This document shows, one piece after another, positions 1-64,000 of a stretch of DNA of 64,000 bases. The stretch is from Candidatus Zixiibacteriota bacterium (GTDB lineage Bacteria; Zixibacteria; MSB-5A5; GN15; JAAZOE01), in contig JAZGGI010000021.1 in NCBI GenBank assembly GCA_036480375.1, positions 10,083 through 74,082 of the forward strand, given 5' to 3'. Positions within the stretch are counted from its first letter, which is position 1; each line of letters starts with the position of its first letter. The position numbers and the translations under genes are program-made. The notes under the pieces are model-generated. The model worked only from the letters and a program-made list of their open reading frames with translations. It did no database searches and was not told the origin of the DNA.

Positions 1-213
1 GGAGACTATTCGGATTTATTATATGATAACGCGCGGGTTGGAATCGCTTATCGTAGCCGCGAAAACATCAAGCCGATTTTTATTTCGCCCGGGCATCTTT
101 GCGATGTGAGCGGGGCCGGGGAAATCGTTACTCGGTGTATAAGCCGATATCGAATGCCGGAGCCTTTGCGGGCGGCTCATAAGTTAGTGGGGGAAAGAAA
201 ACGAGAACTATAA
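1..213 (+). CDS. nfi: Endonuclease V, C-terminal fragment (5' end outside the window)
   Basis: Frame 1 is open from the window edge to TAA at 211-213. The translation ...NIKPIFISPGHLCDV...ISRYRMPEPLRAAHKLV matches the conserved endonuclease V C-terminus (PIxVSxGH ... PEPxRxAH). Confidence 0.6.
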   Translation, partial: GDYSDLLYDNARVGIAYRSRENIKPIFISPGHLCDVSGAGEIVTRCISRYRMPEPLRAAHKLVGERKREL

Positions 214-235
214 TTTTCTATCATGGAGCAGGCGA

Positions 236-1450
236 ATGAAAAATCCCCCAAAACTATTTTCCGATTTTCAACGGGATGGTTTGAAAATAACCGATTCGAT
301 AATAAAGCTGCGACGGTGGCTGCATCAAAATCCGGAAATCGGGCATCAGGAATTTAATACGACTAAAAAATTAAAAGCTGAATTTAAGAAACTAAAATTG
401 AGGATAAAAGATGATTATGCCTCAACCGGTTTGTGGGCGGAACTGGACACGGGACAAAAAGGCCCGACGGTCGCCGTACGAACCGATATTGACGCCTTAC
501 CCATCCAGGAGCGAACAAATTTACCTTTTGCCTCTAAAAAAGCGGGTTTTAGCCATGTTTGCGGCCATGATATTCATGCCGCCGCGCTGATTGGAACCGC
601 GCGGCTGCTTGTCAAACACAAAAGGTATCTCCGCGGTAAAATAAAATTCATCTGTCAACCGGCCGAAGAGGTTCCTCCCGGCGGAGCCCGGCCGCTGATT
701 AAAGCGGGAGTGCTCAAAAATCCGAAAGTTGACGTCATCCTCGCTCTCCATACCGATCCCACTATACCGGTCGGCTCGATTGGACTTCGCGACGGTGTCA
801 CGATGGCCGCGACTTTTGATTTTAATATTCGCGTCATCGGGAAAACCGGCCATGCCGCTTTGCCGCATAAATCTCTCGATGCCATAACCGTATCGGCGGA
901 GATTATATCGGGAATACAACAGGTTGTCTCGCGCATGGTCGATCCGATCGTACCCGTCGCGGTGACATTCGGGACGATTGAAGGCGGGACCGTACGTAAT
1001 GGCATTGCCGGGGAGGTTTTGCTAAAAGGTACGGCGCGTTCATTAAGTCCGGCCTATGCCAAGAAGCTTCCGTCGCTGATAAAGCGTACGGCCGTTAATA
1101 TCGCACGCGCATTCGGTGCAAAAGCTCAGTTTATTCCGCTCGCTGATTATCCTCTTTTTGCGTCCGACAAAACCGTAAATAATTTTATAGCCCGGTCATT
1201 TAAGACCGTATATCCAAATGGAAGGATTATGGAAATTTCTCAGTTTCTGGGGGGCGAAGATTTCGCCTGTTATCTGGAAAAAGTTCCCGGATCAATGATC
1301 TGGCTGGGTGTGAAAAATAAAAAGATCGGAGCCGATAAACCCTGGCATCATCCGGCCTTTATCGCCGATGAGAGAGCGTTGTCAGTCGGATACATTACCA
1401 TGGCTTCCGCCGTTGCCAATATATTGAATAATTGGAAAGGTTCCCGCTAA
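236..1450 (+). CDS. M20 family amidohydrolase (N-acyl-L-amino acid amidohydrolase / hippurate hydrolase-like)
   Basis: 404-aa ORF with M20D-type motifs: HVCGHDIHAAALIG, CQPAEE, GGEDFA, WHHPAF. Confidence 0.8.
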   Translation: MKNPPKLFSDFQRDGLKITDSIIKLRRWLHQNPEIGHQEFNTTKKLKAEFKKLKLRIKDDYASTGLWAELDTGQKGPTVAVRTDIDALPIQERTNLPFASKKAGFSHVCGHDIHAAALIGTARLLVKHKRYLRGKIKFICQPAEEVPPGGARPLIKAGVLKNPKVDVILALHTDPTIPVGSIGLRDGVTMAATFDFNIRVIGKTGHAALPHKSLDAITVSAEIISGIQQVVSRMVDPIVPVAVTFGTIEGGTVRNGIAGEVLLKGTARSLSPAYAKKLPSLIKRTAVNIARAFGAKAQFIPLADYPLFASDKTVNNFIARSFKTVYPNGRIMEISQFLGGEDFACYLEKVPGSMIWLGVKNKKIGADKPWHHPAFIADERALSVGYITMASAVANILNNWKGSR

Positions 1451-2931
1451 TGCGATGTCGCACAGCTCGAATTGTTTTCATAATCTTAATTTTTTCCGCG
1501 GTAATTAGAGCCGATATACTTATCGATCAAATGACCTCCTGGACAAATTTTTCATTTATTACTTCCATCGCTCTCGGCCATGATGTCGTTTATTTCGGAA
1601 CCAGCGAAGGCATCCTGCGCTATAGCCGTATTGAGCATAGGTGGCATCCTCCGATAACCGTCTCAGACGGTCTGTCGGATCCTTATATTCATCGCCTGGC
1701 GGTAACGCCCGACGGCGAAGTCGTGACGGTTCAGACCAATGATGGCGTTTTCACCTATGATGTCATTGTCAAACATTGGTATCTCGAATCGGATTTCCCG
1801 GAAGATTTATTTGTCGATTCCCGGCCCCATCCACCGCTGCCTCTTTTTTTCATGCCTCTCGGGTTTCAAATGTCACCGAACGGATATATTGCCGACAATA
1901 ATTTTCGGGAATATCAAATCACGGCCTATCTGGATGACAATTTCAATACGATTTTCACCGGGACGTGGGGAATGGGGCCGATGCTGATCGATAATGATGA
2001 TTTTTCCGCGCACCTGATGCCGTACGGATTGCTCCAGAAACGAACCGACGTCATTTACATGGAGGGCGATTCCATCTGGCTGGGCGGCAATGGCGGCGAT
2101 CGATATTCCGATGAATTTCATACCCGGCTGGGCGTGACGCTTTATGAAAAATCGAAAGAGGAATTTACCTGGCTGGAACCGCGCTATATTTACGGTTTTG
2201 ATTCGGAAATTATTTTCGATATTGCCGGGGACAGGAATAATCTTTATTTTGCCGGTCTCAACGGCCTGACGATTCATAAACGCAATACCGATCAATATAT
2301 CACTCTCACTCGCCAGAACGGCCTGCCGCAAACCGAGGTGACGGCGCTGGCCGTCGCGCCCGATTCGGTATGGATCGGAACTTATCGAGGGTTGGCGTTC
2401 TATACTCCGTCGGCCGACACGATGGTCACCGTCAGCAAATCGATTCTGGGTAATCTTTTTATTACCGATCTGGAGTTGGCCGACCGCAAGCTCTTTATAG
2501 GTACGACCGACGGCGCTTTTTATATTGATTTTCGGACTCTCGATGTCGGCCGCCTGCAGGACCCGGAAGGCAACCTGGGGGGAGAGATTCGGCATATTTC
2601 AACGCACAAGAACGAAGTTATCATATCATCCAATTCCGGCGTCACGATAATAAATCTGATGACCGAAAAATCCGAACAGCTTCCCTTTATCGATTTTGCT
2701 CTCGGAGCCTATGCCGCTGTCGCCAATGATAAATATTTCGCTATTTCGGTTGAAGACGGCCTGTTGTTATTGACTCGTGATAAGGCGCCCAAACATAATC
2801 ATTTTGATATTGATGACGGGTTGCTTTCCAATCATATCAATGCCATTGTTCCCGACGGCGATTATCTCTGGCTCGGCAGCGAAGAAGGCCTGACGCGATT
2901 CAAATGGATAAATCCGGAGAGGGTGGATTGA
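1450..2931 (+). CDS. Secreted beta-propeller protein with two-component-regulator-propeller (Reg_prop)-like repeats
   Basis: The ATG at 1450 overlaps the upstream stop (TAATG) and gives a signal-peptide-like N-terminus, MRCRTARIVFIILIFSAVIRA. Blade motifs recur: VYFGTSEGILRY, LYFAGLNGLTIH, VWIGTYRGLAFY, LFIGTTDGAFYI, LWLGSEEGLTRF. Confidence 0.6.
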   Translation: MRCRTARIVFIILIFSAVIRADILIDQMTSWTNFSFITSIALGHDVVYFGTSEGILRYSRIEHRWHPPITVSDGLSDPYIHRLAVTPDGEVVTVQTNDGVFTYDVIVKHWYLESDFPEDLFVDSRPHPPLPLFFMPLGFQMSPNGYIADNNFREYQITAYLDDNFNTIFTGTWGMGPMLIDNDDFSAHLMPYGLLQKRTDVIYMEGDSIWLGGNGGDRYSDEFHTRLGVTLYEKSKEEFTWLEPRYIYGFDSEIIFDIAGDRNNLYFAGLNGLTIHKRNTDQYITLTRQNGLPQTEVTALAVAPDSVWIGTYRGLAFYTPSADTMVTVSKSILGNLFITDLELADRKLFIGTTDGAFYIDFRTLDVGRLQDPEGNLGGEIRHISTHKNEVIISSNSGVTIINLMTEKSEQLPFIDFALGAYAAVANDKYFAISVEDGLLLLTRDKAPKHNHFDIDDGLLSNHINAIVPDGDYLWLGSEEGLTRFKWINPERVD

Positions 2932-2937
2932 TAATTT

Positions 2938-2992
2938 GTAGATCGTAACCCATGCGGTTTCGACAATGCGACAACCCGAGGGTTGTCGCTAC
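2938..2992. repeat. REP-doublet-like element (GTAG + imperfect hairpin, then a perfect GC-rich hairpin + CTAC)
   Basis: GTAG at 2938-2941 is followed by the imperfect hairpin cgtaacc/ggtttcg. The hairpin gcgacaaccc-ga-gggttgtcgc at 2968-2989 is followed by CTAC (2989-2992). The head/tail logic matches the elements at 25.7 and 63.3 kb. Confidence 0.4.
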
Positions 2993-3256
2993 ACTGTTCC
3001 CGTGTTCCACGGAATCTCCTCACGATGACATGAGCTTTCGATTTTAATTCGTATCCCCCCCGTTTCGACAAAAATAACTTTACACCATCTCATAAATCCA
3101 TATATTACGCCGACAAAATAAAAAACGACACACCCCGCCGATTTTTCGGTTGGGGCTTTTTGTGCTTTTAAACAGGCGACCGCCTGCTCTCATTTTGAGA
3201 TAGAGGTGGTTGTGTATGCTGCGGTTCTTTTTCAAAGTGGTGAACAGATATAACAA

Positions 3257-6200
3257 GTGGGAATAATGGAAACAACAATGACCAAAAAGACAAAGAGAAC
3301 TCTGCCGTTTATTTTCAAAAAGATATTTACACAATCCGATAGATTTACACTGCTCACCAATGATATAAAAAATGCTTTTGCAAATCAAAATAACGACGCG
3401 GCAATAAATGATAAAAATCATATAAACTTGACCGGTTTGGGCGGCGGCGGAACGGCCTATCTTTTGGCCGGGCTGTACGAAAAGATATCTGGTAATATCC
3501 TGTATGTGACTTCCACCTTTGATGAAGCGCAAAACCTCAATGACGATTTGATCAATCTTATCGGTGAAGATGCCGTTGAGTTCTTCCCCGGTCGTCAGAT
3601 TCCTCCGTATGAATTTCGTTCGCCATCGGGCGAGATAACAGGCCGCAGGTTATCTGCCTTATCAGCCTTGAACAATAATCATAAATCAATCATTGTCGCG
3701 ACCGCTCCGGCGATAATCGAACCGACGGTAGCCAAAGAAACTTTTGAAGCCGAATCACTGCATCTCCGCGTCGGCCTCGAACTCGATCCGAATGAATTGG
3801 CGTTGCGGCTCATCACACTCGGATTCAACCGTGTCGATACCGTTGAGGAAGTCGGCGATTTTGCCGTTCGCGGAGGGTTAATCGATTTCTTTTCGCCGTC
3901 GCACGAGCTACCGATTCGAGCTGAGTTTTTTGGCGATGAGATAGAGTCGCTTCGTCATTTCGATGTTCGCGACCAGCGCACGATAGAAAAATTCGATTCC
4001 ATTGATTTATTGCCTCGCCGCGAAGTTCCCATTAGAGCGGAAACGATTGAAGATCACCTTGAAAAACTGCATGCAAAAGACGCTGATCTGATCCGTGCCC
4101 GATTTCTATCCGAGCCGGACTTGCCCGGTCTGGAATGGCTCGCGGCCGCCTTCGGGATCGCTCGCGGTTCGGTTCTCGATTATCTGAAAGAGGATACTCT
4201 GATAATCCTCGACGGCGGCAGCGCTCTTCTGGGCGATATGAAAGACGCCTACGAAACCGGATCGGAACATTATGATAAAGCAAAAAACCGTTTAGTTAAA
4301 CCTCCCGAAATCGACACTTATTACTACACTCCCGAAGCGCAGTATCATCGCCTGACCAAAAACGTTTGCTGTATTATCCATCCTTTTCGTTCCAGGGAAA
4401 ATGCCCGCTTCGATTTCGGATGCGCCGAACATCCGGCTATCGGCAGCCGCCTTGACTATCTATCCGAAGTCATCGAAAAATACAAAAATCAGGGATACCA
4501 AACCGTCATCACCTGCGACAATAAGGGCCAGGCCGAACGGTTGGCCGAAATTTTGGGCGAGAGAAAAATCAATGTCCCTGTTGAAGTCTTTCACATCCAT
4601 GCCGGGTTCGTCTCGGATGAACTAAAATTCGCTCTTCTAACCGACCATCAGATATTCTCTCGCCGCTTCCGCCGCATCAAACGCCGCCGTTACAAAGAAG
4701 GCGTCGCCCTGACGTCGTATTCAAATCTGAACCAGGGAGATATCGTCGTGCACGCCGATTATGGCCTGGCGCGCTTTTCCAAACTGGAATCAATCACCGT
4801 GGACAGCCGCACCCGCGATTGCCTCCTTTTGATTTACAAAGACGGCGACAAACTGTACGTCCCGATTGAAGAATTCAACCGGGTTTCCAAATATGCCGGC
4901 AAAGACGCCAAACCAAAACTGACCAGCCTCGGTTCGCCAGCCTGGGAAAAAGTAAAGAAGCGAACCAAAAAAGCGCTGGCGGACATGGCCGAGGAATTGT
5001 TGAAATTATACGCCGAGCGGAAAATGAAACCGGGATTCAAATTCGATGAGGATACCGTCTGGCAAAAACAACTCGAGGCTTCGTTTGCCTACGAAGAAAC
5101 TCCCGACCAGATGAAAGCCATCAACGACGTCAAGCGCGATATGCAGACCGATAATCCGGCCGACCGTCTCGTGTGCGGGGATGTCGGATACGGCAAAACC
5201 GAAGTCGCCGTGCGGGCCGCCTTCAAAGCGGTTGAAAACGGTAAGCAGGTAGCGGTACTCGTACCCACGACGATTCTGGCGCAGCAACATTTCAGTACTT
5301 TTTCAAAACGGCTTAAAGAATTCCCGATGCGGATTGAAGTGCTATCACGATTCAAAACCCGAAAAGAGCAGAAAGCGATTATAGAAGATATCGCCGGGGG
5401 TAAGGTCGATATCGTCATCGGGACGCATCGCCTGCTTTCCAAAGATATCTTTTTTGCCGACCTGTGTCTTCTGATCGTTGACGAGGAGCAGCGGTTTGGC
5501 GTGGCGCATAAGGAAAAACTACGCAAACTCAAACAAAATGTCGATACCATTACGCTGACGGCGACGCCGATTCCGCGCACTCTCCAGCTTTCGATGATGG
5601 GCGCGCGCGATATGTCGCTTATCAATACTTCGCCGCGCGACCGCCTTCCGATTCAGACCGAAATTATTGAATTCAATCCTCAGCTTATGGCCGAGGCGAT
5701 CCTGCGTGAAATCGACCGCGATGGCCAGGTTTATTTTGTGCATAACCGCGTGCAGACGATTGAGGCGATGTATCGCTATCTCAAAAAATTCCTGCCGCAG
5801 GTCGAAATCGCCATCGCGCACGGACAGATGCATGAGAGGGAACTGGAAGGCGTCATGCTCGCTTATCTGGCCGGGCGGTTTCAGGTACTGCTGTGCACCT
5901 CGATTATTGAATCGGGTCTCGATATCCCCCGGGTCAATACTATTATAATCAACCGCGCCGACCGTTTTGGTCTGGCACAGCTTTATCAACTCCGGGGACG
6001 AGTCGGGCGTTCGCCCCGGCGAGCTTACGCCTATCTGGTGACCCCGCCGTATCGCCTGATGTCCAACGATGCCCGCAAGCGGATGCGGGCGATTGAAGCC
6101 CATTCCGATCTCGGCTCGGGTTTCGCCTTGGCGATGCGCGATCTGGAAATCCGAGGCGCCGGGCAGATCCTGGGCAAAAAACAATCGGGTTTTATCGAGG

Positions 6201-6724
6201 ATATTGGATTCGATTTATATACCAAACTTCTTGAAGAAGCCGTTGCCGAACTCAAGGGCGAAAAAATCGAACGCCTGCCGGACACCAAACTGGAAGGCAA
6301 ACTCGATTTATATCTGTCCGATGATTACGTCAATATCAAACAGCAGAAAGTCGATATCTACCGGCGGCTGGCCGACTGCGTCAAGCTCGACCAGATTGAA
6401 AAAATCAGGGAAGAGGTCGAAGACCGCTTCGGGAAGATGCCCGCCAAGGCCGAAGAATTTTTTGATGCTACGGCGCTTCGGTTAATGGCGGCGATATGCG
6501 GCGTTGAGCGCGTCATCGTCAATAACTTGAGAATAAAAATCGAATTTCCACCTTCGCTTGAAGTCACCCGGCCGTTTATTGAGCAAATCCGCAAAGCCAT
6601 TGACGCCCCGGTCGAATTTTCCCTGACCGGTAATTTCAACATCACCGTTGATTTGTCAAGCATCAACGCCAAAGACAGATTGAAATACATGAAAAAAGCG
6701 CTTGGGGAGATAGGGGTGAGGTAG
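3257..6724 (+). CDS. mfd: Transcription-repair coupling factor Mfd
   Basis: 1155-aa ORF. It has a UvrB-homology N-terminal region, a CarD/RNAP-interacting region (GDIVVHADYGLARF), and superfamily-2 translocase motifs (GDVGYGKTEVA, DEEQRFG, TATPIPRT, QLRGRVGR). The true start may be the ATG at 3266. Confidence 0.95.
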   Translation: MGIMETTMTKKTKRTLPFIFKKIFTQSDRFTLLTNDIKNAFANQNNDAAINDKNHINLTGLGGGGTAYLLAGLYEKISGNILYVTSTFDEAQNLNDDLINLIGEDAVEFFPGRQIPPYEFRSPSGEITGRRLSALSALNNNHKSIIVATAPAIIEPTVAKETFEAESLHLRVGLELDPNELALRLITLGFNRVDTVEEVGDFAVRGGLIDFFSPSHELPIRAEFFGDEIESLRHFDVRDQRTIEKFDSIDLLPRREVPIRAETIEDHLEKLHAKDADLIRARFLSEPDLPGLEWLAAAFGIARGSVLDYLKEDTLIILDGGSALLGDMKDAYETGSEHYDKAKNRLVKPPEIDTYYYTPEAQYHRLTKNVCCIIHPFRSRENARFDFGCAEHPAIGSRLDYLSEVIEKYKNQGYQTVITCDNKGQAERLAEILGERKINVPVEVFHIHAGFVSDELKFALLTDHQIFSRRFRRIKRRRYKEGVALTSYSNLNQGDIVVHADYGLARFSKLESITVDSRTRDCLLLIYKDGDKLYVPIEEFNRVSKYAGKDAKPKLTSLGSPAWEKVKKRTKKALADMAEELLKLYAERKMKPGFKFDEDTVWQKQLEASFAYEETPDQMKAINDVKRDMQTDNPADRLVCGDVGYGKTEVAVRAAFKAVENGKQVAVLVPTTILAQQHFSTFSKRLKEFPMRIEVLSRFKTRKEQKAIIEDIAGGKVDIVIGTHRLLSKDIFFADLCLLIVDEEQRFGVAHKEKLRKLKQNVDTITLTATPIPRTLQLSMMGARDMSLINTSPRDRLPIQTEIIEFNPQLMAEAILREIDRDGQVYFVHNRVQTIEAMYRYLKKFLPQVEIAIAHGQMHERELEGVMLAYLAGRFQVLLCTSIIESGLDIPRVNTIIINRADRFGLAQLYQLRGRVGRSPRRAYAYLVTPPYRLMSNDARKRMRAIEAHSDLGSGFALAMRDLEIRGAGQILGKKQSGFIEDIGFDLYTKLLEEAVAELKGEKIERLPDTKLEGKLDLYLSDDYVNIKQQKVDIYRRLADCVKLDQIEKIREEVEDRFGKMPAKAEEFFDATALRLMAAICGVERVIVNNLRIKIEFPPSLEVTRPFIEQIRKAIDAPVEFSLTGNFNITVDLSSINAKDRLKYMKKALGEIGVR

Positions 6725-6747
6725 ATTTCTACGCAGTTCAAGCTTCG

Positions 6748-9700
6748 CTATTTTTTATCAGTTGCCTCGTCTTCATTATTATTCACATCGAATAATGCCA
6801 ATAATTTTCTAATTTCCTGTTCATCAGGGTATTTATTGGCCAATTCATTCAGCTCTTCATACAATTGTTGCACCTGCTCAAGCTCTCCCTTATTACCGTA
6901 AATAGTAATCAAATTGTAGGCGCCTTTTGCCTGTTCCAGTCTTATTTCCGGCTCATCAGAGTACTTATCGGCCAGCGCCCCCAGCTCATCATATAATTTC
7001 CGCGCCTTCGCAACCTCACCCATATTGGCGTAAGCGAAAATCAAATTGTAGGCGCCTTGCGCCTGTCTCAGTCTTATTTCCGGCTCATCGGGGTAATTAC
7101 CGGCCAGCGCCCCCAGCTCATCATATAATTTCCGCGTCTTCGCAACCTCACCCATATTGGCGTAAGCGAAAATCAAATTGTAGGCGCATTTTGCCTGTGC
7201 CAGTCTTATTTCCGGACCATCGTATTTGTCGGACAGAGCCGAAAGATCGTCATATATTTCCTGAGCCTTGGCAAACTTTTCCTTTTTATAGTAATAAATT
7301 GTCAAATTGTAGGCGCCTCGTGCATGTGTCAGTCTTATTTCCTGTTCATCGGGATATTTACCGGCCAGCGCCGCCAGCTCATCATATAATTCCCGCGCCT
7401 GCTCAACCTCTCCCTTATTACCGTAAGCCAATATCAAATTGGCGGCGCCTTGTGCCCGTGCCAGTCTTATTTCCTGTTCATCGGGGCACTTACCGGCCAG
7501 CGCCGCCAGCTCATCATATAATTTCCGCGCCTGAGCAACCTCTCCCTTATTGCCGTAAGCTGAAATCAAATTGACGGCGCCTTTTGCCCGTGCCGGTCTT
7601 ATTTCCGGTTCATCGGGGTATTTACCGGCCAGGGCCGCCAGCTCATCATATAATTTCCGCGCCTGCGACAACTCATCCTTATTGCCGTAAGCTAAAATCA
7701 AATTGTAGGCGCCTTTTGCATGTATCAGTCTTATTTCCTGTTCATCGGGGTAACTACCTGCCAGCGCCGCCAGCTCATCATATAATTCCCGCGCCTGCGG
7801 AAGCTTACCCTTATTGGCGTAATCATTAATCAAATTGAAGGCGCCTTTTGCCTGTTCCAGTCTTATTTCCGGCTCATCAGAGTACTTACCTGCCAGCGTT
7901 GCCAGCTCATTATACAACTGTGCCGCCTGCGCAATCTCACCCTTATTGGCGTAAGCTGCAATCAAATTGACAGTGCCTTGTGCCCGTGCCAGCCTTATTT
8001 CCGGCTCATCGGGGTATTTACCGGCGAGGGCCGCCAGCTCATCATATAATTCCCGCGCCTGCGGAAGCTCATCCTTATTGGCGCAAATGGTAATCAAATT
8101 GACGGTGCCTTTTGCCCGTGATTTACGAATCAAGGAGGAATCTTTATACCGGGTCGCGAGAGTTTTTAAATCCTCGTAGTAGGATCGTGATTGTTCCAGT
8201 GAGAATTTTGCGCCGCCGTAATATAGAATATTGATTGCCAAAATTGACCAGAGAGTTGTCTCCTCTTCGGAGCGGTCCGCACATTTCAGGATATGGGCAA
8301 GAATCTTATGATCATGAAAATCTCTGATACATCGGTTTAAAAAGTCCGCAAAACCGGACGGGGAGATTTTCCATGCAATCCGCCGCATTTTTTCGGCAAT
8401 ATTATTAAGTTCCGGATGACCGCTGTCCAGGTGCTTAAGAACAAAATACTCGCCGATGATATCGGGTTCCAGCGGCGGCAGAGTGTCGCTTATCCGACTG
8501 CCCGACATTTTTTCAAATTTCTCAGTATTAAAATTCGCGGGAGATGGAAGTGATAAATCACTGTCGTTATTTTTAAGATATGCAATTGGAAGATGCCCGG
8601 TCATAGTCGCCAATGCCAGCAGATTCTTATAGGTTTGGCCTTCGTCGCCCAATAGCCAGAACTCATTTTCTTCCCGCTCCAGCACATCGTCCAGCAGACG
8701 GGTTTTATCCCATGCGTAAATATCCTGATTATGCACGACCGCTTCAGCCGCGAGAGTTCCGTACAACGGACGGCATTCGGGATCTATTTTCCTCAGTGAT
8801 TGTAAAAATTCGGATTTATTCGGTAGGGTCTTATTATGGCCCTTGATTACAAAAGACGCCAGGCCCCAAACGTCATCTTCCGAAAAAGAAGGCAAATTGA
8901 GCGGTTCGTCAAAACGGATCTCTTCAATTATGTACTTTGAACTGCCGCTTCCCAGGAATTTATCGTACCATTGACCCTCGGCGTCTCTCTCCAGTATCAA
9001 AAATCTGACAGGGCATGGAAAAGGTTTATTTCGCTGCGCCAAAGACAGGATAGCGGAACGAACATCGGAAGTTCGTTTGGCGGCATAGTCGATTATGATA
9101 AGCGTGGGCCCGTCCGGTTCCCAATCCACCCAGTCGGCGAATTTGTTAGATTCCGGAAGAAAGCCAACCCGCCACGGTTGGCCATTTCTTAAACAAAACT
9201 CCAGCGCCAGGCGGCTTTTACCCATTCCGCCGGATCCGATTGCAATCCACCACGAAAATGCTTTTGGAGCGTTAAGAAAATCCTGCAAACGATTTTTTTC
9301 ATACTCCCTGCCAATAAAAGGTACGCGGCGGGCTCTGAAATTGAGCCGGGATGCAGGCGCCACGGATAACAGTTTCAGTTCCAGGGAAGGTTGAGGACGT
9401 ATAACCGATTCCAAATCAGCAATCAGATTTTTCAGGTCGGTTTTTATTTCGTCAGTATCGGATAGTGTCTTGAGTGTAGTTCTCAATTCGGCGGACAGAG
9501 CATCGCCGAATTCCGCGTCTCGCACCGGACGCTCTCCTGATAATATCTTTTCCAGTAATTGGCGGTCCTGGTTTTTATTATCCAGTGTGGATTTTAATTT
9601 CATTACCTGCCCGGCGATCTCATTATAGTAGGGCACCTTTTGAACAATTTTACTTAATCGTTCGGTGGCATTTTTCGACAGCCATTTTCCGGCTACGCCC

Positions 9701-9894
9701 GCGCTGAGAACCACCAGCTTGGCAAGAAGTCTGAATACTATGCTGATATATATTTTGGGGAAGGAGGTTTCTTTATGAATCCAGTCGATAATTTGCGCGG
9801 CCGTATCGGAATCGGACAAATATTTTGCCAAATCATCGCTTATAATATGATCGACAATTGTATTGGGATTCAAATCCTGCTTGGGCGTAGACAA
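6748..9894 (-). CDS. STAND/NLR-like P-loop NTPase with an N-terminal helical domain and a C-terminal array of 44-aa TPR/Sel1-like repeats
   Basis: 1048-aa ORF with three signatures.
- Walker A: IGSGGMGKSRLALEF (aa 219-232).
- Walker B-like: TLIIIDYA (aa 264-271), then RFLILER.
- About 10.5 tandem 44-aa helical repeats over aa 569-1048. Confidence 0.75.
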   Translation of the reverse strand: MSTPKQDLNPNTIVDHIISDDLAKYLSDSDTAAQIIDWIHKETSFPKIYISIVFRLLAKLVVLSAGVAGKWLSKNATERLSKIVQKVPYYNEIAGQVMKLKSTLDNKNQDRQLLEKILSGERPVRDAEFGDALSAELRTTLKTLSDTDEIKTDLKNLIADLESVIRPQPSLELKLLSVAPASRLNFRARRVPFIGREYEKNRLQDFLNAPKAFSWWIAIGSGGMGKSRLALEFCLRNGQPWRVGFLPESNKFADWVDWEPDGPTLIIIDYAAKRTSDVRSAILSLAQRNKPFPCPVRFLILERDAEGQWYDKFLGSGSSKYIIEEIRFDEPLNLPSFSEDDVWGLASFVIKGHNKTLPNKSEFLQSLRKIDPECRPLYGTLAAEAVVHNQDIYAWDKTRLLDDVLEREENEFWLLGDEGQTYKNLLALATMTGHLPIAYLKNNDSDLSLPSPANFNTEKFEKMSGSRISDTLPPLEPDIIGEYFVLKHLDSGHPELNNIAEKMRRIAWKISPSGFADFLNRCIRDFHDHKILAHILKCADRSEEETTLWSILAINILYYGGAKFSLEQSRSYYEDLKTLATRYKDSSLIRKSRAKGTVNLITICANKDELPQARELYDELAALAGKYPDEPEIRLARAQGTVNLIAAYANKGEIAQAAQLYNELATLAGKYSDEPEIRLEQAKGAFNLINDYANKGKLPQARELYDELAALAGSYPDEQEIRLIHAKGAYNLILAYGNKDELSQARKLYDELAALAGKYPDEPEIRPARAKGAVNLISAYGNKGEVAQARKLYDELAALAGKCPDEQEIRLARAQGAANLILAYGNKGEVEQARELYDELAALAGKYPDEQEIRLTHARGAYNLTIYYYKKEKFAKAQEIYDDLSALSDKYDGPEIRLAQAKCAYNLIFAYANMGEVAKTRKLYDELGALAGNYPDEPEIRLRQAQGAYNLIFAYANMGEVAKARKLYDELGALADKYSDEPEIRLEQAKGAYNLITIYGNKGELEQVQQLYEELNELANKYPDEQEIRKLLALFDVNNNEDEATDKK
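6751..8190. repeat. Intragenic tandem repeat, 132-bp period, about 10.9 copies (encodes the 44-aa repeats of the STAND protein)
   Basis: The string caaattgtagg recurs at 6910, 7042 and 7174, exactly 132 bp apart. Neighbouring units are near-identical by eye, for example 6950-7080 versus 7082-7212. Confidence 0.9.
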
Positions 9895-9989
9895 TCAGAT
9901 TCTCCTTTTGACCTTTGAATATATGCCCTGCAATATAACTACCAAGAAATAATATATACTTAATTCATACCAAAAAGCAAGGAATTTTG

Positions 9990-10122
9990 CTTTTGCCTCC
10001 ACCCTCCGGAGGCAACCGGGCGGCTCGCGAGCCGCCCCTGCAGGAGATTGATGTCATAGCCCGTAATCAACATCGATTTGATATGCCCCAAAACGTTAAT
10101 TTGAGGAAACAAACCCATTTTG
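9990..10122. repeat. Intergenic repeat element, copy A (GC palindrome plus conserved flanking module)
   Basis: The perfect palindrome gggcggctcgcgagccgccc (10018-10037) is followed by ctgcagg. The 16-mer ttgatatgccccaaaa (10078-10093) is identical to 63375-63390, and the surrounding ~50 nt are clearly homologous. Confidence 0.5.
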
Positions 10123-10351
10123 ATAAACTGATTTTAGGCCAATCCGGATTTTTTTTGGCAATTAGGAATTAATTATTGCATCTACCAGGCATATTTCAAA
10201 TTCGCGGTTAGGGTCAGGATACTCAACATTGCCCGGTAAAAGGCTCTCATGCGAACGATAAAATGGGAAAAAACAGACCCGCCGGAAAACACCGGTCCCT
10301 CTGAAGAAGATTACAGGACTGAAGACATTGTCTTAAAGAATTTATGATCGT

Positions 10352-11236
10352 TTATTCTTGTCTTTTATATTGGAATGAGTCAAACGGCTCAAGAAGAATA
10401 TGGGCGTCCGGCATGTGCTCCTTAAAGATGTTAATATATTGCTCCTGTACTTTGGCGTCGGGAGTAAAATGCATAAATACAATTTCCTCAGGTTCGATAA
10501 TATTAAAAAAGACGTTCTGGGATTCAGCACTGATATCGTAAAATCCGATGAATAGAATATCGGTTTTAACGCCTTCATCACGCAGTTTCTGAAAACAGCT
10601 TTCGTGATTTTTCAGCCGCGCGTCACCGATATGCATAATATTATTGCCGTTGATAGTGAAGAGGTATCCCAGGTTTTGAGTATGTGCATGCTTATCGTAC
10701 TGTTCCCCGGTTTCTTCATCGGTTATCATGTATGAACCATGAGCCAGACCAAGCGCGCGGATTGAAATATCAGAGATGACGATTTCAACCCATAAATCTT
10801 TTTCGGGCGCAAGTGCTATTACCCGCTCGCTTATTAATTCGAAATTTGAACATGAATCCCGGAGCATCTCGAAAACCTGGGACGGGCCCACCAGAATGGC
10901 ATCCCTATTAGATTCCAGATGTCTCGCGGCAGAAACCGGATCAAAATGATCGAAGTGCCTGTGGGTAACGAAAACAATATCAATATCATCGAAGGGCGGT
11001 AACGCCTGCTCCATTTTTTCTAAGGTGCTATCAGACGGCCCATAATAATATTGTTCGTCGCCTTCAATATTAAAAATGGCGTCAATCAATACTTTCTTAT
11101 CCGCTGATTGTATGAGATAGCCGTCGCTGGCGATGTATGTCACGGTTACATCGGAATATCGCTGACCCTGGCAGCCGGTAATTGTAATCAGAATAGAAAC
11201 AAATATAATAAAGGTAAAAATCCGTTTCGACTTCAT
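10352..11236 (-). CDS. MBL-fold metallo-hydrolase, probable lipoprotein
   Basis: It carries the HxHxDH motif (THRHFDHFD). The N-terminus MKSKRIFTFIIFVSILITITGC has a lipobox-like ITGC. The start is taken at the internal Met (ORF track start is 11251). Confidence 0.7.
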   Translation of the reverse strand: MKSKRIFTFIIFVSILITITGCQGQRYSDVTVTYIASDGYLIQSADKKVLIDAIFNIEGDEQYYYGPSDSTLEKMEQALPPFDDIDIVFVTHRHFDHFDPVSAARHLESNRDAILVGPSQVFEMLRDSCSNFELISERVIALAPEKDLWVEIVISDISIRALGLAHGSYMITDEETGEQYDKHAHTQNLGYLFTINGNNIMHIGDARLKNHESCFQKLRDEGVKTDILFIGFYDISAESQNVFFNIIEPEEIVFMHFTPDAKVQEQYINIFKEHMPDAHILLEPFDSFQYKRQE

Positions 11237-11339
11237 AATAGTGCCTCCCAAGTGATTATTCGATAATTAGGACGTGGAATAAATCTAAGTGTTTTAAATA
11301 ATTCCATCGAATGATTCTTAAAAATATTAACCGAACTTG

Positions 11340-11849
11340 TTACTTCTTCCGATTCACGGCCACGATGATTAAAGCGATAGCGATCAGGGCAACTGTGGCA
11401 ATGATAACTATCGGCATACCAATATCAATTTCGCCTTTGGCTGAAAAGATAATAAGAAAAAGTATTCCTATTGCAAGAAATACAATACCCAGAATACTCA
11501 CGACTAATGCTCCGGCACCAACACCGACATTCGTACGATATGGATCGGTTTCGCGGAACTGATCGTTCTTTCGTTCATCAATTCGTCTCTTAAACCGAAC
11601 CCTGTTATTATCGAATTTTTCAACAAGTTCCCAACCTGACTTAGCTTCTTCCTCAATTACTTTTCTCAGGTTATCAGGTTTTCTGAAATACTCCGTATTT
11701 GCTCTAACGATTTTGAATTCCCAATCCTTCAGATCATCCGAATTATAATTGGTCATTATTTCTTCCTCCTTGCGGAGCATCTCAGCTCGTTTAGCTGCGG
11801 CGACGGCAGCGATCACGCCGCCGGTCACGGCGGGTGTTACTCCGGACAT
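11340..11849 (-). CDS. Hypothetical membrane protein (DUF4177-like soluble domain plus C-terminal TM helices)
   Basis: 169-aa ORF. The WEFKIV...GWELVEKFDNNRVRFKRR pattern resembles DUF4177. Two hydrophobic C-terminal segments follow. Confidence 0.4.
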   Translation of the reverse strand: MSGVTPAVTGGVIAAVAAAKRAEMLRKEEEIMTNYNSDDLKDWEFKIVRANTEYFRKPDNLRKVIEEEAKSGWELVEKFDNNRVRFKRRIDERKNDQFRETDPYRTNVGVGAGALVVSILGIVFLAIGILFLIIFSAKGEIDIGMPIVIIATVALIAIALIIVAVNRKK

Positions 11850-12074
11850 ATTTCCTCCATTTTAATCAATATACCGAAAACCAACAATAAAACTCAAATC
11901 TTTATTAAAAAATACAGCTAATCCCCTTGACAATAAGGACATACGAGTAATAAAAAATATATAAATCCTCCATTCTGTGATTGCCTTTTGCGTTGAAAAC
12001 CCGTATTATAAGAATCTGTTATAGCCTGCCTTAATTGGCGTAACTTGTTTTAATAAAGAGAGATAAGTAGCAAT

Positions 12075-14576
12075 ATGGACTTACAGCATCAGAAAATTAT
12101 CCCGATTTTTCTCGAAGAGGAAATGAAAAATTCATACTTAGATTATTCCATGTCGGTTATTACCAATCGAGCCCTGCCGGATGTCCGCGATGGTCTTAAA
12201 CCATCCAACCGTCGCATCCTCGTGGCCATGCATGAATTAAATCTTTCTCCCGGACGGCCTCATCGAAAATGCGCTAAAATCGCCGGTGATACCTCCGGTA
12301 ATTATCACCCGCACGGCGAGCAGGTTGTTTATCCGACGCTGGTTCGTATGGCTCAGGATTTCAATATGCGCTATCCCCTGGTGGATGGACAGGGTAATTT
12401 CGGTTCCATTGACGGCGACGGCGCCGCGGCTATGCGATATACCGAAGCCCGGTTGACCCCGATAGCGATGGAGATGATGGTCGATATCGAAAAAGAAACC
12501 GTTGATTTCATACCCAACTACGACGGGACTCTGAAAGAGCCGACGGTTTTACCGGGACGATTTCCTGATCTGATATGCAACGGGACAACCGGCATCGCGG
12601 TCGGTATGGCGACAAGCATCGCGCCGCATAACCTGACTGAGATATGCGCCGCCATAAATGCCATAATCGAAGATCCCGAAGTTGATAACGAATCACTTAT
12701 GGAAATAGTCCCCGGGCCGGATTTTCCCACCAGCGGAATTATATACGGCCGCGAAGGCATCAAAGAGGCGTATAGAACAGGCCGTGGAAGAATTACTCTG
12801 CGGGCCCGAGCCGTCACCGAAAAACAAAAAAATGGCAAAGAGCATATTGTCATCACAGAAATTCCGTTTCAGGTTAATAAATCCAGCCTTTTGATGCGCA
12901 TTGCCGATCTGGTGCGCGACAAAAAGCTGATCGGCATATCCGACCTGCGTGATGAATCGGATCGTGACGGTTTAAGAATCGTTGTCGAACTCAAGCGCGA
13001 CGCCCAGCCTGAAATCGTACTCAATCAGCTTTACAGCCATACCAATCTACAGACGACATTCTCGATAATTAATCTGGTTCTGGATAAAGGCGTCCCGAAG
13101 TTACTATCTCTGAAAAACCTTCTGGAATTATACATTGACCATCGTCATGAAGTTGTCGTCCGACGGACCAGGCACGATCTGCGCAAAGCTGAAGCCCGGG
13201 CTCATATTCTTGAAGGTTACAAAATAGCGCTGGATAATATCGATGCCGTAATAGCTCTTATTAAAAAGTCAAAGTCCGTTCCCGATGCCCGGGAAGGCTT
13301 GATAAAGAAATTCAAATTATCCGAGATTCAGGCCAATGCCATTCTCGAAATGCGGTTGCAGAAACTGACCGGGCTGGAACGTGAAAAAATTGAAAAAGAG
13401 TATCTTGAAACCATAAAAAAGATCGAGGAATACAAATCGATTTTGGATTCCAAGCCGCGCCGGATGCGTATTATCCGGGACGAAGTCAAGGATCTCAAGA
13501 AGAAATACGGCGATGATCGGCTGACCGAGATTATCGACGAAACCGAAGACTTGACGATTGAGGATTTGATTGCCGATGAAGAAATGGTTATCACCATCAC
13601 TCATACCGGATATATCAAATCACTTTCGGTCTCAGCGTACCGGAGGCAAAACCGGGGCGGCAAAGGCGTCATCGGTATGGAAACCAAAGAAGAAGATTTC
13701 GCCGAGCATGTCTTTATCGCCACCTCGCATCAGTATATCCTGTTTTTTAGCACAATCGGGCGATGTTACTGGGTTAAAGTGCATGAAATACCACGGGGAG
13801 GGCGCCTCGCCAAAGGCCGGCCGATCGTCAATATGTTAAAATTATCGCAGGGCGAAAGAATCTCGACCTTTACCCGTGTGCGGGAATTTACTCCGGATAA
13901 ATATATTATCATGGCCACCCGCAATGGTGTCATCAAAAAGACTTCGCTGGATTCATATTCCAATCCTCGCGTCACGGGAATTAATGCCATAACGCTCCGC
14001 AAAGGCGATGAGCTGATTCGTTGCGCCCTAAGCGACGGAACCAACGATATCCTCCTCGGAACCCGCAAAGGTCAGGCAATACGATTCCCCGAAGATAAAG
14101 TCCGGGCGATGGGACGTACCGCCGCCGGCGTCAAGGCTATTAAACTCGGCAAAGGCGATGAAGTTGTCGGGATGGTTGTCATCAAGCGCCAATCGACCAT
14201 TCTGGCCGTAACCGAAAACGGATACGGCAAGCGGACCAGCGTGGCCGACTACCGTATAACCAACCGCGGCGGGAAGGGCATCATCAATATCAAATGTTCC
14301 GAGCGCAACGGCAATGTCGTTGCGGTCAAGGAAGTGCTCGATGATGATGAACTTATCATGATGACCAAAGGCGGAATCGCCAATCGCATGGCGGTCAAAT
14401 CGGTCAATACTATCGGCCGCAATACTCAGGGCGTGCGAATGATTTCGCTCAAAGGCAAAGATAAACTGACCGACGTCGCGGTTGTCTTCGGCAGCCGAAA
14501 GAAACTGGCCGAAAACGGCAACGGTAACAACGGTAATAATAATGCTAATGAGAATCAGGAAGAATTAGACGTTTAG
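12075..14576 (+). CDS. gyrA: DNA gyrase subunit A
   Basis: 833-aa ORF with the conserved N-terminus YLDYSMSVITNRALPDVRDGLKPSNRRIL, the active-site region AAAMRYTEARL, and C-terminal beta-pinwheel repeats. It ends in an Asn/Gly-rich tail. Confidence 0.97.
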   Translation: MDLQHQKIIPIFLEEEMKNSYLDYSMSVITNRALPDVRDGLKPSNRRILVAMHELNLSPGRPHRKCAKIAGDTSGNYHPHGEQVVYPTLVRMAQDFNMRYPLVDGQGNFGSIDGDGAAAMRYTEARLTPIAMEMMVDIEKETVDFIPNYDGTLKEPTVLPGRFPDLICNGTTGIAVGMATSIAPHNLTEICAAINAIIEDPEVDNESLMEIVPGPDFPTSGIIYGREGIKEAYRTGRGRITLRARAVTEKQKNGKEHIVITEIPFQVNKSSLLMRIADLVRDKKLIGISDLRDESDRDGLRIVVELKRDAQPEIVLNQLYSHTNLQTTFSIINLVLDKGVPKLLSLKNLLELYIDHRHEVVVRRTRHDLRKAEARAHILEGYKIALDNIDAVIALIKKSKSVPDAREGLIKKFKLSEIQANAILEMRLQKLTGLEREKIEKEYLETIKKIEEYKSILDSKPRRMRIIRDEVKDLKKKYGDDRLTEIIDETEDLTIEDLIADEEMVITITHTGYIKSLSVSAYRRQNRGGKGVIGMETKEEDFAEHVFIATSHQYILFFSTIGRCYWVKVHEIPRGGRLAKGRPIVNMLKLSQGERISTFTRVREFTPDKYIIMATRNGVIKKTSLDSYSNPRVTGINAITLRKGDELIRCALSDGTNDILLGTRKGQAIRFPEDKVRAMGRTAAGVKAIKLGKGDEVVGMVVIKRQSTILAVTENGYGKRTSVADYRITNRGGKGIINIKCSERNGNVVAVKEVLDDDELIMMTKGGIANRMAVKSVNTIGRNTQGVRMISLKGKDKLTDVAVVFGSRKKLAENGNGNNGNNNANENQEELDV

Positions 14577-14601
14577 AATATTTTGCTTCGAGATTATCAA
14601 T

Positions 14602-14630
14602 AGCCGCCTTATTTTTCGGGCGGCTTTTTT
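14602..14630. terminator. Rho-independent terminator between convergent gyrA and the GYD gene
   Basis: Stem agccgcc (14602-14608) pairs with ggcggct (14619-14625) and is followed by a T-run. Confidence 0.6.
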
Positions 14631-14636
14631 AATATT

Positions 14637-14918
14637 TTATATCAGTCTCGAAAAGTCCTCATAAGAAATTACCGGCCAGGTTTCGGTTTCCAATATGCCC
14701 CGGCTGTTTATCTCGGACGCTACCCGAAACGCGGTGGTCTGGTCGTCGGCGTCGAATAAAGCGATATAATCGTACCGCCCCAGCGTCGCGAATAGATTAT
14801 CAACTTTCACATTATTTTTTGAAAATACATCCAACGATGCGTTGATTTGATGCGATAAATCCGGATGTGCTTTTTTGGCGTCGGAATTGATATTCATTGC
14901 CATAATAAAAGTCGCCAT
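14637..14918 (-). CDS. GYD domain-containing protein
   Basis: 93-aa ORF. TLGRYDYIALFDADDQTTAFRVASEINSRGILETETWPV fits the GYD family pattern (G-Y-D core followed by ...G...T.T). Confidence 0.55.
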   Translation of the reverse strand: MATFIMAMNINSDAKKAHPDLSHQINASLDVFSKNNVKVDNLFATLGRYDYIALFDADDQTTAFRVASEINSRGILETETWPVISYEDFSRLI

Positions 14919-15191
14919 AAGTTACCTCCCACGATATTTAAAAAATCCCATGCTTTCGTTTATTAGTTGATTTAGTTCCATTGATATTTCTCAAGTGATA
15001 CGTTTTGAAACGACGATTTTTAATATAAATCAATAAGCAAATTGCCTCCACCCTCTTGCGCCGCCAACGATAATTTTATATAATAGTATTAGTTCAAATC
15101 TTGATGTACATCTGGGACTGAAGAATAGATTTCTAATCTGGTTCTTTGGTTAAGACATCATCGCGCGAAAACCATATCAACTATACGAGGT

Positions 15192-15728
15192 ATGGTCATG
15201 CCGGAACAAACGTATTCAGCGGAAACGGCCGAAAAATTGGTCGTCGTGTCGTCAGAACTCTGCACGGAAATGACTAATTATTTAATCACTCGCGGCTATT
15301 TTTTGAAATTAGCCCATATCGGCTCAATCTTACGGGAGAATTTTGTCGCTATCCTGTGCGTGCTGTCCCTCAAGGAAAATATCATCTCCAGCGTCGATGA
15401 AATGAAGGAGCTTTTGGAAAATTCCAAAACCCCGCTGCGTGACTGGCTGACGGCCGTCTATGCTGCCACCAATCGAGAATATGATTATGAGAACCTGGTA
15501 ACCAATACGATTGATGATTTGTACCCCTATTATAATCAATGGTGCCGCGAACTCTTCACCGATGAGGAAGTAAACGGCAAAGATATCGGTAAATGGATAC
15601 CTGCCGCGACGGCCGCCTGCGTTAAAAATATAACCGATGAATTGGAAATGGATCTGGACGTCAACCTGTCCCATGAAGTTGATGACCTCAATGAGATTAT
15701 ATATCGCTATATCGAAAAACTGAGTTAA
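15192..15728 (+). CDS. Hypothetical protein
   Basis: 178-aa ORF with a plausible RBS (gagg) upstream. I recognise no family. Confidence 0.4.
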   Translation: MVMPEQTYSAETAEKLVVVSSELCTEMTNYLITRGYFLKLAHIGSILRENFVAILCVLSLKENIISSVDEMKELLENSKTPLRDWLTAVYAATNREYDYENLVTNTIDDLYPYYNQWCRELFTDEEVNGKDIGKWIPAATAACVKNITDELEMDLDVNLSHEVDDLNEIIYRYIEKLS

Positions 15729-15884
15729 ACCTCATCTCTGAACCAGGAATTATTCATTTGTATTCAATTCTCACCGTGAAACATTGGCCTGCAGATATCG
15801 TAGAAATATTTATATGCGGATTTTTTGAGGGGTATAGTAAATAGGCAGGAATAATTAAATCTATTGTCGGCAAGTGAGGCATAT

Positions 15885-16739
15885 ATGAATCTCAATCGCA
15901 AAATGGTATTAGTAATTGGTTTGGCGTCTTTGACGCTCTTCTCGGGTGCTTTTGCCAAACCCAAAAAGGAAATCATAAAGACTTACGATGCCAAAGAATC
16001 AATCAGGATAAAAACTGTCAGCGGCGATTGTATCGTTGAAAAAGGGGATGCCGATAAAATTATCGTTCGCCTGGAATATTCCATTTATCCCGAGGACGTC
16101 TTTGAGCCAGAATTCAAGGAGAGAGACAACTCTTTGAGACTGGATGAGGAATTTTATGGGTCATCGTCGGGAAGCTCAAAATGGTATCTCTCGGTCCCCG
16201 ACGGCACCGACATAAGATTCTCGTCCGCATCGGGTAATTTTTCGGCGGAGGGATTGGATCTGGATGTGATTATTTCCACAGCTTCGGGAGATATTGATAT
16301 TCTTGATTGCGGGGGGAGATTTGAAGGTAGTACAGCCTCTGGTAATATATTATTAGAAGGATCGCGTGGAGAATTTAATCTATCGACGGCGTCGGGAAAT
16401 GTTGACGCGATGGAAACAAAATTCGAAGACGATTGCGAATTATCATCGGCGTCCGGCGATGTTCTCGTCAGGCTCACCGAAAGTCTGACCCATGACTTTA
16501 TTATCAGGTCGGCCTCCGGTGATGCCGTTCTGGATTATGACGGGAATCCGGTTAAGGGGTATTTTGAATTCGTTGTCAAGTATCGCGATGGACGCATCAA
16601 ATCGCCGTTTGATTACGATGATGAAGAAAAATTCCGCCGTTGGGGTGATCAGTATATTCGTAAATCTTTCACCAGGGAAACCGATAGCCTGGAAATTTCA
16701 ATTTTTTCTGCCTCCGGTCGGGCGGAGTTGCGCGACTAA
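15885..16739 (+). CDS. DUF4097-like beta-strand repeat protein (putative adhesin), exported
   Basis: A signal peptide (MNLNRKMVLVIGLASLTLFSGAFA) starts at ATG 15885, after gtgagg. ASG(D/N) motifs recur every ~20 aa: SASGNF, TASGDI, TASGNI, TASGNV, SASGDV, SASGDA, SASGRA. Confidence 0.6.
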   Translation: MNLNRKMVLVIGLASLTLFSGAFAKPKKEIIKTYDAKESIRIKTVSGDCIVEKGDADKIIVRLEYSIYPEDVFEPEFKERDNSLRLDEEFYGSSSGSSKWYLSVPDGTDIRFSSASGNFSAEGLDLDVIISTASGDIDILDCGGRFEGSTASGNILLEGSRGEFNLSTASGNVDAMETKFEDDCELSSASGDVLVRLTESLTHDFIIRSASGDAVLDYDGNPVKGYFEFVVKYRDGRIKSPFDYDDEEKFRRWGDQYIRKSFTRETDSLEISIFSASGRAELRD

Positions 16740-16768
16740 ATAGGATTTCGATTAATAAAACTCCAAAA

Positions 16769-16800
16769 AAACCTATTGTTTAAGCGATAGGTTTTATTTC
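16769..16800 (+). terminator. Possible rho-independent terminator
   Basis: Stem aaacctat pairs with ataggttt and a T-rich tail follows. The stem is AT-rich, so support is weak. Confidence 0.35.
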
Positions 16801-16899
16801 TTGACTTTAACATAAATATTTTATTTATATTCTAACACGCTTTTATAAGAATCACTCTTTATTAATGCGCTCAAATATATAAATCTGTATCGGGGGAGT

Positions 16900-18492
16900 A
16901 TGATGGGTATAAAATCAAGATTTACCGGTCGCCGCCGGGCTTACGATGAAGATTATGGCTGGCACTACGGAAAAATTCCCGAAAAACTGAAAGTTGAAGG
17001 AAAAGAGATTGAACATCCCGGGCGAAAATGCGCGATTTTTCTCGTACACGGCATCGGGACTCAAACCCGGACTGAAACGGCGGCCCAGCTTCGTTCAGGA
17101 TTCGAAGACGCTTTTGCGAAAATTTCCAATTGGCAAAAGAAAAATAATATCAAAGGAGTTCCAAATACTCGCAATCTGCCGCCGCCTTATATTAAAGAGG
17201 CGTACTGGGCCAACTATGCCAATGTTGAAGAAACGTTCCCGGACGATGTCAAGAAATTCAGCGATAATGAGAAGAAATTTTTTATCAAGCTTTGGACCAA
17301 ACGCTTATCCTCTGCTTTTAGAACATATTTCTGGTTTCTCGGACAGCAACTAAGACTTCTTAATCCTTCGGTAATATGTAAGGTCGGGTTTTTCGCCTGG
17401 CTGACATATTTTCCGTTTCAACTTATTTCATTTGTCATCCTGACGATTTCCCTGATTCGCCACCCCAAAATTATATCGGACTATCTTACCGATGTCAGGC
17501 TCTATCTTAAGCCGCGGGGGATAGTCGAACGGACGATTGTTAAAAATATTGATTACAATGTCGGAAAAACATTCCTGCAGCTTATCGGGCTTGACTGGGA
17601 TTTTCGAACGCTTCATGGCAAACACCGCAAGTATGTATTAGATCAACCAATAGAATTCAAGAGAATAATCTGGGTCGCCCACAGTCTGGGGACAGTCATA
17701 AGTTATAACGTTCTCTCGGATTTGTTTCACCGCGCTCAGAAAATCGAAATAGGCAATTTCAGTAAAGAGCAAAAGGATAATATCAGGGTTTTCAAACGCT
17801 CCCTTAAAAGATTTGTTACTCTGGGAAGCCCCATCGATAAAGTCGCTTTCTTATTTTATAAATCGTCATTGCGCCGCTGGCCCAGAATGCTGCGAGAGGA
17901 AATGCTTTTCCGCAATGAAATAATCGACGCCTATTTTGATATTGAAACTATGAAGAAGAAGGCAATAAAAGAGGCTGCCGAAAAGAAGATTGAAAAGGAG
18001 CAATCTTTCAAAAAAGATGAAGATATATGCCTTAATGACTATGATAAAAATCTCGGCGAGGAATGGTGGTACAATTTTTATCATGTCTTCGACCCCGTTT
18101 CGGGAGCATTAAACAGCGATTTATTATTCAAGCGCAGGAAGCCCAAATCAAAAAAGGATTCGAATGCAAAAGACGAAGATGATCCATTCATATATCAACC
18201 GCCTGTTAATCTGCATATCAAAATCTTAAAATGTCCCTTATGGGCACATGTCTTGTACTGGACAGATTCTCGTTCACTGGGTTATATCCTCGCATCAGCG
18301 TATGGTTCATTTGTAAATACCAAACCGTGCAAACCTTACTCCAGCCTGACCCTGACCATTTTGGCAATAATTTCCAAACTGGCTGTTTTTGGAATAGCCG
18401 GGGGAATTATTTACTCGATTCTATGTTGGGATAGAATCCGCCCGGTGTTGCAAAAAATATTCCCGGTTTTGGAGTTCATTTTTGGGTGGTGA
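16900..18492 (+). CDS. Membrane-embedded alpha/beta-hydrolase-like serine hydrolase (lipase/esterase-like)
   Basis: 530-aa ORF.
- Oxyanion-type motif: FLVHGIGTQ.
- Nucleophile elbow: VAHSLGT (GxSxG-like).
- Also TLGSPIDK, and candidate Asp (FDPVSG) and His (WAHVLYW) residues.
- Hydrophobic segments occur mid-protein (FFAWLTYFPFQLISFVILTISLI) and at the C-terminus. Confidence 0.55.
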   Translation: MMGIKSRFTGRRRAYDEDYGWHYGKIPEKLKVEGKEIEHPGRKCAIFLVHGIGTQTRTETAAQLRSGFEDAFAKISNWQKKNNIKGVPNTRNLPPPYIKEAYWANYANVEETFPDDVKKFSDNEKKFFIKLWTKRLSSAFRTYFWFLGQQLRLLNPSVICKVGFFAWLTYFPFQLISFVILTISLIRHPKIISDYLTDVRLYLKPRGIVERTIVKNIDYNVGKTFLQLIGLDWDFRTLHGKHRKYVLDQPIEFKRIIWVAHSLGTVISYNVLSDLFHRAQKIEIGNFSKEQKDNIRVFKRSLKRFVTLGSPIDKVAFLFYKSSLRRWPRMLREEMLFRNEIIDAYFDIETMKKKAIKEAAEKKIEKEQSFKKDEDICLNDYDKNLGEEWWYNFYHVFDPVSGALNSDLLFKRRKPKSKKDSNAKDEDDPFIYQPPVNLHIKILKCPLWAHVLYWTDSRSLGYILASAYGSFVNTKPCKPYSSLTLTILAIISKLAVFGIAGGIIYSILCWDRIRPVLQKIFPVLEFIFGW

Positions 18493-18564
18493 TGAATTTA
18501 GTGAATTTTAATGTCGGGTCACATCGGGCAAAACCCAATGTGACCTGGTGAAATCAATTCATGC

Positions 18565-19137
18565 CTAATACAAAAATGATGTAATGCCGACGCCGAATAT
18601 AATTGTGGTGCCGGAATCCGAATATTCATCCCAGCTCCATTTATCCGACGACACCCTAAATCCCAGATCAGCCCCGACAGCGTCTGATATCATTAATATC
18701 ATTCCAACCTGTGCACCAAATTCCGTGATATTGATATTACCATTTCCGCCGAAATCAATTTGACCAAAATTGAAAAAACCGGAAATGTATGGATAGACTG
18801 CGCCTTTAACATCCACTCGTTCCTGGTTAGTATTCAGGTAATATCCGATTTTAGGTCCAATTCGAAACTCGGTGTATGTGTCTCCACTTTGAGACAGAGA
18901 TACTAAATCAAAATTAGCCCCCATCATAAATCCGTCAGATACAAAAAACCCTAAAGATGGATTTAATATAATTGTGGTCATCCCGTCTCCGTCATCCTCA
19001 TATAGGTCGCCGGATTGAGAAAATACATAAAATTGTCCGCCTAAAATGGCATTGCCCTTTTCAAGCGGCGTCTCTCCAAATGATAAACCGGTCATGATGA
19101 AAAATACCACGCCCAGCATAATCATTACTTTTGACAT
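18565..19137 (-). CDS. Small outer-membrane beta-barrel protein (OmpW/porin-family-like)
   Basis: 190-aa ORF with a signal peptide, an alternating amphipathic strand pattern, and a C-terminal aromatic residue (...GVGITSFLY). Confidence 0.55.
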   Translation of the reverse strand: MSKVMIMLGVVFFIMTGLSFGETPLEKGNAILGGQFYVFSQSGDLYEDDGDGMTTIILNPSLGFFVSDGFMMGANFDLVSLSQSGDTYTEFRIGPKIGYYLNTNQERVDVKGAVYPYISGFFNFGQIDFGGNGNINITEFGAQVGMILMISDAVGADLGFRVSSDKWSWDEYSDSGTTIIFGVGITSFLY

Positions 19138-19221
19138 AACTCCTCCTCAGCTTGATGCTTAAAAAATTGACTATAATGCTCCTTTATATGAAAATAGAAG
19201 TGTGTGATACTTATTCGCAAT

Positions 19222-19251
19222 AAAAAAAAACCCCGCTTTTGCGGGGTTTTT
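19222..19251 (-). terminator. Rho-independent terminator downstream of rplS
   Basis: Stem ccccgc (19231-19236) pairs with gcgggg (19241-19246). It is flanked by an A-run and a T-run. Read on the minus strand, the hairpin is followed by T9. Confidence 0.7.
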
Positions 19252-19287
19252 CCGGCAGCTTTGGTCTGAATCAGTCAAACAAAGCGC

Positions 19288-19761
19288 TTATTTTTCAGTT
19301 TTTTCTCCGGTCGCAGGAGTTTTAACAACTTCCGGTTCAGCGGCTTTGGCCGGTTCCGGAGCTTTTTCCACTACCGGTTTGGCAACGGCCTTGTCCTTAT
19401 TGTTTTTCTTTTCGGTCTTTTCGCCGAGCTTTTCTTTGATGCGCGCCGATTTGCCGGTCAATCCTCTCAGGTAATAAAGCTTAGACCTGCGGACTCGTCC
19501 CATCGTAACGCGCTCGATCCTGTCAATATTCGGCGAGAACAGAGGAAAGACACGCTCGACGCCAACGCCGGATGAAATCTTGCGGACTGTGAAAGTTTTT
19601 CCGGTTCCCGATCCGCGGAGGCTGATTACCGTACCCTTGAAAACCTGAATTCGCTCTTTATCGCCTTCCTTAATCTTATAATAAACGGCGACGGTATCGC
19701 CGGAGCAGAATTTCGGTATATCCTTAATATACTGATTTTCAATCTGGGCGATTCTTTTCAT
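19288..19761 (-). CDS. rplS: 50S ribosomal protein L19 with a Lys/Ala/Pro/Glu-rich C-terminal extension
   Basis: The core [35 protein letters not shown]...[27 protein letters not shown] is classic L19. The start is taken at MKRIAQ. The ~40-aa tail is not part of canonical L19. Confidence 0.9.
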
Positions 19762-20530
19762 CAGAACCACTCCCTTCTATAAACTCATTATTTATTTTCT
19801 TCAAAAACTCTTTATCTTCTTTGCTCAAATCGGCTTTGTCAATCAACTCGGGACGGTTGGCCATCGTTTTCTTAAGTGACTGCCGCCGTCGGTACATTTC
19901 AATCTCGGCATGATGGCCCGACATTAATTCCTCGGGAATTGTAAGTCCCCTGAACTCGGCCGGGCGGGTGTACACCGGAGCGCCCAGAAGCTGATCATTG
20001 GTAAATGAATCGCTTATGGCTGATTCGATATTTCCCACTACCCCGGGGATCAATCTGACAGCCGCGTCAATAATCACCCATGCCGCCGGTTCGCCGCCGG
20101 TCAGGACATAATCGCCGATTGATATTTCATCTATCGGGTAAAGCCGCAAAATTCTTTCGTCGATTCCTTTATAATGTCCGCAGATTATAACCAGTCTTTC
20201 CAGGAGCGACAATTTCATCGCCGTTTCCTGGCTGAATTTTTTCCCGGACGCGGCCGTTAAGATAATTTTTATCTTATCCCGGTCAAAATTATCGTAATCG
20301 ATTCCGAGACTATCCATAGCCGCCGCCAGCGGTTCGGGTTTGAGAACCATCCCGCCTCCGCCGCCAAAGGGAGTGTCATCGACGGTGCTGTGTTTATCCG
20401 TTGCAAAATCCCGCAGATGAATAATATTGATGTCAAAGAGCTTGTCTGCTTTTCCCCGTCCCAGCAGCGATGATTCCAAAGGTTTCACCAATGCCTCGGG
20501 AAAAAGAGTAATTAAATCTATCCTCAGCAT
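19739..20530 (-). CDS. trmD: tRNA (guanine37-N1)-methyltransferase TrmD
   Basis: [12 protein letters not shown]... at ATG 20530 is the canonical TrmD N-terminus. It also has [11 protein letters not shown] and the trefoil-knot region. The start lies 4 nt after the rimM stop. Confidence 0.9.
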
Positions 20531-20534
20531 TTTT

Positions 20535-21080
20535 TTATTCTGCTTCGGTTTGACTTCCCCGGCCTTCAAATAACCCAGCCGGGGGGTCAATTATAATCTT
20601 TTTTTTCTCAATGTCAATCCCAATAATGAACCTGTCCACCACCGGGAACAACACTTCGCCGTATTCCTTCGATTTTATCCGGTAAATATCGTTGGCCGGA
20701 TAAAACAAAACCTCCTCAATAACCCCGTAATTTGTTCCATCAGTTCCCCTTACTTCCGAGTCGATAATATCGAACTGATAATAACTGTCCTCGGGTAACT
20801 CCGCCGCCTGCTCGCCCGGAATTTCAACCGTTTTATTGGTCATCGCCGCGGCCGATTCGCGGCTTGTTATTCCAGCGATCCCAACAATCGGCCGGTCACC
20901 GACGATTCTGACCGATTCAATTTTTAATGGCCGTCGATTTTCGCCGTCGGCCACGAAAATTTCTTTCAATTCCAGAAAACGCCGAGGAAAATCGGTTTCA
21001 GGGATTATATAAATCTCTCCGGATAATCCCTTCGGCCGGCCAAACCGACCGATAACAATATATTCCGGTCGATTGATCAC
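20535..21080 (-). CDS. rimM: 16S rRNA processing protein RimM
   Basis: IVIGRFGRPKGLSGEIYI is the RimM N-terminus. A PRC-barrel-like C-terminus is present, and the gene sits between the KH gene and trmD. Confidence 0.85.
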   Translation of the reverse strand: MINRPEYIVIGRFGRPKGLSGEIYIIPETDFPRRFLELKEIFVADGENRRPLKIESVRIVGDRPIVGIAGITSRESAAAMTNKTVEIPGEQAAELPEDSYYQFDIIDSEVRGTDGTNYGVIEEVLFYPANDIYRIKSKEYGEVLFPVVDRFIIGIDIEKKKIIIDPPAGLFEGRGSQTEAE

Positions 21081-21311
21081 TTATTCCAAAATCTCGAGAA
21101 CCGCGCGTTTGCCTTTTTTGGCGGAAATCGCGGCAATCAGAGTACGGATAGATTTGGCCGTCTGGCCGTGTTTTCCGATTACCTTACCAAGGTCGCCGTC
21201 ACCGACGTGCAATTCGTAAACGGTAGTTCGTTCGCCTTGAACTTCATTTAATTGAACCTGATCGGGTTGATCAACCAACGCCTTAACGATCGTCTCAATA
21301 AACTCTTTCAT
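21081..21311 (-). CDS. KH domain RNA-binding protein (YlqC/UPF0109 family)
   Basis: 76-aa ORF with the [17 protein letters not shown] GxxG KH motif, in the conserved position between rpsP and rimM. Confidence 0.8.
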
Positions 21312-21381
21312 TCGATACTCCTTTGTAAGTCAGAAGTCAGTGATAACACTACTACGCATTAGTTTGTGACAATATGTGAGG

Positions 21382-21729
21382 TTATTCCACTTTTTTCTTC
21401 GATTTCCTCTTTTTGGGTCGTTCCGTTATGGTATCATTGATAGTCATCTCGGAAATATCCTGTCCGGCTTTTTTGGCCAGATACTTCTTTGTCAGACCGA
21501 TTTGGGTAAAAAGCGAAGCGACGGTATCGGATACAACCGCGCCCTCATCGAGCCATTTGTACGCTTTTTCCTCATCGACTGTCACCCGGGCCGGTTTTTC
21601 AATAGCGGCGTAATGGCCGATATTTTCCAGAATCGGACCGTTGACCGCGCGGCGCGAATCAATCGCGACAATGCGGTAATACGGGCGTTTCTTACTGCCC
21701 ATCCGTTTTAATCTGATTTTTGTGGCCAA
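21382..21729 (-). CDS. rpsP: 30S ribosomal protein S16 with a basic C-terminal extension
   Basis: KIRLKRMGSKKRPYYRIVAIDSR is the S16 signature. It uses a TTG start with an upstream GGAGG. The Lys-rich tail is ...RPKKRKSKKKVE. Confidence 0.9.
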   Translation of the reverse strand: MATKIRLKRMGSKKRPYYRIVAIDSRRAVNGPILENIGHYAAIEKPARVTVDEEKAYKWLDEGAVVSDTVASLFTQIGLTKKYLAKKAGQDISEMTINDTITERPKKRKSKKKVE

Positions 21730-21757
21730 TAGCTCCTTCCTTTATATATAAGGTTTG

Positions 21758-23080
21758 TTAAAATGGCATCATGTTTTTCGGCAATCCCTTCATGCCCATT
21801 TTGCCAACGTTTTTCAACATCTTTTTCATCTGTCCGAACTGTTTTAACATTCTATTCAATTCCTGAACAGTGGTTCCCGAACCGTTCGCTATTCTTTTAC
21901 GGCGGGAGCCGTTTATTATATTGGGATTTTGACGTTCGTACGGCGTCATTGATAGAATCATCGCCTCAACCCGTTTCATGGCTTTGGGATCAAGGGTCGC
22001 CCCTTTGAGCGCCTTGCCCATCCCCGGAATCATTTCCAGAAGCGATTCCAAGGGTCCCATTTTTTTTAGTTGCTGCATCTGCGCGTAAAAATCTTCCAGC
22101 GTGAACTGAGCCTTACGCAGCTTCTTCTCAAGCTTTTCGGCCTCTTTGATATCGACCATCTCCTGCGCCTTTTCGACGAAGGAGACAATATCACCCATCC
22201 CCAATATTCGCGATGCCATCCGGTCGGGATGAAACGCTTCCAAATCGGTCAGTTTCTCGCCGATTCCGACCAGTTTAATCGGGCATCCGGTCACGGCTCG
22301 AATCGAGAGAGCCGCGCCGCCGCGGGCGTCGCCGTCTAGCTTCGATAACACTACGCCGGTAACATCGAGCCGTTTATGAAATTCACCGGCGACGTTGACG
22401 GCGTCCTGACCGGTCATGGCGTCGGCCACGAGCAATATTTCCTGTGGCTTGGCCATCTTTTTAATATTAGTCAACTCGGTCATCAGCTCATCGTCGATAT
22501 GCAGCCGTCCGGCGGTATCAAATATTATCAAATCGACAAATTCTTTGCGAGCCTTACTTATAGCCTCTTTGCAAATTTTGACCGGGTCCTCCTGACCCAT
22601 CTCAAAAACGGCCACGTCAATCTGTTTGCCCAGCATCTGCAACTGCTTGATCGCCGCGGGGCGATACGGATCAGCGGCGACCATCAGGACTTTTTTATTT
22701 TTCTTCTTGTATCGCAAGCCCAGCTTGGCAGTCAACGTCGTTTTGCCCGATCCCTGCAACCCGCATGTCATGATTATTGAAGGGGGACGCTCGGAAACAT
22801 GGATATCGGCTGTTTTCTCACCGAGCAGTTTGACTAATTTTTCATGGACGATTTTGATGATCTGCTGGCCCGGTTCAACCGACCGGACAGTCGTCGCCCC
22901 GGCCGCTTCGGCCTGGATATCTTTGATAAACTCTTTGGTGACTTTGTAATTGACGTCAGCTTCGAGAAGCGCCCGGCGGATATCCTTGAGGGCGTCTTTG
23001 ATATTATCCTCGGTCAGCGTTCCGTGTCCGCGGAGTTTTTTGAATGTCGCTTCTAATTTTTCGGTCAGGCTGTCAAACAT
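21758..23080 (-). CDS. ffh: Signal recognition particle protein Ffh
   Basis: 440-aa ORF with NG-domain motifs GLQGSGKTTT-like (GLQGSGKTTLTAKL), DTAGR and LDGDARGG, plus a Met-rich M domain. Confidence 0.97.
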   Translation of the reverse strand: MFDSLTEKLEATFKKLRGHGTLTEDNIKDALKDIRRALLEADVNYKVTKEFIKDIQAEAAGATTVRSVEPGQQIIKIVHEKLVKLLGEKTADIHVSERPPSIIMTCGLQGSGKTTLTAKLGLRYKKKNKKVLMVAADPYRPAAIKQLQMLGKQIDVAVFEMGQEDPVKICKEAISKARKEFVDLIIFDTAGRLHIDDELMTELTNIKKMAKPQEILLVADAMTGQDAVNVAGEFHKRLDVTGVVLSKLDGDARGGAALSIRAVTGCPIKLVGIGEKLTDLEAFHPDRMASRILGMGDIVSFVEKAQEMVDIKEAEKLEKKLRKAQFTLEDFYAQMQQLKKMGPLESLLEMIPGMGKALKGATLDPKAMKRVEAMILSMTPYERQNPNIINGSRRKRIANGSGTTVQELNRMLKQFGQMKKMLKNVGKMGMKGLPKNMMPF

Positions 23081-23469
23081 TGTTTTCGCTTCAGTTCAAT
23101 TGTCGTTTTCAATCTCAATTTCCGGCGCAGGCAGGTTTCGAAATTACCAAGACGCAATCAATTGTACCATACCAACAGGCGCAATCCGCCCCTTGGGCCA
23201 GAGCCAAATAATATACCAATTTGGGACAAAAATGCAAGCGGATTTAAAGGGGGGATAGTTTCGGATTTGATAATGGTTTGATGTGTACATTTTATGTTGT
23301 GGATTTTGTATAAATGGACTATTATTAAATGTGATAAAGGAATCTTCCCAACAGGACCTAGTCCTTGTCGGGTGGGACACCTACACAATGAATTTTGTAG
23401 TGGAAATCACTCAAAATGTGATTTACATTACTTCAGTTATGTACGTGATTAAGAGGAGAGAAGATAGCA

Positions 23470-24849
23470 GTGAGCGGGAAGCTGAAAATCTGCGGTGAGA
23501 TTCGAGACCCGATACATGGTCTAATACCAGTAACGGACATTGAATTCAAGGTCATGGATACTTCTTCTTTTCAACGACTAAGGAGGATCAAGCAGCTAGC
23601 TCTTGCCGATCTGGGATTTCATGGTGCGATGCATAATCGTTTTGGCCACTCGGTTGGTGTGATGCATATCGCTTCAAAGATGATTGAGCATCTTGAAAAC
23701 GCTGGCGAGGTAAAATTGAAGGGTACAGAAATGCAAGATATCCGTCTTGCGGGTTTGTTGCACGACATCGGCCATGGCCCTTTTTCTCATATCTCGGAGT
23801 ATCTTCTGAAGTATATGAGTCCACAGAGTGAGAAGAAAGGAAATATCGAAGAGATTCACGAAGCGATCTCACATCGCATCATTGCTGAGGACCGTACGAT
23901 TAAAGATGTATTGGGCGAGGCAAGAACTATGAGAATAATATCTATTTTAAGTACAGACCAGCCATCCCCGGATTTCAAGCATGATCTTGTTTCAGGTCCT
24001 CTCGATGCTGACAAAATGGACTATCTTCTGAGAGACAGCTACTTCACAGGGGTGAAATATGGTGTATTCGATTTGGACAGATTAATTAATGTTCTGACTA
24101 TGACTGATGAAAACAGAATGAAGCGACTAGCCGCAAAACGTGAGGGTGTCCAAGCAGTAGAGCAGTATGTACTGGCGAAATACTTCATCGCTCACCAGGT
24201 TTATCAGCATCGAATCAGGCACATTACCGACAAAATGATTATCGAAGGAGTCAGCGCTTCAATCACTGACGGGAATGAAGACCTAAAGAAAGTCTATAGT
24301 TATAGCAAGAAGAAGGCCTATGTTACTGAATATCTTAAGTGGGATGATGAGTTAGTTTGCCAGTCTGTGCTTAGCAATAGCAAGCGGGGTTCCAAAGGGT
24401 ATAAGTATTTCTCGATGTTGAGAGATCGACAGTTGCTTAAGGAAATATCGAATATCCGCGTCAATGAATTAGACGGAGGAGAGAGTCTTCAGGCGATTGA
24501 GAAGATTGAAGAGATCAGGAAAAGTAATTATGACGATTTGGTTTCGACTATAGAGCAGGAATTCTCTCTTTTACCAGGATTTACGCATGTCTTGGCATAT
24601 TCACTCAAAGTTCCACTAATACAGAAGAGCTTTGGAATTGTTGATGAGCAGTCAATTCGTATTAAGTGTAGTGAAAAGACAACGACGCTATTAGAGAATG
24701 AAAGTCCTCTTTACGGTGGTATTGTGGATGATGCAAAAAATCACTTTATTCAGATCATTGGGATTCCGAAAATAAAGTTGAAATCCAGAGAGAGTCGTGA
24801 GAAACTGAGTAAAAAAATCCTGACAAAGTACTTTGAAGGAAATTTGTAA
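23470..24849 (+). CDS. HD-domain phosphohydrolase, SAMHD1/EF1143-like (COG1078-type putative dNTP triphosphohydrolase)
   Basis: 459-aa ORF with a GTG start after aggag. NRFGHSVGV, LLHDIGHGPFSH and DADKMDYLLRDSYFTGVKYG line up with the H...HD...D catalytic motifs of SAMHD1-type enzymes. Confidence 0.85.
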   Translation: MSGKLKICGEIRDPIHGLIPVTDIEFKVMDTSSFQRLRRIKQLALADLGFHGAMHNRFGHSVGVMHIASKMIEHLENAGEVKLKGTEMQDIRLAGLLHDIGHGPFSHISEYLLKYMSPQSEKKGNIEEIHEAISHRIIAEDRTIKDVLGEARTMRIISILSTDQPSPDFKHDLVSGPLDADKMDYLLRDSYFTGVKYGVFDLDRLINVLTMTDENRMKRLAAKREGVQAVEQYVLAKYFIAHQVYQHRIRHITDKMIIEGVSASITDGNEDLKKVYSYSKKKAYVTEYLKWDDELVCQSVLSNSKRGSKGYKYFSMLRDRQLLKEISNIRVNELDGGESLQAIEKIEEIRKSNYDDLVSTIEQEFSLLPGFTHVLAYSLKVPLIQKSFGIVDEQSIRIKCSEKTTTLLENESPLYGGIVDDAKNHFIQIIGIPKIKLKSRESREKLSKKILTKYFEGNL

Positions 24850-25433
24850 TGAATATACCAAATGTATACGCACTTCTAATATACTTGATCGAGCACAATG
24901 GTGGCTCGTTTCATGGCAAGACAAACATCCACAAGAACATATACCTGCTCCAGCAGATGATGCCTCGGATCGATCTTCCATTGAAGTTTAGCCCCTATTT
25001 CTATGGACCCTTTAGTCAAGACGTTTCGGAGGCACTGGATCTTCTAGAGAGTAGCGGTTTACTGAAGGTTAGTGCTATAGATTACGGGGTGAGAGATTCT
25101 TTTGAGGTTCGCAAGTACATTTACAAACTTACGTCGTCCGGAAGGTCAGCTGCTGAAAGTGTTAAGAAGAACTACAATGAGTTTGCGTCTGTAATCGACA
25201 GTAATTTCGCAAAACTAATTTCTACAGGCTACCATGAAAATACTAAGGTCATTTCTACTGCATCAAAGGTAAAACATATTCTTTCTGCAGAAAAGAAATC
25301 GCTGACTAGGAAATCAATTCAAGCAAAGGCAAAAGAGCTGGGGTGGGAGATCAATACGCGCGATTTATCTGCATCCGTGAAGGTGCTAGTTGACATCGGG
25401 TTGGCTAGGACAGGTGATCCATCTCAAAAATAA
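24849..25433 (+). CDS. Small partner protein: Panacea (DUF4065/SocA)- or YwgA-like N-terminal domain with a possible winged-helix C-terminus
   Basis: 194-aa ORF whose ATG overlaps the HD gene stop (TAATG at 24847-24851). KTNIHKNIYLLQQ...FSPYFYGPFSQDVSEALDLL resembles the Panacea pattern (T..KLQKLLY...F.AW.YGPV...V). The C-terminus LTRKSIQAKAKELGWEINTRDLSASVKVLVDIGLAR looks HTH-like. Confidence 0.5.
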   Translation: MNIPNVYALLIYLIEHNGGSFHGKTNIHKNIYLLQQMMPRIDLPLKFSPYFYGPFSQDVSEALDLLESSGLLKVSAIDYGVRDSFEVRKYIYKLTSSGRSAAESVKKNYNEFASVIDSNFAKLISTGYHENTKVISTASKVKHILSAEKKSLTRKSIQAKAKELGWEINTRDLSASVKVLVDIGLARTGDPSQK

Positions 25434-25594
25434 GCAATACGTTTTTTCAAGCGGATTCCTCGTAAAGAACCTTTACAATTATTCCACAATTCCACTGTGT
25501 TTTCTGAAATCATCCACGTTTATAGAATGAAATGATTTTATGATGGAGTGATAATTATTAATGGGAAAGTAGGCTTTTACGAAGTACGAAAAAG

Positions 25595-25791
25595 GACAAA
25601 ACGAACCCAATTCGCCGTAAGCCTCACAGGCATATTCAAATAGGAGGAATTTACAAATTCGCAATTGTGGATAACTAATATAAATTCACGCAATTATCGT
25701 GAAAATCAAAACTGGCCAGTAGGGGCTCGTCGCGACGAGCCCACTGAGACGAAACTATATTTATCGCGGGTCGCTCGCGAGCGACCCCTAC
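25595..25791. repeat. Intergenic repeat element, copy B (conserved 23-mer module plus REPIN-like inverted REP doublet)
   Basis: The 23-mer aaaacgaacccaattcgccgtaa (25598-25620) is identical to 63442-63464. GTAG (25719-25722) precedes the palindrome gggctcgtcgcgacgagccc (25723-25742). The palindrome gggtcgctcgcgagcgaccc (25768-25787) is followed by CTAC (25788-25791). Confidence 0.55.
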
Positions 25792-25801
25792 AGTAAAAAT
25801 T

Positions 25802-26842
25802 TTACTCAAACGGTTCTGAAAAATTCTTATTCGGCTCGATAAACAAACGCTTGTCATAGTAGTCAAAAACCAGATTAAAGCGCGAGAGTAATCCCAATCC
25901 AATCATTACCTCACTAAATGTGTTCTTACTATGCTCTTCCGAAATATAAGCTACAATCGCATTATTGATTTTGTATCCGCCAATTTCAATTTGAGGCATG
26001 CGTCCGAAATATCCCAGGGTTTCGGTGCCTTCAATATTTCTTCCCAGACTCCCTGCGGTAGAATTCTCGGGGACTGTTATACTATTTTCTTTTCCGGTTG
26101 CAATTTCCAATTGATCGTTATATCCCAAATCCATGAGCACTTTTACAGATACATCACGGCCATCCGAAAGTTTTAGATTTACGGGGATCGACCATGGACC
26201 AAATCCTATCGGCTCCCAGGGAACGGCAACTCCCGAACCGCCATATTCAAATTTGCCCGGCTCGCTTAGTGTCATCATCATTTCATCAAAATTTATATCG
26301 ACAATAAAATGTTTTAATAGGCCCGCGCTGATCTGCCCAACACTTCCAGACCACATAACACTGTTACCAGAGCTATAAGGCGTAATGATCGCCTCCTGAT
26401 CGGTCAGTTCAACTCCGGGAAAACCAACCGTTATCCCTGATGCTGTTCTGGATTGAATTCCACTATCATCTTTTGATCCTCCGATCGAAATTTCGCCTTC
26501 ATATTTCAACCCCAAAGAATCTACCTTTGGACTGCCCCAGAATAGCAACTGGTCCCAGTGGAAGCCGTCATCAAGGAGAAATTGAACATCATGGCCATTG
26601 ATTTTACAATTAAAGCGAATATCTCCGCGATAAATATCAAATGGGAATTTAATGATGCGTTGTTCCGAAAGGTAATTTAGTTTTCCTGGGGGAGGAGTCA
26701 GTTCAGTTTTTGATTCATCATCGCCAAGAGCATAAGGTGCCAGATAAATCAAAAACGTAATTGTTATGAGAAATCCCTGAAAGAATTTCAGTCCGATTAC
26801 CTTTGAGAAGGATGACAGGAAATTAATTGTGTGGAATTTCAT
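25802..26842 (-). CDS. Exported two-lobed retropepsin-like (clan AA aspartic peptidase-like) protein with non-canonical active-site triads
   Basis: 346-aa ORF with an N-terminal hydrophobic anchor or signal. It has two repeated lobes, each ending in a G.lG..lL..F.v..D motif (SAGLLKHFIVDINFD and IGLGLLSRFNLVFDYY). The D-T/S-G positions read LLDDGF and LMDLGY. Confidence 0.4.
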   Translation of the reverse strand: MKFHTINFLSSFSKVIGLKFFQGFLITITFLIYLAPYALGDDESKTELTPPPGKLNYLSEQRIIKFPFDIYRGDIRFNCKINGHDVQFLLDDGFHWDQLLFWGSPKVDSLGLKYEGEISIGGSKDDSGIQSRTASGITVGFPGVELTDQEAIITPYSSGNSVMWSGSVGQISAGLLKHFIVDINFDEMMMTLSEPGKFEYGGSGVAVPWEPIGFGPWSIPVNLKLSDGRDVSVKVLMDLGYNDQLEIATGKENSITVPENSTAGSLGRNIEGTETLGYFGRMPQIEIGGYKINNAIVAYISEEHSKNTFSEVMIGLGLLSRFNLVFDYYDKRLFIEPNKNFSEPFE

Positions 26843-27477
26843 TTGATAGTTCCTCCGGTATAGCGTATTCCGCGACTAAACATATCGAGGTAATGATCTA
26901 TATATTCGTCCGATTCAAAGCAGGCGAATGAGTAGGTGGTTGACAGAGCCCTGTTAATGATACTTCTAATGGAATAAAGAAATTGACTGATGCAAAGATC
27001 GACTTTCAAGTCAGCCCGCAAAGAACCATCTTTAATTCCCATTTGGAAAATACCACGCAAGCCTTCAGCAAGTTCGTTGTTTAAATTATCAAAACTTTCA
27101 AATGCTTCGCCGCTAATCGAATCGGGATCGAGTCCTTTTAAATCCCAGTAAAGCTGCAAATATAATGACTGGGGATTTCGCCGGGAAAAATCATAAAGGG
27201 TCTTCCCCCATATCGTAATTTTATCTAAACCGCTCCGAGTTAACTCCATCGCCTTTTGCTGTTCTCTCCAACGGGTTTTATTATCTTCGATGAGAACCAT
27301 AAGGCAAATTTCATCACGGCTCTTAAAATAGGAATACAGGGTGCGCCGAGTATATTCGGCCGCCGAAGCTATATCTTCCATAGAAGTATTTTCGATACCC
27401 TGTTGGGCGAAAAGTCCGCGCGCTGCATCCAGTATATAGCTTTGGCGAATCTCCCTCTCGGCTGTTTTTCTTGACAA
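26839..27477 (-). CDS. TetR/AcrR family transcriptional regulator
   Basis: The N-terminal HTH ILDAARGLFAQQGIENTSMEDIASAAEYTRRTLYSYFKSRDEI is typical TetR_N. It overlaps the downstream gene by 4 nt. Confidence 0.85.
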   Translation of the reverse strand: MSRKTAEREIRQSYILDAARGLFAQQGIENTSMEDIASAAEYTRRTLYSYFKSRDEICLMVLIEDNKTRWREQQKAMELTRSGLDKITIWGKTLYDFSRRNPQSLYLQLYWDLKGLDPDSISGEAFESFDNLNNELAEGLRGIFQMGIKDGSLRADLKVDLCISQFLYSIRSIINRALSTTYSFACFESDEYIDHYLDMFSRGIRYTGGTIK

Positions 27478-27621
27478 AATGACACTCCTTTTACAAGATA
27501 CACAGTATGTGTAATATAATGCATTATACGAGTAATGGTGATTTTTGTTTCATTGTTTTCGAAATAAAGTAATATTCAGTTGGCGTTCACTCTCCAGCGC
27601 TGAAGGAGAAAGGAAAATCAT

Positions 27622-28164
27622 TTGCCAACAATATTCACTCATGCCATAACCGGATTGGCAGCCGGGAAAATGCTCTGGCTCAAAAACCTGCCCAAGAGGT
27701 TTTGGATAATATCAATAATCCTGCCAATTATACCCGACGCCGATGTTATAATGTTTCGTCTTGGATTTGCCTACGGTCATTTTCTGGGGCATCGTGGTTT
27801 TTTCCATTCTATACCGTTCGCGTTAGTTTTGGCATTTATCGTGATGATTTTATTTTTCCGCGAGGCAAAACTGTTTTCAAAACGCTGGAATATCCTGACA
27901 ATTTATTTCTTCTTAATCTCCGCCTCACACGGTATGCTTGATGCTCTTACCAATGGCGGAGAAGGTGTCGCGCTTTTGTCTCCCTTTTCTCAGATAAGAT
28001 GGTTTTTTCCCTTCAGGCCTATACTGGTTTCTCCAATCGGTATCAATAGTTTTTTTAGTGAATGGGGGATGCGTGTAATTATAAATGAGATCCTCTGGAT
28101 TTGGTTGCCATCGCTAATAGTACTATCTTTGGCGAAACTATTAACACGCCGAAATCGTAAATAA
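27622..28164 (+). CDS. Membrane-bound metal-dependent hydrolase, YdjM/DUF457 family
   Basis: 180-aa polytopic protein with the N-terminal PTIFTHAITG motif and conserved His/Asp residues (IPDADV, GHRGFFHS). It uses a TTG start. Confidence 0.7.
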   Translation: MPTIFTHAITGLAAGKMLWLKNLPKRFWIISIILPIIPDADVIMFRLGFAYGHFLGHRGFFHSIPFALVLAFIVMILFFREAKLFSKRWNILTIYFFLISASHGMLDALTNGGEGVALLSPFSQIRWFFPFRPILVSPIGINSFFSEWGMRVIINEILWIWLPSLIVLSLAKLLTRRNRK

Positions 28165-28204
28165 TAGCTATTGGTTCCCAAGAATTAATTAAGGAGACTT
28201 AAAA

Positions 28205-28699
28205 ATGATTACTATTCGTAAATATCAAAAAAAGGATTCTGTGGCAGTCGGTAAATTAATCGCTGACACTTTTCTGAAATATAATCTTTCTTATGCCTCG
28301 CCAGAAGAACAGCAAAAACTTCTGGGGCCTTTTCGAAATGCTCGATCTAAAAGTCAGTCACATCAGGATGAGATTGCCAAATTGATATCCGCTCCAATGG
28401 TATTTGTAGCGGTTCAGGACAAGAAAAAAATAGTTGGAGTGTTGAGGGGCAGCAAAGAGAAAATGCGGAGTTTGTTTGTGCTCGGGAATTCTCATCGGAA
28501 TGGATTTGGTCGGAAACTTGTTATGCGATTTGAGAAAGAGTGTGTTTCGCAGAATTCTCAAGTGATTAAGTTGATGGCTACCGTTTACGCAATTCCATTT
28601 TATCAGAAAATGGGCTATAAGAAAACTACCGGGATTAGAAAAATGAACTGTCTTGATGGCACCGGCTTACCTTACCAGCCGATGAAGAAAATTATTTAA
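28205..28699 (+). CDS. GNAT family N-acetyltransferase
   Basis: 164-aa ORF with acetyl-CoA binding motif A (HRNGFGRKLV) and FYQKMGYK. Confidence 0.8.
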   Translation: MITIRKYQKKDSVAVGKLIADTFLKYNLSYASPEEQQKLLGPFRNARSKSQSHQDEIAKLISAPMVFVAVQDKKKIVGVLRGSKEKMRSLFVLGNSHRNGFGRKLVMRFEKECVSQNSQVIKLMATVYAIPFYQKMGYKKTTGIRKMNCLDGTGLPYQPMKKII

Positions 28700-28741
28700 A
28701 ACTCGTGGTTGGTGTACATCCTCGTGCGCCAATAAATATAT

Positions 28742-28770
28742 AAAAATCCCGCTTTTGATGCGGGGTTTTT
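28742..28770. terminator. Bidirectional rho-independent terminator between the GNAT gene and ctc
   Basis: Stem cccgc (28748-28752) pairs with gcggg (28760-28764). An A-run lies on the 5' side and T5 on the 3' side. Confidence 0.6.
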
Positions 28771-28803
28771 ATTATGATTAATTTATGCGGCAACGTTAGA
28801 CAG

Positions 28804-29499
28804 TTATTTCTTCTTGTCGCCTTCTTCTTTCTTCTCTTCGCCTTCTTCTTTCTTTTCTTCACCTTCAGCGCCCTCTTCGCCTTCAGCGCCTTCTTCGCCT
28901 TCAGGCTCTTCTTCTTCAGCAGCTTCAACTTCCTTGATGACCGTCGGAGCGCTAATAGTTACGATGGTGCGAACAGCGTCGGTTATTACATCCACTTTAT
29001 CAAGCTCAATATCCGAAACGTGAATTGATTCCCCGATGTTCAGATGAGAAATATCAATTTCGATTTTTTCGGGTATTTCGGCCGGCAAACATGAAATTTC
29101 GATTTCACGCCTGATATTCTGAACGACACCGCCAAAGTTTTTAACGCCTTCAGGGATACCAACCGTTATGACGGGAATCGTAATAGTAATCGGTTGATCC
29201 ATCGAAATATTGTGAAAATCAAGATGCAAAAGCTCGCCCGAAACGGGATCCTTTTGCAATTCCCGAATGAGGACTTTGCGAGCCGGTTCGTCCATTCCGT
29301 CAATTTCAAGATTAATAATCGTTGATAGGGGAACGCCGTGCATTAATTGATACAGTTCGCGGTAATTAACCTGAATCGAAATCGGTTCCGTATTCGGACC
29401 ATATATAACCGCGGGGATGTTTCCTTCACCGCGCAGACGGCGATTGAAACCTTTTCCAGTGTTTTCCCGTTTGGAAACTTTCAGATTAAGTTCTTTCAT
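28804..29499 (-). CDS. rplY: 50S ribosomal protein L25 / general stress protein Ctc with an acidic low-complexity tail
   Basis: The N-terminus LNLKVSKRENTGKGFNRRLRGEGNIPAVIYG is canonical L25/Ctc. The C-terminal tail is EEEEPEGEEGAEGEEGAEGEEKKEEGEEKKEEGDKKK. Confidence 0.9.
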   Translation of the reverse strand: MKELNLKVSKRENTGKGFNRRLRGEGNIPAVIYGPNTEPISIQVNYRELYQLMHGVPLSTIINLEIDGMDEPARKVLIRELQKDPVSGELLHLDFHNISMDQPITITIPVITVGIPEGVKNFGGVVQNIRREIEISCLPAEIPEKIEIDISHLNIGESIHVSDIELDKVDVITDAVRTIVTISAPTVIKEVEAAEEEEPEGEEGAEGEEGAEGEEKKEEGEEKKEEGDKKK

Positions 29500-29530
29500 C
29501 TATTCAAACCTCCAGAAATATTTTCGTGTC

Positions 29531-30475
29531 TTAAGTTCTAAACATCATTGATACCGAAGCGTCAGTTTCAATTCTATCAATCGACTCGGCAAACGTTTCG
29601 GCACAGCTTAATACCGTAAACTTATCGGATAGGTGTCGCTGTGACTGATCGATCGAGTCGGATATAATTACTTTTTCAATCGGCGAATTATCGAGTCTTT
29701 CCAGGGCGTTGCCGGATAAAACACCGTGCGCCGCGCAGGCGTATATTTTCCCGCATCCGGCTTCCTTGAGCGCCTTGGCGGCTTCAGTCAGAGTTCCGGC
29801 GGTATCAATCATATCGTCACGGATGATGACATCGCAGCCATCGACTTCACCGATGATATGTACAACCTTTGCCTTGTTTTGTTCCGGTCGCCTTTTATCG
29901 ATTATGGCCAGGCTCGCCCGCATCGTTTTGGCGAAGGCGCGGGCCACTTTTATTGAGCCGACATCAGGGCTGACAACGACTAAATTGTCAGTCGGGATTT
30001 CTTGCAGGAAATCGTTAAATATGATTGACGAATAAAGGTGGTCAACCGGAATCGTAAAGAAACCCTGAATTTGAGCGGCGTGTAAATCCATAGTTATAAC
30101 ACGGTCGGCTCCGGCGGTGCTTAATAGATCGGCGATTAGCTTGGCGGCGATACACACCCGGGGCATTTCTTTTCGATCGGCGCGACCATATCCATAATAC
30201 GGAATCACAGCCGTAATATTTTTGGCCGAGGACCGGCGCGAAGCCTCAATAAGCATTAACAGTTCAAACAGGTTATCGGCAGACGGATTGGTCGGTTGAA
30301 CGATAAAAACATGCGCACCCCGAATATTTTCATTAATCTGAACAAATATCTCGCCGTCCGAAAATCTTTTTATTTCGGTATCACACAGGGGAACATTGAG
30401 CTTGCGAGCGATCGCTTCGCCCAAAGGCCGGTTAGCCGTTCCGCAAATTATTCGCACATGTTTATTATTCAGCAT
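29531..30475 (-). CDS. prs: Ribose-phosphate pyrophosphokinase
   Basis: 314-aa ORF with FSDGE, the PRPP-binding loop VVSPDVGS and DDMIDTAGT. Confidence 0.95.
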   Translation of the reverse strand: MLNNKHVRIICGTANRPLGEAIARKLNVPLCDTEIKRFSDGEIFVQINENIRGAHVFIVQPTNPSADNLFELLMLIEASRRSSAKNITAVIPYYGYGRADRKEMPRVCIAAKLIADLLSTAGADRVITMDLHAAQIQGFFTIPVDHLYSSIIFNDFLQEIPTDNLVVVSPDVGSIKVARAFAKTMRASLAIIDKRRPEQNKAKVVHIIGEVDGCDVIIRDDMIDTAGTLTEAAKALKEAGCGKIYACAAHGVLSGNALERLDNSPIEKVIISDSIDQSQRHLSDKFTVLSCAETFAESIDRIETDASVSMMFRT

Positions 30476-30506
30476 ATCTATGTGTCAGTTTTCCCTTGGT
30501 TATGAT

Positions 30507-30544
30507 AAAAAACCTGTCCCGGTTCATCGCGGACTCGGAACAGG
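30507..30544 (-). terminator. Rho-independent terminator following tRNA-Gln
   Basis: On the minus strand: cctgttccg, a 14-nt loop, cgggacagg, then T6. Confidence 0.55.
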
Positions 30545-30570
30545 TGAACCTTTCATAACTTGTCGTCTGG

Positions 30571-30642
30571 CTGGGGCGGCAGGATTCGAACCTGCGAATG
30601 CAAGCTCCAAAGGCTTGTGTCTTACCACTTGACGACGCCCCA
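30571..30642 (-). tRNA. tRNA-Gln (anticodon UUG)
   Basis: The reverse complement TGGGGCGTCGTCAAGTGGTAAGACACAAGCCTTTGGAGCTTGCATTCGCAGGTTCGAATCCTGCCGCCCCAG folds as a cloverleaf. It has a 7-bp acceptor stem, anticodon stem CAAGC/GCTTG, loop CTTTGGA (anticodon TTG), and T-arm GCAGG-TTCGAAT-CCTGC. Confidence 0.9.
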
Positions 30643-30652
30643 ATAATTTTCT

Positions 30653-30928
30653 TTACGCCTGTTGAGCAGTAGAGGCTTTTAATTCCGTCTCATAAGCCTC
30701 CAAAACTTTTTCCTCAATCTGTTGGCGAGTTTCATTGTTAATCGGATGGCAGATATCCTGATGACTGCCGTCCGGCCTTTTCCTGCTCGGCATCGACACA
30801 AAATACCCGGAGTTACCCGAAATTATCTTGAGTCCCCGAACAACAAAGGCGTTGTCGAAGGTCACGTTAGCGAACCCTTTAAGTTTTTCCTCGTTACGTA
30901 ACGTGATTCTTATCTCGGTGATTTCCAC
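30653..30928 (-). CDS. spoVG: Septation protein SpoVG
   Basis: MEITEIRITLRNEEKLKGFANVTFDNAFVVRGLKIISGNSGYFVSMPSRK is a near-canonical SpoVG sequence. Confidence 0.9.
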   Translation of the reverse strand: MEITEIRITLRNEEKLKGFANVTFDNAFVVRGLKIISGNSGYFVSMPSRKRPDGSHQDICHPINNETRQQIEEKVLEAYETELKASTAQQA

Positions 30929-30953
30929 GGCTGACTCCTCCCGCTGAATGCGG

Positions 30954-31898
30954 TTAACTCACCCTAAGCGGTAGGATAAGAGGGTCCACATCAAAACACC
31001 CCCATCCTTCCCCCACGAAGGATAATGCGAATTCTTCCTCAACGGCGCCTTTATCAAAAAGACCAAAAATTGTGGGACCACTACCGCTAAGTCTCGCAAT
31101 TCTTGCGCCTGCTTTTATCAGCCTTTCTTCTATATCCCCCAATACCGGATATAACTTTTTCAACTCAATTTCTAAGTCATTGGCCATTTGGGAAATCACA
31201 CCAAATAACTCAGCCGTTGTTTTACAACATATTAAGTTAACATTCCTCAGCGGCTCTGTCAAGTCCAATTTCAAAATCCGATAGGCCTTGGCAGCTCGGA
31301 TTTCAAAGTCGGGCGTCACAAGGATAACCTTGTAATCGATTGGCAATTGAAAGGATTTGACGTTTTCGCCCCGTCCGCAGACTTCTGCCTGCCCGGTGCC
31401 AAAGAAAAAGGGGACGTCAGAGCCGATTTCGAGCCCGATTTTCTCCATTTCCTGACGGCTCAAATTCAAATTAACCAATTTATTGGCTGCTTTAATGAAT
31501 GCTGCCGCATCCGAAGAACCGCCCCCTAAACCAGCCCCGGCAGGAATTTGTTTAAATAACGTTATCTTAAACCCCAAATTCCGTCCAAAATTGCGTTGAA
31601 TCAATTCCGCCGCTTTATAAACAAGGTTATTTGGACCGATTGGAATCGATTCCCAATTGGTTTCAATCAATATATCCGGTTTGGTCAATTTTCTGATAAG
31701 TAGATGATCAGCCAGATCTACCGCCTGAAACCAGGAATAAATATCATGATAGCCGTCAGGCCGTTTGCCGGTTACCTTTAAAAACAAATTGATCTTGGCC
31801 GGAGCGGATATAAATATTTCCGACCCGCCCTGATTGACTCGTCCCGCAAATTCGGGCTTAGTTTTGGGATTAAGCTCCATAATGTTGTAGTATATCAT
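30954..31898 (-). CDS. ispE: 4-diphosphocytidyl-2-C-methyl-D-erythritol kinase
   Basis: It has the APAKINLFLKVTGKRPDGYH N-terminus and the GHMP kinase motif IPAGAGLGGGSSDAAA. The true start may be the Met at 31880. Confidence 0.9.
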   Translation of the reverse strand: MIYYNIMELNPKTKPEFAGRVNQGGSEIFISAPAKINLFLKVTGKRPDGYHDIYSWFQAVDLADHLLIRKLTKPDILIETNWESIPIGPNNLVYKAAELIQRNFGRNLGFKITLFKQIPAGAGLGGGSSDAAAFIKAANKLVNLNLSRQEMEKIGLEIGSDVPFFFGTGQAEVCGRGENVKSFQLPIDYKVILVTPDFEIRAAKAYRILKLDLTEPLRNVNLICCKTTAELFGVISQMANDLEIELKKLYPVLGDIEERLIKAGARIARLSGSGPTIFGLFDKGAVEEEFALSFVGEGWGCFDVDPLILPLRVS

Positions 31899-32010
31899 TT
31901 TAAATGATAAAGTTCAAGCCGCCCGGCAATAATCGGTTGACTTTCTTTGGTTTTCGGTGTTTTATTACTGCCTATAGGTGAGGAATATTTCAAAGAGATA
32001 GGAGACGGCA

Positions 32011-33939
32011 ATGGGAATGAATTTGGCTGAAAAAATCATTTCGGCTCATCTCGTTAGCGGAAAGATGGAAGCAGGCGAAGATATCGCCATAAAAATAGAC
32101 CAAACCCTGACCCAGGATGCAACCGGGACAATGTCTTATCTGCAGTTTGAGGCGTTGGGGCTAAAGAAAGTCCAGACGGAAGTTTCGGTCAGTTATATTG
32201 ATCATAATATGCTCCAGTCGGGATTCGAAAACGCCGATGACCATAATTACTTACAATCTGTCGCAGCCAAATACGGTATATATTTCTCTCGCCCGGGTAA
32301 CGGTATTTGCCATCAGGTTCATTTGGAACGGTTTGGAGTTCCGGGCAAAACCTTGATCGGTTCCGATTCGCATACTCCTACCGGAGGCGGAATCGGGATG
32401 CTGGCTATGGGTGCCGGCGGGCTCGATGTCGCCGTGGCTATGGGCGGTGGATCGTTTTATCTGAGAATGCCCGAAGTCCTGAAAGTCCACCTGACAGGTA
32501 AGTTAAAACCGTTTGTGACCGCCAAGGATATTATCCTTGAAGTATTGCGGGTTCTTTCGGTCAGAGGCGGTTTGGGCCGGATTATAGAGTATGGCGGTCC
32601 GGGTGTCAAAAATCTGACCGTTCCGCAGCGTGCCACGATTACCAATATGGGAGCCGAATTGGGCGCCACGACCTCGATCTTTCCGTCCGATGAAAATACG
32701 AAAGCATTCCTCAAGCTTCAAAAACGAGTAAAATCATGGATTCCCCTGGAAGCCGATCCCGATACCAAATACGCCAAAATTATAAAAATCGATCTCAATA
32801 AATTAGAGCCGATGATCGCCAAGCCGCATTCACCGGATAATGTCGTTAAAGTGAAGTCAATCAAACGGGTTAAGGTTGACCAGGTTTGTATTGGAAGCTG
32901 TACCAATTCTTCGTTTACCGATTTGATGATAACGGCCAGCTTATTCAAAGGTCGACATGTCCACCCCGAAGTTTCATGCACAATTTCACCAGGCTCAAAA
33001 CAGGTCTTGGAGGCGGTCGCATCAAATAACGCCCTGGCTGATTTAATCGGGGCCGGATGCCGCATAATAGAATCGGGATGCGGACCGTGCATCGGTATGG
33101 GACAAGCGCCGAATTCCGGAGCCGTTTCGATTCGTTCATTCAACCGCAATTTTCCGGGACGTTCCGGCACCAAAGACGCCCAGGTGTATCTGGCCAGCCC
33201 CGAAACCTGTGTAGCCGCGGCCGTTACCGGCTATATCACTGATCCCCGTGAATTGAAAAAATATCCTAAAGTAAAACTTCCCGAGAAAATCAGGATAGAT
33301 GATTCCGGTTTGATCGAGCCGTCAAAGGAACCGGCAAAAGTTAAGATTATGCGGGGACCCAATATCGCTCCGCTGCCGATTAACGAACCGATGCTGTCAA
33401 CTCTGGACGGTAAAGTGCTTCTAAAAGTAGGCGACAATATTACGACCGATCATATTATGCCGGCCGGGACCAAAATCCTGCCTCTGCGCTCAAATATTCC
33501 CAAAATCGCGGAATATGTTTATCATTATGTTGATTCCGATTTTGTGAAAAGAGCCAAAGATAATAAAGGGGGATTCATTGTCGGCGGCGAAAATTACGGT
33601 CAGGGTTCATCCCGCGAACATGCCGCGCTGGCGCCGATGTATCTGGGGCTGAAAATGGTTCTGACTAAATCATTTGCCCGTATTCATCTGGCCAACCTGA
33701 TAAATTTCGGAATTCTACCGCTTACCTTCGCTTACCCGGAAGATTATGACAAGGTTGATCAGGGCGATAATTTGAAATTGCCAATGGTGTCCGATATTCT
33801 CTCAACAGGCGCCGATATTACCGTCAAAAATATCACCAAGGGAATCGACATTCAGGTTACCTATTCACTGACTTCGAGGCAGATTCAGATTATTCGCGCT
33901 GGCGGACTACTGAATTATACGCGAGGCGGCGGTAAGTAG
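32011..33939 (+). CDS. Aconitate hydratase (short, ~640-aa aconitase family member)
   Basis: Fe-S cluster ligand motifs GSDSHT, IGSCTNSS and CGPCIGMG are present, followed by a swivel domain with GENYGQGSSREHAA. Confidence 0.85.
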   Translation: MGMNLAEKIISAHLVSGKMEAGEDIAIKIDQTLTQDATGTMSYLQFEALGLKKVQTEVSVSYIDHNMLQSGFENADDHNYLQSVAAKYGIYFSRPGNGICHQVHLERFGVPGKTLIGSDSHTPTGGGIGMLAMGAGGLDVAVAMGGGSFYLRMPEVLKVHLTGKLKPFVTAKDIILEVLRVLSVRGGLGRIIEYGGPGVKNLTVPQRATITNMGAELGATTSIFPSDENTKAFLKLQKRVKSWIPLEADPDTKYAKIIKIDLNKLEPMIAKPHSPDNVVKVKSIKRVKVDQVCIGSCTNSSFTDLMITASLFKGRHVHPEVSCTISPGSKQVLEAVASNNALADLIGAGCRIIESGCGPCIGMGQAPNSGAVSIRSFNRNFPGRSGTKDAQVYLASPETCVAAAVTGYITDPRELKKYPKVKLPEKIRIDDSGLIEPSKEPAKVKIMRGPNIAPLPINEPMLSTLDGKVLLKVGDNITTDHIMPAGTKILPLRSNIPKIAEYVYHYVDSDFVKRAKDNKGGFIVGGENYGQGSSREHAALAPMYLGLKMVLTKSFARIHLANLINFGILPLTFAYPEDYDKVDQGDNLKLPMVSDILSTGADITVKNITKGIDIQVTYSLTSRQIQIIRAGGLLNYTRGGGK

Positions 33940-34009
33940 AAGATTTATTGAAGCGCAAAATAACCGGGCGTGCCGAGCGCGTTCGGCTTAATATTAATGA
34001 AAGATTGAT

Positions 34010-35110
34010 ATGGTAGATATAGATAGTCTCAAAAATACCCCCTATACCCAATTTCATATTGAAGCCGGAGCCAAAATGGTGCCTTTTGCCGGTTATTATA
34101 TGCCGGTGCAGTATTCGGGGATTATAGATGAGCATAGAGCGGTGCGATCCGGAGTCGGACTATTTGACCTGACTCACATGGGTGAATTTGAAGTCAGCGG
34201 CGATGGGACTCTTGGCTTTCTCCAGAAAATAACCACTAACGACGTATCGGCGTTGGATGTGTATCAAATTCAGTATTCATGTATGACCTACGATGACGGC
34301 GGCATCGTTGATGATTTGCTGATCTATCGCCTGCCCGATAGATATTTGCTGGTCGTAAATGCCGTCAATATTGAAAAAGATTTTAAGTGGCTCCAAAGTT
34401 ACCTGGCCAGTGAGGTCGAGCTAATTGACAAAAGCGATTATTACTCTCTGCTGGCCATTCAGGGGCCGAATGCCCAAAAGCTTTTGCAGGAATTGACATC
34501 ATTTGATCTGGATACATTGCTATATTACTGGTCAACCGAAAGTGAGATCGCCGGGTATAAAATTCTCTTTTCCCGAACGGGATATACCGGCGAAGACGGG
34601 TTTGAACTTTATATCCCGCCTGAATATGCTTCCGATATCTGGAATGCAGTAAACGAAGCCGGGAAAAAATACGATTTGAAATTGATAGGTCTCGGCGCCC
34701 GCGACAGTTTACGGCTGGAAATGAAAATGGTTCTCTACGGCAATGATATTGACCAGACGACTAATCCGATTGAAGCCGGGTTGAGATGGATACTCAAGCT
34801 TAATAAAGGTGAATTTATCGGGGCCGATGTTCTTCGGGCGGTTAAAAAAAATAGGCCCAAACGCAAACTTGTCTGTATGGTGTTAAAAGATAAGGCGTTT
34901 CCCCGAAAAGGGTATTTAATTTATAACGGCGAGGATAAGATAGGCGAGGTAACGTCCGGAACGGTGTCACCTTCTCTGGGAATTCCGATTGCCATGGGAT
35001 ACGTCGCCCGGAAATACTCGAAATCGGGAAATGTCGTTGAAATTGAAATCCGGGGCAGGAGATTTGCCGCTGATATTATTAAGCCGCCGTTCTATAAGAA
35101 AAACAAGTGA
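34010..35110 (+). CDS. gcvT: Glycine cleavage system aminomethyltransferase T
   Basis: 366-aa ORF with GAKMVPFAGYYMPVQY, GLFDLTHMGEF, TGYTGEDGFE and GLGARDSLRLE. Confidence 0.92.
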   Translation: MVDIDSLKNTPYTQFHIEAGAKMVPFAGYYMPVQYSGIIDEHRAVRSGVGLFDLTHMGEFEVSGDGTLGFLQKITTNDVSALDVYQIQYSCMTYDDGGIVDDLLIYRLPDRYLLVVNAVNIEKDFKWLQSYLASEVELIDKSDYYSLLAIQGPNAQKLLQELTSFDLDTLLYYWSTESEIAGYKILFSRTGYTGEDGFELYIPPEYASDIWNAVNEAGKKYDLKLIGLGARDSLRLEMKMVLYGNDIDQTTNPIEAGLRWILKLNKGEFIGADVLRAVKKNRPKRKLVCMVLKDKAFPRKGYLIYNGEDKIGEVTSGTVSPSLGIPIAMGYVARKYSKSGNVVEIEIRGRRFAADIIKPPFYKKNK

Positions 35111-35829
35111 TTGATTCGATGATAGAATTATATTTATTGCCCGCCGAAATTCCGGACGATCTTGATAAGAATCGCTCGGTGGTAATTATAGATATTTTTC
35201 GAGCCACGACATCAATGGCGGCGGCTCTGGCGGCCGGTGCAGAAGCTCTATATCCTGCCGGCTCAATAGCGGAAGCGGAAAATTTAAAAAAGGATTTGGG
35301 AGATTCGACACTAATGGCGGGCGAGAGAAACGCTTATCGAATCGAGAATTATGATTTCGGCAACTCGCCCGAGGAAATGATTCCGGATAAAGTATCCGGG
35401 CGAAAAATAATATTCAACTCGACCAATGGCACCAAATTGCTTCGTCGATTTTCGGAGTTCGATAATGTTCTGTTGGGTTCGTTTGTCTGTATGAGTTTTG
35501 CCGTTTCCACTCTCGCGCGGTTATCTGCTCCGCCGGTTATTTGTTGCGCCGGACAGGAGGGACGCGTTTCGGGTGAGGACACGATGGCGGCCGGGATGAT
35601 GGTTTCGCGAATGAGCGACACCTTTTCCGATTGTAACGACGCCGCCAATTTGGCCCGGCTCGCGTATAAAAATTGCGGCGCTAATTGGCGGGAAGTTACC
35701 ATGAATTCGACGCATGGGCGATATCTGAAGTCTATCGGAATGGGCGATGATTTGGTTTTTTGCACCGAACTGGACCGATATGATTTTGTGCCCATTAAAT
35801 CGGGAAATAAAATTATTAAAAGTCCCTGA
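35107..35829 (+). CDS. comB: 2-phosphosulfolactate phosphatase family protein (ComB-like)
   Basis: VVIIDIFRATTSMAAALAAGA... and NGT motifs are typical of the ComB family. It overlaps the gcvT stop by 4 nt. Confidence 0.75.
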   Translation: MIDSMIELYLLPAEIPDDLDKNRSVVIIDIFRATTSMAAALAAGAEALYPAGSIAEAENLKKDLGDSTLMAGERNAYRIENYDFGNSPEEMIPDKVSGRKIIFNSTNGTKLLRRFSEFDNVLLGSFVCMSFAVSTLARLSAPPVICCAGQEGRVSGEDTMAAGMMVSRMSDTFSDCNDAANLARLAYKNCGANWREVTMNSTHGRYLKSIGMGDDLVFCTELDRYDFVPIKSGNKIIKSP

Positions 35830-35914
35830 TGCGGAGTTGCGATAATAGATTAATTAAAGATAAATATGGCGCTTATGGCGTATAAGTTATCGTTGATACG
35901 AAAGAGGTAGTATT

Positions 35915-37843
35915 ATGAAACGAAGTATAATTGGGATTTGCGGTCTTTGCATATATATCTTAATTTTCTCAGGCCTAATCCAAGCTCGGAATATTCAATG
36001 TGAAATAACGGTTCGTGAACAAAACAGTGACGGTGACTATGTATTAATATACAAAAAGAATATTGATGTCTATGAGGGCATAAAAAATACCAGCTTTCAT
36101 GTGAATTTTACGATTGATTTAACGGCTAATTCCCGTGGCGACAGTTTATATGAGTGTGAATTTTCGCTTTATACGTTGGGTCCCCAACCGCAAAACCTGT
36201 TCAAGAAATTTCATAGCCATGCCGGCGGTATTTATTTTGTCGAAGATGTCCGGGGCAAGAATAATACGGTATACCGCGTGGGGATATCACCGCTCGCAAT
36301 CGATAGTGTTTCCGATATTGATCAAACCTGCGATTATGACTATCACGCCGACGGTGTCTGGAATTTCGATCCGTCAGCTAATTTTGATTTTTATTATGTT
36401 CCCCGGACTCTGGGAGATGTCCGCTGGAATCTGTTGCGAGAATATGTTGAGACGACATATAAGGAATTCAAAAAAATATTTGAGCAGGGTTTTCCCGGCA
36501 AGGTAAATTATTTCTTCGCGCCCTGTTTACTCAAAGAAGTTCAGTGGGATAAGCGGGGCGGTTTTGCCATCGATCCGACGCGGTCTAATTGTTTTACACT
36601 CTATTCCCACAATTACAATACGATTGACGCTTTCCCCGGGATTTTGACCCGCACCTATCGTTATCTGGGATATTCCCCGCCTATTTTGGTTGAAGGCGCA
36701 GCCGGATATTTCGATGCTGCTCATTACTATGCCCGAGAATTAAAGAAGAAAAGCGAATTGTCGCCACTGGCCAATATGCTGCGTTCAATCGATTATTTCA
36801 GACTACCCGGGTACAATAATGTTTCGGCGGCCGCATCCTTTGTGAAATATTTAGTCGATAAGTACGGATTAAACCGCTTTATTGAACTATACCGGAAAGC
36901 TACCGACTTGAATATAGGCGAGCAGTTTTCTGTCGTGTATGATATATCGCTGGATTCTCTTGAAGCCGACTGGCATCATCTTCTGGATACGGTCACGATT
37001 CATTCGGGACATTTTCATTATTTTTATGAGCGTGATAAATTTATCTATAACCGCACCGGCATGGATATATTCCTGCGGGAATTGAAGAACCATATGGAAA
37101 CCACTTATGATTCGACTTATGCCATCGGCGAGGAAGCCTGGAATATGTATATGGACGGTGAATATGACACCGCCCGAACTCTTTATGAATTTCTTATCAC
37201 GCGCGAGGCGGATGATATTACCAATTGGATGGCATACGGGAATCTGCTTCTAATCGACGGGCAATACGATTCAGCCTTGAAAATTTACGACCGCGTTTAT
37301 GAGACCGATTCGACGGCCAAGAGTATGTTCTATAAGAAAGGCGATACATATTTCCGGATGGCAAATATCGACAGCGCCAAAACCTATTTGATTCGGGATT
37401 TCACCGAAAACCCGTCCCAACTAAGCCGGGCGTCGTCGGGAATCCTGATGGGTCGAATTTCGTTATCCGAAGGCGATACCGCCACCGCCATTGATTACTA
37501 TGCCGGTGCGGTTGACGCCGTGGAGCAAATATATCAAATGGGAAAATCGCGGCCCGCATATCTCCTGCGGCTGGGGCAGGCGCACCTGGGATTGGCCTTA
37601 TGCGAAAATGATACCACCAGCGTCGCCAAATCGTATCTGGACCAGGGCCTTTATTTTGAAGTACATCCGGTGCGAGTAATATTTTTTACTCGCCTTCTCC
37701 GCGAATTAGGTCGAATTGCCGACCTTGATGGGCGACGGGAAGATGCTATCGCTCTTTATCAACGAGTCCTGAAATACCCGTTGCCGCCGCATTTTGAAGA
37801 AGAAGTCAGATCTTATATTTTGGAGCCGTTCCGGGGGTTTTAG
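35915..37843 (+). CDS. Exported hypothetical protein with a C-terminal TPR-like region
   Basis: 642-aa ORF with the signal peptide MKRSIIGICGLCIYILIFSGLIQA. The C-terminal third has TPR-like helical pairs (WMAYGNLLLIDGQYDSALKIYDRV..., YFRMANIDSAKTYL...). Confidence 0.5.
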   Translation: MKRSIIGICGLCIYILIFSGLIQARNIQCEITVREQNSDGDYVLIYKKNIDVYEGIKNTSFHVNFTIDLTANSRGDSLYECEFSLYTLGPQPQNLFKKFHSHAGGIYFVEDVRGKNNTVYRVGISPLAIDSVSDIDQTCDYDYHADGVWNFDPSANFDFYYVPRTLGDVRWNLLREYVETTYKEFKKIFEQGFPGKVNYFFAPCLLKEVQWDKRGGFAIDPTRSNCFTLYSHNYNTIDAFPGILTRTYRYLGYSPPILVEGAAGYFDAAHYYARELKKKSELSPLANMLRSIDYFRLPGYNNVSAAASFVKYLVDKYGLNRFIELYRKATDLNIGEQFSVVYDISLDSLEADWHHLLDTVTIHSGHFHYFYERDKFIYNRTGMDIFLRELKNHMETTYDSTYAIGEEAWNMYMDGEYDTARTLYEFLITREADDITNWMAYGNLLLIDGQYDSALKIYDRVYETDSTAKSMFYKKGDTYFRMANIDSAKTYLIRDFTENPSQLSRASSGILMGRISLSEGDTATAIDYYAGAVDAVEQIYQMGKSRPAYLLRLGQAHLGLALCENDTTSVAKSYLDQGLYFEVHPVRVIFFTRLLRELGRIADLDGRREDAIALYQRVLKYPLPPHFEEEVRSYILEPFRGF

Positions 37844-37868
37844 TCCCTCCGTCCGCTGGGATTGAATT

Positions 37869-39959
37869 ATGCTGAATTTTCTCAATACAGCGATTCTTTT
37901 TGCCGCGGCGGCGGCTTTATTCCCTTTTATTCTACATCTCTTTTCAAAGAGAAAAGTCAAAACCGTACCATTTTCCTCAATTGCTTTCCTCAAGGCGATG
38001 CGCAAGCATCAGGTGCGGGCCATCAAAATCAGGCAGCTACTTCTTTTGATAATCAGAACACTAATTATCCTCGCGGTTGTTTTGGCTTTTGCCCGACCGG
38101 CGACTAAAGGCGGCTATCTGGGTTCACACGCGTCGGTATCGGCCGTAATTATAATTGACAATTCGGCCTCGATGGGATTATCGGTGCGGGACGGAATCCT
38201 TTTTGACCTGGTGGTGAAAAGGGCGCAGGAAATTTTGGGGCAACTGGGCCAGGCCGATGAAGTCGCCATTTTGGCGACAACCGGAGATTATGCCGATCCC
38301 CAAGGGGAAAATATTTTTGGCAATCCCGGGCAATCCGCTCAGATTCCGGATAAAATTTCGCTGACTGATATTCGCGCCGATTTATTGACCAGCTATTCAA
38401 ACGCAATTGAATTACTGGGCGAACGACTGAATTTAAATCATGAGATATATATTCTGAGTGATTTGCAGGAAATATCTTTTGCTAATGATGAGCAAATCGC
38501 TGAATTTAATGGAAAGACTTTTTGGGTCGAGTTGCCGATTCGAGAGATATCGAACTGCAGTATTCTGGAGGTCGGCTTCGGTAATCAGTTAATTGAAATA
38601 GGAACCGAATTCCCTATTTCCTCGACGGTTAAATCATACTCGACCGAAGGCGATGATAATATTCTCGTTTCGCTGTATCTTGATGATGAACGCATCGCTC
38701 AGGAAGATATTCGACTGCGGCCTGGTGTTTCGGCACCGGTTGATTTTGAAATATCGGTCGCCACTCCGGGCTATCACTCCGGATATGTTGAATTATCCGA
38801 TGATGACCTATTGGCCGATAACCGTCACTATTTTAGTTTTTATATCCCGGAGCAATTCAACATTCTGCTGGTCGGGCAGGACGATATCGATCGGCAGCTA
38901 TTTAAACTGGCACTGGCCCCGGATGAAAAATTGAGAAGGCACTGGTCGGTTTCGGAAATCGGATATAATAATTTTCAAACCGCTCGCTTACGGGATTTTG
39001 ATGTTGTTATACTCTCCGATTACGAAACGCTTCCCCGAAGCGATGTCAATCGCCTCAAAGATTTTGTTCGCCGGGGCGGAGGATTGATGTTGAACATCGG
39101 GCAAAAGTCGGATTCGGCTCATTATGCCATGCATTTTGAAGAAATGACAGGCGTGAAGTTAACCTCGTCGTTCCCGGTTAATTTCTCAAGGGCGGGACAT
39201 TTTACTATTACAGATTTTAATTTCGAGCATCCTATTCTGCAGATATTGAAAGATAAAATCGATCCCCAGTCTCTTAGTTTTAGATCGTATGCATTGCCGA
39301 AATCGCGACTTCAGGATGATGCCGAAGTGAGTTTGATAGCCCGATATTCGGATGGCTCTCCGGCGATTGCGGCCGCGCCGTTCGGTCGCGGGCGTGTTCT
39401 CTATTTGGGCTGTGATATCTCACCGGATATTTCAGATATCTCATTGCATCCTTTGTTTGTTCCGTTTTTGGTGCGCTCCTGCGAATTTTTATCATCCGAT
39501 TTTTCGGCGCATACGGAGAATATAAATGCCGGTGACGCTCCGGTTCGAGTTTTGCGCCGAGGATTCAATATCGCCAATGAATATATATTGATCGGTCCCG
39601 ACAATTCCCGCCGCACTGTCTCTATGGAATTTCGTGACGATACGCGCCGCTTGAATTGCGACCCTGTTCGCCGTGCGGGATTGTATCGAATTATGAACGG
39701 AACCATTGAAAGCGACCGCTTTGCCGTTAATATTGATTCCGAAGAAGGTGATTTCTATACTACCGATTGGGATGAAATGGAATCGCGGTTTTCCGGAGCG
39801 TCTCGTATGCCTTCGGAGACATCAGTCGCCGGATTTCTCTCCGAAAAAAGATTCGGGCGGGAATTATGGCAGTTTTTTATTGCCGCTGCGCTTATTCTTT
39901 TGGCTTTGGAAATGCTCGTCGCTCGGGATCGCGGGGCGCCTTTAACCTCAGACGATTAA
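37869..39959 (+). CDS. BatA/BatB-like membrane protein (aerotolerance-operon N-terminal double-TM domain plus vWA domain)
   Basis: The N-terminus MLNFLNTAILFAAAAALFPFILHLFSKRK matches the BatA_N pattern. A vWA MIDAS-like motif VIIIDNSASMG and a C-terminal TM helix are present. Confidence 0.65.
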   Translation: MLNFLNTAILFAAAAALFPFILHLFSKRKVKTVPFSSIAFLKAMRKHQVRAIKIRQLLLLIIRTLIILAVVLAFARPATKGGYLGSHASVSAVIIIDNSASMGLSVRDGILFDLVVKRAQEILGQLGQADEVAILATTGDYADPQGENIFGNPGQSAQIPDKISLTDIRADLLTSYSNAIELLGERLNLNHEIYILSDLQEISFANDEQIAEFNGKTFWVELPIREISNCSILEVGFGNQLIEIGTEFPISSTVKSYSTEGDDNILVSLYLDDERIAQEDIRLRPGVSAPVDFEISVATPGYHSGYVELSDDDLLADNRHYFSFYIPEQFNILLVGQDDIDRQLFKLALAPDEKLRRHWSVSEIGYNNFQTARLRDFDVVILSDYETLPRSDVNRLKDFVRRGGGLMLNIGQKSDSAHYAMHFEEMTGVKLTSSFPVNFSRAGHFTITDFNFEHPILQILKDKIDPQSLSFRSYALPKSRLQDDAEVSLIARYSDGSPAIAAAPFGRGRVLYLGCDISPDISDISLHPLFVPFLVRSCEFLSSDFSAHTENINAGDAPVRVLRRGFNIANEYILIGPDNSRRTVSMEFRDDTRRLNCDPVRRAGLYRIMNGTIESDRFAVNIDSEEGDFYTTDWDEMESRFSGASRMPSETSVAGFLSEKRFGRELWQFFIAAALILLALEMLVARDRGAPLTSDD

Positions 39960-39965
39960 TATAAA

Positions 39966-41849
39966 ATGCTGCTTGCTTCATTATCAAATATCTCGAAGCG
40001 TTTTGATTCTCAGATCATCGTCGAAAACGCTTCTCTGGCGATTCAGGAAGGCCAAAAAATCGGGCTGGTCGGAAATAACGGGACCGGCAAAACCACTCTT
40101 TTCAATATCATTTCCGGAATCATGCGGCCGGATTCGGGCACGGTCGATTTCAAGAAAGGTACCACCGTCGGTTATGTGGCCCAGGAATTGCATGAGGAAT
40201 TGGAATTATCACTATATGATTTTTGCTTTCTGGCCTATCCCAAAATCAATGACATCCGGCTGCAACTAATATCCCTCGAAGTTCAAATCTCCAGAGAAAA
40301 TCCATCCGAAGAGATTCTGAGCGAATATCATATCCTGACTCAGGAATATGAAGAGATGGGAGGGTATCGCTTTGAGACCGAAGCCAAAATTGTTCTCGAG
40401 GGAATCGGTTTTAATCGTATGCAGATGAGTCGCAGGTTGGCGATTTTTTCCGGTGGCGAACGAAATCGAGCGCAAGTCGCGGCGGTATTGCTCGGTGGTT
40501 ACGATTTATTGCTTTTGGACGAGCCAACCAATCACCTTGATATCAACGCCACTATCTGGCTCGAAAATTATATTTCAGGATCAAAATCAGCCTTTCTGAT
40601 AATCTCGCATGATCGCCGTTTCCTTCAAAACACCGCCGAAAAAATCGCCGAACTGTCGCAGGGCAAGCTGGATCCGTATCATTGCCGCTTCGATGATTAT
40701 CTTGAAGAACGCGAAAAAAAATTGAAGCTGGCCGAGCATCATTACCGTCATCAGCGAGAAGAAATTGTTCGCATCGAGGATTTTATCCGCCGGAATATGG
40801 CGGGGCAAAAAACCAAACAAGCGCAGTCGCGGCAAAAGTACTTGGCCCGCATGAAAAGGCTGGAAAAGCCGCATCGGGAAAATACACGACCGACATTTAA
40901 GATTCTTGACGGCGGGCGTTCATTCCGGCAGGTTGTCAAAGTCGATGACATGGTTATCGGTTACGATAATGTCCCCCTCGTCGATGAGATTGAGTTTGAA
41001 CTTACCCGGGGAGATAGGGTGGGGATTATCGGCCCTAACGGGTGCGGTAAAACATCTCTTTTGAAAACTCTCGGCGGGTTTCTGGAACCGATTGCGGGCG
41101 AGATTACGATTGGAGGCAATGTCGATATCGCCTATTTCGACCAGGAGCTTTCCGATCTCAATCTTCAAAACGACGTTCTTTCTGAATTGTGGGAAATCGA
41201 CCCGCTGGCCGAATCGGGGAGGCTCCGCTCATTTCTGGCGCGCTTTGGATTTATAGGAGAGGGTGTTTTTAAAAGAGTTTTTCAGCTTTCCGGGGGCGAA
41301 AAAACAAAGCTGTCTCTCGCCAAAATCTTATATCATCCCGCCAATCTTTTGATATTTGACGAGCCGACCAATCATCTTGATATTGTCTCGATTGAAGCGC
41401 TCGAAGAAGGCCTTAAAGAGTATAACGGAACTCTTATTGTCGTCAGCCACGACCGTTATTTTCTCGATAATGTCATTAACCATATCTTTGAGATTTCAGC
41501 CGGGTACATGCGCAAGTACCTTGGTAATTACAGTTACTATGTAGAAAAATCCGGCCCCGGGAATGTCACAGGCAAAACAGTTTCTGTCGAGAAAAAAGCC
41601 GCTTACGAAGAATTCAAAGAAAGAGGCCGCCGGAAATCGAGATATATGAAAAAACTGGCCCGACTGGGGGAAATGATTGCGGACGGCGAGGCTCGCCTGA
41701 CTGATTTGGAGAAAGAAGAGATTCTTATCGATAAGGCTGACTGGCAAAAACTTAACGAAAATCATGCCGCCCGCCGGGAATTGGAAGAGCAAATCCTTTC
41801 ATGGTATCTGGAAAAAGAGCAAATGGAAAAGGAACCGCCTCTTGACTAA
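39966..41849 (+). CDS. ABC-F family ATPase (translation factor type; Uup/YheS/EttA-like)
   Basis: Two ABC cassettes (GNNGTGKTT / LSGGERNR / LLLDEPTNHLD and GPNGCGKTS / LSGGEKTK / LIFDEPTNHLD), no TM domain, and a charged C-terminal coiled coil. Confidence 0.9.
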   Translation: MLLASLSNISKRFDSQIIVENASLAIQEGQKIGLVGNNGTGKTTLFNIISGIMRPDSGTVDFKKGTTVGYVAQELHEELELSLYDFCFLAYPKINDIRLQLISLEVQISRENPSEEILSEYHILTQEYEEMGGYRFETEAKIVLEGIGFNRMQMSRRLAIFSGGERNRAQVAAVLLGGYDLLLLDEPTNHLDINATIWLENYISGSKSAFLIISHDRRFLQNTAEKIAELSQGKLDPYHCRFDDYLEEREKKLKLAEHHYRHQREEIVRIEDFIRRNMAGQKTKQAQSRQKYLARMKRLEKPHRENTRPTFKILDGGRSFRQVVKVDDMVIGYDNVPLVDEIEFELTRGDRVGIIGPNGCGKTSLLKTLGGFLEPIAGEITIGGNVDIAYFDQELSDLNLQNDVLSELWEIDPLAESGRLRSFLARFGFIGEGVFKRVFQLSGGEKTKLSLAKILYHPANLLIFDEPTNHLDIVSIEALEEGLKEYNGTLIVVSHDRYFLDNVINHIFEISAGYMRKYLGNYSYYVEKSGPGNVTGKTVSVEKKAAYEEFKERGRRKSRYMKKLARLGEMIADGEARLTDLEKEEILIDKADWQKLNENHAARRELEEQILSWYLEKEQMEKEPPLD

Positions 41850-42420
41850 AATTCTGGGCATATCCGGGTCGCCCGTTATCGGCTCATCAACCGAATTATT
41901 GGTCAGGGAAGTACTAAAAGGAGGTAAAGCGGCGGGAGCCAAAACGAAATATATCTATCTCAATGAACTGGACATAATGCCCTGCCAGGCTTGCGGCGAA
42001 TCTCCCGACGACGGATATTGCTTTTTCAATGACGGCATGGATGAAGTTTATAAAGCATTCGACTGGTGCGATGCAATCGTCATCGGTTCCCCGATATATT
42101 TTGATTCGGTCTCGGCCCAGACAAAACTGTTTATAGATCGTTCTAATTGTTTCAGACATTATCGGCCCGAATCGCCGGAATTGATTATTCCCCGGATAGA
42201 AAAACGACGGAAAGGTATAATTATTCTCGTCGGCGGCAAGCGGGAAAAATTCGAACCGGCTCGAAAAGTTGTCGGGGGCTTTTTTGTCTGGGCCAATGTT
42301 GAACGATTCGGATTGATTTCCTATTCTCATTCGGGATTCGAAAAGGGCTCAGTCAAGAAAGATAAAAAAGTTATGAAAGAAGCATTTGAGACAGGCCAGA
42401 AAATATGCCGTGATGATTAG
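41842..42420 (+). CDS. NADPH-dependent FMN reductase / iron-sulfur flavoprotein-like
   Basis: KILGISGSPV...CQACGESPDDGYC...DAIVIGSPIYFDSVSAQTKLFIDR. A TTG at 41842 gives the canonical N-terminus. The longer track ORF from 41764 would overlap the ABC-F gene by 86 nt. Confidence 0.7.
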   Translation: MTKILGISGSPVIGSSTELLVREVLKGGKAAGAKTKYIYLNELDIMPCQACGESPDDGYCFFNDGMDEVYKAFDWCDAIVIGSPIYFDSVSAQTKLFIDRSNCFRHYRPESPELIIPRIEKRRKGIIILVGGKREKFEPARKVVGGFFVWANVERFGLISYSHSGFEKGSVKKDKKVMKEAFETGQKICRDD

Positions 42421-42442
42421 GCGGAAAGGTTGATTTGGGGAC

Positions 42443-42470
42443 TTGATTTAGATTTACAAAAATATATATT
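42443..42470 (+). promoter_or_regulatory. Candidate sigma70-type promoter for the aroF-men operon
   Basis: TTGATT (42443-42448), a 16-nt spacer, then TATATT (42465-42470). This is a consensus match only, and the promoter rules of this lineage are unknown. Confidence 0.25.
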
Positions 42471-42566
42471 GAAAAGTTATCGTTTTCGGGCTTTAACCGG
42501 CGCGATACTTATCTTATTGAAGGCGGCCTCGGCGGATTCAAGTGAAAACCGGCGGCGGAGAGTGAA

Positions 42567-43553
42567 ATGATATACAGTTTTGACAGCAAAGATGACAATT
42601 ATAATAAATTTGTAGCCGAGTTATCTGAACAACCTCTTGATTACGAAGTCATCAGCCGAGATAAAATTGTTATCAGAATTTTCGGCCATGTCGACGATGA
42701 TCTGCGAAAACGACTCGACCAAATTTCGGGCAAGGGGAAATTAATATTAAAAAAAGCGGCCGATGACGTAACTCTGTTTAATGAAATCAAGCGTGGTAAG
42801 ATTATTATCGCCGGACCCTGTTCGGTTGAATCGGAAAGTCAGATTGATGAGATCGCGGGATTTTTGTCAGGATTGGGAGTGAGATATTTGCGTGGTGGCG
42901 CGTTCAAGCCCCGGACGCAGAGCAGTTCATTTCAGGGGCTGGGCAAAGTCGGTTTGAAAATTCTATCGGAAGCGGCCGCGAAATATAATATGAAAGTCGT
43001 CACGGAGTTGATGGACAGGTCTCAATTGGATGAGGTGTATCAATACGCCGATATCATTCAGGTCGGTTCGCGGAATATGTTCAACTATACTCTGTTGACA
43101 GCCCTGGGCGCGGTCGATAAAACGATTTTATTCAAGCGCGGCATGGCGGCGACGATAGATGAATGGCTTCATGCCGCTGACTATATCCGCAAAGGAGGCA
43201 ATGAACGAATAATCCTATGTGAGCGGGGAATTCGCACTTTCGAAAAACGTACCCGCTTTACTCTCGATGTTCTGGCTATTCCCATCGCCCGTCAATTAAG
43301 CGGACTACCGGTCATCGCGGATGCTTCGCATGCCGCGGGCGATAGAAAATTGGTTCCGCCCCTGGTCAAAGCGGCTCTGGCGGCGGGAGCCGACGGTATT
43401 ATGGTCGAAGTTCATAATAATCCAAAAGATGCCCTATCCGACGGCGCGCAATCGATGACGTTTACCGATTTTAATAATCTTCTCGATGACCTCGCCAGTC
43501 TCGGCTACGAAATTGTCCATAAATCCCGGCGGCGTAATCCGGCCAAATTTTAG
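42567..43553 (+). CDS. aroF: 3-deoxy-7-phosphoheptulonate (DAHP) synthase, type I-beta, with an ~75-aa N-terminal extra domain
   Basis: It has IIAGPCSVES, RGGAFKPRT, FQGLG, QVGSRNM, LCERGIRTFE, DASHAAG, EVH and LSDG. This matches Thermotoga/Bacillus-type DAHPS, with an N-terminal extension where those enzymes carry a regulatory domain. Confidence 0.85.
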   Translation: MIYSFDSKDDNYNKFVAELSEQPLDYEVISRDKIVIRIFGHVDDDLRKRLDQISGKGKLILKKAADDVTLFNEIKRGKIIIAGPCSVESESQIDEIAGFLSGLGVRYLRGGAFKPRTQSSSFQGLGKVGLKILSEAAAKYNMKVVTELMDRSQLDEVYQYADIIQVGSRNMFNYTLLTALGAVDKTILFKRGMAATIDEWLHAADYIRKGGNERIILCERGIRTFEKRTRFTLDVLAIPIARQLSGLPVIADASHAAGDRKLVPPLVKAALAAGADGIMVEVHNNPKDALSDGAQSMTFTDFNNLLDDLASLGYEIVHKSRRRNPAKF

Positions 43554-43555
43554 TC

Positions 43556-44920
43556 ATGTCCGATAAAATAACATTCACCAACAAACAGGGCGAAAACGCT
43601 TCGGAAATTTTCGCTCAGGTCAAAGAGCTCTCGATTTCAATTAATCAACCCCTGCCGTTCATTATAGAAAAAGAAATTTCCCCTTTGGATATTCGGGCGC
43701 GGCTCAAGGATTTCGGACGGGGCGAAAAGTTTTACTTTCGAACCAGAGATAATCGAAACGAACTGGGAGCATTTAGGGCGGCGTTTTCCGCTTCACCCGA
43801 AAAGGCCGAAGAGATATTAAAGCTGTCACCTCAGGATAATTTATTCTTCTTGATTGCATTACGATTTACAAAATCCAAAAAAAAGGATGACGTCTGGGAT
43901 GAATTTCCCGATGGATTGTGTTTCGTGCCTGAAATCATGATCCGGCGGCTGGATAATAAATATGTGATGCAATACTGCATGGTGATTGATTCTAAGATCG
44001 AGCCGGAAGAACTAAATAAGTATGGAAAAAATTATGAAGATTTGTCTGCGACGGAAAAATCGTCGCATTCGGATAATGTACCTGACTTGGAGCATAACCA
44101 ATACCTGCCGGATAAGGAGGCATGGAACCGAATTATTTCAAAATGCCTGAACGCTATTAACGCCGGTGATTTGAAAAAAATCGTCATGTCCCGCCGGATC
44201 GACTATCGAGCCGTTTCTCCGATAAACCCGTTTGACCTGTTGATTTCGCTCGACAACAACCAGAAAAATAATTACGCCATGCTCTATCAGGGTAAAAATG
44301 GTAAATCGTTTATCTCCATTTCGCCGGAAAGACTCTACCGCAGGGAAAACGAAAAAATTTCTGTCGATGCGCTTTCATCAACTGTCGATCGTGGAGAAAC
44401 CGCGGAAGACGACGCAAAACTCGAAAGACTCTTATTCGATGATGCCAAACTCCAACGTGAACATCAGGCAGTAATCGATGGGGTTGAAAAAAGCCTTGCC
44501 GCGCTTTGCAATCATCCGATAAAAATAGATCCTCCAAAAGTATTAAAGCTATCTCGCATTCAGCATTTATTAGCGCGAATTACAGGTCAATTGAAAAATG
44601 ATGTCGGCGACCGAAAAATCATTGAGACTCTTCCCCCCACGCCCGCCGTGGGAGGAACGCCGCGGGAAGTTGCCGCCGATATGATTTCACAACTGGAGCC
44701 GTTTGACCGAGGGTGGTACGCCGGGCCGATCGGTTATTGGGGAAAGCACGAATCCGAAATCATGGTCGGTATCAGATCGATGGCGATCGAAGGCGAACGT
44801 GCACATGTATATGTTGGATCGGGAATTGTCGAGGGTTCCAATCCGGATGGTGAGTGGCGGGAAACCGAAAGTAAGAATGTGATGAATTCTTTAATCGCGC
44901 GAACCGATGTAAAGATTTGA
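43556..44920 (+). CDS. menF: Isochorismate synthase
   Basis: The chorismate-binding C-terminal domain has SPERLY, PTPAVGGTPR, DRGWYAGPIGY and GSGIV, in a men cluster context. Confidence 0.85.
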   Translation: MSDKITFTNKQGENASEIFAQVKELSISINQPLPFIIEKEISPLDIRARLKDFGRGEKFYFRTRDNRNELGAFRAAFSASPEKAEEILKLSPQDNLFFLIALRFTKSKKKDDVWDEFPDGLCFVPEIMIRRLDNKYVMQYCMVIDSKIEPEELNKYGKNYEDLSATEKSSHSDNVPDLEHNQYLPDKEAWNRIISKCLNAINAGDLKKIVMSRRIDYRAVSPINPFDLLISLDNNQKNNYAMLYQGKNGKSFISISPERLYRRENEKISVDALSSTVDRGETAEDDAKLERLLFDDAKLQREHQAVIDGVEKSLAALCNHPIKIDPPKVLKLSRIQHLLARITGQLKNDVGDRKIIETLPPTPAVGGTPREVAADMISQLEPFDRGWYAGPIGYWGKHESEIMVGIRSMAIEGERAHVYVGSGIVEGSNPDGEWRETESKNVMNSLIARTDVKI

Positions 44921-46686
44921 AAATTCCGAATATAAATGTTTTTCAGGCTCATTTGGTTATTGATCATCTGGTCAATGAAGGGGTTGAGCTTTTTATAATT
45001 TCACCGGGATCAAGGTCCGCGCCTCTCGTTACGGCCTCATCTGAGCATCCCAATGTGTCTACCAAAATAATAATTGATGAACGGGCCGCCGCTTACTTCG
45101 CGGTCGGTTATGCTCGTTCATTCGGGCGCGCCGCTGGATTGATATGCACCTCCGGGACAGCCGCCGCCAATTATTTCCCGGCGATTATAGAAGCTTATCA
45201 ATCACGCCTGCCGCTATTTGTTCTCACCGCCGACCGCCCGGAGGAATTGCAGGGACGCGGCGCCAATCAAACCATAAATCAGTTTGATCTGTATGGCGAG
45301 TACGCGTGTTCAGTAACGTTTCCCGCGCCGGATGCTTCTTTTAATGCAGAAGAGACACTTAATAAATTAGACAATGCGATAAAGAAAACCTGGGATAAAA
45401 GTAATACAATCGCCGGTCCGGTTCATCTGAACCTTCGCTTTAGAGAACCATTGGCGCCGGTTGTCGAGAAATTTGACGAAGATAAATTATGTCATCAGAC
45501 GGACAACTGGTATCAGGAAAAACTCCGCAATGAATCGGTTATTGAAAATGATAATCAAGTCGGTATTGATGACGCGCAGTTACTTATTGAAGGATGTCGG
45601 AACGGCCTCATCATTGCCGGGCCGGAAACGAGACATCGTAAGGCGACGTCAATAGGCAAATTATCGCAAAAACTCCGCTGGCCGATTATAACCGATATTC
45701 TCTCGCAGTTCCGGTTTACGTCTCAGGAAATCGCCGGTTACCCGGTGGGTTTATATGACCTTTACATCGATATTGACAACTTGACCGAAAAACTCAAACC
45801 GGAAGGCATCATTCAGGTCGGAGGACTGCCAACTTCAAAAAGACTCAATCAGTTTTTGAATTTAATCAAAGGCATTCCGATAATCAAGATTCAGAGCCAT
45901 GACAACATTATTGATCCCGATCATATCCATACCCATACTATTCATTTACAGGAAGACGAAGCAATGAGGCAACTTGACTCATTACTTCAGCCAAACGAAG
46001 AAAAGACCTTTCTGGATAGATGGCTGCGATTGGAATATTTATGCCGTACCGGTCTCGAAGAATACGCACGCGGCGACTGCCTCAATGAAATAACGATTTA
46101 CAAAGAAATCAGTGATTTAATCCCGGCCCGGGACGCTCTCTTTTTGTCCAGCAGTATGCCCGTCCGCGATGCCGATAGCTTTGTTCCGGTTACCCGAAAA
46201 GGTGTCACCGTTGGATGTAATCGAGGCGTCAGTGGAATCGATGGCGTCATTTCTTCGGCCTGCGGATTCGCCAAAGGGTGCAATCGTCCAACGACTCTGA
46301 TAATAGGCGATCTGGCCTGCATGCATGATTTGACTTCACTAAAAATAATAAGCGAATCAGCCAATCCCGTCATTGTAATAATTATAAATAACAACGGCGG
46401 AGGAATCTTTCATTTTCTTCCGATTGCCGAGTATGATGAAATCTTTGAGAAGTATTTCGCGGCACCGCAGAATATATCCTTTGAATCGACCGCCGGCATG
46501 TACGGATTGCCTTATTACAACCCAAAATCCATAACCGAATTCGGAAGCGCCTATCATGAATTGAAAAGCGATAATAAATTCGGCATGATCGAAATCACAA
46601 TCGATCGTCGGGACAATTATAAAAAGCATGAACATATCCGTGAAATAATCAGGCAGAAAATAACTAATTCAGAATTATCAGCATGA
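44917..46686 (+). CDS. menD: 2-succinyl-5-enolpyruvyl-6-hydroxy-3-cyclohexene-1-carboxylate (SEPHCHC) synthase
   Basis: ThDP enzyme with ISPGSRSAPL, TSGTAAANYFPAIIEA, LTADRP and GDLACMHD...NNNGGGIF. Its TTG start overlaps the menF stop. Confidence 0.92.
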   Translation: MKIPNINVFQAHLVIDHLVNEGVELFIISPGSRSAPLVTASSEHPNVSTKIIIDERAAAYFAVGYARSFGRAAGLICTSGTAAANYFPAIIEAYQSRLPLFVLTADRPEELQGRGANQTINQFDLYGEYACSVTFPAPDASFNAEETLNKLDNAIKKTWDKSNTIAGPVHLNLRFREPLAPVVEKFDEDKLCHQTDNWYQEKLRNESVIENDNQVGIDDAQLLIEGCRNGLIIAGPETRHRKATSIGKLSQKLRWPIITDILSQFRFTSQEIAGYPVGLYDLYIDIDNLTEKLKPEGIIQVGGLPTSKRLNQFLNLIKGIPIIKIQSHDNIIDPDHIHTHTIHLQEDEAMRQLDSLLQPNEEKTFLDRWLRLEYLCRTGLEEYARGDCLNEITIYKEISDLIPARDALFLSSSMPVRDADSFVPVTRKGVTVGCNRGVSGIDGVISSACGFAKGCNRPTTLIIGDLACMHDLTSLKIISESANPVIVIIINNNGGGIFHFLPIAEYDEIFEKYFAAPQNISFESTAGMYGLPYYNPKSITEFGSAYHELKSDNKFGMIEITIDRRDNYKKHEHIREIIRQKITNSELSA

Positions 46687-47489
46687 CAGAATTAATAAAA
46701 AATTGGAATTTTGTTACATCCGGTAAATCCGATAAACAGCCAATTTTATTTCTGCACGGCTTTATGGGCAACGCCAATATCTGGCGAAATACAATCGCGA
46801 ATCTGGACAATGATTTTTTCTGCGTCGCAATCGATTTACCCGGTCATGGTCAAACCAGGGCCGATTTGGAATATCTGAAGTTTGAAAATCTGGCAGATGG
46901 ACTACACAATTTTGTTAACACCCAATTTACCAAAGAATCGATTCTCGTCGGTTATTCGATGGGAGGGAGAATCGCCTTATATACCGCCCTGAAATATCCT
47001 GATACATTCAAAGCTCTCGTCCTCGAATCATCGTCTCCCGGAATTGAGGATGAAGAAGAACGAAAAACTCGTCTTATGCGTGATGAAAAAGATTCGGCCA
47101 AAATGAAATCAACCGATATGCGGTCCTTCCTGACCGAATGGTATCGGATGCCGGTATTTGATTATCTGAATGACTTTCCCGACCTCAAAGAAAAAATTAT
47201 AAATAAAAAATCGTCAAATGATCCTCAGGCTTTAGCGGAAGTTATTGTCAAATTGTCCCCCGGCACCCAACCATCGCAATGGAGTAATCTAAACCAGTGG
47301 ACAAAACCGATTCTCATCATTGCTGGTGAAAAGGATCAAAAATATTGCCATATCGGCAAGAAAATGCACGCCGGTTTGGCTAATTCGCGCCTTGAAATTA
47401 TCCCCAACGCGGGACATATTGTCCATCTCGAAAATCATAAAGATTTCATGACGGTCTTGAAATCTTTCCTCGCATCGTATATCTTGTAG
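46683..47489 (+). CDS. menH: SHCHC synthase (alpha/beta hydrolase MenH)
   Basis: LHGFMGN, the nucleophile elbow GYSMGGR and the C-terminal AGHIVHLE are present. The gene sits between menD and menB. Confidence 0.8.
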
Positions 47490-47520
47490 TTCTCGATACA
47501 CAACACAAAAGGAGATTACC

Positions 47521-48342
47521 GTGTCAGAAGTCAAATGGCAAAAAGCCGGAGAATATAAAGATATCTTTTATCACAAAGCCGAAGGGATCGCAAAAATAAC
47601 CATCAATCGTCCCGGTGTGCGCAACGCCTTCAGACCCCTGACGGTATTCGAGATGTCCCAGGCGATGGCCGACGCCCGCGACGACAGCGATATCGGGGTG
47701 GTCATCCTGACCGGCGAAGGCAAAGACGCTTTTTGTTCCGGAGGCGATCAAAAAATTCGGGGCGACGCCGGATATGTCGATGATGAGGGCGTTCACCGCC
47801 TTAACGTCCTCGATTTTCAACGGCAGATTCGCACCCTCCCCAAACCGGTCATCGCGATGGTGGCGGGATACGCTATCGGCGGAGGACATGTCCTGCATCT
47901 CATATGCGATCTGACGATTGCCGCCGACAACGCCCAATTCGGCCAGACCGGTCCTAAAGTCGGATCTTTCGACGGCGGATATGGAGCCAGCTACATGGCC
48001 CGTATTGTCGGTCAGAAAAAAGCCCGGGAAATATGGTTTCTCTGTCGCCAGTATGATGCCCAGCAGGCTCTGGAAATGGGACTGGTCAATAGCGTCGTGC
48101 CGTATGATAAACTGGAGGAAGAAACAGTCAAATGGTGCAAGGAAATTCTGGCCAACAGCCCCATGGCTATTCGCTGCCTTAAGGCGGCTCTCAATGCCGA
48201 CTGCGACGGTCAGGCGGGACTTCAGGAACTGGCCGGAAACGCGACCATGCTTTTCTATATGACCGAGGAGGGTCAGGAAGGTCGCAATGCTTTTAACGAA
48301 AAACGGAAACCGGACTTTTCCAAATTTCCAAGAAAACCGTAG
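47521..48342 (+). CDS. menB: 1,4-dihydroxy-2-naphthoyl-CoA synthase
   Basis: Crotonase fold with [28 protein letters not shown] and [12 protein letters not shown]. It uses a GTG start. Confidence 0.95.
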
Positions 48343-48348
48343 GATGTA

Positions 48349-49248
48349 TTGCGGTATCACATGACTGGTCAATCATCATTCCATATCTGGCTATTGGCCG
48401 CGCGTCCCAAGACGCTTCCGGCCGGGATTGTTCCGGTTTTGGTCGGCGGAGTGATTGCTTATAGTCATAATGGTTTTGCGTTATTACCTTTTCTTGCGGC
48501 TTTGTTTGGCTCGATCATGATTCAAATCGGGACCAACTTCGCCAACGACTTATTCGACTTCAAAAAACAAACCGACCGGGAAGACCGTATCGGGCCTCTG
48601 CGAGTGACTCAAGCCGGACTGGTGACGCCCAAACAAACGGCCATGGCTACGGCGATTGCGTTTGGGCTGGCGACCTTGGCAGGGATTTATCTCGTCTATA
48701 TCGGAGGATGGCCGATTGTCATAATCGGCACTGCGTCAATCCTGTGCGGAATACTCTATACCGCCGGGCCTTATGCCCTGGGATATCTGGGGCTGGGCGA
48801 AATATTCGTATTAGTTTTTTACGGCCCTGTTGCCCTGGCCGGAACTTATTATGTGCAAACTCTTAAGTGCCCAACCGAAGTTATCATCGCCGGATTGCCG
48901 TTCGGTATGATTTCGACCGCGATTCTGATCGTCAATAATCTGCGAGATATCGAGACCGACAAAAAAAGCGGCAAAAATACTCTGGCTGTTCGGTTCGGCC
49001 CAACATTCGCTCGCATTGAGTATGCCGTCATGATCGCCGGGGCCGGAGTCATTCCGCCTCTCATGACGATAATGGAATTCGGCAATAAATTCCTGTACGT
49101 CACGATTGCCTATCTTCTTTTCGCTCCCGGCGCTGTACGGGCCGTATTTTCCAGTAATGACGGTGAAAGGCTCAACGCGACCCTGGCGGCGACGGGACGA
49201 TTGCTTATTATCTACGGCATCTGTTTCAGTATCGGATGGCTGTTATGA
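48349..49248 (+). CDS. menA: 1,4-dihydroxy-2-naphthoate polyprenyltransferase
   Basis: UbiA-family polytopic protein with NDLFDFKKQTD and NNLRDIETD Asp-rich motifs. The true start may be the ATG at 48361. Confidence 0.9.
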   Translation: MRYHMTGQSSFHIWLLAARPKTLPAGIVPVLVGGVIAYSHNGFALLPFLAALFGSIMIQIGTNFANDLFDFKKQTDREDRIGPLRVTQAGLVTPKQTAMATAIAFGLATLAGIYLVYIGGWPIVIIGTASILCGILYTAGPYALGYLGLGEIFVLVFYGPVALAGTYYVQTLKCPTEVIIAGLPFGMISTAILIVNNLRDIETDKKSGKNTLAVRFGPTFARIEYAVMIAGAGVIPPLMTIMEFGNKFLYVTIAYLLFAPGAVRAVFSSNDGERLNATLAATGRLLIIYGICFSIGWLL

Positions 49249-50312
49249 AAATCGCGTCTTACAAAATTAAAAAATATTCGCGTAAATTTGTTGAGCCGTT
49301 CGTAACTTCAAAAGGAACCCATACTCATCGCGAAGGCGTTATAATCTCTATCAAAACGGCTGAAGGTAATATCGGATATGGCGAAGCGGCTCCATTACCG
49401 GATTATTCTTCAACAGGTCTGACATCCATTGAAAAAATGCTGAATGAAATCATGCGGCAATTGCCGGGCGTGGAAATCCCAAACGACCTGCCGTCGATTT
49501 CGGGTTACATCGCTCAAATTTGTAATAGCAACTCCATCTGCCGTTTCGCTTTGGAATCAACCCTATGCGATGCGGCGTCGCGGGAGAAGGAATTACCCCT
49601 CAATAAATGGCTGAATCCGGATGCCCAATCCCGAGTCCCGGTTAACTATCTAATCGGAAAAGAAATTGAGAATTGGGATGAAATGGCGACGGAGATTAAA
49701 GAAGGCGGCTATCAGGCAGTCAAAATCAAGGTAGGGGGCGATCCTTACAAAGATATCGACCGCGTAAAAAAAATCCGTGGCGATCTGAAAAGCGATATCG
49801 CCATCCGTCTTGACGCCAATCAGGGCTGGACATACAATCAGGCACTTTATGTACTTAATCAATTGCGAAATGAGAATATTGACCATGTTGAAGAACCAAT
49901 CGGAAATCCCGACGCCGATAAAATAAGAACCCTGGGCGAAGAGACCGATTGCCCTATCGCTCTCGATGAAAGCCTGTTTTCGGTTTTCGATCCCAGAAAC
50001 GCCATCAGGGAAAAAATATGCGATGTTATCATTCTCAAAGCGTCGCAGATTGGCAGCTTTGCCGGCATTCTCGATCTTTGCAATCTCGCCCGTCTCTACA
50101 ATCGACGCATAGTTTTAACCTCGACCCTTGAAAGCGAAATCGGCATTGCGGCTCAACTTCATCTCGCTTCGCTTCTCGGCGAAAATATTCCTCCATGCGG
50201 ATTTGACACCTTGAGGTTGTTCGAAAACGCTGACCCGGATTTGAGCCGGGTGCAGGATGGATACATTAACCTTTCATCCGGAAACGGAATCGGATATGTC
50301 GGAACAGATTGA
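49236..50312 (+). CDS. menC: o-succinylbenzoate synthase (enolase superfamily)
   Basis: KIKVG, RLDANQGW, VEEP, ALDES and ILKASQIG follow the MR/MLE subgroup metal-ligand pattern, in men context. Confidence 0.8.
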   Translation: MAVMKIASYKIKKYSRKFVEPFVTSKGTHTHREGVIISIKTAEGNIGYGEAAPLPDYSSTGLTSIEKMLNEIMRQLPGVEIPNDLPSISGYIAQICNSNSICRFALESTLCDAASREKELPLNKWLNPDAQSRVPVNYLIGKEIENWDEMATEIKEGGYQAVKIKVGGDPYKDIDRVKKIRGDLKSDIAIRLDANQGWTYNQALYVLNQLRNENIDHVEEPIGNPDADKIRTLGEETDCPIALDESLFSVFDPRNAIREKICDVIILKASQIGSFAGILDLCNLARLYNRRIVLTSTLESEIGIAAQLHLASLLGENIPPCGFDTLRLFENADPDLSRVQDGYINLSSGNGIGYVGTD

Positions 50313-51723
50313 ATGCCCGATTAAGAAAGCCGCCGAATCGAATCCGAACGCGATCGCTCTTTCCGATTCCAACAGTTCTGTAACCTACAAACAATTATAT
50401 AAACTGATTCAAAATACCCGAGCTTATTTGTTCGACAAAAATATAGGCCCCGGCGATACGGTTGCCTGCCTTGCTCGGAATTCAATTGAGCAGGCAATAT
50501 TTTTCTGGGCATGTTTTAAATCCGGAATTATATTTTTGCCTTTAAACTGGCGACTGACAAGGGCGCAGTTAAATAATCAACTCGAAAAAATAAATTGCCG
50601 CTTGCTTTTATTTGATAAGGGATTTGCGGGTATAAATTTGTCATGCGAAAAATCAACTGATATATCCCAAATTCATTCGGAAAAGATTTCCAACTCTTTC
50701 AATGAAAGCGATAACGCGATTGACCTTAATCGGGAAGTTTTGATTGTATTCAGCGCCGGGACGACATCCGAGGCTAAAGGTGTCGTTCTGACCGCGAAAA
50801 ATCTTTATTTCAGCGCTCTGGGATTGCTCGAAAGATTTCCGCTGGAAAAGTCAGATTGCTGGCTTGCGGCCTTGCCGTTTTTTCACGTCGGCGGCATCTC
50901 GATTCTGATGCGTACGGCTATGGCCCGATGTTCGACTTATATAATGCCGTCATTCCAGCCTGATGAGATAATTGAATTATGCAGGCGTCGAAAAATCATC
51001 CTTTCAGTCGTTCCCACGATGATGTCCGATTTAATAAGACTCGATACCGAAAATTGTTTGAAAAATGCCCGGGCGATTATAATGGGAGGAGCCGGAGCCA
51101 GCCAGAGATTAATTGATAAGATCAAATCCCTGGGCCTGCCGGTTTTGACCACCTACGGCATGACGGAAACTTCGTCTATGATAACTTTACTTTCCTCCGA
51201 AGATTCACAGAATAAACCGCATACGGCCGGAAAAATCCTGCCTTATCGTGAGATTAGAATTTCCAGGGATAGCCATATTCAGGTCAAAGGGAAAACTCTA
51301 TTTGCCGGATTCACTGATAATTCCGAAATAAACCTTTCCGATGATGGCTGGTTTGATACGGCCGATATCGGTGAGATTGACGAAAACGGTTTCTTACACG
51401 TCATGGGGCGATCGGATGACATGATAATTTCGGGCGGCGAAAATATTTCATTATCAGAAATCGAAAACGCCTTGCTTGAAATCGATTTCGTCAAGGCAGC
51501 AGCCGTAATTAAACATGACCATGAGAAATGGGGGCAATATCCGGTAGCTTTAGTTGAAGTATCATCGCCAAATGAGGGCTGGGAAGATATAAAAGAAGCC
51601 CTCTCCCCAAAAATACCCGGATTTATGATGCCCCGGGAAATTCATATTTTAAACGCGATACCTCTGAATGCGGTTGGTAAAATCGATAGAAATAAACTCA
51701 GCCGAATGCTCAAAAAATATTAA
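50257..51723 (+). CDS. menE: o-succinylbenzoate-CoA ligase
   Basis: Adenylate-forming enzyme with FSAGTTSEAKGV, TYGMTET, GWFDTADIG and GRSDDMIISGGENI. The true start is probably the MSEQIE Met near 50296. Confidence 0.85.
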   Translation: MDTLTFHPETESDMSEQIECPIKKAAESNPNAIALSDSNSSVTYKQLYKLIQNTRAYLFDKNIGPGDTVACLARNSIEQAIFFWACFKSGIIFLPLNWRLTRAQLNNQLEKINCRLLLFDKGFAGINLSCEKSTDISQIHSEKISNSFNESDNAIDLNREVLIVFSAGTTSEAKGVVLTAKNLYFSALGLLERFPLEKSDCWLAALPFFHVGGISILMRTAMARCSTYIMPSFQPDEIIELCRRRKIILSVVPTMMSDLIRLDTENCLKNARAIIMGGAGASQRLIDKIKSLGLPVLTTYGMTETSSMITLLSSEDSQNKPHTAGKILPYREIRISRDSHIQVKGKTLFAGFTDNSEINLSDDGWFDTADIGEIDENGFLHVMGRSDDMIISGGENISLSEIENALLEIDFVKAAAVIKHDHEKWGQYPVALVEVSSPNEGWEDIKEALSPKIPGFMMPREIHILNAIPLNAVGKIDRNKLSRMLKKY

Positions 51724-51726
51724 GTA

Positions 51727-52140
51727 TTATTTACCCAAATAATTTTCCAACCCGGTGCGGAGTTTTTCGGGAATATCCATCTTTTGTTTTTTTACCGGAT
51801 CTATCGTAACATGCACCGTTTTTGCTGTTCCCACGACAATCCCATCTAAATTTGTGAGTCTGTATTCGAGTGTAAAAGACGTTTTTCCAATTTCAGACAC
51901 AACAAGCTCAATCTCGACAGTGTCGCCATCAGTCAGCATTTGCGTATAATCTGTCTCGGCGTGGACGATAGGGATAAAAAATTCCTTCTTTTCAAACATC
52001 TCAACAAAGGGAAATCCGATTGTCGCCAGGAATCTCTCATAAACGTCATGAACAATACGGAGTTGATTGGCAAAAAACAAAATTCCCGCCGCGTCAGTAT
52101 CGTGTAATTTAATGGTGTAATAATCCTTAATTGCGCTCAT
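51727..52140 (-). CDS. Hotdog-fold acyl-CoA thioesterase (4HBT/YbgC type); candidate DHNA-CoA thioesterase
   Basis: 137-aa ORF with the HDTDAAGILFFANQLRIVHD catalytic-Asp region typical of 4HBT-class thioesterases. It is convergent with menE, 3 nt away. Confidence 0.65.
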   Translation of the reverse strand: MSAIKDYYTIKLHDTDAAGILFFANQLRIVHDVYERFLATIGFPFVEMFEKKEFFIPIVHAETDYTQMLTDGDTVEIELVVSEIGKTSFTLEYRLTNLDGIVVGTAKTVHVTIDPVKKQKMDIPEKLRTGLENYLGK

Positions 52141-52277
52141 AATGTAATTCTCGCCTCAAAATAATAAAAATCGGCCCAATCATTATATAAACGGGCTTGC
52201 CTTGAAAAATCAAAGTTAAAAATCGAGCCTCTTGACAATTAGCCTGTTATATTGTATCTACGAATTACGAAAAATTA

Positions 52278-52895
52278 GTGCAAATTGGTATGGTTTATAT
52301 GGATAAAAAACAAGAATATTTTAATTCGATTGCGGAAGATTGGGATAAGGACTTTACGGCCGAGGATATTGAACGGCTGGTGCATATTATCGACAAAATA
52401 AATGTCACCAAAGGCGTTACCGTATGCGATATGGGTTGCGGTACCGGGGTTATGTTTGATATGCTCCGACGCCGGGTCGGCGAAGATGGATATATCGTCG
52501 GAGTTGATTTCGCTCCTCGCGTAGCGCATCGGGCCATGCAAAACTTTCCCTTCCATAATATCGGTGTTGTTGAAGCGTGTGCTGAAGCTTTACCATTCTA
52601 TAAAGATAATTTTGATCTGGTCATCTCATTCGCGGCTTTTGCTCATTTTAGGAAACAAGGTGAGTCTATTCACCAAGCTTACCATATTCTCAAGCCGGGC
52701 GGCCGCCTTGTCATAATTCATCTTTATGGTAGAGAAGAACTTGAACGGCAGCACCATGAAGTGGGCGGTCCGATAGATGACGATAAATTGCCCGACCGCG
52801 ATCATCTGGCCGAAATGTTTCAAAATAGTCATTTCGAGCGGTTTGAATTGACCGAAACGCAGAATCTATATCTGGCCATCGGATATAAGGATTAA
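52278..52895 (+). CDS. Class I SAM-dependent methyltransferase
   Basis: SAM-binding motif I is VCDMGCGTGV, with a downstream LKPGGRLVI. The likely start is MDKKQEYF (52299). Confidence 0.7.
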   Translation: MQIGMVYMDKKQEYFNSIAEDWDKDFTAEDIERLVHIIDKINVTKGVTVCDMGCGTGVMFDMLRRRVGEDGYIVGVDFAPRVAHRAMQNFPFHNIGVVEACAEALPFYKDNFDLVISFAAFAHFRKQGESIHQAYHILKPGGRLVIIHLYGREELERQHHEVGGPIDDDKLPDRDHLAEMFQNSHFERFELTETQNLYLAIGYKD

Positions 52896-53404
52896 TGCGT
52901 CCTTCGGCGAAATTTATCACGCAGACAGCGTTGTTTATTGCTCTGGGTATAGTTTTCCCTATAGTTTTTCATCAATTTGGTCTGGGCGGTCGAATATTTC
53001 TTCCCATGCACATTCCGGTCTTGCTGGCCGGAAGTATCTGCGGCATCTCCTCGGGTTTACTGGTCGGTATTATTTGCCCCGGCTTATCGTTTTTGCTGAC
53101 GGGAATGCCGCCTTCGTATGCCGTCCCTCTTATGACGGCCGAACTTGGATTTATCGGAATAACGGCCGGACTAATTTTTCACAAGTTTAAACTCAATATC
53201 TATATCGCTTTGATAGCGGCCTTGATCGTCGGTCGTCTTGGGTTCGCTCTGGCTCTGTTGGGACTGAGCCTTTTTCTTGATATGCCTTACGGACTCCCGG
53301 AATATTTCGGGGGAGCGGTAATCACCGGCATTCCCGGTATCGCCGTTCAATTGATTATTATTCCGCCGATAGTCGCGGCTATCAAACGGCGGGACGGTAA
53401 TTAG
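52895..53404 (+). CDS. Polytopic membrane protein, ECF-transporter S-component-like
   Basis: 169-aa ORF with ~5 TM helices. The N-terminus KFITQTALFIALGIVFPIVFH resembles ECF substrate-capture subunits. Its start overlaps the methyltransferase stop. Confidence 0.45.
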   Translation: MRPSAKFITQTALFIALGIVFPIVFHQFGLGGRIFLPMHIPVLLAGSICGISSGLLVGIICPGLSFLLTGMPPSYAVPLMTAELGFIGITAGLIFHKFKLNIYIALIAALIVGRLGFALALLGLSLFLDMPYGLPEYFGGAVITGIPGIAVQLIIIPPIVAAIKRRDGN

Positions 53405-53429
53405 TGATATCTGTAGTAATCTATCAATA

Positions 53430-54503
53430 ATGAAAGCAGCTATAATAAACTCCCGGCAATCGGCTTATCCCGTTGGCGATGATTTGTGGGTTCAAAAAAC
53501 CCTGCGGGCCGTGGAATACCTGGCCGGTCGCCAATATACAATCGTTACTTCAATCGGCTTAAATACCTGGGAATTGGTTTTAGCTCTCGCCTCACAATAT
53601 AAAGCGGAAGTTAATATAATCATGCCTGCCCAAAAATATGAGACCGGCCTTGAGGAAAAAATTATTAATGATTTCAAACTTGATTCGAAGCGCGTGTGGT
53701 TTCTAAAATCCGATGAGTTAATACCTGAAAAAAGACAAAGACTTTTATCACGTGATAAAGCCGTAATCGATTTGGCTGATATTCTTGTTCCAATTTCAAT
53801 CCGACCGAGCGGAAATATGGTATATCTTTTAGATTGCAGTAAGGACAAAATTTTTTCCCGTTACCAAATTCCTTATCAGAAAAGCCGTCGTCGGCCAAGC
53901 TATAAAATCATTAAGTTAAATCCGGAATTATCAGATGGAAAATGGCTCGTTCATTTCACTCGCAGCGGCAAATTTCCCTGGCCGGGATTGACATCTTTTG
54001 AGTTTTATCACTCGATGATTTCATCCGGCAAAGAATATTGCCAGTCAGCGCACAATGTCCTTGTTCGAATTCTCGAGAGCAGGATTATCAGGGCCAGTAA
54101 TAATAATATCGCCGATGGCTCATACGTTGTTGGATTTTCAAATCTGATTAATGTTGATCCCGCCGAGATTTTTAGATATCGCTCTCGATTGGTTAATCCA
54201 TATTTCGAACCATACGGTCTGGCAATCTCAACCGATTATGTGAGTAAACATGGAATCTCTCCGGTGATTTACGGGGATAGGCATCTTTACGATACTCTTG
54301 ATGGTGATAAACGATCCTTTTTTCAATCCAGAGGCAAAAAGAATCAATGGGTCGGTGAAAATGAGTGGCGGCATATCGGTGATTTTGTATTTGACAATAT
54401 TCCGCCGGACCATCTTCGAATTATTGTTCCGAATCAGAAAGAAGTAAATGAATTTCAGGCTATGTCCAGTATTCCGGTGATCCCGCTCGATTTTACAGAA
54501 TAA
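53430..54503 (+). CDS. Fusion protein: DprA/Smf-like (SLOG-type Rossmann) N-domain plus AbiGi-like C-domain
   Basis: 357-aa ORF.
- N-half: TIVTSIGLNTWELVLALA...VNIIMPA...LSRDKAVIDLADILVPISIRPSGNM parallels the DprA pattern (SGxAxGiD..AH...RNRIIagLsd.vlVvEa..kSGsl).
- C-half: WLVHFTRS, LVRILESRIIRAS, VVGFSNL and EPYGLAISTDYVSKHGISPVIYG parallel the AbiGi (PF10899-type) pattern as I remember it. Confidence 0.45.
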   Translation: MKAAIINSRQSAYPVGDDLWVQKTLRAVEYLAGRQYTIVTSIGLNTWELVLALASQYKAEVNIIMPAQKYETGLEEKIINDFKLDSKRVWFLKSDELIPEKRQRLLSRDKAVIDLADILVPISIRPSGNMVYLLDCSKDKIFSRYQIPYQKSRRRPSYKIIKLNPELSDGKWLVHFTRSGKFPWPGLTSFEFYHSMISSGKEYCQSAHNVLVRILESRIIRASNNNIADGSYVVGFSNLINVDPAEIFRYRSRLVNPYFEPYGLAISTDYVSKHGISPVIYGDRHLYDTLDGDKRSFFQSRGKKNQWVGENEWRHIGDFVFDNIPPDHLRIIVPNQKEVNEFQAMSSIPVIPLDFTE

Positions 54504-54663
54504 ATTACCCGGATTCAAAGTTGCAGTTTTAATCACAAAAATAATATGGAGTTATAAATTTTGAAGAACGATATGCCCCTGAGTAAGCTATTAATTAAAC
54601 GATTCTTCCTCAAAATCCGCAGGAAAAGTTTGTGAAAAAAATAACAAATGGCGTTAAAATAAC

Positions 54664-54691
54664 TTGACAACAAACTCTCACAAAATATATT
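54664..54691 (+). promoter_or_regulatory. Candidate sigma70-type promoter for the atp operon
   Basis: TTGACA (54664-54669), a 16-nt spacer, then TATATT (54686-54691), about 60 nt upstream of the first atp-associated ORF. Confidence 0.3.
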
Positions 54692-54750
54692 TCCCCCTTG
54701 TAATATCGGGGCTGAAGCCCGTGCGGTAATATGGTGAAATCTGTAAACCT

Positions 54751-55020
54751 TTGAGGTTTCAGGGTACGTTAAAGAAAAGTAAGAGAATTGAGGGAGCAAG
54801 GCAGATAGGCATCGCGACGACTATACCGTTTCTGTTAGTCGCCGGTCCTGTCATTGGATATTTCGTAGGAAATTGGATAGACAAAAAACTGGGTACCGAG
54901 CCATACTTGATGATAATCCTTATTCTTTTGGGATTTTTATCATCCGGGAAAGAGACCTATAAATTAATAAAGCAGTTAAATGATGGCAGCAAAGATACTG
55001 ACGACGAATTTCACAGCTGA
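54751..55020 (+). CDS. atpZ: AtpZ-like small membrane protein (ATPase_gene1 family)
   Basis: GIATTIPFLLVAGPVIGYFVGNWIDKKLGTEPYLMIILILLGFLSS is the typical two-TM AtpZ pattern. The start codon is uncertain. Confidence 0.6.
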   Translation: MRFQGTLKKSKRIEGARQIGIATTIPFLLVAGPVIGYFVGNWIDKKLGTEPYLMIILILLGFLSSGKETYKLIKQLNDGSKDTDDEFHS

Positions 55021-55411
55021 TTTTATTCAGCGAACCTTAAGAACTACTGGTATTGTTCTTATTATTACGTTCTTACTTGGTCTGTACTATTTCGGATTAT
55101 ATGATTCTCTTGCCTATTTATCGGCTGGCATCTGGTCGATGCTAAATTTAATATTTTTGGCGGCTCTGGTGAGAATGGCTCTTCGACCCGACAAAATCGA
55201 CAAACTGGCCGTTGCCGGATTGGCGCTAATTAAGTTTCCTTTATTATATGGAACCGGGTATTTTTTATTTACGGTTGAAATCTTTCGTCCCATACCTTTA
55301 TTCATCGGTCTTTCAATCGTGTTATTGATTATGTCATTAAAAGCCCTCTCTCGGGCAATGTTAAAGCTTGATTTTGTAAACCAGGAAGATAGTTCTCGAG
55401 GCGTTGCATGA
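54980..55411 (+). CDS. atpI: AtpI-like membrane protein (ATP synthase protein I position)
   Basis: 143-aa ORF with four hydrophobic helices, immediately upstream of and overlapping atpB. Confidence 0.5.
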   Translation: MMAAKILTTNFTADFIQRTLRTTGIVLIITFLLGLYYFGLYDSLAYLSAGIWSMLNLIFLAALVRMALRPDKIDKLAVAGLALIKFPLLYGTGYFLFTVEIFRPIPLFIGLSIVLLIMSLKALSRAMLKLDFVNQEDSSRGVA

Positions 55412-56244
55412 TTCATTACAAGCTTCTAAATAATCTCATTATTCTCACCAGTGAAGTAGCCAATAAGGCGGGCGAGGCTTCAGAACATGGAAATGGCCAA
55501 GAAGATGGCATTAGCATGGTAATGCCAAATCTATTAACATTCATCTTTGGAAATGAATTCGGGCATCATTATGCTGTGACCATTTTCGCTCTTCTTATTG
55601 CTGTAGGTATGATGATAATGGGAATGATGGTTTATAAAAACCGTCAAATGATTCCCGGCCCGTTTCAAAACGTGGTTGAGATGATATTTGAGGGTTTGTA
55701 TAATCTGGTTCATTCCATGCTGGGCAAAGCTACTGACCGCTATATTCCATTTCTGGGAACGTTATTTATCTATATTTGGTTTATGAATTTGAGCGGCCTG
55801 GTACCGTTTGTCCACGCTCCGACTTCATCAATTAAGATGACGATAGCCTTGGCGATCACAGTATTTATATATGTGCAATACATTTCTTTCACTCGGATGG
55901 GATTCAAGAAATATTTCCTTCATTTATGTGGCGATCCTTATTCTGGCGTTACCTGGGTTCTGGTTATTATTAACTTCCCTCTACATTTTATTGGAGAGTT
56001 CATTAAGCCGATTTCACTGGCTGCGCGACTTTTTGGAAATATTTTTGGCGAGGATACTCTTATCGCGGTCATGGTATCGCTTGGTGTCCTTGCGCTATCG
56101 GCAATTCATAGCCCAATAGGTATTCCATTCCAGTTGCCTTTTTATTTCCTGTCGCTATTGCTCGGAACGATTCAGGCATTGGTTTTCACACTGTTATCAA
56201 CCGGATATATAATGATGGCTCTGCCCCATGGGGAAGACCATTAA
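55408..56244 (+). CDS. atpB: F0F1 ATP synthase subunit a
   Basis: It carries the conserved Arg motif LAARLFGNIFGE and the C-terminal helices LLGTIQALVFTLL. Confidence 0.92.
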   Translation: MIHYKLLNNLIILTSEVANKAGEASEHGNGQEDGISMVMPNLLTFIFGNEFGHHYAVTIFALLIAVGMMIMGMMVYKNRQMIPGPFQNVVEMIFEGLYNLVHSMLGKATDRYIPFLGTLFIYIWFMNLSGLVPFVHAPTSSIKMTIALAITVFIYVQYISFTRMGFKKYFLHLCGDPYSGVTWVLVIINFPLHFIGEFIKPISLAARLFGNIFGEDTLIAVMVSLGVLALSAIHSPIGIPFQLPFYFLSLLLGTIQALVFTLLSTGYIMMALPHGEDH

Positions 56245-56295
56245 AAATGAAAATAGAGAAGGAAATAAATACAACGTAAGTTTTTTGGAGGTAAT

Positions 56296-56532
56296 ATGGA
56301 TTATCAAACTGGATTGGCGATTGCCGCTCCTCTGGCGATTGGTGTTGCCGCAATCGGATCAGGTCTGGGTTTGGGTAAAGCTGTCGGTTCTGCTATGGAA
56401 GCTATGGGGCGTCAGCCGGAAGCGATTGCCAAGATTCAGACAGGAATGATTATTGGCGCCGCGTTCATCGAAGCGTTGACAATCTATGCTCTGCTCGCAT
56501 TTCTTATGGTTATGGGAAAAATCGGCGCGTAA
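56296..56532 (+). CDS. atpE: F0F1 ATP synthase subunit c
   Basis: 78-aa hairpin protein with the GRQPE loop and the carboxylate in AFIEALTIYALL. Confidence 0.93.
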   Translation: MDYQTGLAIAAPLAIGVAAIGSGLGLGKAVGSAMEAMGRQPEAIAKIQTGMIIGAAFIEALTIYALLAFLMVMGKIGA

Positions 56533-56621
56533 TCATTGTTCCATTTTTTGGAATCGTGCGTAAAAAACCTGCCGGTTAAACGCCGGGCTTAACCGCTCGG
56601 TGTTGCCAGGGAGAAATTGAT

Positions 56622-57119
56622 ATGGATCTTTTTGCAGAACTACTAGATTGGAAATTAATAGCAACTCATATCTTCGGGTTTGTTATTATGGTTTGGATTC
56701 TCAAAAAGTTTGCCTGGAAGCCAATTCTGGGTATTCTGGCCGAACGGCGGGAAAAAATAATATCCGAGTTCGACAATATCGAATCAGGAAAGGCCGAAAT
56801 AGCCCAAACCAAAGAAGGGTATGAGGCCAAGCTCAAAGATATCGATAATCTCGCCCGTCAGAAATTGACCGAAGCGGTCAATGAAGGTCAAAAAATCGCG
56901 GCGGAGATTAAAGAGAAGGGTCGCGACGAGGCCAAGGGCATCATCGACAACGCCAAGGCGCAACTTGACCGCGATGTCGAAAAAGCCCGTGCCGGTCTTA
57001 AAGAAGACATGGTCAATATGACTATTTCGGCGGCCGAAAAAATCATTTCGGCAAAGGTGGACGAACCGGAAAACCGTCGGCTGATCGGAAACTTTATCGA
57101 TAGCGTGGAGAAAGCTTAA
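56622..57119 (+). CDS. atpF: F0F1 ATP synthase subunit b
   Basis: A single N-terminal TM helix is followed by a long charged coiled coil (ILAERREKIISEFD...). Operon position also supports the call. Confidence 0.88.
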   Translation: MDLFAELLDWKLIATHIFGFVIMVWILKKFAWKPILGILAERREKIISEFDNIESGKAEIAQTKEGYEAKLKDIDNLARQKLTEAVNEGQKIAAEIKEKGRDEAKGIIDNAKAQLDRDVEKARAGLKEDMVNMTISAAEKIISAKVDEPENRRLIGNFIDSVEKA

Positions 57120-57122
57120 AAG

Positions 57123-57671
57123 ATGTTAGCGCAGGAAGTCGCCAAAAAATACTCGACCGCCCTGTTTAATATTGTTCGGGATAAGGGCTTGATTGACGAA
57201 GCTTACCAACAGTTCGAGGAGCTTGACGCTCTGATAAACAAAGACCGCACGCTGTTGCAGTTTCTTTTGGCTCCTCATATTCTCGATCAGCACAAACTGG
57301 CGTTGATTCGCGATGTTTTCAAAGAGCGCTTAAACCCGCTTTTCCTCGAATTTCTCCTCGTCCTGATTCGCAAGCACCGCATCGGTTTTCTGCATAACAT
57401 TTGCGAAGAGTTCCGGGAACGAGTGGCCAAAGCGCGCGGGATGCTCGTCGCCAGGGTGACAACGGCGACGTCTATGAATGATGATGAACGACGCCGACTC
57501 ACCGAAAAACTCGCCGGCAAAACCGGCAAGACGATTGAGCTTGAAGAAAAAGTCGATCCGAAGATTTTGGGTGGAATGATTATCATTCTCGGTGATCAGA
57601 TTATTGACGGTTCAGTCCGGCACCATCTGGCGATATTGAAAGAAGATTTGATGAAATTAAAAGTCGCTTAA
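57123..57671 (+). CDS. atpH: F0F1 ATP synthase subunit delta (OSCP)
   Basis: 182-aa ORF with the VAKKYSTALF N-terminus and ILGGMIIILGDQIIDGSVR C-terminus, typical of delta. Confidence 0.85.
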   Translation: MLAQEVAKKYSTALFNIVRDKGLIDEAYQQFEELDALINKDRTLLQFLLAPHILDQHKLALIRDVFKERLNPLFLEFLLVLIRKHRIGFLHNICEEFRERVAKARGMLVARVTTATSMNDDERRRLTEKLAGKTGKTIELEEKVDPKILGGMIIILGDQIIDGSVRHHLAILKEDLMKLKVA

Positions 57672-57727
57672 GTGCGGCTGTGATAAATAAACGAAAATAA
57701 ACATTAACTATACAGGAGAAGTGCCTT

Positions 57728-59248
57728 ATGGGTCTCAATCCTGAAGAAGTCTCATCGGTTATACAAAAAGAGATTGCCAAGTATGAGACCAAGCTTGAAA
57801 TGGAATCGGTCGGTACCGTTCTTCAGGTCGGTGATGGTATCGCGCGTGTCTGGGGTCTTGAAGATGTGATGATGTCTGAACTGGTCACGTTCCCCGGCGA
57901 TATTACCGGATTGGTATTAAACCTCGAAGAAGATAACGTCGGTGTCGCTATTTTTGGAAATGACCGCTACATTAAGGAAGGCGACACGGTCCGCCGGACC
58001 GGCAACGTAGCCCGAGTTCCTGTCGGTGACGCCCTCATCGGTCGCGTTGTCAACTCAATCGGCGAGCCGCTCGACGGCAAAGGCCCGATTGTAACCGACA
58101 AATTCCGCCTCCTTGAAGGCCGGGCTCCCAACGTCGTTCAGCGTCAACCGGTGAAAGAACCGATGATGACCGGTCTCAAGGCGATTGACTCAATGATTCC
58201 GATCGGCCGCGGCCAGCGTGAATTGATTATCGGCGACCGCCAGACGGGTAAAACTGCGATAGCTATCGACGCCATAATCAATCAAAAAGACACCGATGTA
58301 TTTTGCATCTATGTCGCTATTGGTCAAAAGGCGTCCAGTGTCGCTCGCGTTGTCGAGATTCTCGACCGGCATGGAGCCATGGAATACACGACTGTCGTTT
58401 CCGCAACCGCCAACGACCCGGCTCCGCTTCAATACATCGCGCCTTATGCCGGATGTGCTATCGGCGAGGAATTCCTCTATACCGGACGTCATGCTCTCGT
58501 CATCTATGATGATTTATCCAAACAGGCTCAGTCATACAGGCAATTATCTTTGCTTCTTCGTCGTCCTCCGGGCCGTGAAGCCTACCCAGGCGATATCTTC
58601 TATTGCCACTCCCGACTTCTTGAGCGCGCCGCCAAGCTGTCCGATGAGGAAGGCGGTGGCTCATTGACGGCTCTTCCGGTTATCGAAACCCAGGCCGGAG
58701 ACGTTTCGGCGTATATCCCGACCAACGTCATATCGATTACCGATGGTCAGATTTATCTGGAGCCGGATTTGTTCTTCGCTGGAGTTCGTCCGGCGATTAA
58801 CGTCGGTATTTCGGTTTCTCGTGTCGGCGGTAACGCCCAGACCAAAGCGATGAAAAAAATCGCCGGTTCCCTGCGTTTGGATTTGGCCCAGTATCGAGAA
58901 TTGGCCGCCTTTGCTCAGTTCGGTTCGGACCTCGACGAAGCCACTAAGAGGCAGTTGACCCGCGGTGAACGGATGGTTGAAATTCTCAAGCAGGGACAAT
59001 ACGTTCCGCAATCTTTGGCCCGCCAGGTAAACATCATTTGGGCCGGCGCCAACGGTTATCTGGATGATATTGCCATTTCCGACCTGGAAAAATTCGAGAC
59101 CGAATATCTGGCGTTTGTAGAAAAAGAATTTCCGGATATCATGATTAATATTGATAAGGAAAAAGAGATTTCCGACGCAACCGACCAAAAAATGCATGAT
59201 GCCGCGAAGAAATTCAAAGAGCAGTTTAGCCCATCGACAAGTGAATAA
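57728..59248 (+). CDS. atpA: F0F1 ATP synthase subunit alpha
   Basis: [14 protein letters not shown]-loop, [12 protein letters not shown] and the [23 protein letters not shown] signature. Confidence 0.98.
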
Positions 59249-59251
59249 ATT

Positions 59252-60115
59252 ATGGCGACGCTTCGAGATATATTAAAAAGAGTCAATTCGGTAAAATCGA
59301 CTCGTCAGATTACCAGGGCGATGAAGATGGTGGCCGCGGCCCAGTTGCGTAAAGCGCAATTGCAGGCCGAGCAGTCGCGCCCCTATGCGGAAAAAATGGC
59401 CGATATGCTGGGACATCTCTCCGCCGCCGCAACCGATAAATTGTCTCATCCTTTTTTCGAAAAACGCGATCCAAAGAAGCAAACCCTGGTTTTGATGACT
59501 TCGGATCGAGGCTTATGCGGAGCATTTAATTCCAACCTGATCCGTAAAGCGCAGGATTGGTTATCGGAACGGGATCTGGACAAAACCGAACTGGTCACGG
59601 TTGGCCGTCGGGGATATCTGTATTTCCGTAAACGGCAGTGGAAGATTTCCGAGGCGTATAATGAATTCAACGCCGAAATGAATTTTGACATGGTGCGTGA
59701 TCTGGTTGGCTATTTGACTAATCGCTTTGTTTCGGGGCAGACGGATGAGATTTATCTGTTGTACGCCAAGTTTTACTCGACCGCAAAAAATATCCCGACC
59801 ATCGAGAAGTATTTGAATATTGATCGTCCCGAAACGAGTGAGGGAGAATCGGTCGGCGCGTACATTTTCGAACCGAATCCGGATGCCATCTTTTCGGACC
59901 TGCTTCCGCGCTATGCTTTGGTGCGTTTGCAATCGGCTTTGGCTGATTCATTCGCTTCTGAGCACGCGACCCGAATGATGGCGATGACTCTGGCGACTCA
60001 AAATGCCGGAGAAATGATTGACAGCTTGACGCTGCAATACAACAAAGCCCGTCAGGCGGCGATTACCAAGGAGATACTTGAAGTTGTCTCGGGCGCCGAA
60101 GCGCTCAAGACATAA
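59252..60115 (+). CDS. atpG: F0F1 ATP synthase subunit gamma
   Basis: The N-terminus IKRVNSVKSTRQITRAMKMVAAAQLRKAQ and C-terminus YNKARQAAITKEILEVVSGAEAL are canonical. Confidence 0.95.
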   Translation: MATLRDILKRVNSVKSTRQITRAMKMVAAAQLRKAQLQAEQSRPYAEKMADMLGHLSAAATDKLSHPFFEKRDPKKQTLVLMTSDRGLCGAFNSNLIRKAQDWLSERDLDKTELVTVGRRGYLYFRKRQWKISEAYNEFNAEMNFDMVRDLVGYLTNRFVSGQTDEIYLLYAKFYSTAKNIPTIEKYLNIDRPETSEGESVGAYIFEPNPDAIFSDLLPRYALVRLQSALADSFASEHATRMMAMTLATQNAGEMIDSLTLQYNKARQAAITKEILEVVSGAEALKT

Positions 60116-60188
60116 CATAGATTTTGCCATTGTGCGATATTGAATAAGCACGATGGCGCTGACAAAGAAAAAAACATAGTCTTTATAG

Positions 60189-61612
<1,424 letters not shown>

Positions 61613-61613
<1 letters not shown>

Positions 61614-62011
61614 TGTACAAATTGTCGATAGTTACTCCGGAAAAGATAATCTACGAGGAAGAGGTTAGCTCGATCATTGCTCCCGGCACCCTCGGGTATC
61701 TGGGAATAATGAGCAATCACGCCCCGATTATAACGTCGTTGAAACCGGGTAAGCTGATGATCAAGGACAACAAAGACGAAGTGATTAATTTTGCCCTGTC
61801 GGGCGGATTTCTGGAAAACTCTTCCAATGTCTGCACTATCTTAGCCGACTCGGCCGAATTTGCCAGCGATATTGATCTGGAGCGGGCCAGAGAATCTCTT
61901 GCACGCGCCAAACAGCGCATCCGGAACGCCGCCGGTGAAATTGATGTCGGCCGCGCCAGAAACGCTTATGAACGGGCCAAAAACCGCTTGACTATCGCCA
62001 AAGATAAATAA
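61613..62011 (+). CDS. atpC: F0F1 ATP synthase subunit epsilon
   Basis: 132-aa ORF with a beta-sandwich N-domain (LSIVTPEKIIYEEEV...GYLGIMSNHAP) and a helical hairpin. Its start overlaps the atpD stop (TAATG). Confidence 0.92.
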
Positions 62012-62040
62012 AAAACAACAACCCCCCCTGTTGATTGATG

Positions 62041-62077
62041 AGGTCGGAAGCGCAACGCAACCGACCTTATCGTTTTT
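62041..62077 (+). terminator. Probable rho-independent terminator of the atp operon
   Basis: Stem aggtcgg (62041-62047) pairs with ccgacct (62061-62067), followed by tatcgttttt. Confidence 0.5.
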
Positions 62078-62154
62078 AAATACTCCAGAGAATTAAACAT
62101 TTCCCACCTATATTTCGTCTCTTTTCCGTAAAGCCGGGTAAAGGAGAAATCAAA

Positions 62155-63090
62155 ATGAACCGCTATTCCAAGGTACCAAACTTTATAATTCTATCATTTA
62201 TCTTGCTATTGGCAGTACATCCTTGTTTTGCGCAGGATAATGCAGTTTTATCAGGTCCTTATTTCGGACAAGATCCACCTGAATTAGAGCCGCTCGTATT
62301 TGCAAAAGGGATTATAGACTATGACATTCATGGTTGTCCTGTATTTACACCGGATGGTAAAGAAGCATACTGGACGGTAATGAAAACTTTCAAAATGATG
62401 CATTCCAAGGAAGTAAACGGAGTCTGGACGCCTCCCGATACTTTTCAATTTTCATTGGAATTTGATGCTTCTGACGCACCATGCCTATCACCAGATGGGA
62501 ATCGATTGTTTTTTCTATCATATGAAGAAAAAGTTTCCGGTTCGGGTCGTGAACATGTCGACAATATCCGGTATATGGATCGCGTTGAAGGCGGATGGAG
62601 CGAGCCACAACTGGTAGGTTCGGGAATCAACGATTTCAAAACGCACTGGCAGTTTTCTATAGCCAATAATGGTAGCATATATTTTGGAGCAAAGGAAACA
62701 GGCAATGGAGATATATATGTTTCACGATTTGAAAACGGCATATATCAGCCTGCAGAAGTACTGGGATCAAATATAAACAGCGAGCATTATGATTATTCAC
62801 CATTTATTGATCCCAATGAGAATTATATAATATTTTCACGAACCGTCGGAGATGCGCGGAAAGATTACGCTGATTTATATATAAGCTTCAAAGATGGTGA
62901 TGGCAATTGGTCGAAAGCTGTTCCTATGGAAGCTTTAAATACTAGGGTTCATGAAATGAATCCCAACGTGACTCGCGATGGAAAATATCTTTTTTTTCTG
63001 AGAAATACTTGGGGCAATAATTGGGATGGATCATCCACGCATTGGGTAAGCGCCAGGATTATAGATAGATATAAAACATCAGAAAATTAG
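62155..63090 (+). CDS. Exported PD40/TolB-like beta-propeller repeat protein
   Basis: It has the signal peptide MNRYSKVPNFIILSFILLLAVHPCFA. Motifs resembling WD40-like PD40 blades recur (FTPDGKEAYW, LSPDGNRLFF, FIDPNENYIIFSR, VTRDGKYLFF). Confidence 0.5.
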   Translation: MNRYSKVPNFIILSFILLLAVHPCFAQDNAVLSGPYFGQDPPELEPLVFAKGIIDYDIHGCPVFTPDGKEAYWTVMKTFKMMHSKEVNGVWTPPDTFQFSLEFDASDAPCLSPDGNRLFFLSYEEKVSGSGREHVDNIRYMDRVEGGWSEPQLVGSGINDFKTHWQFSIANNGSIYFGAKETGNGDIYVSRFENGIYQPAEVLGSNINSEHYDYSPFIDPNENYIIFSRTVGDARKDYADLYISFKDGDGNWSKAVPMEALNTRVHEMNPNVTRDGKYLFFLRNTWGNNWDGSSTHWVSARIIDRYKTSEN

Positions 63091-63269
63091 CGGATTGATA
63101 AAAAGTAAGCACTGGTTGCCCCACTGCTTACCGTGGATTTCGCTGATTACTCCGTGGGCGGCAGACGTCTCCTTCTGTTTCTTATTTACATTTTTCCCAC
63201 ACAAACACCAATAATTCCGAATAAATCCCTATATGCATGATGAAATATATAAAGGTCAGACAATCACCC

Positions 63270-63464
63270 GTAGGAGCTCGTCGTGACGAGCCCGCATTTA
63301 CTATTTTTCCGGATCACTCGCGAGCGATCCCTACTGTAATAACAGACCTATGCCTTTTCGTATTAACCACCGGGTTGATATGCCCCAAAAGGTTAATATG
63401 ACAAAACGAACCCATTTGGGATTGAAAAATGTTTTTTTGAAAAAACGAACCCAATTCGCCGTAA
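63270..63464. repeat. Intergenic repeat element, copy C (REPIN-like doublet plus both conserved flanking modules)
   Basis: GTAG (63270-63273) precedes gagctcgtcgtgacgagccc. ggatcactcgcgagcgatcc (63311-63330) is followed by CTAC (63331-63334). The 16-mer ttgatatgccccaaaa (63375-63390) equals 10078-10093. gacaaaacgaaccca (63400-63414) equals 25595-25609. The 23-mer at 63442-63464 equals 25598-25620. Confidence 0.55.
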
Positions 63465-63634
63465 CGAACGTAAATACAAGTGCTTACAAGTTATTTTTTG
63501 TAAAATATGAGATAATCGTAAGAAATATCCTGCTATCTACTCACTATATATACCAGGAATATATTAAACGAAAACACTTGCCCGTCGTCATAATGTAGAT
63601 GTAGCGGCGTATTTACTTCCGGGAGGTTATATTT

Positions 63635-64000
63635 ATGTCTTATCCGTTCTTAAAACAACTTTTTCTTTTGTCAGTTTTATTTACTTTTTCATCGGTTTTT
63701 GTAGGTGGTATTGATGCATCAAATTCAAAACCACTTAGCACCAATTCTCAAAGCCCTCCAGCGATTGGATCAATTGACAAAATCCAGTTGCCGTTCATTG
63801 AGAATGATGGTCAATATGACGATGTTGTGAGATTCTATGCCCGTACTTTCAGCGGGGTCGCGTTTGTCACCAATGATGGTCGCATAGTCTATTCAATGCC
63901 GGATCGAAGTTCAGATGGCGGACAAATAAACCTTGCGCTTCAGGAGCGGTTGCTTGGTAGAAATCGGATCGACCTACGGGGTATCGCACCGGCCACCTGT
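63635..64000 (+). CDS. Exported protein, N-terminal fragment (3' end outside the window); N-terminus resembles SBBP/DUF7948-type beta-propeller proteins
   Basis: ATG at 63635 follows gggagg (63621-63626) and the frame stays open to the window end. It has the signal peptide MSYPFLKQLFLLSVLFTFSSVFVGG. LPFIENDGQYDDVVRFYARTFSGVAFVTNDGRIVY resembles the LPLxFExNxGQ...V.F..R lead-in of that family. Confidence 0.45.
   Translation, partial: MSYPFLKQLFLLSVLFTFSSVFVGGIDASNSKPLSTNSQSPPAIGSIDKIQLPFIENDGQYDDVVRFYARTFSGVAFVTNDGRIVYSMPDRSSDGGQINLALQERLLGRNRIDLRGIAPATC

Follow-up and report, generated by a model that had tools for sequence, protein, structure and literature searches.

Gene and overall architecture

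Which function does the large NTPase gene next to mfd fulfil, and which part of its product would carry out the response? In the window, i.e. the whole stretch of 64,000 nucleotides analysed here, this gene had been singled out in an original prediction as a pattern-recognition type defence or signalling ATPase that is encoded as a single-gene unit. The gene is described as follows:

6748..9894, minus strand: complete STAND/NLR-like gene, 1048 aa (ORF list and translation); homologue E-values range from 0 to 1e-173

Homologues at this level of similarity exclude, as judged from sequence comparison, a chance origin of this reading frame by a wide margin. The start codon is a TTG (9894-9892) that is preceded at a distance of 7 nt by an AAGGAG motif (9907-9902), and this start is supported by the homologue alignments, which begin at about residue 1. 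In the encoded protein, an N-terminus made up entirely of helices is followed by a P-loop NTPase of the STAND class and by about 10.5 TPR/PPR-like repeats of 44 aa. The predicted tripartite layout is thereby borne out, with helices at aa 10-165 of the model, the P-loop NTPase, and the C-terminal tandem repeats, and the predicted distance of 23 nt to mfd is likewise correct, as the mfd stop lies at 6724 and the stop codon of the STAND gene ends at 6748.

The NTPase chassis

The central part of the protein contains the following features:

8200..9399, minus strand: STAND NTPase chassis, aa ~166-565 (pLDDT 85-98, Foldseek matches, invariant residues)
9214..9237, minus strand: Walker A motif GSGGMGKS, aa 220-227, including K226
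9082..9102, minus strand: Walker B motif LIIIDYA, aa 265-271, in which D269 is followed by Y270 in place of the second acidic residue
8986..9009, minus strand: VRFLILER strand, sensor-1 / arginine region, aa 296-303

The chassis is composed of a conserved PQPxL lead-in, a nucleotide-binding domain, a helical domain and a winged-helix-like domain. The three motifs that had been named in the prediction (GSGGMGKS, LIIIDYA and RFLILER) are all present, and their key residues are invariant or nearly so among 59 family members: in the Walker A region, no substitution is seen at G225, K226 and R228 and hardly any at S227, D269 is invariant and Y270 nearly invariant in Walker B, and R297 and R303 are invariant in VRFLILER, which contains a strand (E296-302) in the model. 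As Walker B has a single Asp that is followed by a Tyr, hydrolysis may be slow or unusual.

The AlphaFold model spans aa 1-600 (pLDDT 87), and its best Foldseek matches are NRC4, ZAR1, Sr35, SAMD9, 2qen, the archaeal STAND-TPR protein 6mfv, the Avs5 filament and Dark, with STAND/NLR matches outranking generic AAA+ proteins. A housekeeping AAA+ protein or a MalT/LuxR-type regulator with an overlooked DNA-binding domain had been considered from the outset, but the fold places the NTPase among STAND/NLR proteins, and there is no significant HTH in the query. The features of the STAND NTPase superfamily, which are the Walker A and B motifs, the NBD-HD-WHD fold, and repeats combined with variable N-termini, are all found in this protein and its family. 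On the sequence level, the NTPase is weakly nSTAND5/AAA_16-like. The nSTAND_NTPase5 profile (PF25199) scores 22.8-23.7 bits with the query, below the curated gathering threshold of 34 bits, and, of 18 close relatives, 10 are matched by it with E-values below 1e-3 (the lowest being 6.7e-7). We therefore regard the query as a divergent nSTAND5 relative, not as a certified member. The NB-ARC (PF00931) and NACHT (PF05729) profiles gave no match to the query at E <= 1; going by the model, its resemblance to NB-ARC is purely structural. PADLOC 2.0 models did not match the query either, and the Avs models of this set did not match its close relatives, for which just two weak STAND_TPR matches and one weak mad8 match were obtained.

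Exchange of N-termini and genomic contexts in the family

More than 40 unrelated N-terminal clusters occur on the same NTPase chassis, among them alpha/beta-hydrolases of the DUF676/PGAP1 type (17 members), SMEK_N (7) and SIR2_2 (3), further a Cap4 nuclease, trypsin, DUF4062, and several N-termini with transmembrane-like helices. Approximately 32 of 137 N-termini (23%) are of effector type (alpha/beta-hydrolase, SMEK_N, SIR2, trypsin, Cap4, DUF4062 or Nuc_deoxyrib_tr-like), which exceeds the 10% of members that have been taken as the minimum for a clade-level association with immune effectors (PMC13581612), the domain calls being our own and differing from the pipeline of that study. Relatives with these differing N-termini share the sensor of 43-45-aa repeats, and HTH-type N-termini (Trans_reg_C, HTH_3) are confined to very distant relatives. 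The family is patchily distributed across phyla, being present in 169 of 185,579 species genomes.

As to the genomic surroundings, one homologue is flanked by phage terminase gpA and portal genes, and another one adjoins a primase/D5 helicase module. The 128 nearest neighbours from 33 loci, which were pooled and had no matched control, include very strong matches to Avs2, IetS, MTase_II and TmtA, and also to LeoA/BC, MADS, CapP and PycC. At one locus, which is the single one with a mapped defence match, the Avs2 neighbour was verified against PDB 9o4e. The window itself and most of nine fully read homologue contexts are housekeeping surroundings, and two family members occupy a common, stable syntenic housekeeping locus. 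No characterised defence system from Zixibacteria was found in this analysis.

The C-terminal repeats as a proposed sensor

The C-terminal part is formed by tandem repeats:

6775..8193, minus strand: repeat sensor, ~10.5 tandem 44-aa TPR/PPR-like units, aa 568-1040 (TRF, repeat register, Pfam)

TRF detects a 132-nt unit that is repeated 10 times at 6808-8120 with about 80% DNA identity between copies. In Pfam searches, PPR and PPR_2 reach 62 and 61 bits for the whole sequence and are thus above their cut-offs, with no individual repeat passing, and the TPR_14 score of the repeats also is above the Pfam cut-off. The 42-residue TPR-like repeat protein of PDB 4y6c/4y6w matches aa 643-846 with its chain residues 15-210 (phmmer E = 2.5-2.9e-6), and by their length and their similarity to this solved protein the repeats are, on sequence grounds, 42-residue TPR-like repeats of the 4Y6C class.

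Positions 25, 28, 31, 35 and 36 of the repeat are hypervariable, as seen from the variability within the query and from pN/pS, and in a set of 18 arrays the variation falls on the same positions. Position 25 belongs to the eight most variable positions in 16 of these 18 arrays, position 35 in 14, position 31 in 12, position 28 in 10 and position 36 in 9, compared to an expectation of about 3.3. Such a pattern of hypervariable positions is known from fungal NLR repeats (PMC4986451), and the stripe that is formed by these positions probably represents a putative ligand-binding surface. A stripe recurring in many independent 44-aa arrays would map a specificity-determining surface comparable to that of the fungal NLR repeats, and such a map could guide target discovery or re-engineering. 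A shorter form of the repeat region in another assembly turned out to be an artefact and hence does not support a repeat-number polymorphism.

The N-terminal module

Two features precede the chassis:

9541..9894, minus strand: orphan all-alpha N-terminal module, presumed output domain, aa 1-118 (AF2 models)
9400..9540, minus strand: disordered hinge (aa 118-127) and two linker helices (aa 128-165) (AF2 model)

In AF2 models, aa 1-118 form seven helices, of which a1-3 constitute an acidic cap and a4-a5 a basic/hydrophobic hairpin, and this charge pattern is kept in the family (mean charge -4.8 for a1-3, about +5 for a4-a5). The hinge has a pLDDT below 50, and the linker helices are at 128-145 and 152-165. 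The homology to a relative that bears another N-terminus starts at aa 109.

The module has no match in Pfam, the isolated module has none among PDB folds, including CC, HeLo and MLKL bundles, and none was found among viral folds. No match to PDB sequences was accepted; a homeodomain hit of 32 residues (E = 0.029) was judged to be due to chance. A conserved set of catalytic residues was not found in the module family, in which conserved polar residues are few, and the N-terminal module is non-enzymatic. The expectation that the effector would not be an obvious nuclease or protease was correct, since the domain in question is an orphan without Pfam, PDB or viral fold match.

When 1.84 billion proteins were searched exhaustively with a profile, the module was detected in 177 clusters, and at the N-terminus in each of them. 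The chassis described here is present in 78 of the 84 long carriers, and the short carriers are fragments truncated by contig ends. Neither the window nor any homologue locus encodes the module a second time, except for one locus with a tandem paralogue. Helix a4 of the query (aa 47-65) reaches a hydrophobicity in the transmembrane range (KD19 = 2.04), while the median KD19 of the module family is 1.29 and a value of 1.6 is reached in 5 of 46 members only. Being an orphan domain in effector position, the module is a tangible candidate for a novel mode of output; the gene as such is an uncharacterised and fairly ordinary member of a large NLR-like class, and it is its N-terminal output domain that is chiefly notable.

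The locus

The gene is part of a larger accessory segment:

9895..10351, minus strand: upstream spacer, 457 bp, containing two promoter-like sites (10199-10172, 9945-9918)
6729..11339: accessory segment, 4.6 kb, with the STAND gene, the spacer and a gene for an MBL-fold hydrolase (10352-11251)

The spacer had been described as repeat-bearing and 458 bp long. It is 457 bp long, and a hairpin cluster is indeed present (~9975-10037, then a U-run), including one palindrome that is unique in the window, whereas dispersed repeats were not found. Rfam families were not detected in these 457 bp. From its sequence, we infer that the spacer may serve as terminator or insulator and supply the STAND gene with its own promoter.

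The segment occupies a variable slot between mfd and a DUF4177 gene. At one related locus, the flanks align at 84% nucleotide identity and 248 bp take the place of the 4.6 kb. The gene is missing from the three closest Zixibacteria relatives (GyrA 93%, 91% and 85% identical), in each of which the slot carries a different cargo. Among 80 loci, even the most frequent neighbour family is present in 6 at most, and the adjacent MBL hydrolase is not found near other family members in 92 loci, except for one entry that represents this same locus, which agrees with the predicted single-gene unit. The upstream MBL protein is a generic UlaG-like, metal-dependent hydrolase without PADLOC match.

Proposed mechanism

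What could such a protein do? We consider it reasonably probable that the gene alone constitutes a conflict system, its product being an NLR-like (Avs-like) STAND NTPase, most likely an anti-phage sensor, and that it is carried as accessory gene by an uncultured member of the Zixibacteria. The STAND fold, the swapped effectors, the variable slot, and the phage- or MGE-borne or defence-adjacent position of some homologues all support the pattern-recognition defence ATPase of the original prediction. The computational checks that had been suggested with this prediction all turned out either favourable or neutral for it. Mechanistically, the TPR-like solenoid of 44-aa repeats would bind a ligand of foreign origin, for which a phage protein is the probable candidate, and the contact surface would be the hypervariable stripe, which is observed along the second helices of the repeats. 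Ligand binding would then free the NTP-dependent STAND switch and lead to oligomerisation, a step that is suggested by the STAND fold, the intact Walker motifs and the established knowledge on Avs, NLR and apoptosome systems. The oligomerisation would gather the helical modules of about 118 aa, which in turn would carry out the response. The module is most likely the effector itself, as it occupies the position that in relatives is taken by hydrolase, SIR2, nuclease and protease effectors. For the final step, our speculative best guess is that the acidic cap is displaced and that the basic/hydrophobic hairpin attacks the membrane, so that the infected cell stops growing or dies. The module may then belong to a new class of non-enzymatic executioners that is restricted to the present STAND lineage and permeabilises membranes by clustered, exposed a4-a5 hairpins, i.e. 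an analogue of the CC-NLR, HeLo and MLKL bundles with an unrelated fold, but this more specific idea is tentative, and we would rather expect it to need revision. If the favoured reading is right, one more uncharacterised sensor family from the uncultured phylum Zixibacteria would be added to the bacterial NLR-like pattern-recognition receptors; otherwise, the locus holds just an accessory gene of the ordinary kind, without assigned function.

Comparison with known systems

Avs5 (SIR2-nSTAND3-TPR/Sel1/PPR) likewise combines an N-terminal output domain, an nSTAND-type NTPase and a C-terminal alpha-helical repeat sensor in a single polypeptide, its filament (9nc9) is among the structural matches, and SIR2-bearing relatives exist on the chassis of the query. 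Avs proteins and the query family also are similar in their patchy distribution and in the occurrence of some homologues in defence islands. However, the NTPase of the query is nSTAND5-like and its N-terminus an orphan helical module, in contrast to nSTAND3 and SIR2 in Avs5, and PADLOC Avs models do not match the query.

The plant CC-NLR resistosomes ZAR1, NRC4 and Sr35 are the top Foldseek matches of the aa 1-600 model (E ~1e-5), and in their layout, as in that of the query, an N-terminal helical bundle is followed by an NBD-HD-WHD switch and then by a repeat sensor. The executioner of plant CC-NLRs is a non-enzymatic helical bundle that forms a membrane channel. Identities to these proteins are 12-14% with TM-scores of about 0.25, the sensor of the query is TPR-like whereas theirs is of the LRR type, and the module has no significant CC fold match, its most hydrophobic helix being the internal a4 and not the first one.

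The closest solved sequence relatives of the repeats are found in fungal and bacterial NLRs with internally conserved TPRs (P. anserina, PDB 4Y6C/4Y6W), which have similar units of ~42-44 aa, a high internal identity and a hypervariability that is limited to a few positions of a single helical face (PMC4986451), but belong to another host kingdom and another NTPase clade, and their repeats are 85-90% or more identical, as compared to ~70-80% in the query. Bell, HeLo and MLKL-type domains resemble the module in being N-terminal helical bundles of ~100-120 aa without enzymatic motifs in an NLR architecture, and for such bundles membrane targeting has been proposed or demonstrated (bioRxiv 10.1101/2020.01.06.895854). 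[quoted passage not shown]

Alternative explanations

What alternatives exist for a module that acts as effector itself? The protein could be an immune STAND sensor whose module is a Death-like or effector-associated adaptor for an effector encoded elsewhere. The module is small, all-helical, non-enzymatic and has few conserved polar residues, bacterial STAND systems often use adaptors (PMC8195603), and the transmembrane-range hydrophobicity is not kept across the module family. However, the “EAD principle” expects such a domain also on separate effector proteins, whereas in the 1.84 billion proteins the module is N-terminal in all 177 clusters and resides on the chassis in 78 of 84 long carriers, a second copy is absent from the window and the loci except for the tandem paralogue, and there is no conserved neighbour gene, so that we regard an adaptor as unlikely. 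In another reading, the co-inserted MBL-fold hydrolase (10352-11251) would be the effector, and both genes would form a cassette in which the hydrolase is controlled by the STAND protein. The two genes are on the same strand in the same 4.6-kb segment that relatives lack, and the legend of an Avs7 figure names MBL among the N-terminal effector types (PMC13581612). This arrangement nevertheless is highly improbable, as the hydrolase accompanies no other family member in the 92 loci (the same-locus entry aside), is of a generic UlaG-like, metal-dependent kind without PADLOC match, is separated by the 457-bp spacer with terminator-like hairpins, and has no adaptor module in common with the STAND protein.

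A role outside immunity, e.g. as a signalling or scaffolding STAND NTPase or a housekeeping regulator whose layout is NLR-like by chance, would fit the housekeeping contexts here and in several relatives, the intermixing of defence and non-defence STAND clades (PMC13581612), the Trans_reg_C or HTH_3 N-termini of distant relatives, and the missing PADLOC match of the query. It appears quite improbable in view of the hypervariable repeat surface, the toxin-type effectors on sister proteins, the phage-borne or defence-island position of some copies, and the absence of the gene from the three closest relatives, and the query lacks an output domain for signalling, be it DNA-binding or of another kind. 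That the protein is a bona fide PPR protein whose repeats read an RNA sequence, as the whole-sequence PPR and PPR_2 scores of 62 and 61 bits above cut-offs might indicate, is hardly credible: the period is 44 and not 35 aa, no lone repeat reaches the PPR threshold, and the closest solved relative is the 42-residue TPR-like repeat of a fungal NLR-type protein. Moreover, PPR-annotated repeats are known also from Avs5-3, which senses a protein (bioRxiv 10.1101/2025.07.08.663546).

The gene product and its fold class

The gene on the reverse strand at 6748-9894 encodes an NLR-like STAND NTPase, a stand-alone protein of a conflict system, which most likely acts as an anti-phage pattern-recognition receptor. 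The original prediction of an NLR-like STAND sensor is supported by the fold class, by the exchange of N-terminal domains among relatives, and by the surface of the repeat array. Hundreds of STAND clades have already been catalogued (589 clades; PMC13581612), and what is noteworthy here is the orphan domain in effector position, how clean the specificity stripe is, the host (Zixibacteria), and the insertion of one homologue between phage terminase and portal genes. The start codon is supported because homologues align from the first residues.

Features of the gene and its surroundings (window coordinates)
3257-6724, mfd, convergent with the STAND gene as predicted, stop-to-end gap 23 nt
6748-9894 (-), STAND gene, intact ORF of 1048 aa (ORF list and translation)
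9082-9102, Walker B motif, aa 265-271
9894-9892, TTG start codon, 7 nt 3' of an AAGGAG ribosome-binding site
~9975-10037 (-), stem-loop cluster (two strong, one weak), then a U-run, ~80-140 nt 5' of the start codon
10352-11251, upstream neighbour gene, a generic, UlaG-like MBL hydrolase
30571-30642 (-), tRNA gene, the sole Rfam gathering-level match in the 64-kb window

The motifs that had been read from the sequence hold: GSGGMGKS is the Walker A motif (aa 220-227, with K226), LIIIDYA is Walker B (D269), and VRFLILER contributes R297 and R303. These residues are the best conserved of the family, and K226, D269, R297 and R303 are invariant in an alignment of 59 sequences. Walker B has the form hhhhD-Y-A: at least 90% of the members in this alignment have a tyrosine in place of the usual second acidic residue, which may mean that NTP is hydrolysed slowly or atypically.

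An AlphaFold2 model of aa 1-600, calculated with 59 family sequences as input (pLDDT 87, pTM 0.76), predicts the following order of domains, and together with the repeat analysis it bears out the proposed tripartite layout of helical N-terminus, P-loop NTPase and repeat array.

Predicted domains (AlphaFold2 model)
aa 10-118, seven-helix N-terminal module
aa 118-127, disordered hinge
aa 128-165, two linker helices
C-terminal to the linker helices, alpha/beta nucleotide-binding domain, then helical and winged-helix-like domains

In a Foldseek search of this model against the PDB, the top ranks are taken by the plant CC-NLR resistosomes NRC4, ZAR1 and Sr35, human SAMD9, the archaeal Walker-type ATPase 2qen, the Pyrococcus STAND-TPR protein 6mfv, the Avs5 filament and the Dark apoptosome, and all of these outrank RuvB, FtsH, Cdc6/ORC and clamp loaders. 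By sequence, the NTPase domain weakly resembles nSTAND5 (22.8 bits vs a cut-off of 34) and AAA_16, and the nSTAND5 match reaches E < 1e-3 in 10 of 18 close relatives. NB-ARC and NACHT profiles did not match the NTPase, PADLOC assigned neither Avs nor any other defence family to the protein and its 18 close relatives, and NCBIfam gave only spurious, repeat-driven matches. Because the fold is STAND-like, the nSTAND5 match is weak, and the NB-ARC, NACHT and PADLOC searches were negative, the NTPase is assigned to a divergent nSTAND5-like STAND lineage outside the named Avs types. A literature search for nSTAND5 (PF25199) returned no papers.

Exchange of N-terminal domains

A search with aa 1-600 recovered 69 proteins, mostly from metagenomes or MAGs, and of 185,579 species genomes scanned, 169 have a relative, with a scattered distribution that includes Alphaproteobacteria, Planctomycetota, Bacteroidota, Actinomycetota, Acidobacteriota, Chloroflexota and other groups. 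On the one conserved chassis, i.e. the shared NTPase part, more than 40 unrelated clusters occupy the region 5' of Walker A. NLR-like conflict systems are characterised by a constant switch and sensor combined with a freely exchanged, mostly toxin-type N-terminus (PMC8195603, PMC13581612).

N-termini on the chassis (of 137)
~40, the module of the protein described here
17, alpha/beta-hydrolase of DUF676/PGAP1/DUF7379 type
7, SMEK_N
6, cysteine-rich HNH-like module (motif only)
3, SIR2_2
further N-termini: trypsin-like peptidases, Cap4-type nuclease, DUF4062, nucleoside-deoxyribosyltransferase-like domain

Many N-termini have glycine-rich hydrophobic helices, a transmembrane-range segment is present in 23 of the 137 overall, and HTH domains are found on a few distant members. 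Of 275 family proteins, 107 have the 43-45-aa repeat, among them those with hydrolase or SIR2 N-termini and several whose N-termini are unassigned.

The orphan N-terminal module

As the module takes the same position as the effectors of sister proteins, the output domain is most likely this module. Pfam gave no match to it, and nothing significant was obtained with Foldseek, where the best E was 2.4 against the PDB and likewise against viral structures, or in a sequence-profile search against the PDB (best E = 0.029). When 1.84 billion representative proteins were searched exhaustively with a profile of the module, no more than 177 clusters had it, and its location was in every case the extreme N-terminus. 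The long carriers combine it with this NTPase core in 78 of 84 cases, and three more have a Walker A motif at the expected position; P0099 and P0199 gave a match only as many short stretches, and P0181 is the last of the 84. Short module-bearing matches are truncated fragments, since their ends fall inside the linker or the NTPase.

An adaptor of the EAD type was considered and is rejected, as the module is confined to proteins with the NTPase chassis or fragments thereof, without second copies elsewhere: neither the window nor any of the compared loci has one, except for a tandem paralogue in a Rhodospirillaceae MAG (locus L004). There, some 1.5 kb separates two module-bearing paralogues that share a strand (8126-10183 and 11759-12581), the second being cut by the contig end.

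How might such an output domain act? Conserved catalytic-type residues were not found in the module family. The conserved features are the acidic character of a1-3 (mean charge -4.8) and an a4-a5 hairpin that is both basic (about +5) and hydrophobic. Helix a4 of the protein described here is in the transmembrane range of hydrophobicity (KD19 = 2.04), with a module-family median of 1.29, and a conserved transmembrane helix is rejected because this hydrophobicity is not conserved across the family. Bell and HeLo domains are defined by an N-terminal hydrophobic helix, a definition that the module does not meet. A membrane-directed action of the output domain is our best guess.

The repeat array and its variable surface

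Residues 568-1040 consist of about 10.5 tandem units of 44 aa with the consensus QARELYDELAALAGKYPDEPEIRLAQAKGAYNLILAYANKGEVA, as counted from the window assembly alone, and these are encoded by a 132-nt repeat of ~80% DNA identity. An 860-aa version of the protein (P0001) might be taken for an allele with fewer repeats, which is rejected: its contig (GCA_044344285.1) is 100% identical to the window over 12.5 kb and diverges in the last 100 bp (12533-12632), at the contig end and inside the repeat array, and the protein is a spurious product of this assembly artefact. The Pfam families PPR, PPR_2 and TPR_14 exceed their cut-offs on the array only as the sum of weak repeats, and a canonical 35-aa PPR is ruled out by the 44-aa period. 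The closest solved sequence is that of a Podospora NLR-type protein with a 42-residue TPR-like repeat (4Y6C/4Y6W, E ~3e-6). In TRF, a three-unit super-period of 396 nt (6808-8115) outscores the 132-nt period, but the pairwise identities between units give no clear three-unit pattern, and the super-period is rejected on this ground.

The repeats of this gene differ from one another mostly at positions 25, 31, 35 and 36 of the unit and at the junction positions 43/44. The pN/pS of 2.3 at the variable columns vs 0.49 elsewhere is circular, as the columns were picked for their variability. A non-circular test used the repeat arrays of 18 different family members, 17 of them independent of the protein described here; positions 25, 35, 31, 28 and 36 rank in the top eight for variability in 16, 14, 12, 10 and 9 of these arrays, respectively (about 3.3 expected by chance). 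With their spacing of i, i+3, i+6/7 and i+10, these five positions share a single face of the second helix. Internal identity is 80-89% in several arrays, and the combination of high internal conservation with a hypervariable stripe, which the arrays of this family share with fungal NLR repeats, has been described for the latter and noted for bacterial repeats (PMC4986451; bioRxiv 10.1101/2020.01.06.895854). The proposed role of this hypervariable surface in sensing is well supported. Mechanistically, a ligand would be sensed via this surface of the 44-aa repeats, NTP-dependent oligomerisation would occur, by analogy with what is known of the family, and the orphan N-terminal module would, given its position, generate the output.

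A variable genomic slot

The neighbouring GyrA assigns the host to Candidatus Zixiibacteriota. In Zixibacteria, the interval between mfd and the DUF4177/gyrA genes is a slot for cargo and is hypervariable: four related genomes have four different contents there, from which it follows that the STAND gene is accessory cargo.

Content of the slot in four genomes (GyrA identity)
Window (100%), 6725-11339: STAND gene, spacer and MBL hydrolase gene, 6729-11339, 4.6 kb
P0203 contig (93%): one unrelated 242-aa ORF
Zixibacteria relative L091 (91%), 9018-9265: 248 bp without a gene, flanks with 84% nucleotide identity
Zixibacteria relative L092 (85%), 6288-9738: four other unrelated ORFs

The MBL hydrolase has no PADLOC match and never accompanies other family members in the 92 loci compared, and it is rejected as a STAND partner for this lack of recurrence. 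The spacer between the two genes is present as predicted, with a length of 457 bp vs the claimed 458. It contains promoter-like hexamers beside the stem-loops, which include a perfect 20-nt GC-rich palindrome; as this occurs only once in the window, a dispersed repeat element is ruled out. The fold energy is ordinary (z = -1.5), and Rfam gave no meaningful family match on the spacer. We infer that it serves as terminator or insulator after the upstream gene and holds the STAND gene's own promoter.

Compared with the window, L091 also lacks two other genes, namely that of a DUF4097 'toastrack' protein and a 530-aa ORF in which Pfam has no match (window 15723-18565 vs L091 16142-16205), and has an FG-GAP/dockerin gene after gyrA instead (L091 12585-15052).

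Neighbourhoods of relatives

The expectation of a single-gene unit was confirmed, with no neighbour family in more than 6 of 80 loci. The contexts of relatives are mixed and many are housekeeping; one relative lies ~5 kb from a pair of HNH and AAA_15/21 genes. Two loci (L083 and L088, with P0023 and P0021) have a common synteny of dnaX, two small ORFs, the STAND gene, prephenate dehydratase and kdsB, which indicates that the gene is stably inherited there and not recently mobile.

Among the 128 nearest neighbours at 33 loci, PADLOC found Avs2 (E = 3e-278), IetS (1e-290), a type II methyltransferase (2e-153) and TmtA (1e-129), as well as LeoA/BC, MADS components, CapP and a Pycsar cyclase; Avs2, at locus L057, was confirmed against PDB 9o4e. 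This enrichment of defence genes near homologues is suggestive and not proven, because the comparison had no matched control.

Two module-bearing homologues are located on IMG/VR contigs. One lies beside a primase/MT-A70/D5-helicase module (L093). The other, of 768 aa and with the same module and NTPase core, belongs to a predicted phage (L094, IMGVR_UViG_3300000502_000021, 5578-12216), where it is placed between the genes for the large terminase (gpA) and a lambda-family portal, a moron-like position within the morphogenesis operon.

What the first reader, a model, noticed from the sequence alone, without database searches (positions are those of the whole stretch)
6751..8190. Highly internally conserved 132-bp repeats with variation focused at a few codons
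**Repeat pattern**
- Aligning the 44-aa units by eye (consensus ARELYDELAALAGKYPDEPEIRLARAQGAYNLIxAYGNKGEVAQ) shows most columns nearly invariant.
- Three spots vary strongly: around positions 24-25 (LA/EQ/IH/PA/TH/AQ/RQ), 29-30 (TV/AF/AY/AV/AA) and 33-35 (IAA/IND/ILA/ISA/TIY/IFA/ITI).
- Adjacent DNA units are near-identical, for example the two units between 6950 and 7212. This implies recent duplication or gene conversion.

**Interpretation**
- The same signature is described for fungal and some bacterial NLR repeat domains (highly conserved repeats with hypervariable ligand-contact residues). It suggests rapid diversification of a binding surface.

**Caveat**
- Short-read assemblies often collapse or mis-order such arrays, so the copy number here is uncertain.
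Basis: partly seen in the sequence, partly recalled or inferred. Interest (0 to 1): 0.6.

Follow-up and report, generated by a model that had tools for sequence, protein, structure and literature searches.

The report
Bacterial NLR-like sensor with shuffling repeats
The repeats are real and form the sensor arm of a bacterial immune-receptor-like ATPase, with differences between copies concentrated on the predicted ligand-binding groove; this pattern is already described for fungal and some bacterial receptors, so it is a good new example rather than a new principle.

Summary
The array is real. It has ten 132-bp (44-aa) units plus a half unit at window 6802-8190, on the minus strand. It forms the C-terminus of a 1048-aa ORF (6748-9894).

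The protein has three parts: a rare, unannotated helical N-terminal domain, a STAND-type P-loop NTPase, and a TPR-like solenoid (AlphaFold2 pLDDT 91). The host is a Zixibacteria MAG. The gene lies in a 4.6-kb segment that a related MAG lacks.

- Units 2-10 are 72-90% identical in DNA and 67% in protein.
- Exact shared runs reach only 50 bp.
- Unit 1 is divergent.

Variation is nevertheless focused on columns 24, 25, 27, 30, 34, 35 and 37. These align to TPR positions -2, -1, 2, 5, 9, 10 and 12, most of which are canonical concave-face ligand positions.

The same columns vary in at least 11 independent homologues (141 nonsynonymous versus 22 synonymous changes; Fisher p=1e-6). Units resemble each other more within a protein than between proteins, and a gene-conversion test is significant.

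Homologues carry nuclease, SIR2, protease or esterase domains in the N-terminal slot, which fits an NLR/Avs-like sensor.

An independent assembly breaks inside the array, so copy number beyond unit 6 rests on one assembly.

Verdict: a new member of a known kind.

The parts
6748..9894 (-). Whole gene: 1048-aa STAND/NLR-like protein with a TTG start (stop codon 6748-6750)
   Evidence: ORF list and translation. The public annotation uses the same start (P0001). 86 homologues were found. The AlphaFold2 model has pLDDT 91.2 and pTM 0.81.
9902..9906 (-). Shine-Dalgarno AGGAG, 7 nt upstream of the TTG start
   Evidence: Read directly from the sequence.
9337..9894 (-). N-terminal all-helical domain (aa 1-186) of unknown function, in the effector position
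   Evidence: No Pfam match. No fold match in PDB or BFVD. Only 181 clusters among 1.84 billion representatives, nearly always at the N-terminus of 600-1300-aa proteins. About 30 of the 86 homologues share it.
8890..9327 (-). P-loop NTPase core (aa ~190-335). Walker A GSGGMGKS is at 9214-9237, Walker B LIIIDYA at 9082-9102, and the FLILER motif with invariant R303 at 8986-9003.
   Evidence: Motif coordinates. Invariant G223, G225, K226, D269, R297 and R303 across 52-60 homologues. Weak nSTAND_NTPase5 and AAA_16 hits. 27 of 52 family members hit nSTAND_NTPase5.
8275..8889 (-). Helical post-NTPase region (aa ~336-540), presumed winged-helix/ARC-like arm of the STAND module
   Evidence: Helices in the model. 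Conserved motifs RPLF, LLALAT and PLEPDIxGExFVL. Weak NB-ARC hits to this region in relatives. The best PDB fold match is the STAND-TPR protein 6mfv_A.
8191..8268 (-). Degenerate capping helix ('unit 0', aa ~543-568) that starts the solenoid
   Evidence: Model helix 543-560, sequence TLWSILAINILYYGG, resembles helix A of the units.
6874..8190 (-). Ten 44-aa (132-bp) TPR-like units. Unit 1 is 8059-8190, 2 is 7927-8058, 3 is 7795-7926, 4 is 7663-7794, 5 is 7531-7662, 6 is 7399-7530, 7 is 7267-7398, 8 is 7138-7266 (43 aa), 9 is 7006-7137 and 10 is 6874-7005.
   Evidence: Tandem Repeats Finder, unit coordinates, and a two-helix unit in the model.
6802..6873 (-). C-terminal half unit (helix B only, aa 1008-1031) that caps the solenoid; a short acidic tail follows at 6751-6801
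   Evidence: HMM hit to model positions 2-24; translation.
6729..11339 (.). 4.6-kb segment holding this gene and an MBL-fold hydrolase gene (10352-11251, minus strand). It is absent from a related Zixibacteria MAG, where mfd and DUF4177-gyrA are about 250 bp apart.
   Evidence: Gene order of L071. blastn/tblastn boundaries: window 6012-6728 and 11340-12200 align to adjacent parts of L071.

Best explanation
**What it is.** The array encodes the sensor arm of a three-part NLR-like STAND NTPase in a Zixibacteria genome.

**Structure of the sensor (shown, except the last step).** Each 44-residue unit is an elongated TPR-type helix pair, with helix A of 20 residues and helix B of 17. The ten and a half units stack into a solenoid. 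By TPR geometry, helix A lines the concave groove; this step is inferred.

**Pattern of variation (mapping to the groove is inferred).** The framework residues and a conserved Asn ladder (column 31, TPR position 6) stay nearly constant. The groove-facing positions differ from unit to unit: columns 24, 25, 27, 30, 34, 35 and 37, which are TPR positions -2, -1, 2, 5, 9, 10 and 12. These set ligand specificity.

**How the array evolves.** It evolves in concert by unequal recombination and gene conversion between units. This keeps the scaffold alike, changes unit number, and reshuffles the specificity residues. Mosaicism and within-greater-than-between similarity are shown here. Unit-number change is shown only in homologues.

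**Likely function (inferred by analogy with NLR/Avs proteins, not shown).** Ligand binding in the groove would release autoinhibition. The NTPase would then drive oligomerisation and activate the N-terminal domain. Here that domain is an uncharacterised helical domain. It occupies the slot where homologues carry Cap4 nuclease, SIR2, trypsin-like protease, DUF676 esterase or DUF4062 domains. The most likely role is defence or conflict sensing that ends in growth arrest or cell death.
For: **Architecture**
- Walker A/B and invariant R297/R303 are conserved across 52-60 homologues.
- The full-length model has pLDDT 91.2.
- The best PDB fold match is a STAND-TPR protein, 6mfv_A.
- 27 of 52 relatives hit nSTAND_NTPase5.

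**TPR nature and position mapping**
- Pfam TPR_14 scores 52.8 bits, with column 32 at model position 7.
- The unit aligns without gaps to the CTPR consensus from column 26 = position 1. Score 39 versus 22.3 +/- 4.8 for shuffles; 12 of 2000 reach it.
- TPR positions 2, 5, 9, 12, 13, 33 and 34 are concave-face, ligand-contacting and hypervariable (PMC1261162).
- Helix A lines the groove (PMC5642895).

**Focused variation**
- Entropy and codon tables.
- pN exceeds overall pS at columns 34 (2.7x), 24 (2.2x), 30, 35 and 37. Whole-unit pN/pS is 0.70.

**Replication in relatives**
- The same columns are hypervariable in P0019, P0018, P0021, P0024, P0031, P0017, P0030, P0039, L007, L008, L009, L004 and others.
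- In 11 other proteins, the columns chosen from the window give 141 nonsynonymous to 22 synonymous changes. The rest of helix A gives 104 to 61. Fisher p=1e-6, omega about 1.5, binomial p=0.027.

**Concerted evolution**
- Sawyer-type test: SSCF 9205 versus 6431 +/- 395, with 0 of 2000 permutations reaching it.
- Best unit match is 74% within the protein and 59% to other proteins.
- About 30 of 68 related loci carry their own DNA-level arrays of period 120-132 bp at 72-97% identity.
- Orthologues at 83-92% NTPase identity differ by whole units: 766, 808 and 894 aa with 4, 5 and 7 units.

**Conflict role**
- Effector domains are swapped in homologues.
- The gene sits in a 4.6-kb segment missing from a related MAG.
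Against: - No known effector domain was found. The N-terminal domain has no Pfam, PDB or BFVD match.
- There is no PADLOC hit.
- The neighbours are housekeeping genes (mfd, gyrA), not a defence island.
- In this array alone, omega above 1 is not significant (binomial p=0.2).
- Units differing at groove positions is also what any non-periodic binding surface needs, so it does not by itself show ongoing diversification.
- Identity among units (67% protein) is below the 80-90% typical of the described class.
The concave-face assignment therefore rests on alignment to TPR numbering and helical periodicity, not on measured geometry.
- Units 7-10 are supported by one assembly only.
Confidence: 0.65

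Rival explanations
1. The protein is a non-immune STAND signalling or scaffold protein. The array is a recent in-situ duplication, and the variable columns are simply solvent-exposed positions under relaxed constraint. There is no diversifying selection and no defence role.
For: - Housekeeping neighbourhood, no PADLOC hit, and no recognisable effector.
- Omega at the variable columns is not significantly above 1 in this array.
- Whole-unit pN/pS of 0.5-0.7 could reflect relaxed constraint after duplication.
- Lee et al. (PMC13581612) note that defence and non-defence STAND clades are interspersed.
Against: - Exposed helix-B (convex) positions vary less than the groove positions. The same few groove columns recur in many independent lineages, with 141 to 22 nonsynonymous to synonymous changes.
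- Homologues carry nuclease, SIR2, protease or esterase domains in the same slot.
- The gene is accessory relative to a close relative.
- Unit number differs among close orthologues.
Confidence: 0.2
2. The copy number or order of the units is an assembly artefact. The true array is longer, shorter or differently ordered than in the window, although a repeat array does exist.
For: - The public contig JAZHCH012420634.1 is identical to the window from 9894 down to about 7363. It then ends in 100 unrelated bases, exactly at the unit 6/7 boundary where 39-40-bp exact repeats occur.
- Several relatives' contigs end inside their arrays: L014, L018, L020, L024 and L045.
- Short-read assemblies of such NLR repeats are documented as unreliable (PMC12222747).
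Against: - The longest exact repeat inside the array is 50 bp, and units differ at 10-28% of bases. Reads of 150 nt or k-mers above 50 should resolve the path.
- The reading frame is intact through all units and ends in a proper capping half unit.
- Two assemblies agree base for base over units 1-6.
- Long-read and complete genomes of relatives show comparable arrays, L007 with 10.7 copies and L008 with 14.4.
Confidence: 0.12
3. The focused variation is produced by a dedicated mutagenic system such as a diversity-generating retroelement that targets the repeats.
For: DGR-diversified sensors fused to STAND-type conflict proteins are known in bacteria (PMC7159879; bioRxiv 10.1101/2023.09.22.558884, listed).
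Against: - No second copy of the unit (a possible template repeat) exists anywhere in the 64-kb window.
- The variable codons show no adenine-specific pattern (codon table).
- The pattern recurs in many unrelated genomes as unit-to-unit differences, not as one variable region.
Confidence: 0.02

Closest known systems
Fungal NLRs with highly internally conserved TPR, ANK or WD repeats (Podospora HNWD/het-e family; Dyrka et al. 2014, PMC4986451)
   Same: - Three-part layout: effector, STAND NTPase, repeat sensor.
- Tandem repeats alike at the DNA level.
- Variation concentrated at a few concave-face positions.
- Concerted evolution by unit shuffling.
- Repeat-number differences between close relatives.
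- Short-read assembly problems.
   Different: - The NTPase is neither NACHT nor NB-ARC. It is closest to nSTAND5, and only weakly.
- Units are 44 residues, not 42.
- Internal identity is 67% in protein (72-90% in DNA), below the 85% criterion.
- The host is a bacterium, and no allele data exist.
- The N-terminal domain is unrelated to HET, HeLo and similar domains.
Bacterial NLRs with internally conserved TPR or WD repeats (noted by Dyrka et al. 2020, bioRxiv 10.1101/2020.01.06.895854; 42PR proteins of Marold et al. 2015, cited there)
   Same: A bacterial STAND plus TPR-like repeats with unusually high internal identity, proposed to diversify rapidly.
   Different: - Those were NB-ARC or NACHT proteins, mainly from filamentous Actinobacteria and Cyanobacteria.
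- This family lies outside those Pfam families. It is spread over Alphaproteobacteria, Magnetococcales, Bacteroidota, Planctomycetota, Zixibacteria and others.
- Per-column hypervariability mapped to TPR ligand positions was not, in the papers I read, shown for bacterial examples.
Antiviral STAND (Avs) pattern-recognition receptors (Lee et al. 2026, PMC13581612)
   Same: Effector-NTPase-TPR-like sensor layout. Homologues carry typical Avs effectors: SIR2, Cap4-type nuclease and protease.
   Different: - There is no PADLOC match.
- No defence-island context was seen.
- Characterised Avs sensors recognise conserved phage protein folds. They are not described as homogenised tandem arrays with hypervariable groove residues.
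- No phage target is known here.
PH0952-type STAND-TPR protein (PDB 6mfv)
   Same: It is the best structural match to the full-length model (Foldseek E=6.6e-7): a P-loop STAND module followed by TPRs.
   Different: Only 13% identity, TM-scores of 0.2-0.3, canonical divergent TPRs, and no tandem DNA-level repeats.

Membership tests
STAND NTPase / NLR-like architecture | P-loop NTPase with Walker A (GxxxxGK[ST]) and Walker B (hhhhD) | tested here: met
   GSGGMGKS at aa 220-227 and LIIIDYA at aa 265-271. G223, G225, K226 and D269 are invariant in 52-60 homologues.
STAND NTPase / NLR-like architecture | Conserved Arg after strand 4 (an hhhxxR motif, as in NB-ARC and NACHT), followed by a helical, winged-helix-like arm | tested here: inconclusive
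   FLILER with invariant R303. A helical region spans aa 339-560 in the model. Relatives give weak NB-ARC hits to this arm. The best fold match is 6mfv_A, but with low TM-scores. I had no domain-level superposition.
STAND NTPase / NLR-like architecture | C-terminal superstructure-forming repeats and a variable N-terminal effector slot | tested here: met
   Ten and a half TPR-like units. Homologues carry Cap4 nuclease, Trypsin_2, DUF676, DUF4062 or SIR2_2 at the N-terminus.
Pfam PF25199 nSTAND_NTPase5 | Score at or above the curated gathering cut-off (34 bits) | tested here: not met
   The query scores 22.8 bits, E=8.9e-5. 27 of 52 relatives match at E<=1e-3, best 1.9e-9. It is the nearest Pfam NTPase family, but the query is not a certified member.
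NLR repeats with high internal conservation (Dyrka 2014 criterion) | More than 85% identity between units over at least 100 aa | tested here: not met
   Units 2-10 average 67% protein identity (maximum 84%) and 72-90% DNA identity. Some homologues meet it: L008 94%, L018 96% and L014 97% DNA matches.
NLR repeats with high internal conservation (Dyrka 2014 criterion) | Concerted evolution: units more alike within a gene than between orthologues, with a mosaic or gene-conversion signal | tested here: met
   Best unit match is 0.74 within and 0.59 between. Sawyer-type SSCF test, 0 of 2000 permutations.
NLR repeats with high internal conservation (Dyrka 2014 criterion) | Positive selection at a few positions on the binding surface | tested here: inconclusive
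   Window alone: omega about 1.8-2.1, binomial p=0.2. Eleven other proteins pooled: omega about 1.5, p=0.027, with Fisher p=1e-6 for nonsynonymous:synonymous against other helix-A codons. These are minimal-change counts, not a recombination-aware codon model.
NLR repeats with high internal conservation (Dyrka 2014 criterion) | Repeat-number polymorphism among alleles or strains | not testable with these tools
   The next-closest protein to the query after its own copy is 41% identical, so no strain comparison is possible. In a homologue cluster at 83-92% NTPase identity, unit number is 4, 5 and 7.
Tetratricopeptide repeat (TPR; 34PR/42PR classes) | Helix-turn-helix unit with the TPR signature (small and large residues at positions 7/8, 11, 20, 24, 27) | tested here: met
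   TPR_14 scores 52.8 bits against a cut-off of 23.5. The ungapped alignment to CTPR shares Y5, N6, L7, A10, Y11, G15, A20 and Y24. The unit is two helices in the model. PPR models also score above their cut-offs, so the unit is a consensus-like alpha-solenoid repeat rather than uniquely TPR.
Tetratricopeptide repeat (TPR; 34PR/42PR classes) | Unit length of 34 (canonical) or 42 residues | tested here: not met
   The unit is 44 residues (one of 43), with helices of 20 and 17 residues. Relatives use 40, 42, 43 or 44. In the nPR naming of PMC5642895 this would be '44PR'.
Antiviral STAND (Avs) defence systems | Match to a curated defence-system model, or location among defence genes | tested here: not met
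   No PADLOC hit. The neighbours are mfd, an MBL-fold hydrolase, DUF4177 and gyrA. The gene is, however, in an accessory 4.6-kb segment.
Antiviral STAND (Avs) defence systems | Demonstrated protection against phage, or activation by a phage protein | not testable with these tools
   This needs experiments.
DGR variable-region target | Template repeat and reverse transcriptase nearby; adenine-specific variation | tested here: not met
   No other copy of the unit in the window. The codon table shows no adenine-specific pattern. I did not search the window specifically for a reverse transcriptase.

The most novel reading that the evidence does not exclude
This gene belongs to a widespread, undescribed clade of bacterial STAND receptors. 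The clade is nSTAND5-like and has a private N-terminal helical domain found in only about 180 sequence clusters. Its members independently keep 40-44-residue TPR-like arrays in a state of concerted evolution. They vary exactly the canonical TPR ligand-contact positions (2, 5, 9, 12, and -1/-2) around a fixed Asn ladder. On this reading the clade is a bacterial counterpart of the fungal rapidly-diversifying NLR repertoire. It would use shuffling of near-identical modules to generate new specificities, rather than fixed recognition of conserved phage folds as in characterised Avs proteins. The N-terminal domain would be a new cell-death or signalling effector.
Probability: 0.3. Interest if true: 0.65.

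Novelty: new member of a known kind. Interest (0 to 1): 0.45.

Why it matters
**Why it would matter if true.** The array would be a natural, modular, reprogrammable binding surface. Its scaffold is fixed, with a conserved Asn ladder and about seven specificity positions per unit. That would show bacteria using the same repeat-shuffling route to new receptor specificities that fungi use. It would occur in a STAND clade and in phyla (Zixibacteria and many unicellular Proteobacteria) where this has not been examined.

**Practical points.**
- It marks a family where short-read assemblies systematically break.
- It supplies a rare uncharacterised N-terminal domain as a candidate new effector.
- It gives a directly testable set of specificity residues.

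**Limit.** The principle itself is already published for fungal NLRs and has been noted for bacterial ones.

Tried and rejected
- **PADLOC scan of the protein:** no hit.
- **NCBIfam:** only spurious sub-threshold hits.
- **N-terminal domain:**
  - Pfam at E<=10 gave nothing credible.
  - A separate AlphaFold2 model (pLDDT 72) gave no Foldseek match in PDB (best E=2.1) or BFVD (best E=1.1).
  - A transmembrane-helix reading was rejected. The query segment scores 2.04 on Kyte-Doolittle, but homologues score 1.06-1.55 and carry conserved charges.
  - N-terminal extensions in four relatives have no recognisable domain.
- **Model coordinates:** these are not exposed. I could not measure solvent exposure or concavity. 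I used alignment to TPR numbering and helical periodicity instead.
- **Kaur et al. 2020/2021:** I read them for a prior description of near-identical repeats in nSTAND proteins and found none.
- **MBL-fold hydrolase as a conserved partner:** rejected, because no homologue lies next to the STAND gene in any of 68 related loci.
- **3-unit super-repeat** (396-bp row in Tandem Repeats Finder): the identity matrix does not show that unit i and unit i+3 are consistently closest.
- **Compositional anomaly of the inserted segment:** none (GC 0.43-0.50 against 0.45-0.52 in the flanks).
- **Metagenome scan for strain variants:** not run. The 5.8-billion-protein search found only the gene's own truncated copy, and the next hit was 41% identical.
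Full report
**1. The observation**

Tandem Repeats Finder reports one array at 6808-8120, with period 132, 10.0 copies and 80% matches. The array lies on the minus strand, inside ORF 6748-9894 of 1048 aa.

A profile built from the units finds ten 44-aa units at 6874-8190 and a half unit at 6802-6870. It finds nothing else in the window.

The degree of conservation was overstated:
- Units 2-10 are 72-90% identical in DNA, and unit 1 only about 55%.
- Protein identity among units 2-10 averages 67%, with a range of 51-84%. Eleven of 44 columns are invariant.
- The longest exact shared runs are 50, 50, 40 and 39 bp.

Variation is nevertheless focused. Columns 34, 24, 30, 35 and 25 are among the most variable. 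Seven columns (24, 25, 27, 30, 34, 35, 37) carry 37% of the entropy. They are 28% identical between units, against 75% for the rest. Columns 42, 43, 2, 3 and 9 also vary, though less.

**2. The protein**

The protein has the following parts:
- aa 1-186: an all-helical N-terminal domain.
- aa ~190-335: a P-loop NTPase, with Walker A GSGGMGKS, Walker B LIIIDYA, and FLILER with R303. These residues are invariant in 52-60 homologues.
- aa ~336-540: a helical arm.
- From about aa 543: a solenoid of helix pairs.

The full-length AlphaFold2 model is confident (pLDDT 91.2, pTM 0.81). It gives each unit a 17-residue helix (columns 42-44 and 1-14) and a 20-residue helix (columns 19-38).

The best PDB fold match is the STAND-TPR protein 6mfv_A (E=6.6e-7). 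Pfam gives sub-threshold nSTAND_NTPase5 (22.8 against 34 bits) and AAA_16 hits. Twenty-seven of 52 relatives hit nSTAND_NTPase5.

The repeats score above threshold for TPR_14 and for PPR models. They resemble consensus-designed TPR/PPR proteins and kinesin light chain in the PDB.

A Shine-Dalgarno AGGAG sits 7 nt before the TTG start.

**3. Which face varies**

The unit aligns without gaps to the 34-residue consensus TPR, with column 26 at TPR position 1. The score is 39, against 22.3 +/- 4.8 for shuffles. This agrees with the Pfam alignment, which puts column 32 at position 7.

On that numbering:
- The variable columns 27, 30, 34 and 37 are TPR positions 2, 5, 9 and 12.
- Columns 24 and 25 are the two residues before helix A, the counterpart of positions 33 and 34.
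- The invariant Asn31 is position 6.

Magliery & Regan found positions 2, 5, 9, 12, 13, 33 and 34 to be the most variable in TPRs. All lie on the concave face. Positions 2, 5, 6, 9, 12 and 13 contact ligand in HOP (PMC1261162). Helix A lines the groove in 34- and 42-residue TPRs (PMC5642895).

Helical periodicity agrees. At 100 degrees per residue, the variable columns (except 25) and Asn31 share one arc. I21, A26, G28, A29, L32, I33 and Y36 lie on the other arc. This is my own calculation from the sequence.

I could not measure this on coordinates, because the model file is not exposed. The concave-face assignment is therefore an inference.

**4. Selection and recombination**

Between units, pN/pS is 0.70 overall. 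pN exceeds the overall pS at columns 34 (2.7x), 24 (2.2x), 30, 35, 37, 42, 43, 2, 25, 9 and 27.

With so few units this is not significant (binomial p=0.2).

A Sawyer-type permutation of polymorphic sites shows that identity tracts between units are longer than chance. SSCF is 9205 against 6431 +/- 395, with 0 of 2000 permutations reaching it. The maximum fragment test gives P=0.017. This indicates gene conversion or recombination among units.

**5. Relatives**

A search of 5.8 billion proteins found 86 homologues. The closest, apart from the gene's own copy, is 41% identical.

Many carry known conflict effectors in the N-terminal slot: Cap4 dsDNA endonuclease, Trypsin_2, DUF676 esterase, DUF4062 and SIR2_2. 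About 30 share the query's N-terminal domain.

A scan of species-representative genomes found 68 loci. They come from Alphaproteobacteria, Magnetococcales, Bacteroidota, Planctomycetota, Chloroflexota, Actinomycetota and others.

About 30 of these loci have their own DNA-level arrays of period 120-132 bp at 72-97% identity. Examples are a complete Oceanicaulis alexandrii genome (129 bp x 10.7 copies) and a long-read MAG (126 bp x 14.4 copies, 94%).

Within these proteins the same columns are the variable ones. I took the columns chosen from the window and tested them only on 11 other proteins. They show 141 nonsynonymous to 22 synonymous changes, against 104 to 61 for the rest of helix A. Fisher p=1e-6, omega is about 1.5, and binomial p=0.027.

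Units match best within their own protein: 0.74 within against 0.59 between for the query, and 0.96 against 0.63 for L007. A second group of family members shows the opposite, 'frozen' pattern: P0005/P0008 and P0007/P0010 have about 0.4 within and 0.8-0.9 between.

Orthologues at 83-92% NTPase identity differ by whole units (766, 808 and 894 aa with 4, 5 and 7 units). The frozen pairs keep their length.

**6. Genome context and assembly**

GyrA of the window is 100% identical to a protein annotated from a candidate division Zixibacteria MAG. Its nearest relatives are all Zixibacteria.

The neighbours are mfd, an MBL-fold hydrolase, DUF4177 and gyrA. In a related Zixibacteria MAG (Mfd 91% identical), mfd and DUF4177-gyrA are adjacent. 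Window 6729-11339, which holds the STAND gene and the hydrolase, is therefore an accessory 4.6-kb segment. Its base composition is not unusual. The hydrolase is not a conserved partner.

The public metagenome contig JAZHCH012420634.1 is identical to the window down to about 7363. It then ends in 100 unrelated bases, so its annotated 860-aa protein (P0001) is a truncated chimera.

The break falls where 39-40-bp exact repeats occur. Several relatives' contigs also end inside their arrays. This matches the documented unreliability of short-read assemblies for such genes (PMC12222747).

Units 1-6 are thus confirmed by two assemblies, and units 7-10 by one. Because no exact repeat exceeds 50 bp, the window's path is plausible.

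**7. Interpretation**

The best-supported reading is an NLR/Avs-like STAND sensor. Its TPR-like groove carries the specificity residues, and its array evolves in concert.

The activation steps are inferred from the family, not shown here. They are ligand binding, NTP-dependent oligomerisation and effector activation.

The N-terminal domain remains unexplained:
- It has no Pfam match.
- It has no fold match in PDB or BFVD.
- It has only 181 clusters among 1.84 billion representatives, almost always at the N-terminus of this architecture.

**8. Comparison with what is known**

High internal repeat conservation, hypervariable concave-face positions and unit shuffling were established for fungal NLRs (PMC4986451). 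The same was noted for bacterial NB-ARC/NACHT NLRs with 80-90% identical units (bioRxiv 10.1101/2020.01.06.895854).

This gene works like those, but it differs in four ways:
- The NTPase clade is different.
- The unit has 44 residues.
- Internal identity is below the formal 85% criterion.
- The N-terminal domain is uncharacterised.

I therefore rate it a new member of a known kind. What this work adds is evidence that the pattern recurs across this STAND family, at positions matching the canonical TPR ligand contacts.

Noticed in passing
window 6729-11339: The STAND gene and an MBL-fold hydrolase gene (10352-11251, minus strand) form a 4.6-kb segment. It is absent from a related Zixibacteria MAG (L071), where mfd and DUF4177-gyrA are about 250 bp apart. 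I saw no integrase, flanking repeat or compositional shift.
   Followed up: partly
L001 12533-12632 (public contig JAZHCH012420634.1, last 100 nt); corresponds to a break at window ~7363: The public metagenome contig ends in 100 bases unrelated to the window. Its annotated 860-aa protein (P0001) therefore has a false C-terminus (KWSGPGKFAGRSAIQQ). Only a 15-mer of that tail matches the window, near position 111.
   Followed up: partly
window 9337-9894 (aa 1-186): The N-terminal helical domain has conserved YLxDSD and GxRPxxD motifs and a PQP linker. It has no Pfam or fold match and only 181 clusters in 1.84 billion representative proteins. It is a candidate new effector or adaptor domain.
   Followed up: partly
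related proteins P0005/P0008 and P0007/P0010 versus P0019/P0021/P0024, L007 and L008: The family splits into two regimes. In 'frozen' arrays, units are about 40% alike within a protein but 76-90% alike to the positional counterpart in an orthologue. In 'homogenised' arrays, units are 74-96% alike within a protein and unit number changes between orthologues.
   Followed up: partly
L014, L018, L020, L024, L045 (3' ends of the loci): In at least five related genomes the contig ends inside the tandem array. Short-read assemblies seem to break at these genes systematically, so the family's repeat numbers are under-recorded in databases.
   Followed up: no
window 6927-7574 and 7584-7829, plus strand: Long antisense ORFs (215 and 81 aa) run through the array on the opposite strand. 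They are most likely a by-product of the repetitive codon composition rather than genes.
   Followed up: no
window 7001-8000: There is a strong local GC skew (-0.19) and AT skew (-0.17) over the array compared with its flanks. This probably reflects the repeated codon usage of the units.
   Followed up: no
window 28807-28914: Two short overlapping tandem repeats (21 bp x 2.9 copies and 18 bp x 3.3 copies, 88-89% matches) lie at the 3' end of minus-strand ORF 28804-29499.
   Followed up: no
L007 7744-9153 (Oceanicaulis alexandrii strain ac9, complete genome): This cultivable relative has a 129-bp x 10.7 array with a clear 3-unit (387-bp) super-repeat at 90% identity. Three unit types alternate and differ mainly at columns 24, 25, 30, 34 and 37-39. 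It is a convenient experimental model for this family.
   Followed up: partly

Follow-up and report, generated by a model that had tools for sequence, protein, structure and literature searches.

A SAMHD1-type HD hydrolase and a DarG-domain-like protein encoded as a coupled, mobile gene pair in bacteria and archaea

The destruction of deoxynucleoside triphosphates (dNTPs) is a proven antiviral strategy, found from humans (SAMHD1) to bacteria (dGTPase, Clover). Because it also endangers the host, what keeps such an enzyme off is the central question. In the Clover system (CloA/CloB), the adjacent partner gene encodes the protein that restrains a dNTPase defence effector (PMC12265719), and T7 Gp1.2 is a protein inhibitor of the dNTPase Dgt (PMC9478638). 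Restraint by a dedicated protein domain is also described for DarG, whose C-terminal domain binds and inhibits DarT (PMC13621843, PMC8832971) and to whose DarT-binding domain DUF4065/Panacea is homologous (PMC13621843). Here we describe a locus in which these two themes may meet: the prokaryotic branch that is most SAMHD1-like is hard-wired, in one large clade, to a small protein. The joint travel of this pair through many bacteria and archaea suggests an unstudied control of a DNA-precursor-destroying enzyme; as originally predicted, the pairing is functionally uncharacterised, in that no functional study of it was found in the searchable literature.

The locus lies within a stretch of 64,000 nucleotides, which we refer to as the window, and its features are collected in Table 1. 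Inspection of the sequence confirmed both open reading frames and the junction at which the stop codon of the first overlaps the start codon of the second. The motifs NRFGHSVGV, LLHDIGHGPFSH and DADKMDYLLRDS are present in the HD translation, and KNIYLLQQ and YFYGPFSQDV in that of its partner. Both are real genes and not chance open reading frames: more than 7,900 homologues of the HD protein were found at E<=1e-10, the partner family comprises 2,099 cluster representatives (50% identity) at E<=1e-3, and both proteins have NCBI entries from a candidate division Zixibacteria MAG.

Table 1. Features of the HD-partner locus (positions in the window)
Feature	Position	Strand	Description
Candidate promoter -10 region or operator	23397..23431	+	Inverted repeat AAATCAC-N7-GTGATTT overlapping the motif AAAATGTGAT(N)T(A/T)CA
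Shine-Dalgarno GAGGAG of HD gene	23453..23458	+	11 nt 5' of the GTG at 23470, by sequence inspection
HD gene	23470..24849	+	GTG start, 459 aa; SAMHD1/EF1143-type predicted dNTP triphosphohydrolase, Pfam HD and HD_assoc_2
Shine-Dalgarno GAAGGA of partner gene	24835..24840	+	Inside the 3' end of the HD gene, 8 nt 5' of the ATG at 24849
TAATG stop/start overlap	24847..24851	+	TAA 24847-24849 and ATG 24849-24851, one shared base; translational coupling
Partner gene	24849..25433	+	ATG start, 194 aa; YwgA family (JGI label), DarG C-terminal-domain fold
Partner residues 1-125	24849..25223	+	PadR-like winged-helix core; motifs GKT..HK..Y and YFYGPFS; shared with Panacea and DarG
Partner residues 131-185	25239..25403	+	C-terminal three-helix module; motifs LS.AAK.H.IL and GW.I; net basic in the window protein

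The pair is flanked by rplS-trmD-rimM-rpsP-ffh on one side and by TetR, YdjM, GNAT, L25 and prs genes on the other. It had been described as an AT-rich patch next to a REPIN element, and both descriptions hold in part. The GC content of the pair is indeed lower (0.417) than that of the window (0.455) and the ffh operon (0.481), but the difference is mild and the 5.5 kb downstream have 0.429. A GC-rich double palindrome does occur at 25719-25791, with only one related copy in the window (63274-63293); it lies 290 nt past the pair and adjoins a convergent gene's stop.

The HD protein is SAMHD1/EF1143-like, as had been proposed from its motifs; its sequence, its fold and its catalytic and allosteric residues all agree. 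It scores 43.1 bits against Pfam HD (cut-off 22) and 40.5 bits against HD_assoc_2 (cut-off 23.1), and its sequence matches in the PDB are 2hek, 2o6i (EF1143), 9mr6 and SAMHD1. An AF2 model (pLDDT 90.9) has full-length fold matches to fungal SAMHD1, human SAMHD1 and EF1143 at TM 0.70-0.73; the Foldseek alignments with 9mr6, 4lrl/3irh and human SAMHD1 span about 470-500 columns. Among 63 HD homologues, R57, H60, H98-D99, H102, H107, D179, D181, D184, R188 and D189 are invariant, as are Q35 and R38. Residues matching D137/Q142/R145, R164/H167, H206-D207, H210, H215 and D309/D311, in SAMHD1 numbering, are conserved in the alignment, and at the guanine-nucleotide allosteric site VMDTSSFQRLRRIKQL aligns with SAMHD1 IIDTPQFQRLRYIKQL, a correspondence at the sequence level only. 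As judged from these alignments, the metal-binding, catalytic and guanine-specific allosteric residues are intact.

Placing the HD protein among the Dgt-type anti-phage dGTPases was considered and rejected: it reaches 40.4 bits against TIGR01353 (cut-off 152) and 31.3 bits against NF041026 (cut-off 400), both curated models align with residues 27-163 only, and the PADLOC dGTPase model covers residues 27-119 only. Scores so far below the cut-off could be taken to mean that the enzyme is not a dNTPase at all and hydrolyses instead, in a different pathway, some other phosphorylated compound, for example modified or non-canonical nucleotides, RNA 5' triphosphates or a signalling nucleotide. Such a reading, which we regard as highly improbable, could also appeal to COG1078 relatives, some of which catalyse different reactions or lack an assigned function (2hek and 2q14, for instance, are uncharacterised), and to YwfO, for which a promiscuous pyrophosphohydrolase activity has been proposed (PMC4993169). 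It has to contend, however, with the conservation of the whole SAMHD1/EF1143 catalytic constellation together with the guanine-specific allosteric residues, and with the fact that the best full-length fold matches are proven dNTPases. It concerns the substrate only, and is compatible with every role of the partner discussed below.

No Pfam family matched the partner, but the NCBIfam DarG model NF048014 aligns with it over model positions 172-317 of 338 (E 7e-8; 32 bits, where this equivalog model has its cut-off at 250 bits), the PADLOC DarG model does so at E 4e-9, and the C-terminal half of the latter is matched by 53 of the 55 partner-family members. A profile of the family found 7yk3_B, the C-terminal domain of DarG crystallised in complex with DarT, in the PDB at E 1.3e-6 over profile positions 23-119. 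The AF2 model of the partner (pLDDT 96.2) has 7yk3_B and 7yk3_D as its sole confident Foldseek matches in the PDB, with TM 0.61-0.62 over 194-195 columns. Profile and model comparisons thus place the partner as homologous along its whole length to the DarT-binding C-terminal domain of DarG, its nearest demonstrable relative. It is not DarG itself: the protein has 194 aa and no macrodomain match, the DarG alignment begins only at model position 165-172, and there is no adjacent DarT gene, the sole coupled neighbour being the HD gene.

The original assignment of the partner to Panacea/DUF4065 stands only indirectly. Membership of the Pfam family was rejected, since PF13274 (gathering score 25.7 bits) gave no match to the partner even at E<=1, and just two of the 55 family members matched it, weakly (E 0.16). 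The family profile, on the other hand, scores 43-46 bits on proteins of loci L015 and L029 that pass PF13274 at E 5e-13 and 3e-9, and bridging proteins (P0110, P0117 and that of L045) match both the profile and Panacea, the latter over positions 1-109 of 113. The Panacea proteins detected in this way adjoin unrelated partner genes. Homologues of the partner, among them P0002, P0007, P0022 and P0032, carry the JGI name "uncharacterized protein YwgA"; the YwgA assignment is this label and not a comparison with the B. subtilis sequence, and a literature search found no functional paper on YwgA.

That the two genes form a translationally coupled and evolutionarily conserved pair, as had been supposed from the overlap in the window, is borne out by adjacency, overlaps and co-divergence in the relatives. 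The partner lies directly 3' of the HD gene in all five sampled HD homologues at 40-49% identity, and most strong partner homologues adjoin an HD gene in either order, the inverted order being that of the Nitrosopumilaceae. The overlap is 4, 8 and 14 nt in L002, L039 and L040 and 1 nt in L046 and L047; where the order is inverted, in archaea, it is 11 nt (L036) and 17 nt (L004). Pairwise identities of the two proteins correlate at r = 0.91, a value that none of 5000 Mantel permutations reached. An overlap kept in both orders, together with divergence in step, argues for a stoichiometric partnership. The sample of loci behind these comparisons is small and was mostly begun from the partner side, and includes 10 and 19 loci from genome and metagenome scans with the near-invariant peptide [YFH]xxYFYGPFS. 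The partner was absent beside the EF1143-type genes of Listeria, Enterococcus and Staphylococcus in the sequences examined, which are phage-labelled, unverified records that resemble the host DNA of these genera.

A C-terminal winged helix had been predicted for the partner, and the model contradicts this: the winged helix-turn-helix sits in the N-terminal and middle part, with a beta wing at residues 72-94, and residues 132-182 form three helices (132-148, 154-163 and 170-182) without a wing. Within this C-terminal module the columns K140 and W166 are conserved, and the window protein carries 13 K+R against 6 D+E. The PadR-like winged helix of the model could simply bind DNA, and the partner might then be solely a transcription factor that autoregulates the operon and makes no contact with the enzyme. 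Its N-terminal and middle part does resemble PadR, MarR, RTP and Pex, and the window protein is basic (pI 9.4). In addition, the region 5' of the operon contains an inverted repeat and a conserved motif, AAAATGTGAT(N)T(A/T)CA, which in L002, L039 and L041 also precedes the orthologous pair, 45-55 nt before the HD start (3 nt in L041). We consider a purely transcriptional role unlikely. The PadR-type matches are partial and cover about half of the protein at TMq 0.3-0.37, and the only full-length match is to the DarG domain; a viral fold library likewise returned only partial winged-helix matches. The pI of the family spans 4.9-9.6 with 58% of the members acidic, which is unusual for a dedicated DNA binder, and this range is too wide for charge to inform on whether the family mimics DNA or binds it. 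The upstream motif resembles an extended -10 promoter no less than it does an operator, and overlaps in both gene orders and divergence in step point to a stoichiometric partnership.

The pair is a self-contained, horizontally mobile two-gene module. Flanking genes differ among four Zixibacteria-type loci, and seven Nitrosopumilaceae loci have the pair alone in common. Between L010 and L012, two Nitrosopumilaceae genomes, a block of exactly 2,180 bp that contains the pair is all that is shared, at 91% DNA identity, and it is bracketed by local repeats. In the window, unlike in these two loci, no repeats bracketing the pair were found. The original prediction had itself named as a finding that would count against it that every relative carries the pair as a syntenic, core housekeeping locus, and because the flanks differ and the Nitrosopumilaceae carry a discrete cassette, we reject the syntenic core reading.

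The two genes also decay unequally. In Nitrosopumilaceae the HD gene has repeatedly been truncated or lost. Truncated or remnant HD genes stand beside intact partners in L004/L005, L009 and L035, and the HD gene of L036 has an in-frame stop. Some of the split genes may be long-read assembly errors, because the frameshift of L001 is missing in a second assembly. Intact partners without an HD gene were found in L017, L038 and L045, which implies that the partner has some function of its own, and no intact HD gene of the paired clade was seen without its partner in this small, mostly partner-side sample. Among the Nitrosopumilaceae pairs L004, L008, L009, L010 and L012, dN/dS is 0.10-0.15 for both genes, and it is 0.06 for the truncated HD fragment of L004; dN/dS thus does not discriminate between recent decay and retained function.

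A defence-island setting, which had been envisaged for the pair, is not found in the window, where the flanks are housekeeping genes. Defence-type neighbours are sporadic in the relatives (GmrSD in L017, EVE and PD-(D/E)XK in L036, SLFN_AlbA_2 in L041, AAA_15/21 in L038), in a sample too small for statistics. Other neighbours belong to replication or nucleotide metabolism, namely gyrA and dcd (dCTP deaminase) in L039 and dinB and dnaE2 in L040, and copA adjoins the pair at another locus; these settings fit nucleotide or replication housekeeping equally well as defence. A tblastn search of 50,697 phage records found no partner homologue, and plasmids yielded a single orphan one.

Roles in trimming dNTP pools have been described for Dgt-type enzymes and for SAMHD1. 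The main rival to restraint of the enzyme by its partner is housekeeping control of this kind: the HD enzyme would trim dNTP pools for replication fidelity or the cell cycle, and the partner would be a regulatory or targeting subunit that, for example, couples activity to DNA or nucleotide status, with neither toxin-antitoxin (TA) nor immune logic. We hold this to be possible but somewhat doubtful. The flanks in the window, the neighbours in L039 and L040, the purifying selection on both genes and the stability of the locus between L046 and L047 are all in its favour. So are a Caulobacter dNTPase that promotes cell-cycle progression (PMC12186491), the co-evolution of ywfO with PolC and the retention of a YwfO homologue in the minimal genome Syn3.0 (PMC3814617, PMC4993169). 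What it explains less readily is that the pair shifts its genomic position between close relatives as a 2.2-kb cassette, that the HD gene is so often broken or lost in Nitrosopumilaceae, that the EF1143-type clade of Listeria, Enterococcus and Staphylococcus works without this partner, and that the only characterised relatives of the partner are toxin-neutralising domains.

We tentatively favour the reading in which the partner binds and restrains the dNTP-depleting enzyme, and put it at somewhat less than an even chance. The first gene would encode a SAMHD1/EF1143-type dNTP triphosphohydrolase and the second, of the YwgA family, a stand-alone form of the domain with which DarG clamps DarT and keeps it silent. 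Coupled translation would yield both proteins together, and the small protein would contact the dNTPase directly and restrain it in an antitoxin-like or gatekeeper role, be it for immunity, addiction or regulation. If this restraint disappeared, or if phage infection, replication stress or a similar trigger overrode it, the enzyme would deplete dNTPs and DNA synthesis would stop. A more specific version, which we think rather unlikely though worth stating, is that the YwgA family is a dedicated inhibitor of SAMHD1-type dNTPases, a stand-alone clamp like the DarG C-terminal domain and Panacea, and that the pair is a widespread, unrecognised TA or abortive-infection module of bacteria and archaea in which dNTP depletion sets in once the clamp is lost. 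In this version the clamp might block a nucleic-acid or allosteric interface needed for SAMHD1-type tetramerisation.

If the partner is such a clamp, the pair would represent a new TA or defence family of about 2,000 sequence clusters (50% identity) in bacteria and archaea, would extend the Panacea-like antitoxin repertoire to a nucleotide-depleting enzyme, and would offer a simple two-protein system in which to study SAMHD1-type switching by protein-protein contact. Should the reading as a dedicated inhibitor be true, it would be the closest prokaryotic model of partner-switched SAMHD1-like enzymes. Even a housekeeping regulator would give the uncharacterised YwgA family a testable role.

Compared with the described systems, the HD protein shares with SAMHD1 and EF1143 (COG1078) the full-length fold, the H..HD..D metal site, the catalytic His/Arg and the allosteric residues; unlike SAMHD1 it has no SAM domain, and unlike the EF1143-type genes of Enterococcus, Listeria and Staphylococcus its gene is overlapped by that of a partner. 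This partner resembles the C-terminal domain of DarG by profile (E 1e-6 to 4e-9) and by whole-length fold (TM 0.62), whereas it lacks the macrodomain and its neighbour is an HD hydrolase, not DarT. As in the Panacea systems (PanAT), a small protein is encoded beside, and coupled to, a potentially growth-arresting enzyme; the partner differs in its additional C-terminal three-helix module, and whereas Panacea swaps partners freely, this family occurs almost only with one HD clade, with which it co-diverges. The main text of the PanAT paper makes no mention of HD domains. With the stand-alone dGTPase of Tal et al. and with Clover the pair has in common the logic of an HD-superfamily dNTPase effector, although the window enzyme is of the SAMHD1/EF1143 and not the Dgt branch and, in contrast to Clover, its partner is not a nucleotidyltransferase. 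The proposed ywfO-ywgA pair of B. subtilis is similar in that partner homologues bear the YwgA label (JGI) and YwfO is an HD protein of the superfamily (PMC4993169). Finally, the pair is like a type II TA module in that two coupled genes move as a unit, as seen in the TAATG junction, the 2,180-bp cassette and the correlated divergence of both proteins.

The two genes follow one another on the forward strand of the window, and both open reading frames of the original prediction are present, with every motif quoted for them found in the translations. The TAA stop of the gene for the HD protein, a predicted dNTPase of the SAMHD1/EF1143 type, shares one base with the ATG of the gene for its YwgA-family partner (TAATG, 24847-24851), and each gene is preceded by a Shine-Dalgarno sequence: GAGGAG 5' of the HD gene, and GAAGGA 5' of the partner gene, within the 3' end of the HD gene. 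Database copies of the proteins come from a candidate division Zixibacteria MAG, under the names 'HD domain-containing protein' and 'hypothetical protein', respectively. Upstream of the operon an inverted repeat overlaps a conserved motif, which recurs 45-55 nt 5' of the HD start codon in two related loci (L002, L039) and 3 nt 5' of it in a third (L041). Repeat and motif fit an extended -10 promoter as well as an operator; that the partner is purely a PadR-like autoregulator of the operon, a role with which an operator at this place would agree, we hold to be unlikely.

Features of the pair, its surroundings and the related loci (window coordinates unless a locus is named)
Feature	Position	Strand	Details
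HD gene	23470..24849	+	GTG start, 459 aa
Partner gene	24849..25433	+	194 aa
Inverted repeat AAATCAC-N7-GTGATTT overlapping motif AAAATGTGAT(N)T(A/T)CA	23397-23431		upstream of operon
REP-like GC-rich doublet	25719-25791		two perfect 10+10 palindromes, GGGCTCGTCG|CGACGAGCCC + GGGTCGCTCG|CGAGCGACCC, mutually inverted
Related palindrome copy	63274-63293		2 mismatches; near window end
ORF, no Pfam match	25802-26842	-	345 aa; signal-peptide-like N-terminus
ORF, no Pfam match	16900-18492		530 aa
ORF, no Pfam match	18565-19137		189 aa
Direct repeats, 86 nt	L012: 4307-4392, 6998-7083		98% identical; with the hairpin elements within L012:4307-7224
Hairpin elements, ~73-81 nt (TAGACTTTATGCGTAATCG...CGATTACGCATAAAGTCTA)	L012: 4399-4479, 4663-4744, 7152-7224
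Direct repeats, 98 nt	L010: 3800-3897, 6944-7041, 7432-7529
HD gene split by in-frame stop	L036: 7518-7862 + 7866-8891		archaeal contig; region with neighbours 5815-8894
Orphan YwgA/Panacea-bridging protein	L045: 94317-94751		144 aa
Panacea proteins and neighbours	L015: 2938-8161

Two details in the first description of the local sequence prove weaker. The AT-rich patch is slight (GC of the pair 0.417, of the whole window 0.455, of the 5.5 kb that follow 0.429), and the supposed REPIN is a GC-rich double palindrome that lies 290 nt past the pair, before the stop of a convergent gene, and has one related copy, where chance would give no matches.

Because its Pfam domains, its structural match and its conserved catalytic and allosteric residues agree, we infer with confidence that the HD protein is, as proposed, a SAMHD1-like dNTPase. 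The Pfam domains HD (43 bits) and HD_assoc_2 (40.5 bits) both exceed their cut-offs, and the closest solved structures by sequence are those of Aquifex (2hek), Enterococcus EF1143 (2o6i/3irh/4lrl), 9mr6 and SAMHD1. An AF2 model (alignment of 63 homologs, pLDDT 90.9) superposes over its full length on Rhizophagus SAMHD1 (9mr6), EF1143 and human SAMHD1 with TM-scores of 0.70-0.73. The equivalents of the SAMHD1 catalytic set (R57, H60, H98-D99, H102, H107, D179, D181, D184, R188 and D189) are invariant across the 63 homologs, and the stretch VMDTSSFQRLRRIKQL aligns in sequence with that bearing the guanine-specific allosteric residues. Assignment as a Dgt-type dGTPase was rejected, as curated models reached 31-40 bits against cut-offs of 152-400. 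That the enzyme acts on a different substrate, a reading which concerns the substrate only and would be compatible with all roles of the partner, we consider improbable.

The partner matches no Pfam family, PF13274 (Panacea) included, and several of its relatives bear the JGI name 'uncharacterized protein YwgA'. Its family is sizeable: a word-index search returned 11 relatives and a profile search 146, while a profile search run exhaustively against 1.84 billion cluster representatives gave 2,099 at E<=1e-3 (506 at E<=1e-10), the best 150 of which are nearly all single-domain proteins of 175-200 aa. Its motifs are G(R/K)T..QK..Y, (Y/H)FYGPFS, Y.LT..G, LS.AAK.H.IL and GW.I. The protein matches the C-terminal half of the antitoxin DarG (NCBIfam positions 172-317 of 338, E 7e-8; PADLOC DarG, E 4e-9), and the sole significant match of the family profile among solved structures is 7yk3_B (E 1.3e-6), the C-terminal domain of DarG in a crystal structure that also contains DarT. 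The AF2 model (pLDDT 96.2) has confident PDB matches only to 7yk3_B and 7yk3_D (TM 0.61-0.62), with alignments spanning all 194-195 columns, whereas the fold match to the winged helices of PadR, RTP and Pex is limited to its first half; the model places the winged helix in the N-terminal and middle part rather than, as had been supposed, at the C-terminus.

The PADLOC DarG model is matched by 53 of 55 family members, 25 of which also match the candidate defence protein PDC-M19A, and PF13274 is touched by just two (E 0.16). The partner is consequently neither a Panacea protein in the Pfam sense nor a DarG, the likeness being confined to the C-terminal half of the latter, but the predicted Panacea kinship survives at the level of the superfamily. 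Proteins of L015 and L029 that themselves pass PF13274 reach 43-46 bits with the family HMM. Shorter bridging proteins (the homologs P0110 and P0117, and one encoded on a Haloarcula plasmid) are recognised by the family profile and also, at scores slightly under the threshold, by the Panacea model over its whole length. Homology of DUF4065 proteins to the DarT-inhibiting DarG C-terminal domain was stated independently in 2026 (PMC13621843). Given these links to DarG and Panacea, the most fitting description of the partner is that of a stand-alone DarG-CTD-like protein that belongs to the YwgA family and shares a superfamily with Panacea. The bridging protein of Haloarcula sp. CBA1115 is an orphan on a 116-kb plasmid (NZ_CP010532.1, L045), adjoining a DUF6338 gene and an MCM helicase gene with no HD gene nearby. 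In the metagenomic locus L015, true Panacea proteins (PF13274, E 5e-13) have an Eco57I/MmeI-type methyltransferase gene on one side and large genes lacking annotation on the other, an arrangement conserved in three further contigs (L032-L034), which may represent a Panacea-containing restriction or BREX-like system.

The coupling extends well beyond the window. Sampled from the partner side, the HD gene directly precedes the partner in Zixibacteria-type loci (L001, L002, L016, L019); the two are adjacent in inverted order in loci of Nitrosopumilaceae and in others of archaeal or metagenomic origin (L004, L007-L010, L012, L020, L021, L025, L036, L037), and the HD gene also adjoins the partner in an Archaeoglobi MAG (L011). 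Sampling that started from the HD gene took in five homologs at 40-49% identity (L039, L040, L041, L046, L047), every one of which has a partner-family member immediately downstream (127-192 bits), and the top-scoring HD matches lie on contigs as long as those bearing partner matches. Junctions are tight in either order, with overlaps of 1 to 17 nt, and among 17 pairs the pairwise identities of HD and partner proteins correlate at r = 0.91, a value reached in none of 5,000 permutations. Co-occurrence with COG1078 enzymes holds only in part: no partner-family member was found near the EF1143-type genes in readable Listeria, Enterococcus and Staphylococcus DNA, and hence the partner goes with a single HD clade rather than with COG1078 enzymes in general. 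The EF1143-type genes stand on 'UNVERIFIED_ORG' phage records (L042-L044; OR846731.1, OR846587.1, OR844990.1) amid ordinary, chromosomal-looking genes, a YwhD-family gene coming next in Staphylococcus, and these records are probably host DNA rather than phage genomes. Distant members of the partner family are true Panacea proteins, with SIR2-like, Eco57I-type methylase or other genes as neighbours instead.

No defence island surrounds the pair in the window, where the flanks are ordinary genes: rplS, trmD, rimM, a KH protein, rpsP and ffh on one side, and genes for an unknown protein, a TetR regulator, YdjM, GNAT, ribosomal protein L25 and PRPP synthetase on the other. Such flanks, together with replication and nucleotide-metabolism neighbours elsewhere (gyrA, dcd, dinB, dnaE2), would suit a partner that is a housekeeping regulatory subunit, a role that is the main rival reading and that we regard as less likely than not. 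The pair is not a syntenic core locus. The flanks of the four Zixibacteria-type loci are unrelated (glycogen genes in L001, a PLD-like gene and greA in L002, gyrA and dcd in L039), and seven Nitrosopumilaceae loci have only the pair in common within 5 kb on either side. L010 and L012 share 91% DNA identity across 2,180 bp holding just the pair, each copy being flanked by local direct repeats of 86-98 nt and hairpin elements, which may be MITE-like or recombination sites that move the 2.2-kb cassette. Defence-type neighbours are sporadic (GmrSD, EVE + PD-(D/E)XK, Schlafen/AlbA_2, AAA_15/21 ATPase); L036, with EVE-domain and PD-(D/E)XK genes directly upstream of its YwgA gene, may be one such neighbourhood. 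Taken together, the neighbours are compatible with defence and with housekeeping alike.

Decay of the pair is asymmetric, the HD gene being lost or damaged and the partner kept. A truncated or remnant HD gene stands next to an intact partner in L004/L005, L009 and L035, and intact partners without an HD gene occur in L017, L038 and L045; the sole frameshifted partner, in L013, likewise lacks a neighbouring HD gene, and loss of the partner beside a retained HD gene of this clade was not seen among the loci examined. Some split genes may be assembly errors, as a frameshift in L001 is missing from a second assembly, and the in-frame stop in L036 may be a sequencing error.

On the best-supported reading, which we hold tentatively, the small protein binds the predicted dNTPase directly and restrains it, since its only characterised relatives act in this way on their enzymes, translation of the two genes is coupled, and they co-diverge and move together, with loss of the HD gene tolerated where the partner is kept and the reverse not seen. 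Once released from this check, the enzyme would deplete dNTPs and bring DNA synthesis to a halt. That the purpose is specifically immune or addiction seems unlikely on balance. The original interpretation is borne out in part: the SAMHD1-like enzyme and the conserved coupled pair stand, and membership of Panacea in the Pfam sense does not.

The pairing was said to be functionally uncharacterised, and indeed full-text literature searches turned up no functional study of YwgA and only passing mentions of YwfO; the literature searched did not tie Panacea/DUF4065 to SAMHD1-type or dGTPase enzymes, and the PanAT paper does not mention HD domains in its main text. Both components are of known kinds; coupled to each other, a SAMHD1-branch enzyme and a DarG-CTD/Panacea-like protein make up a variant that had not been described, with a sizeable family behind it and open to clear experiments. 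Precedents for the proposed restraint are Clover, in which a bacterial dNTPase effector is paired with a restraining partner gene (CloA/CloB; PMC12265719), and T7 Gp1.2, a bound protein that shuts off a dNTPase (PMC9478638).
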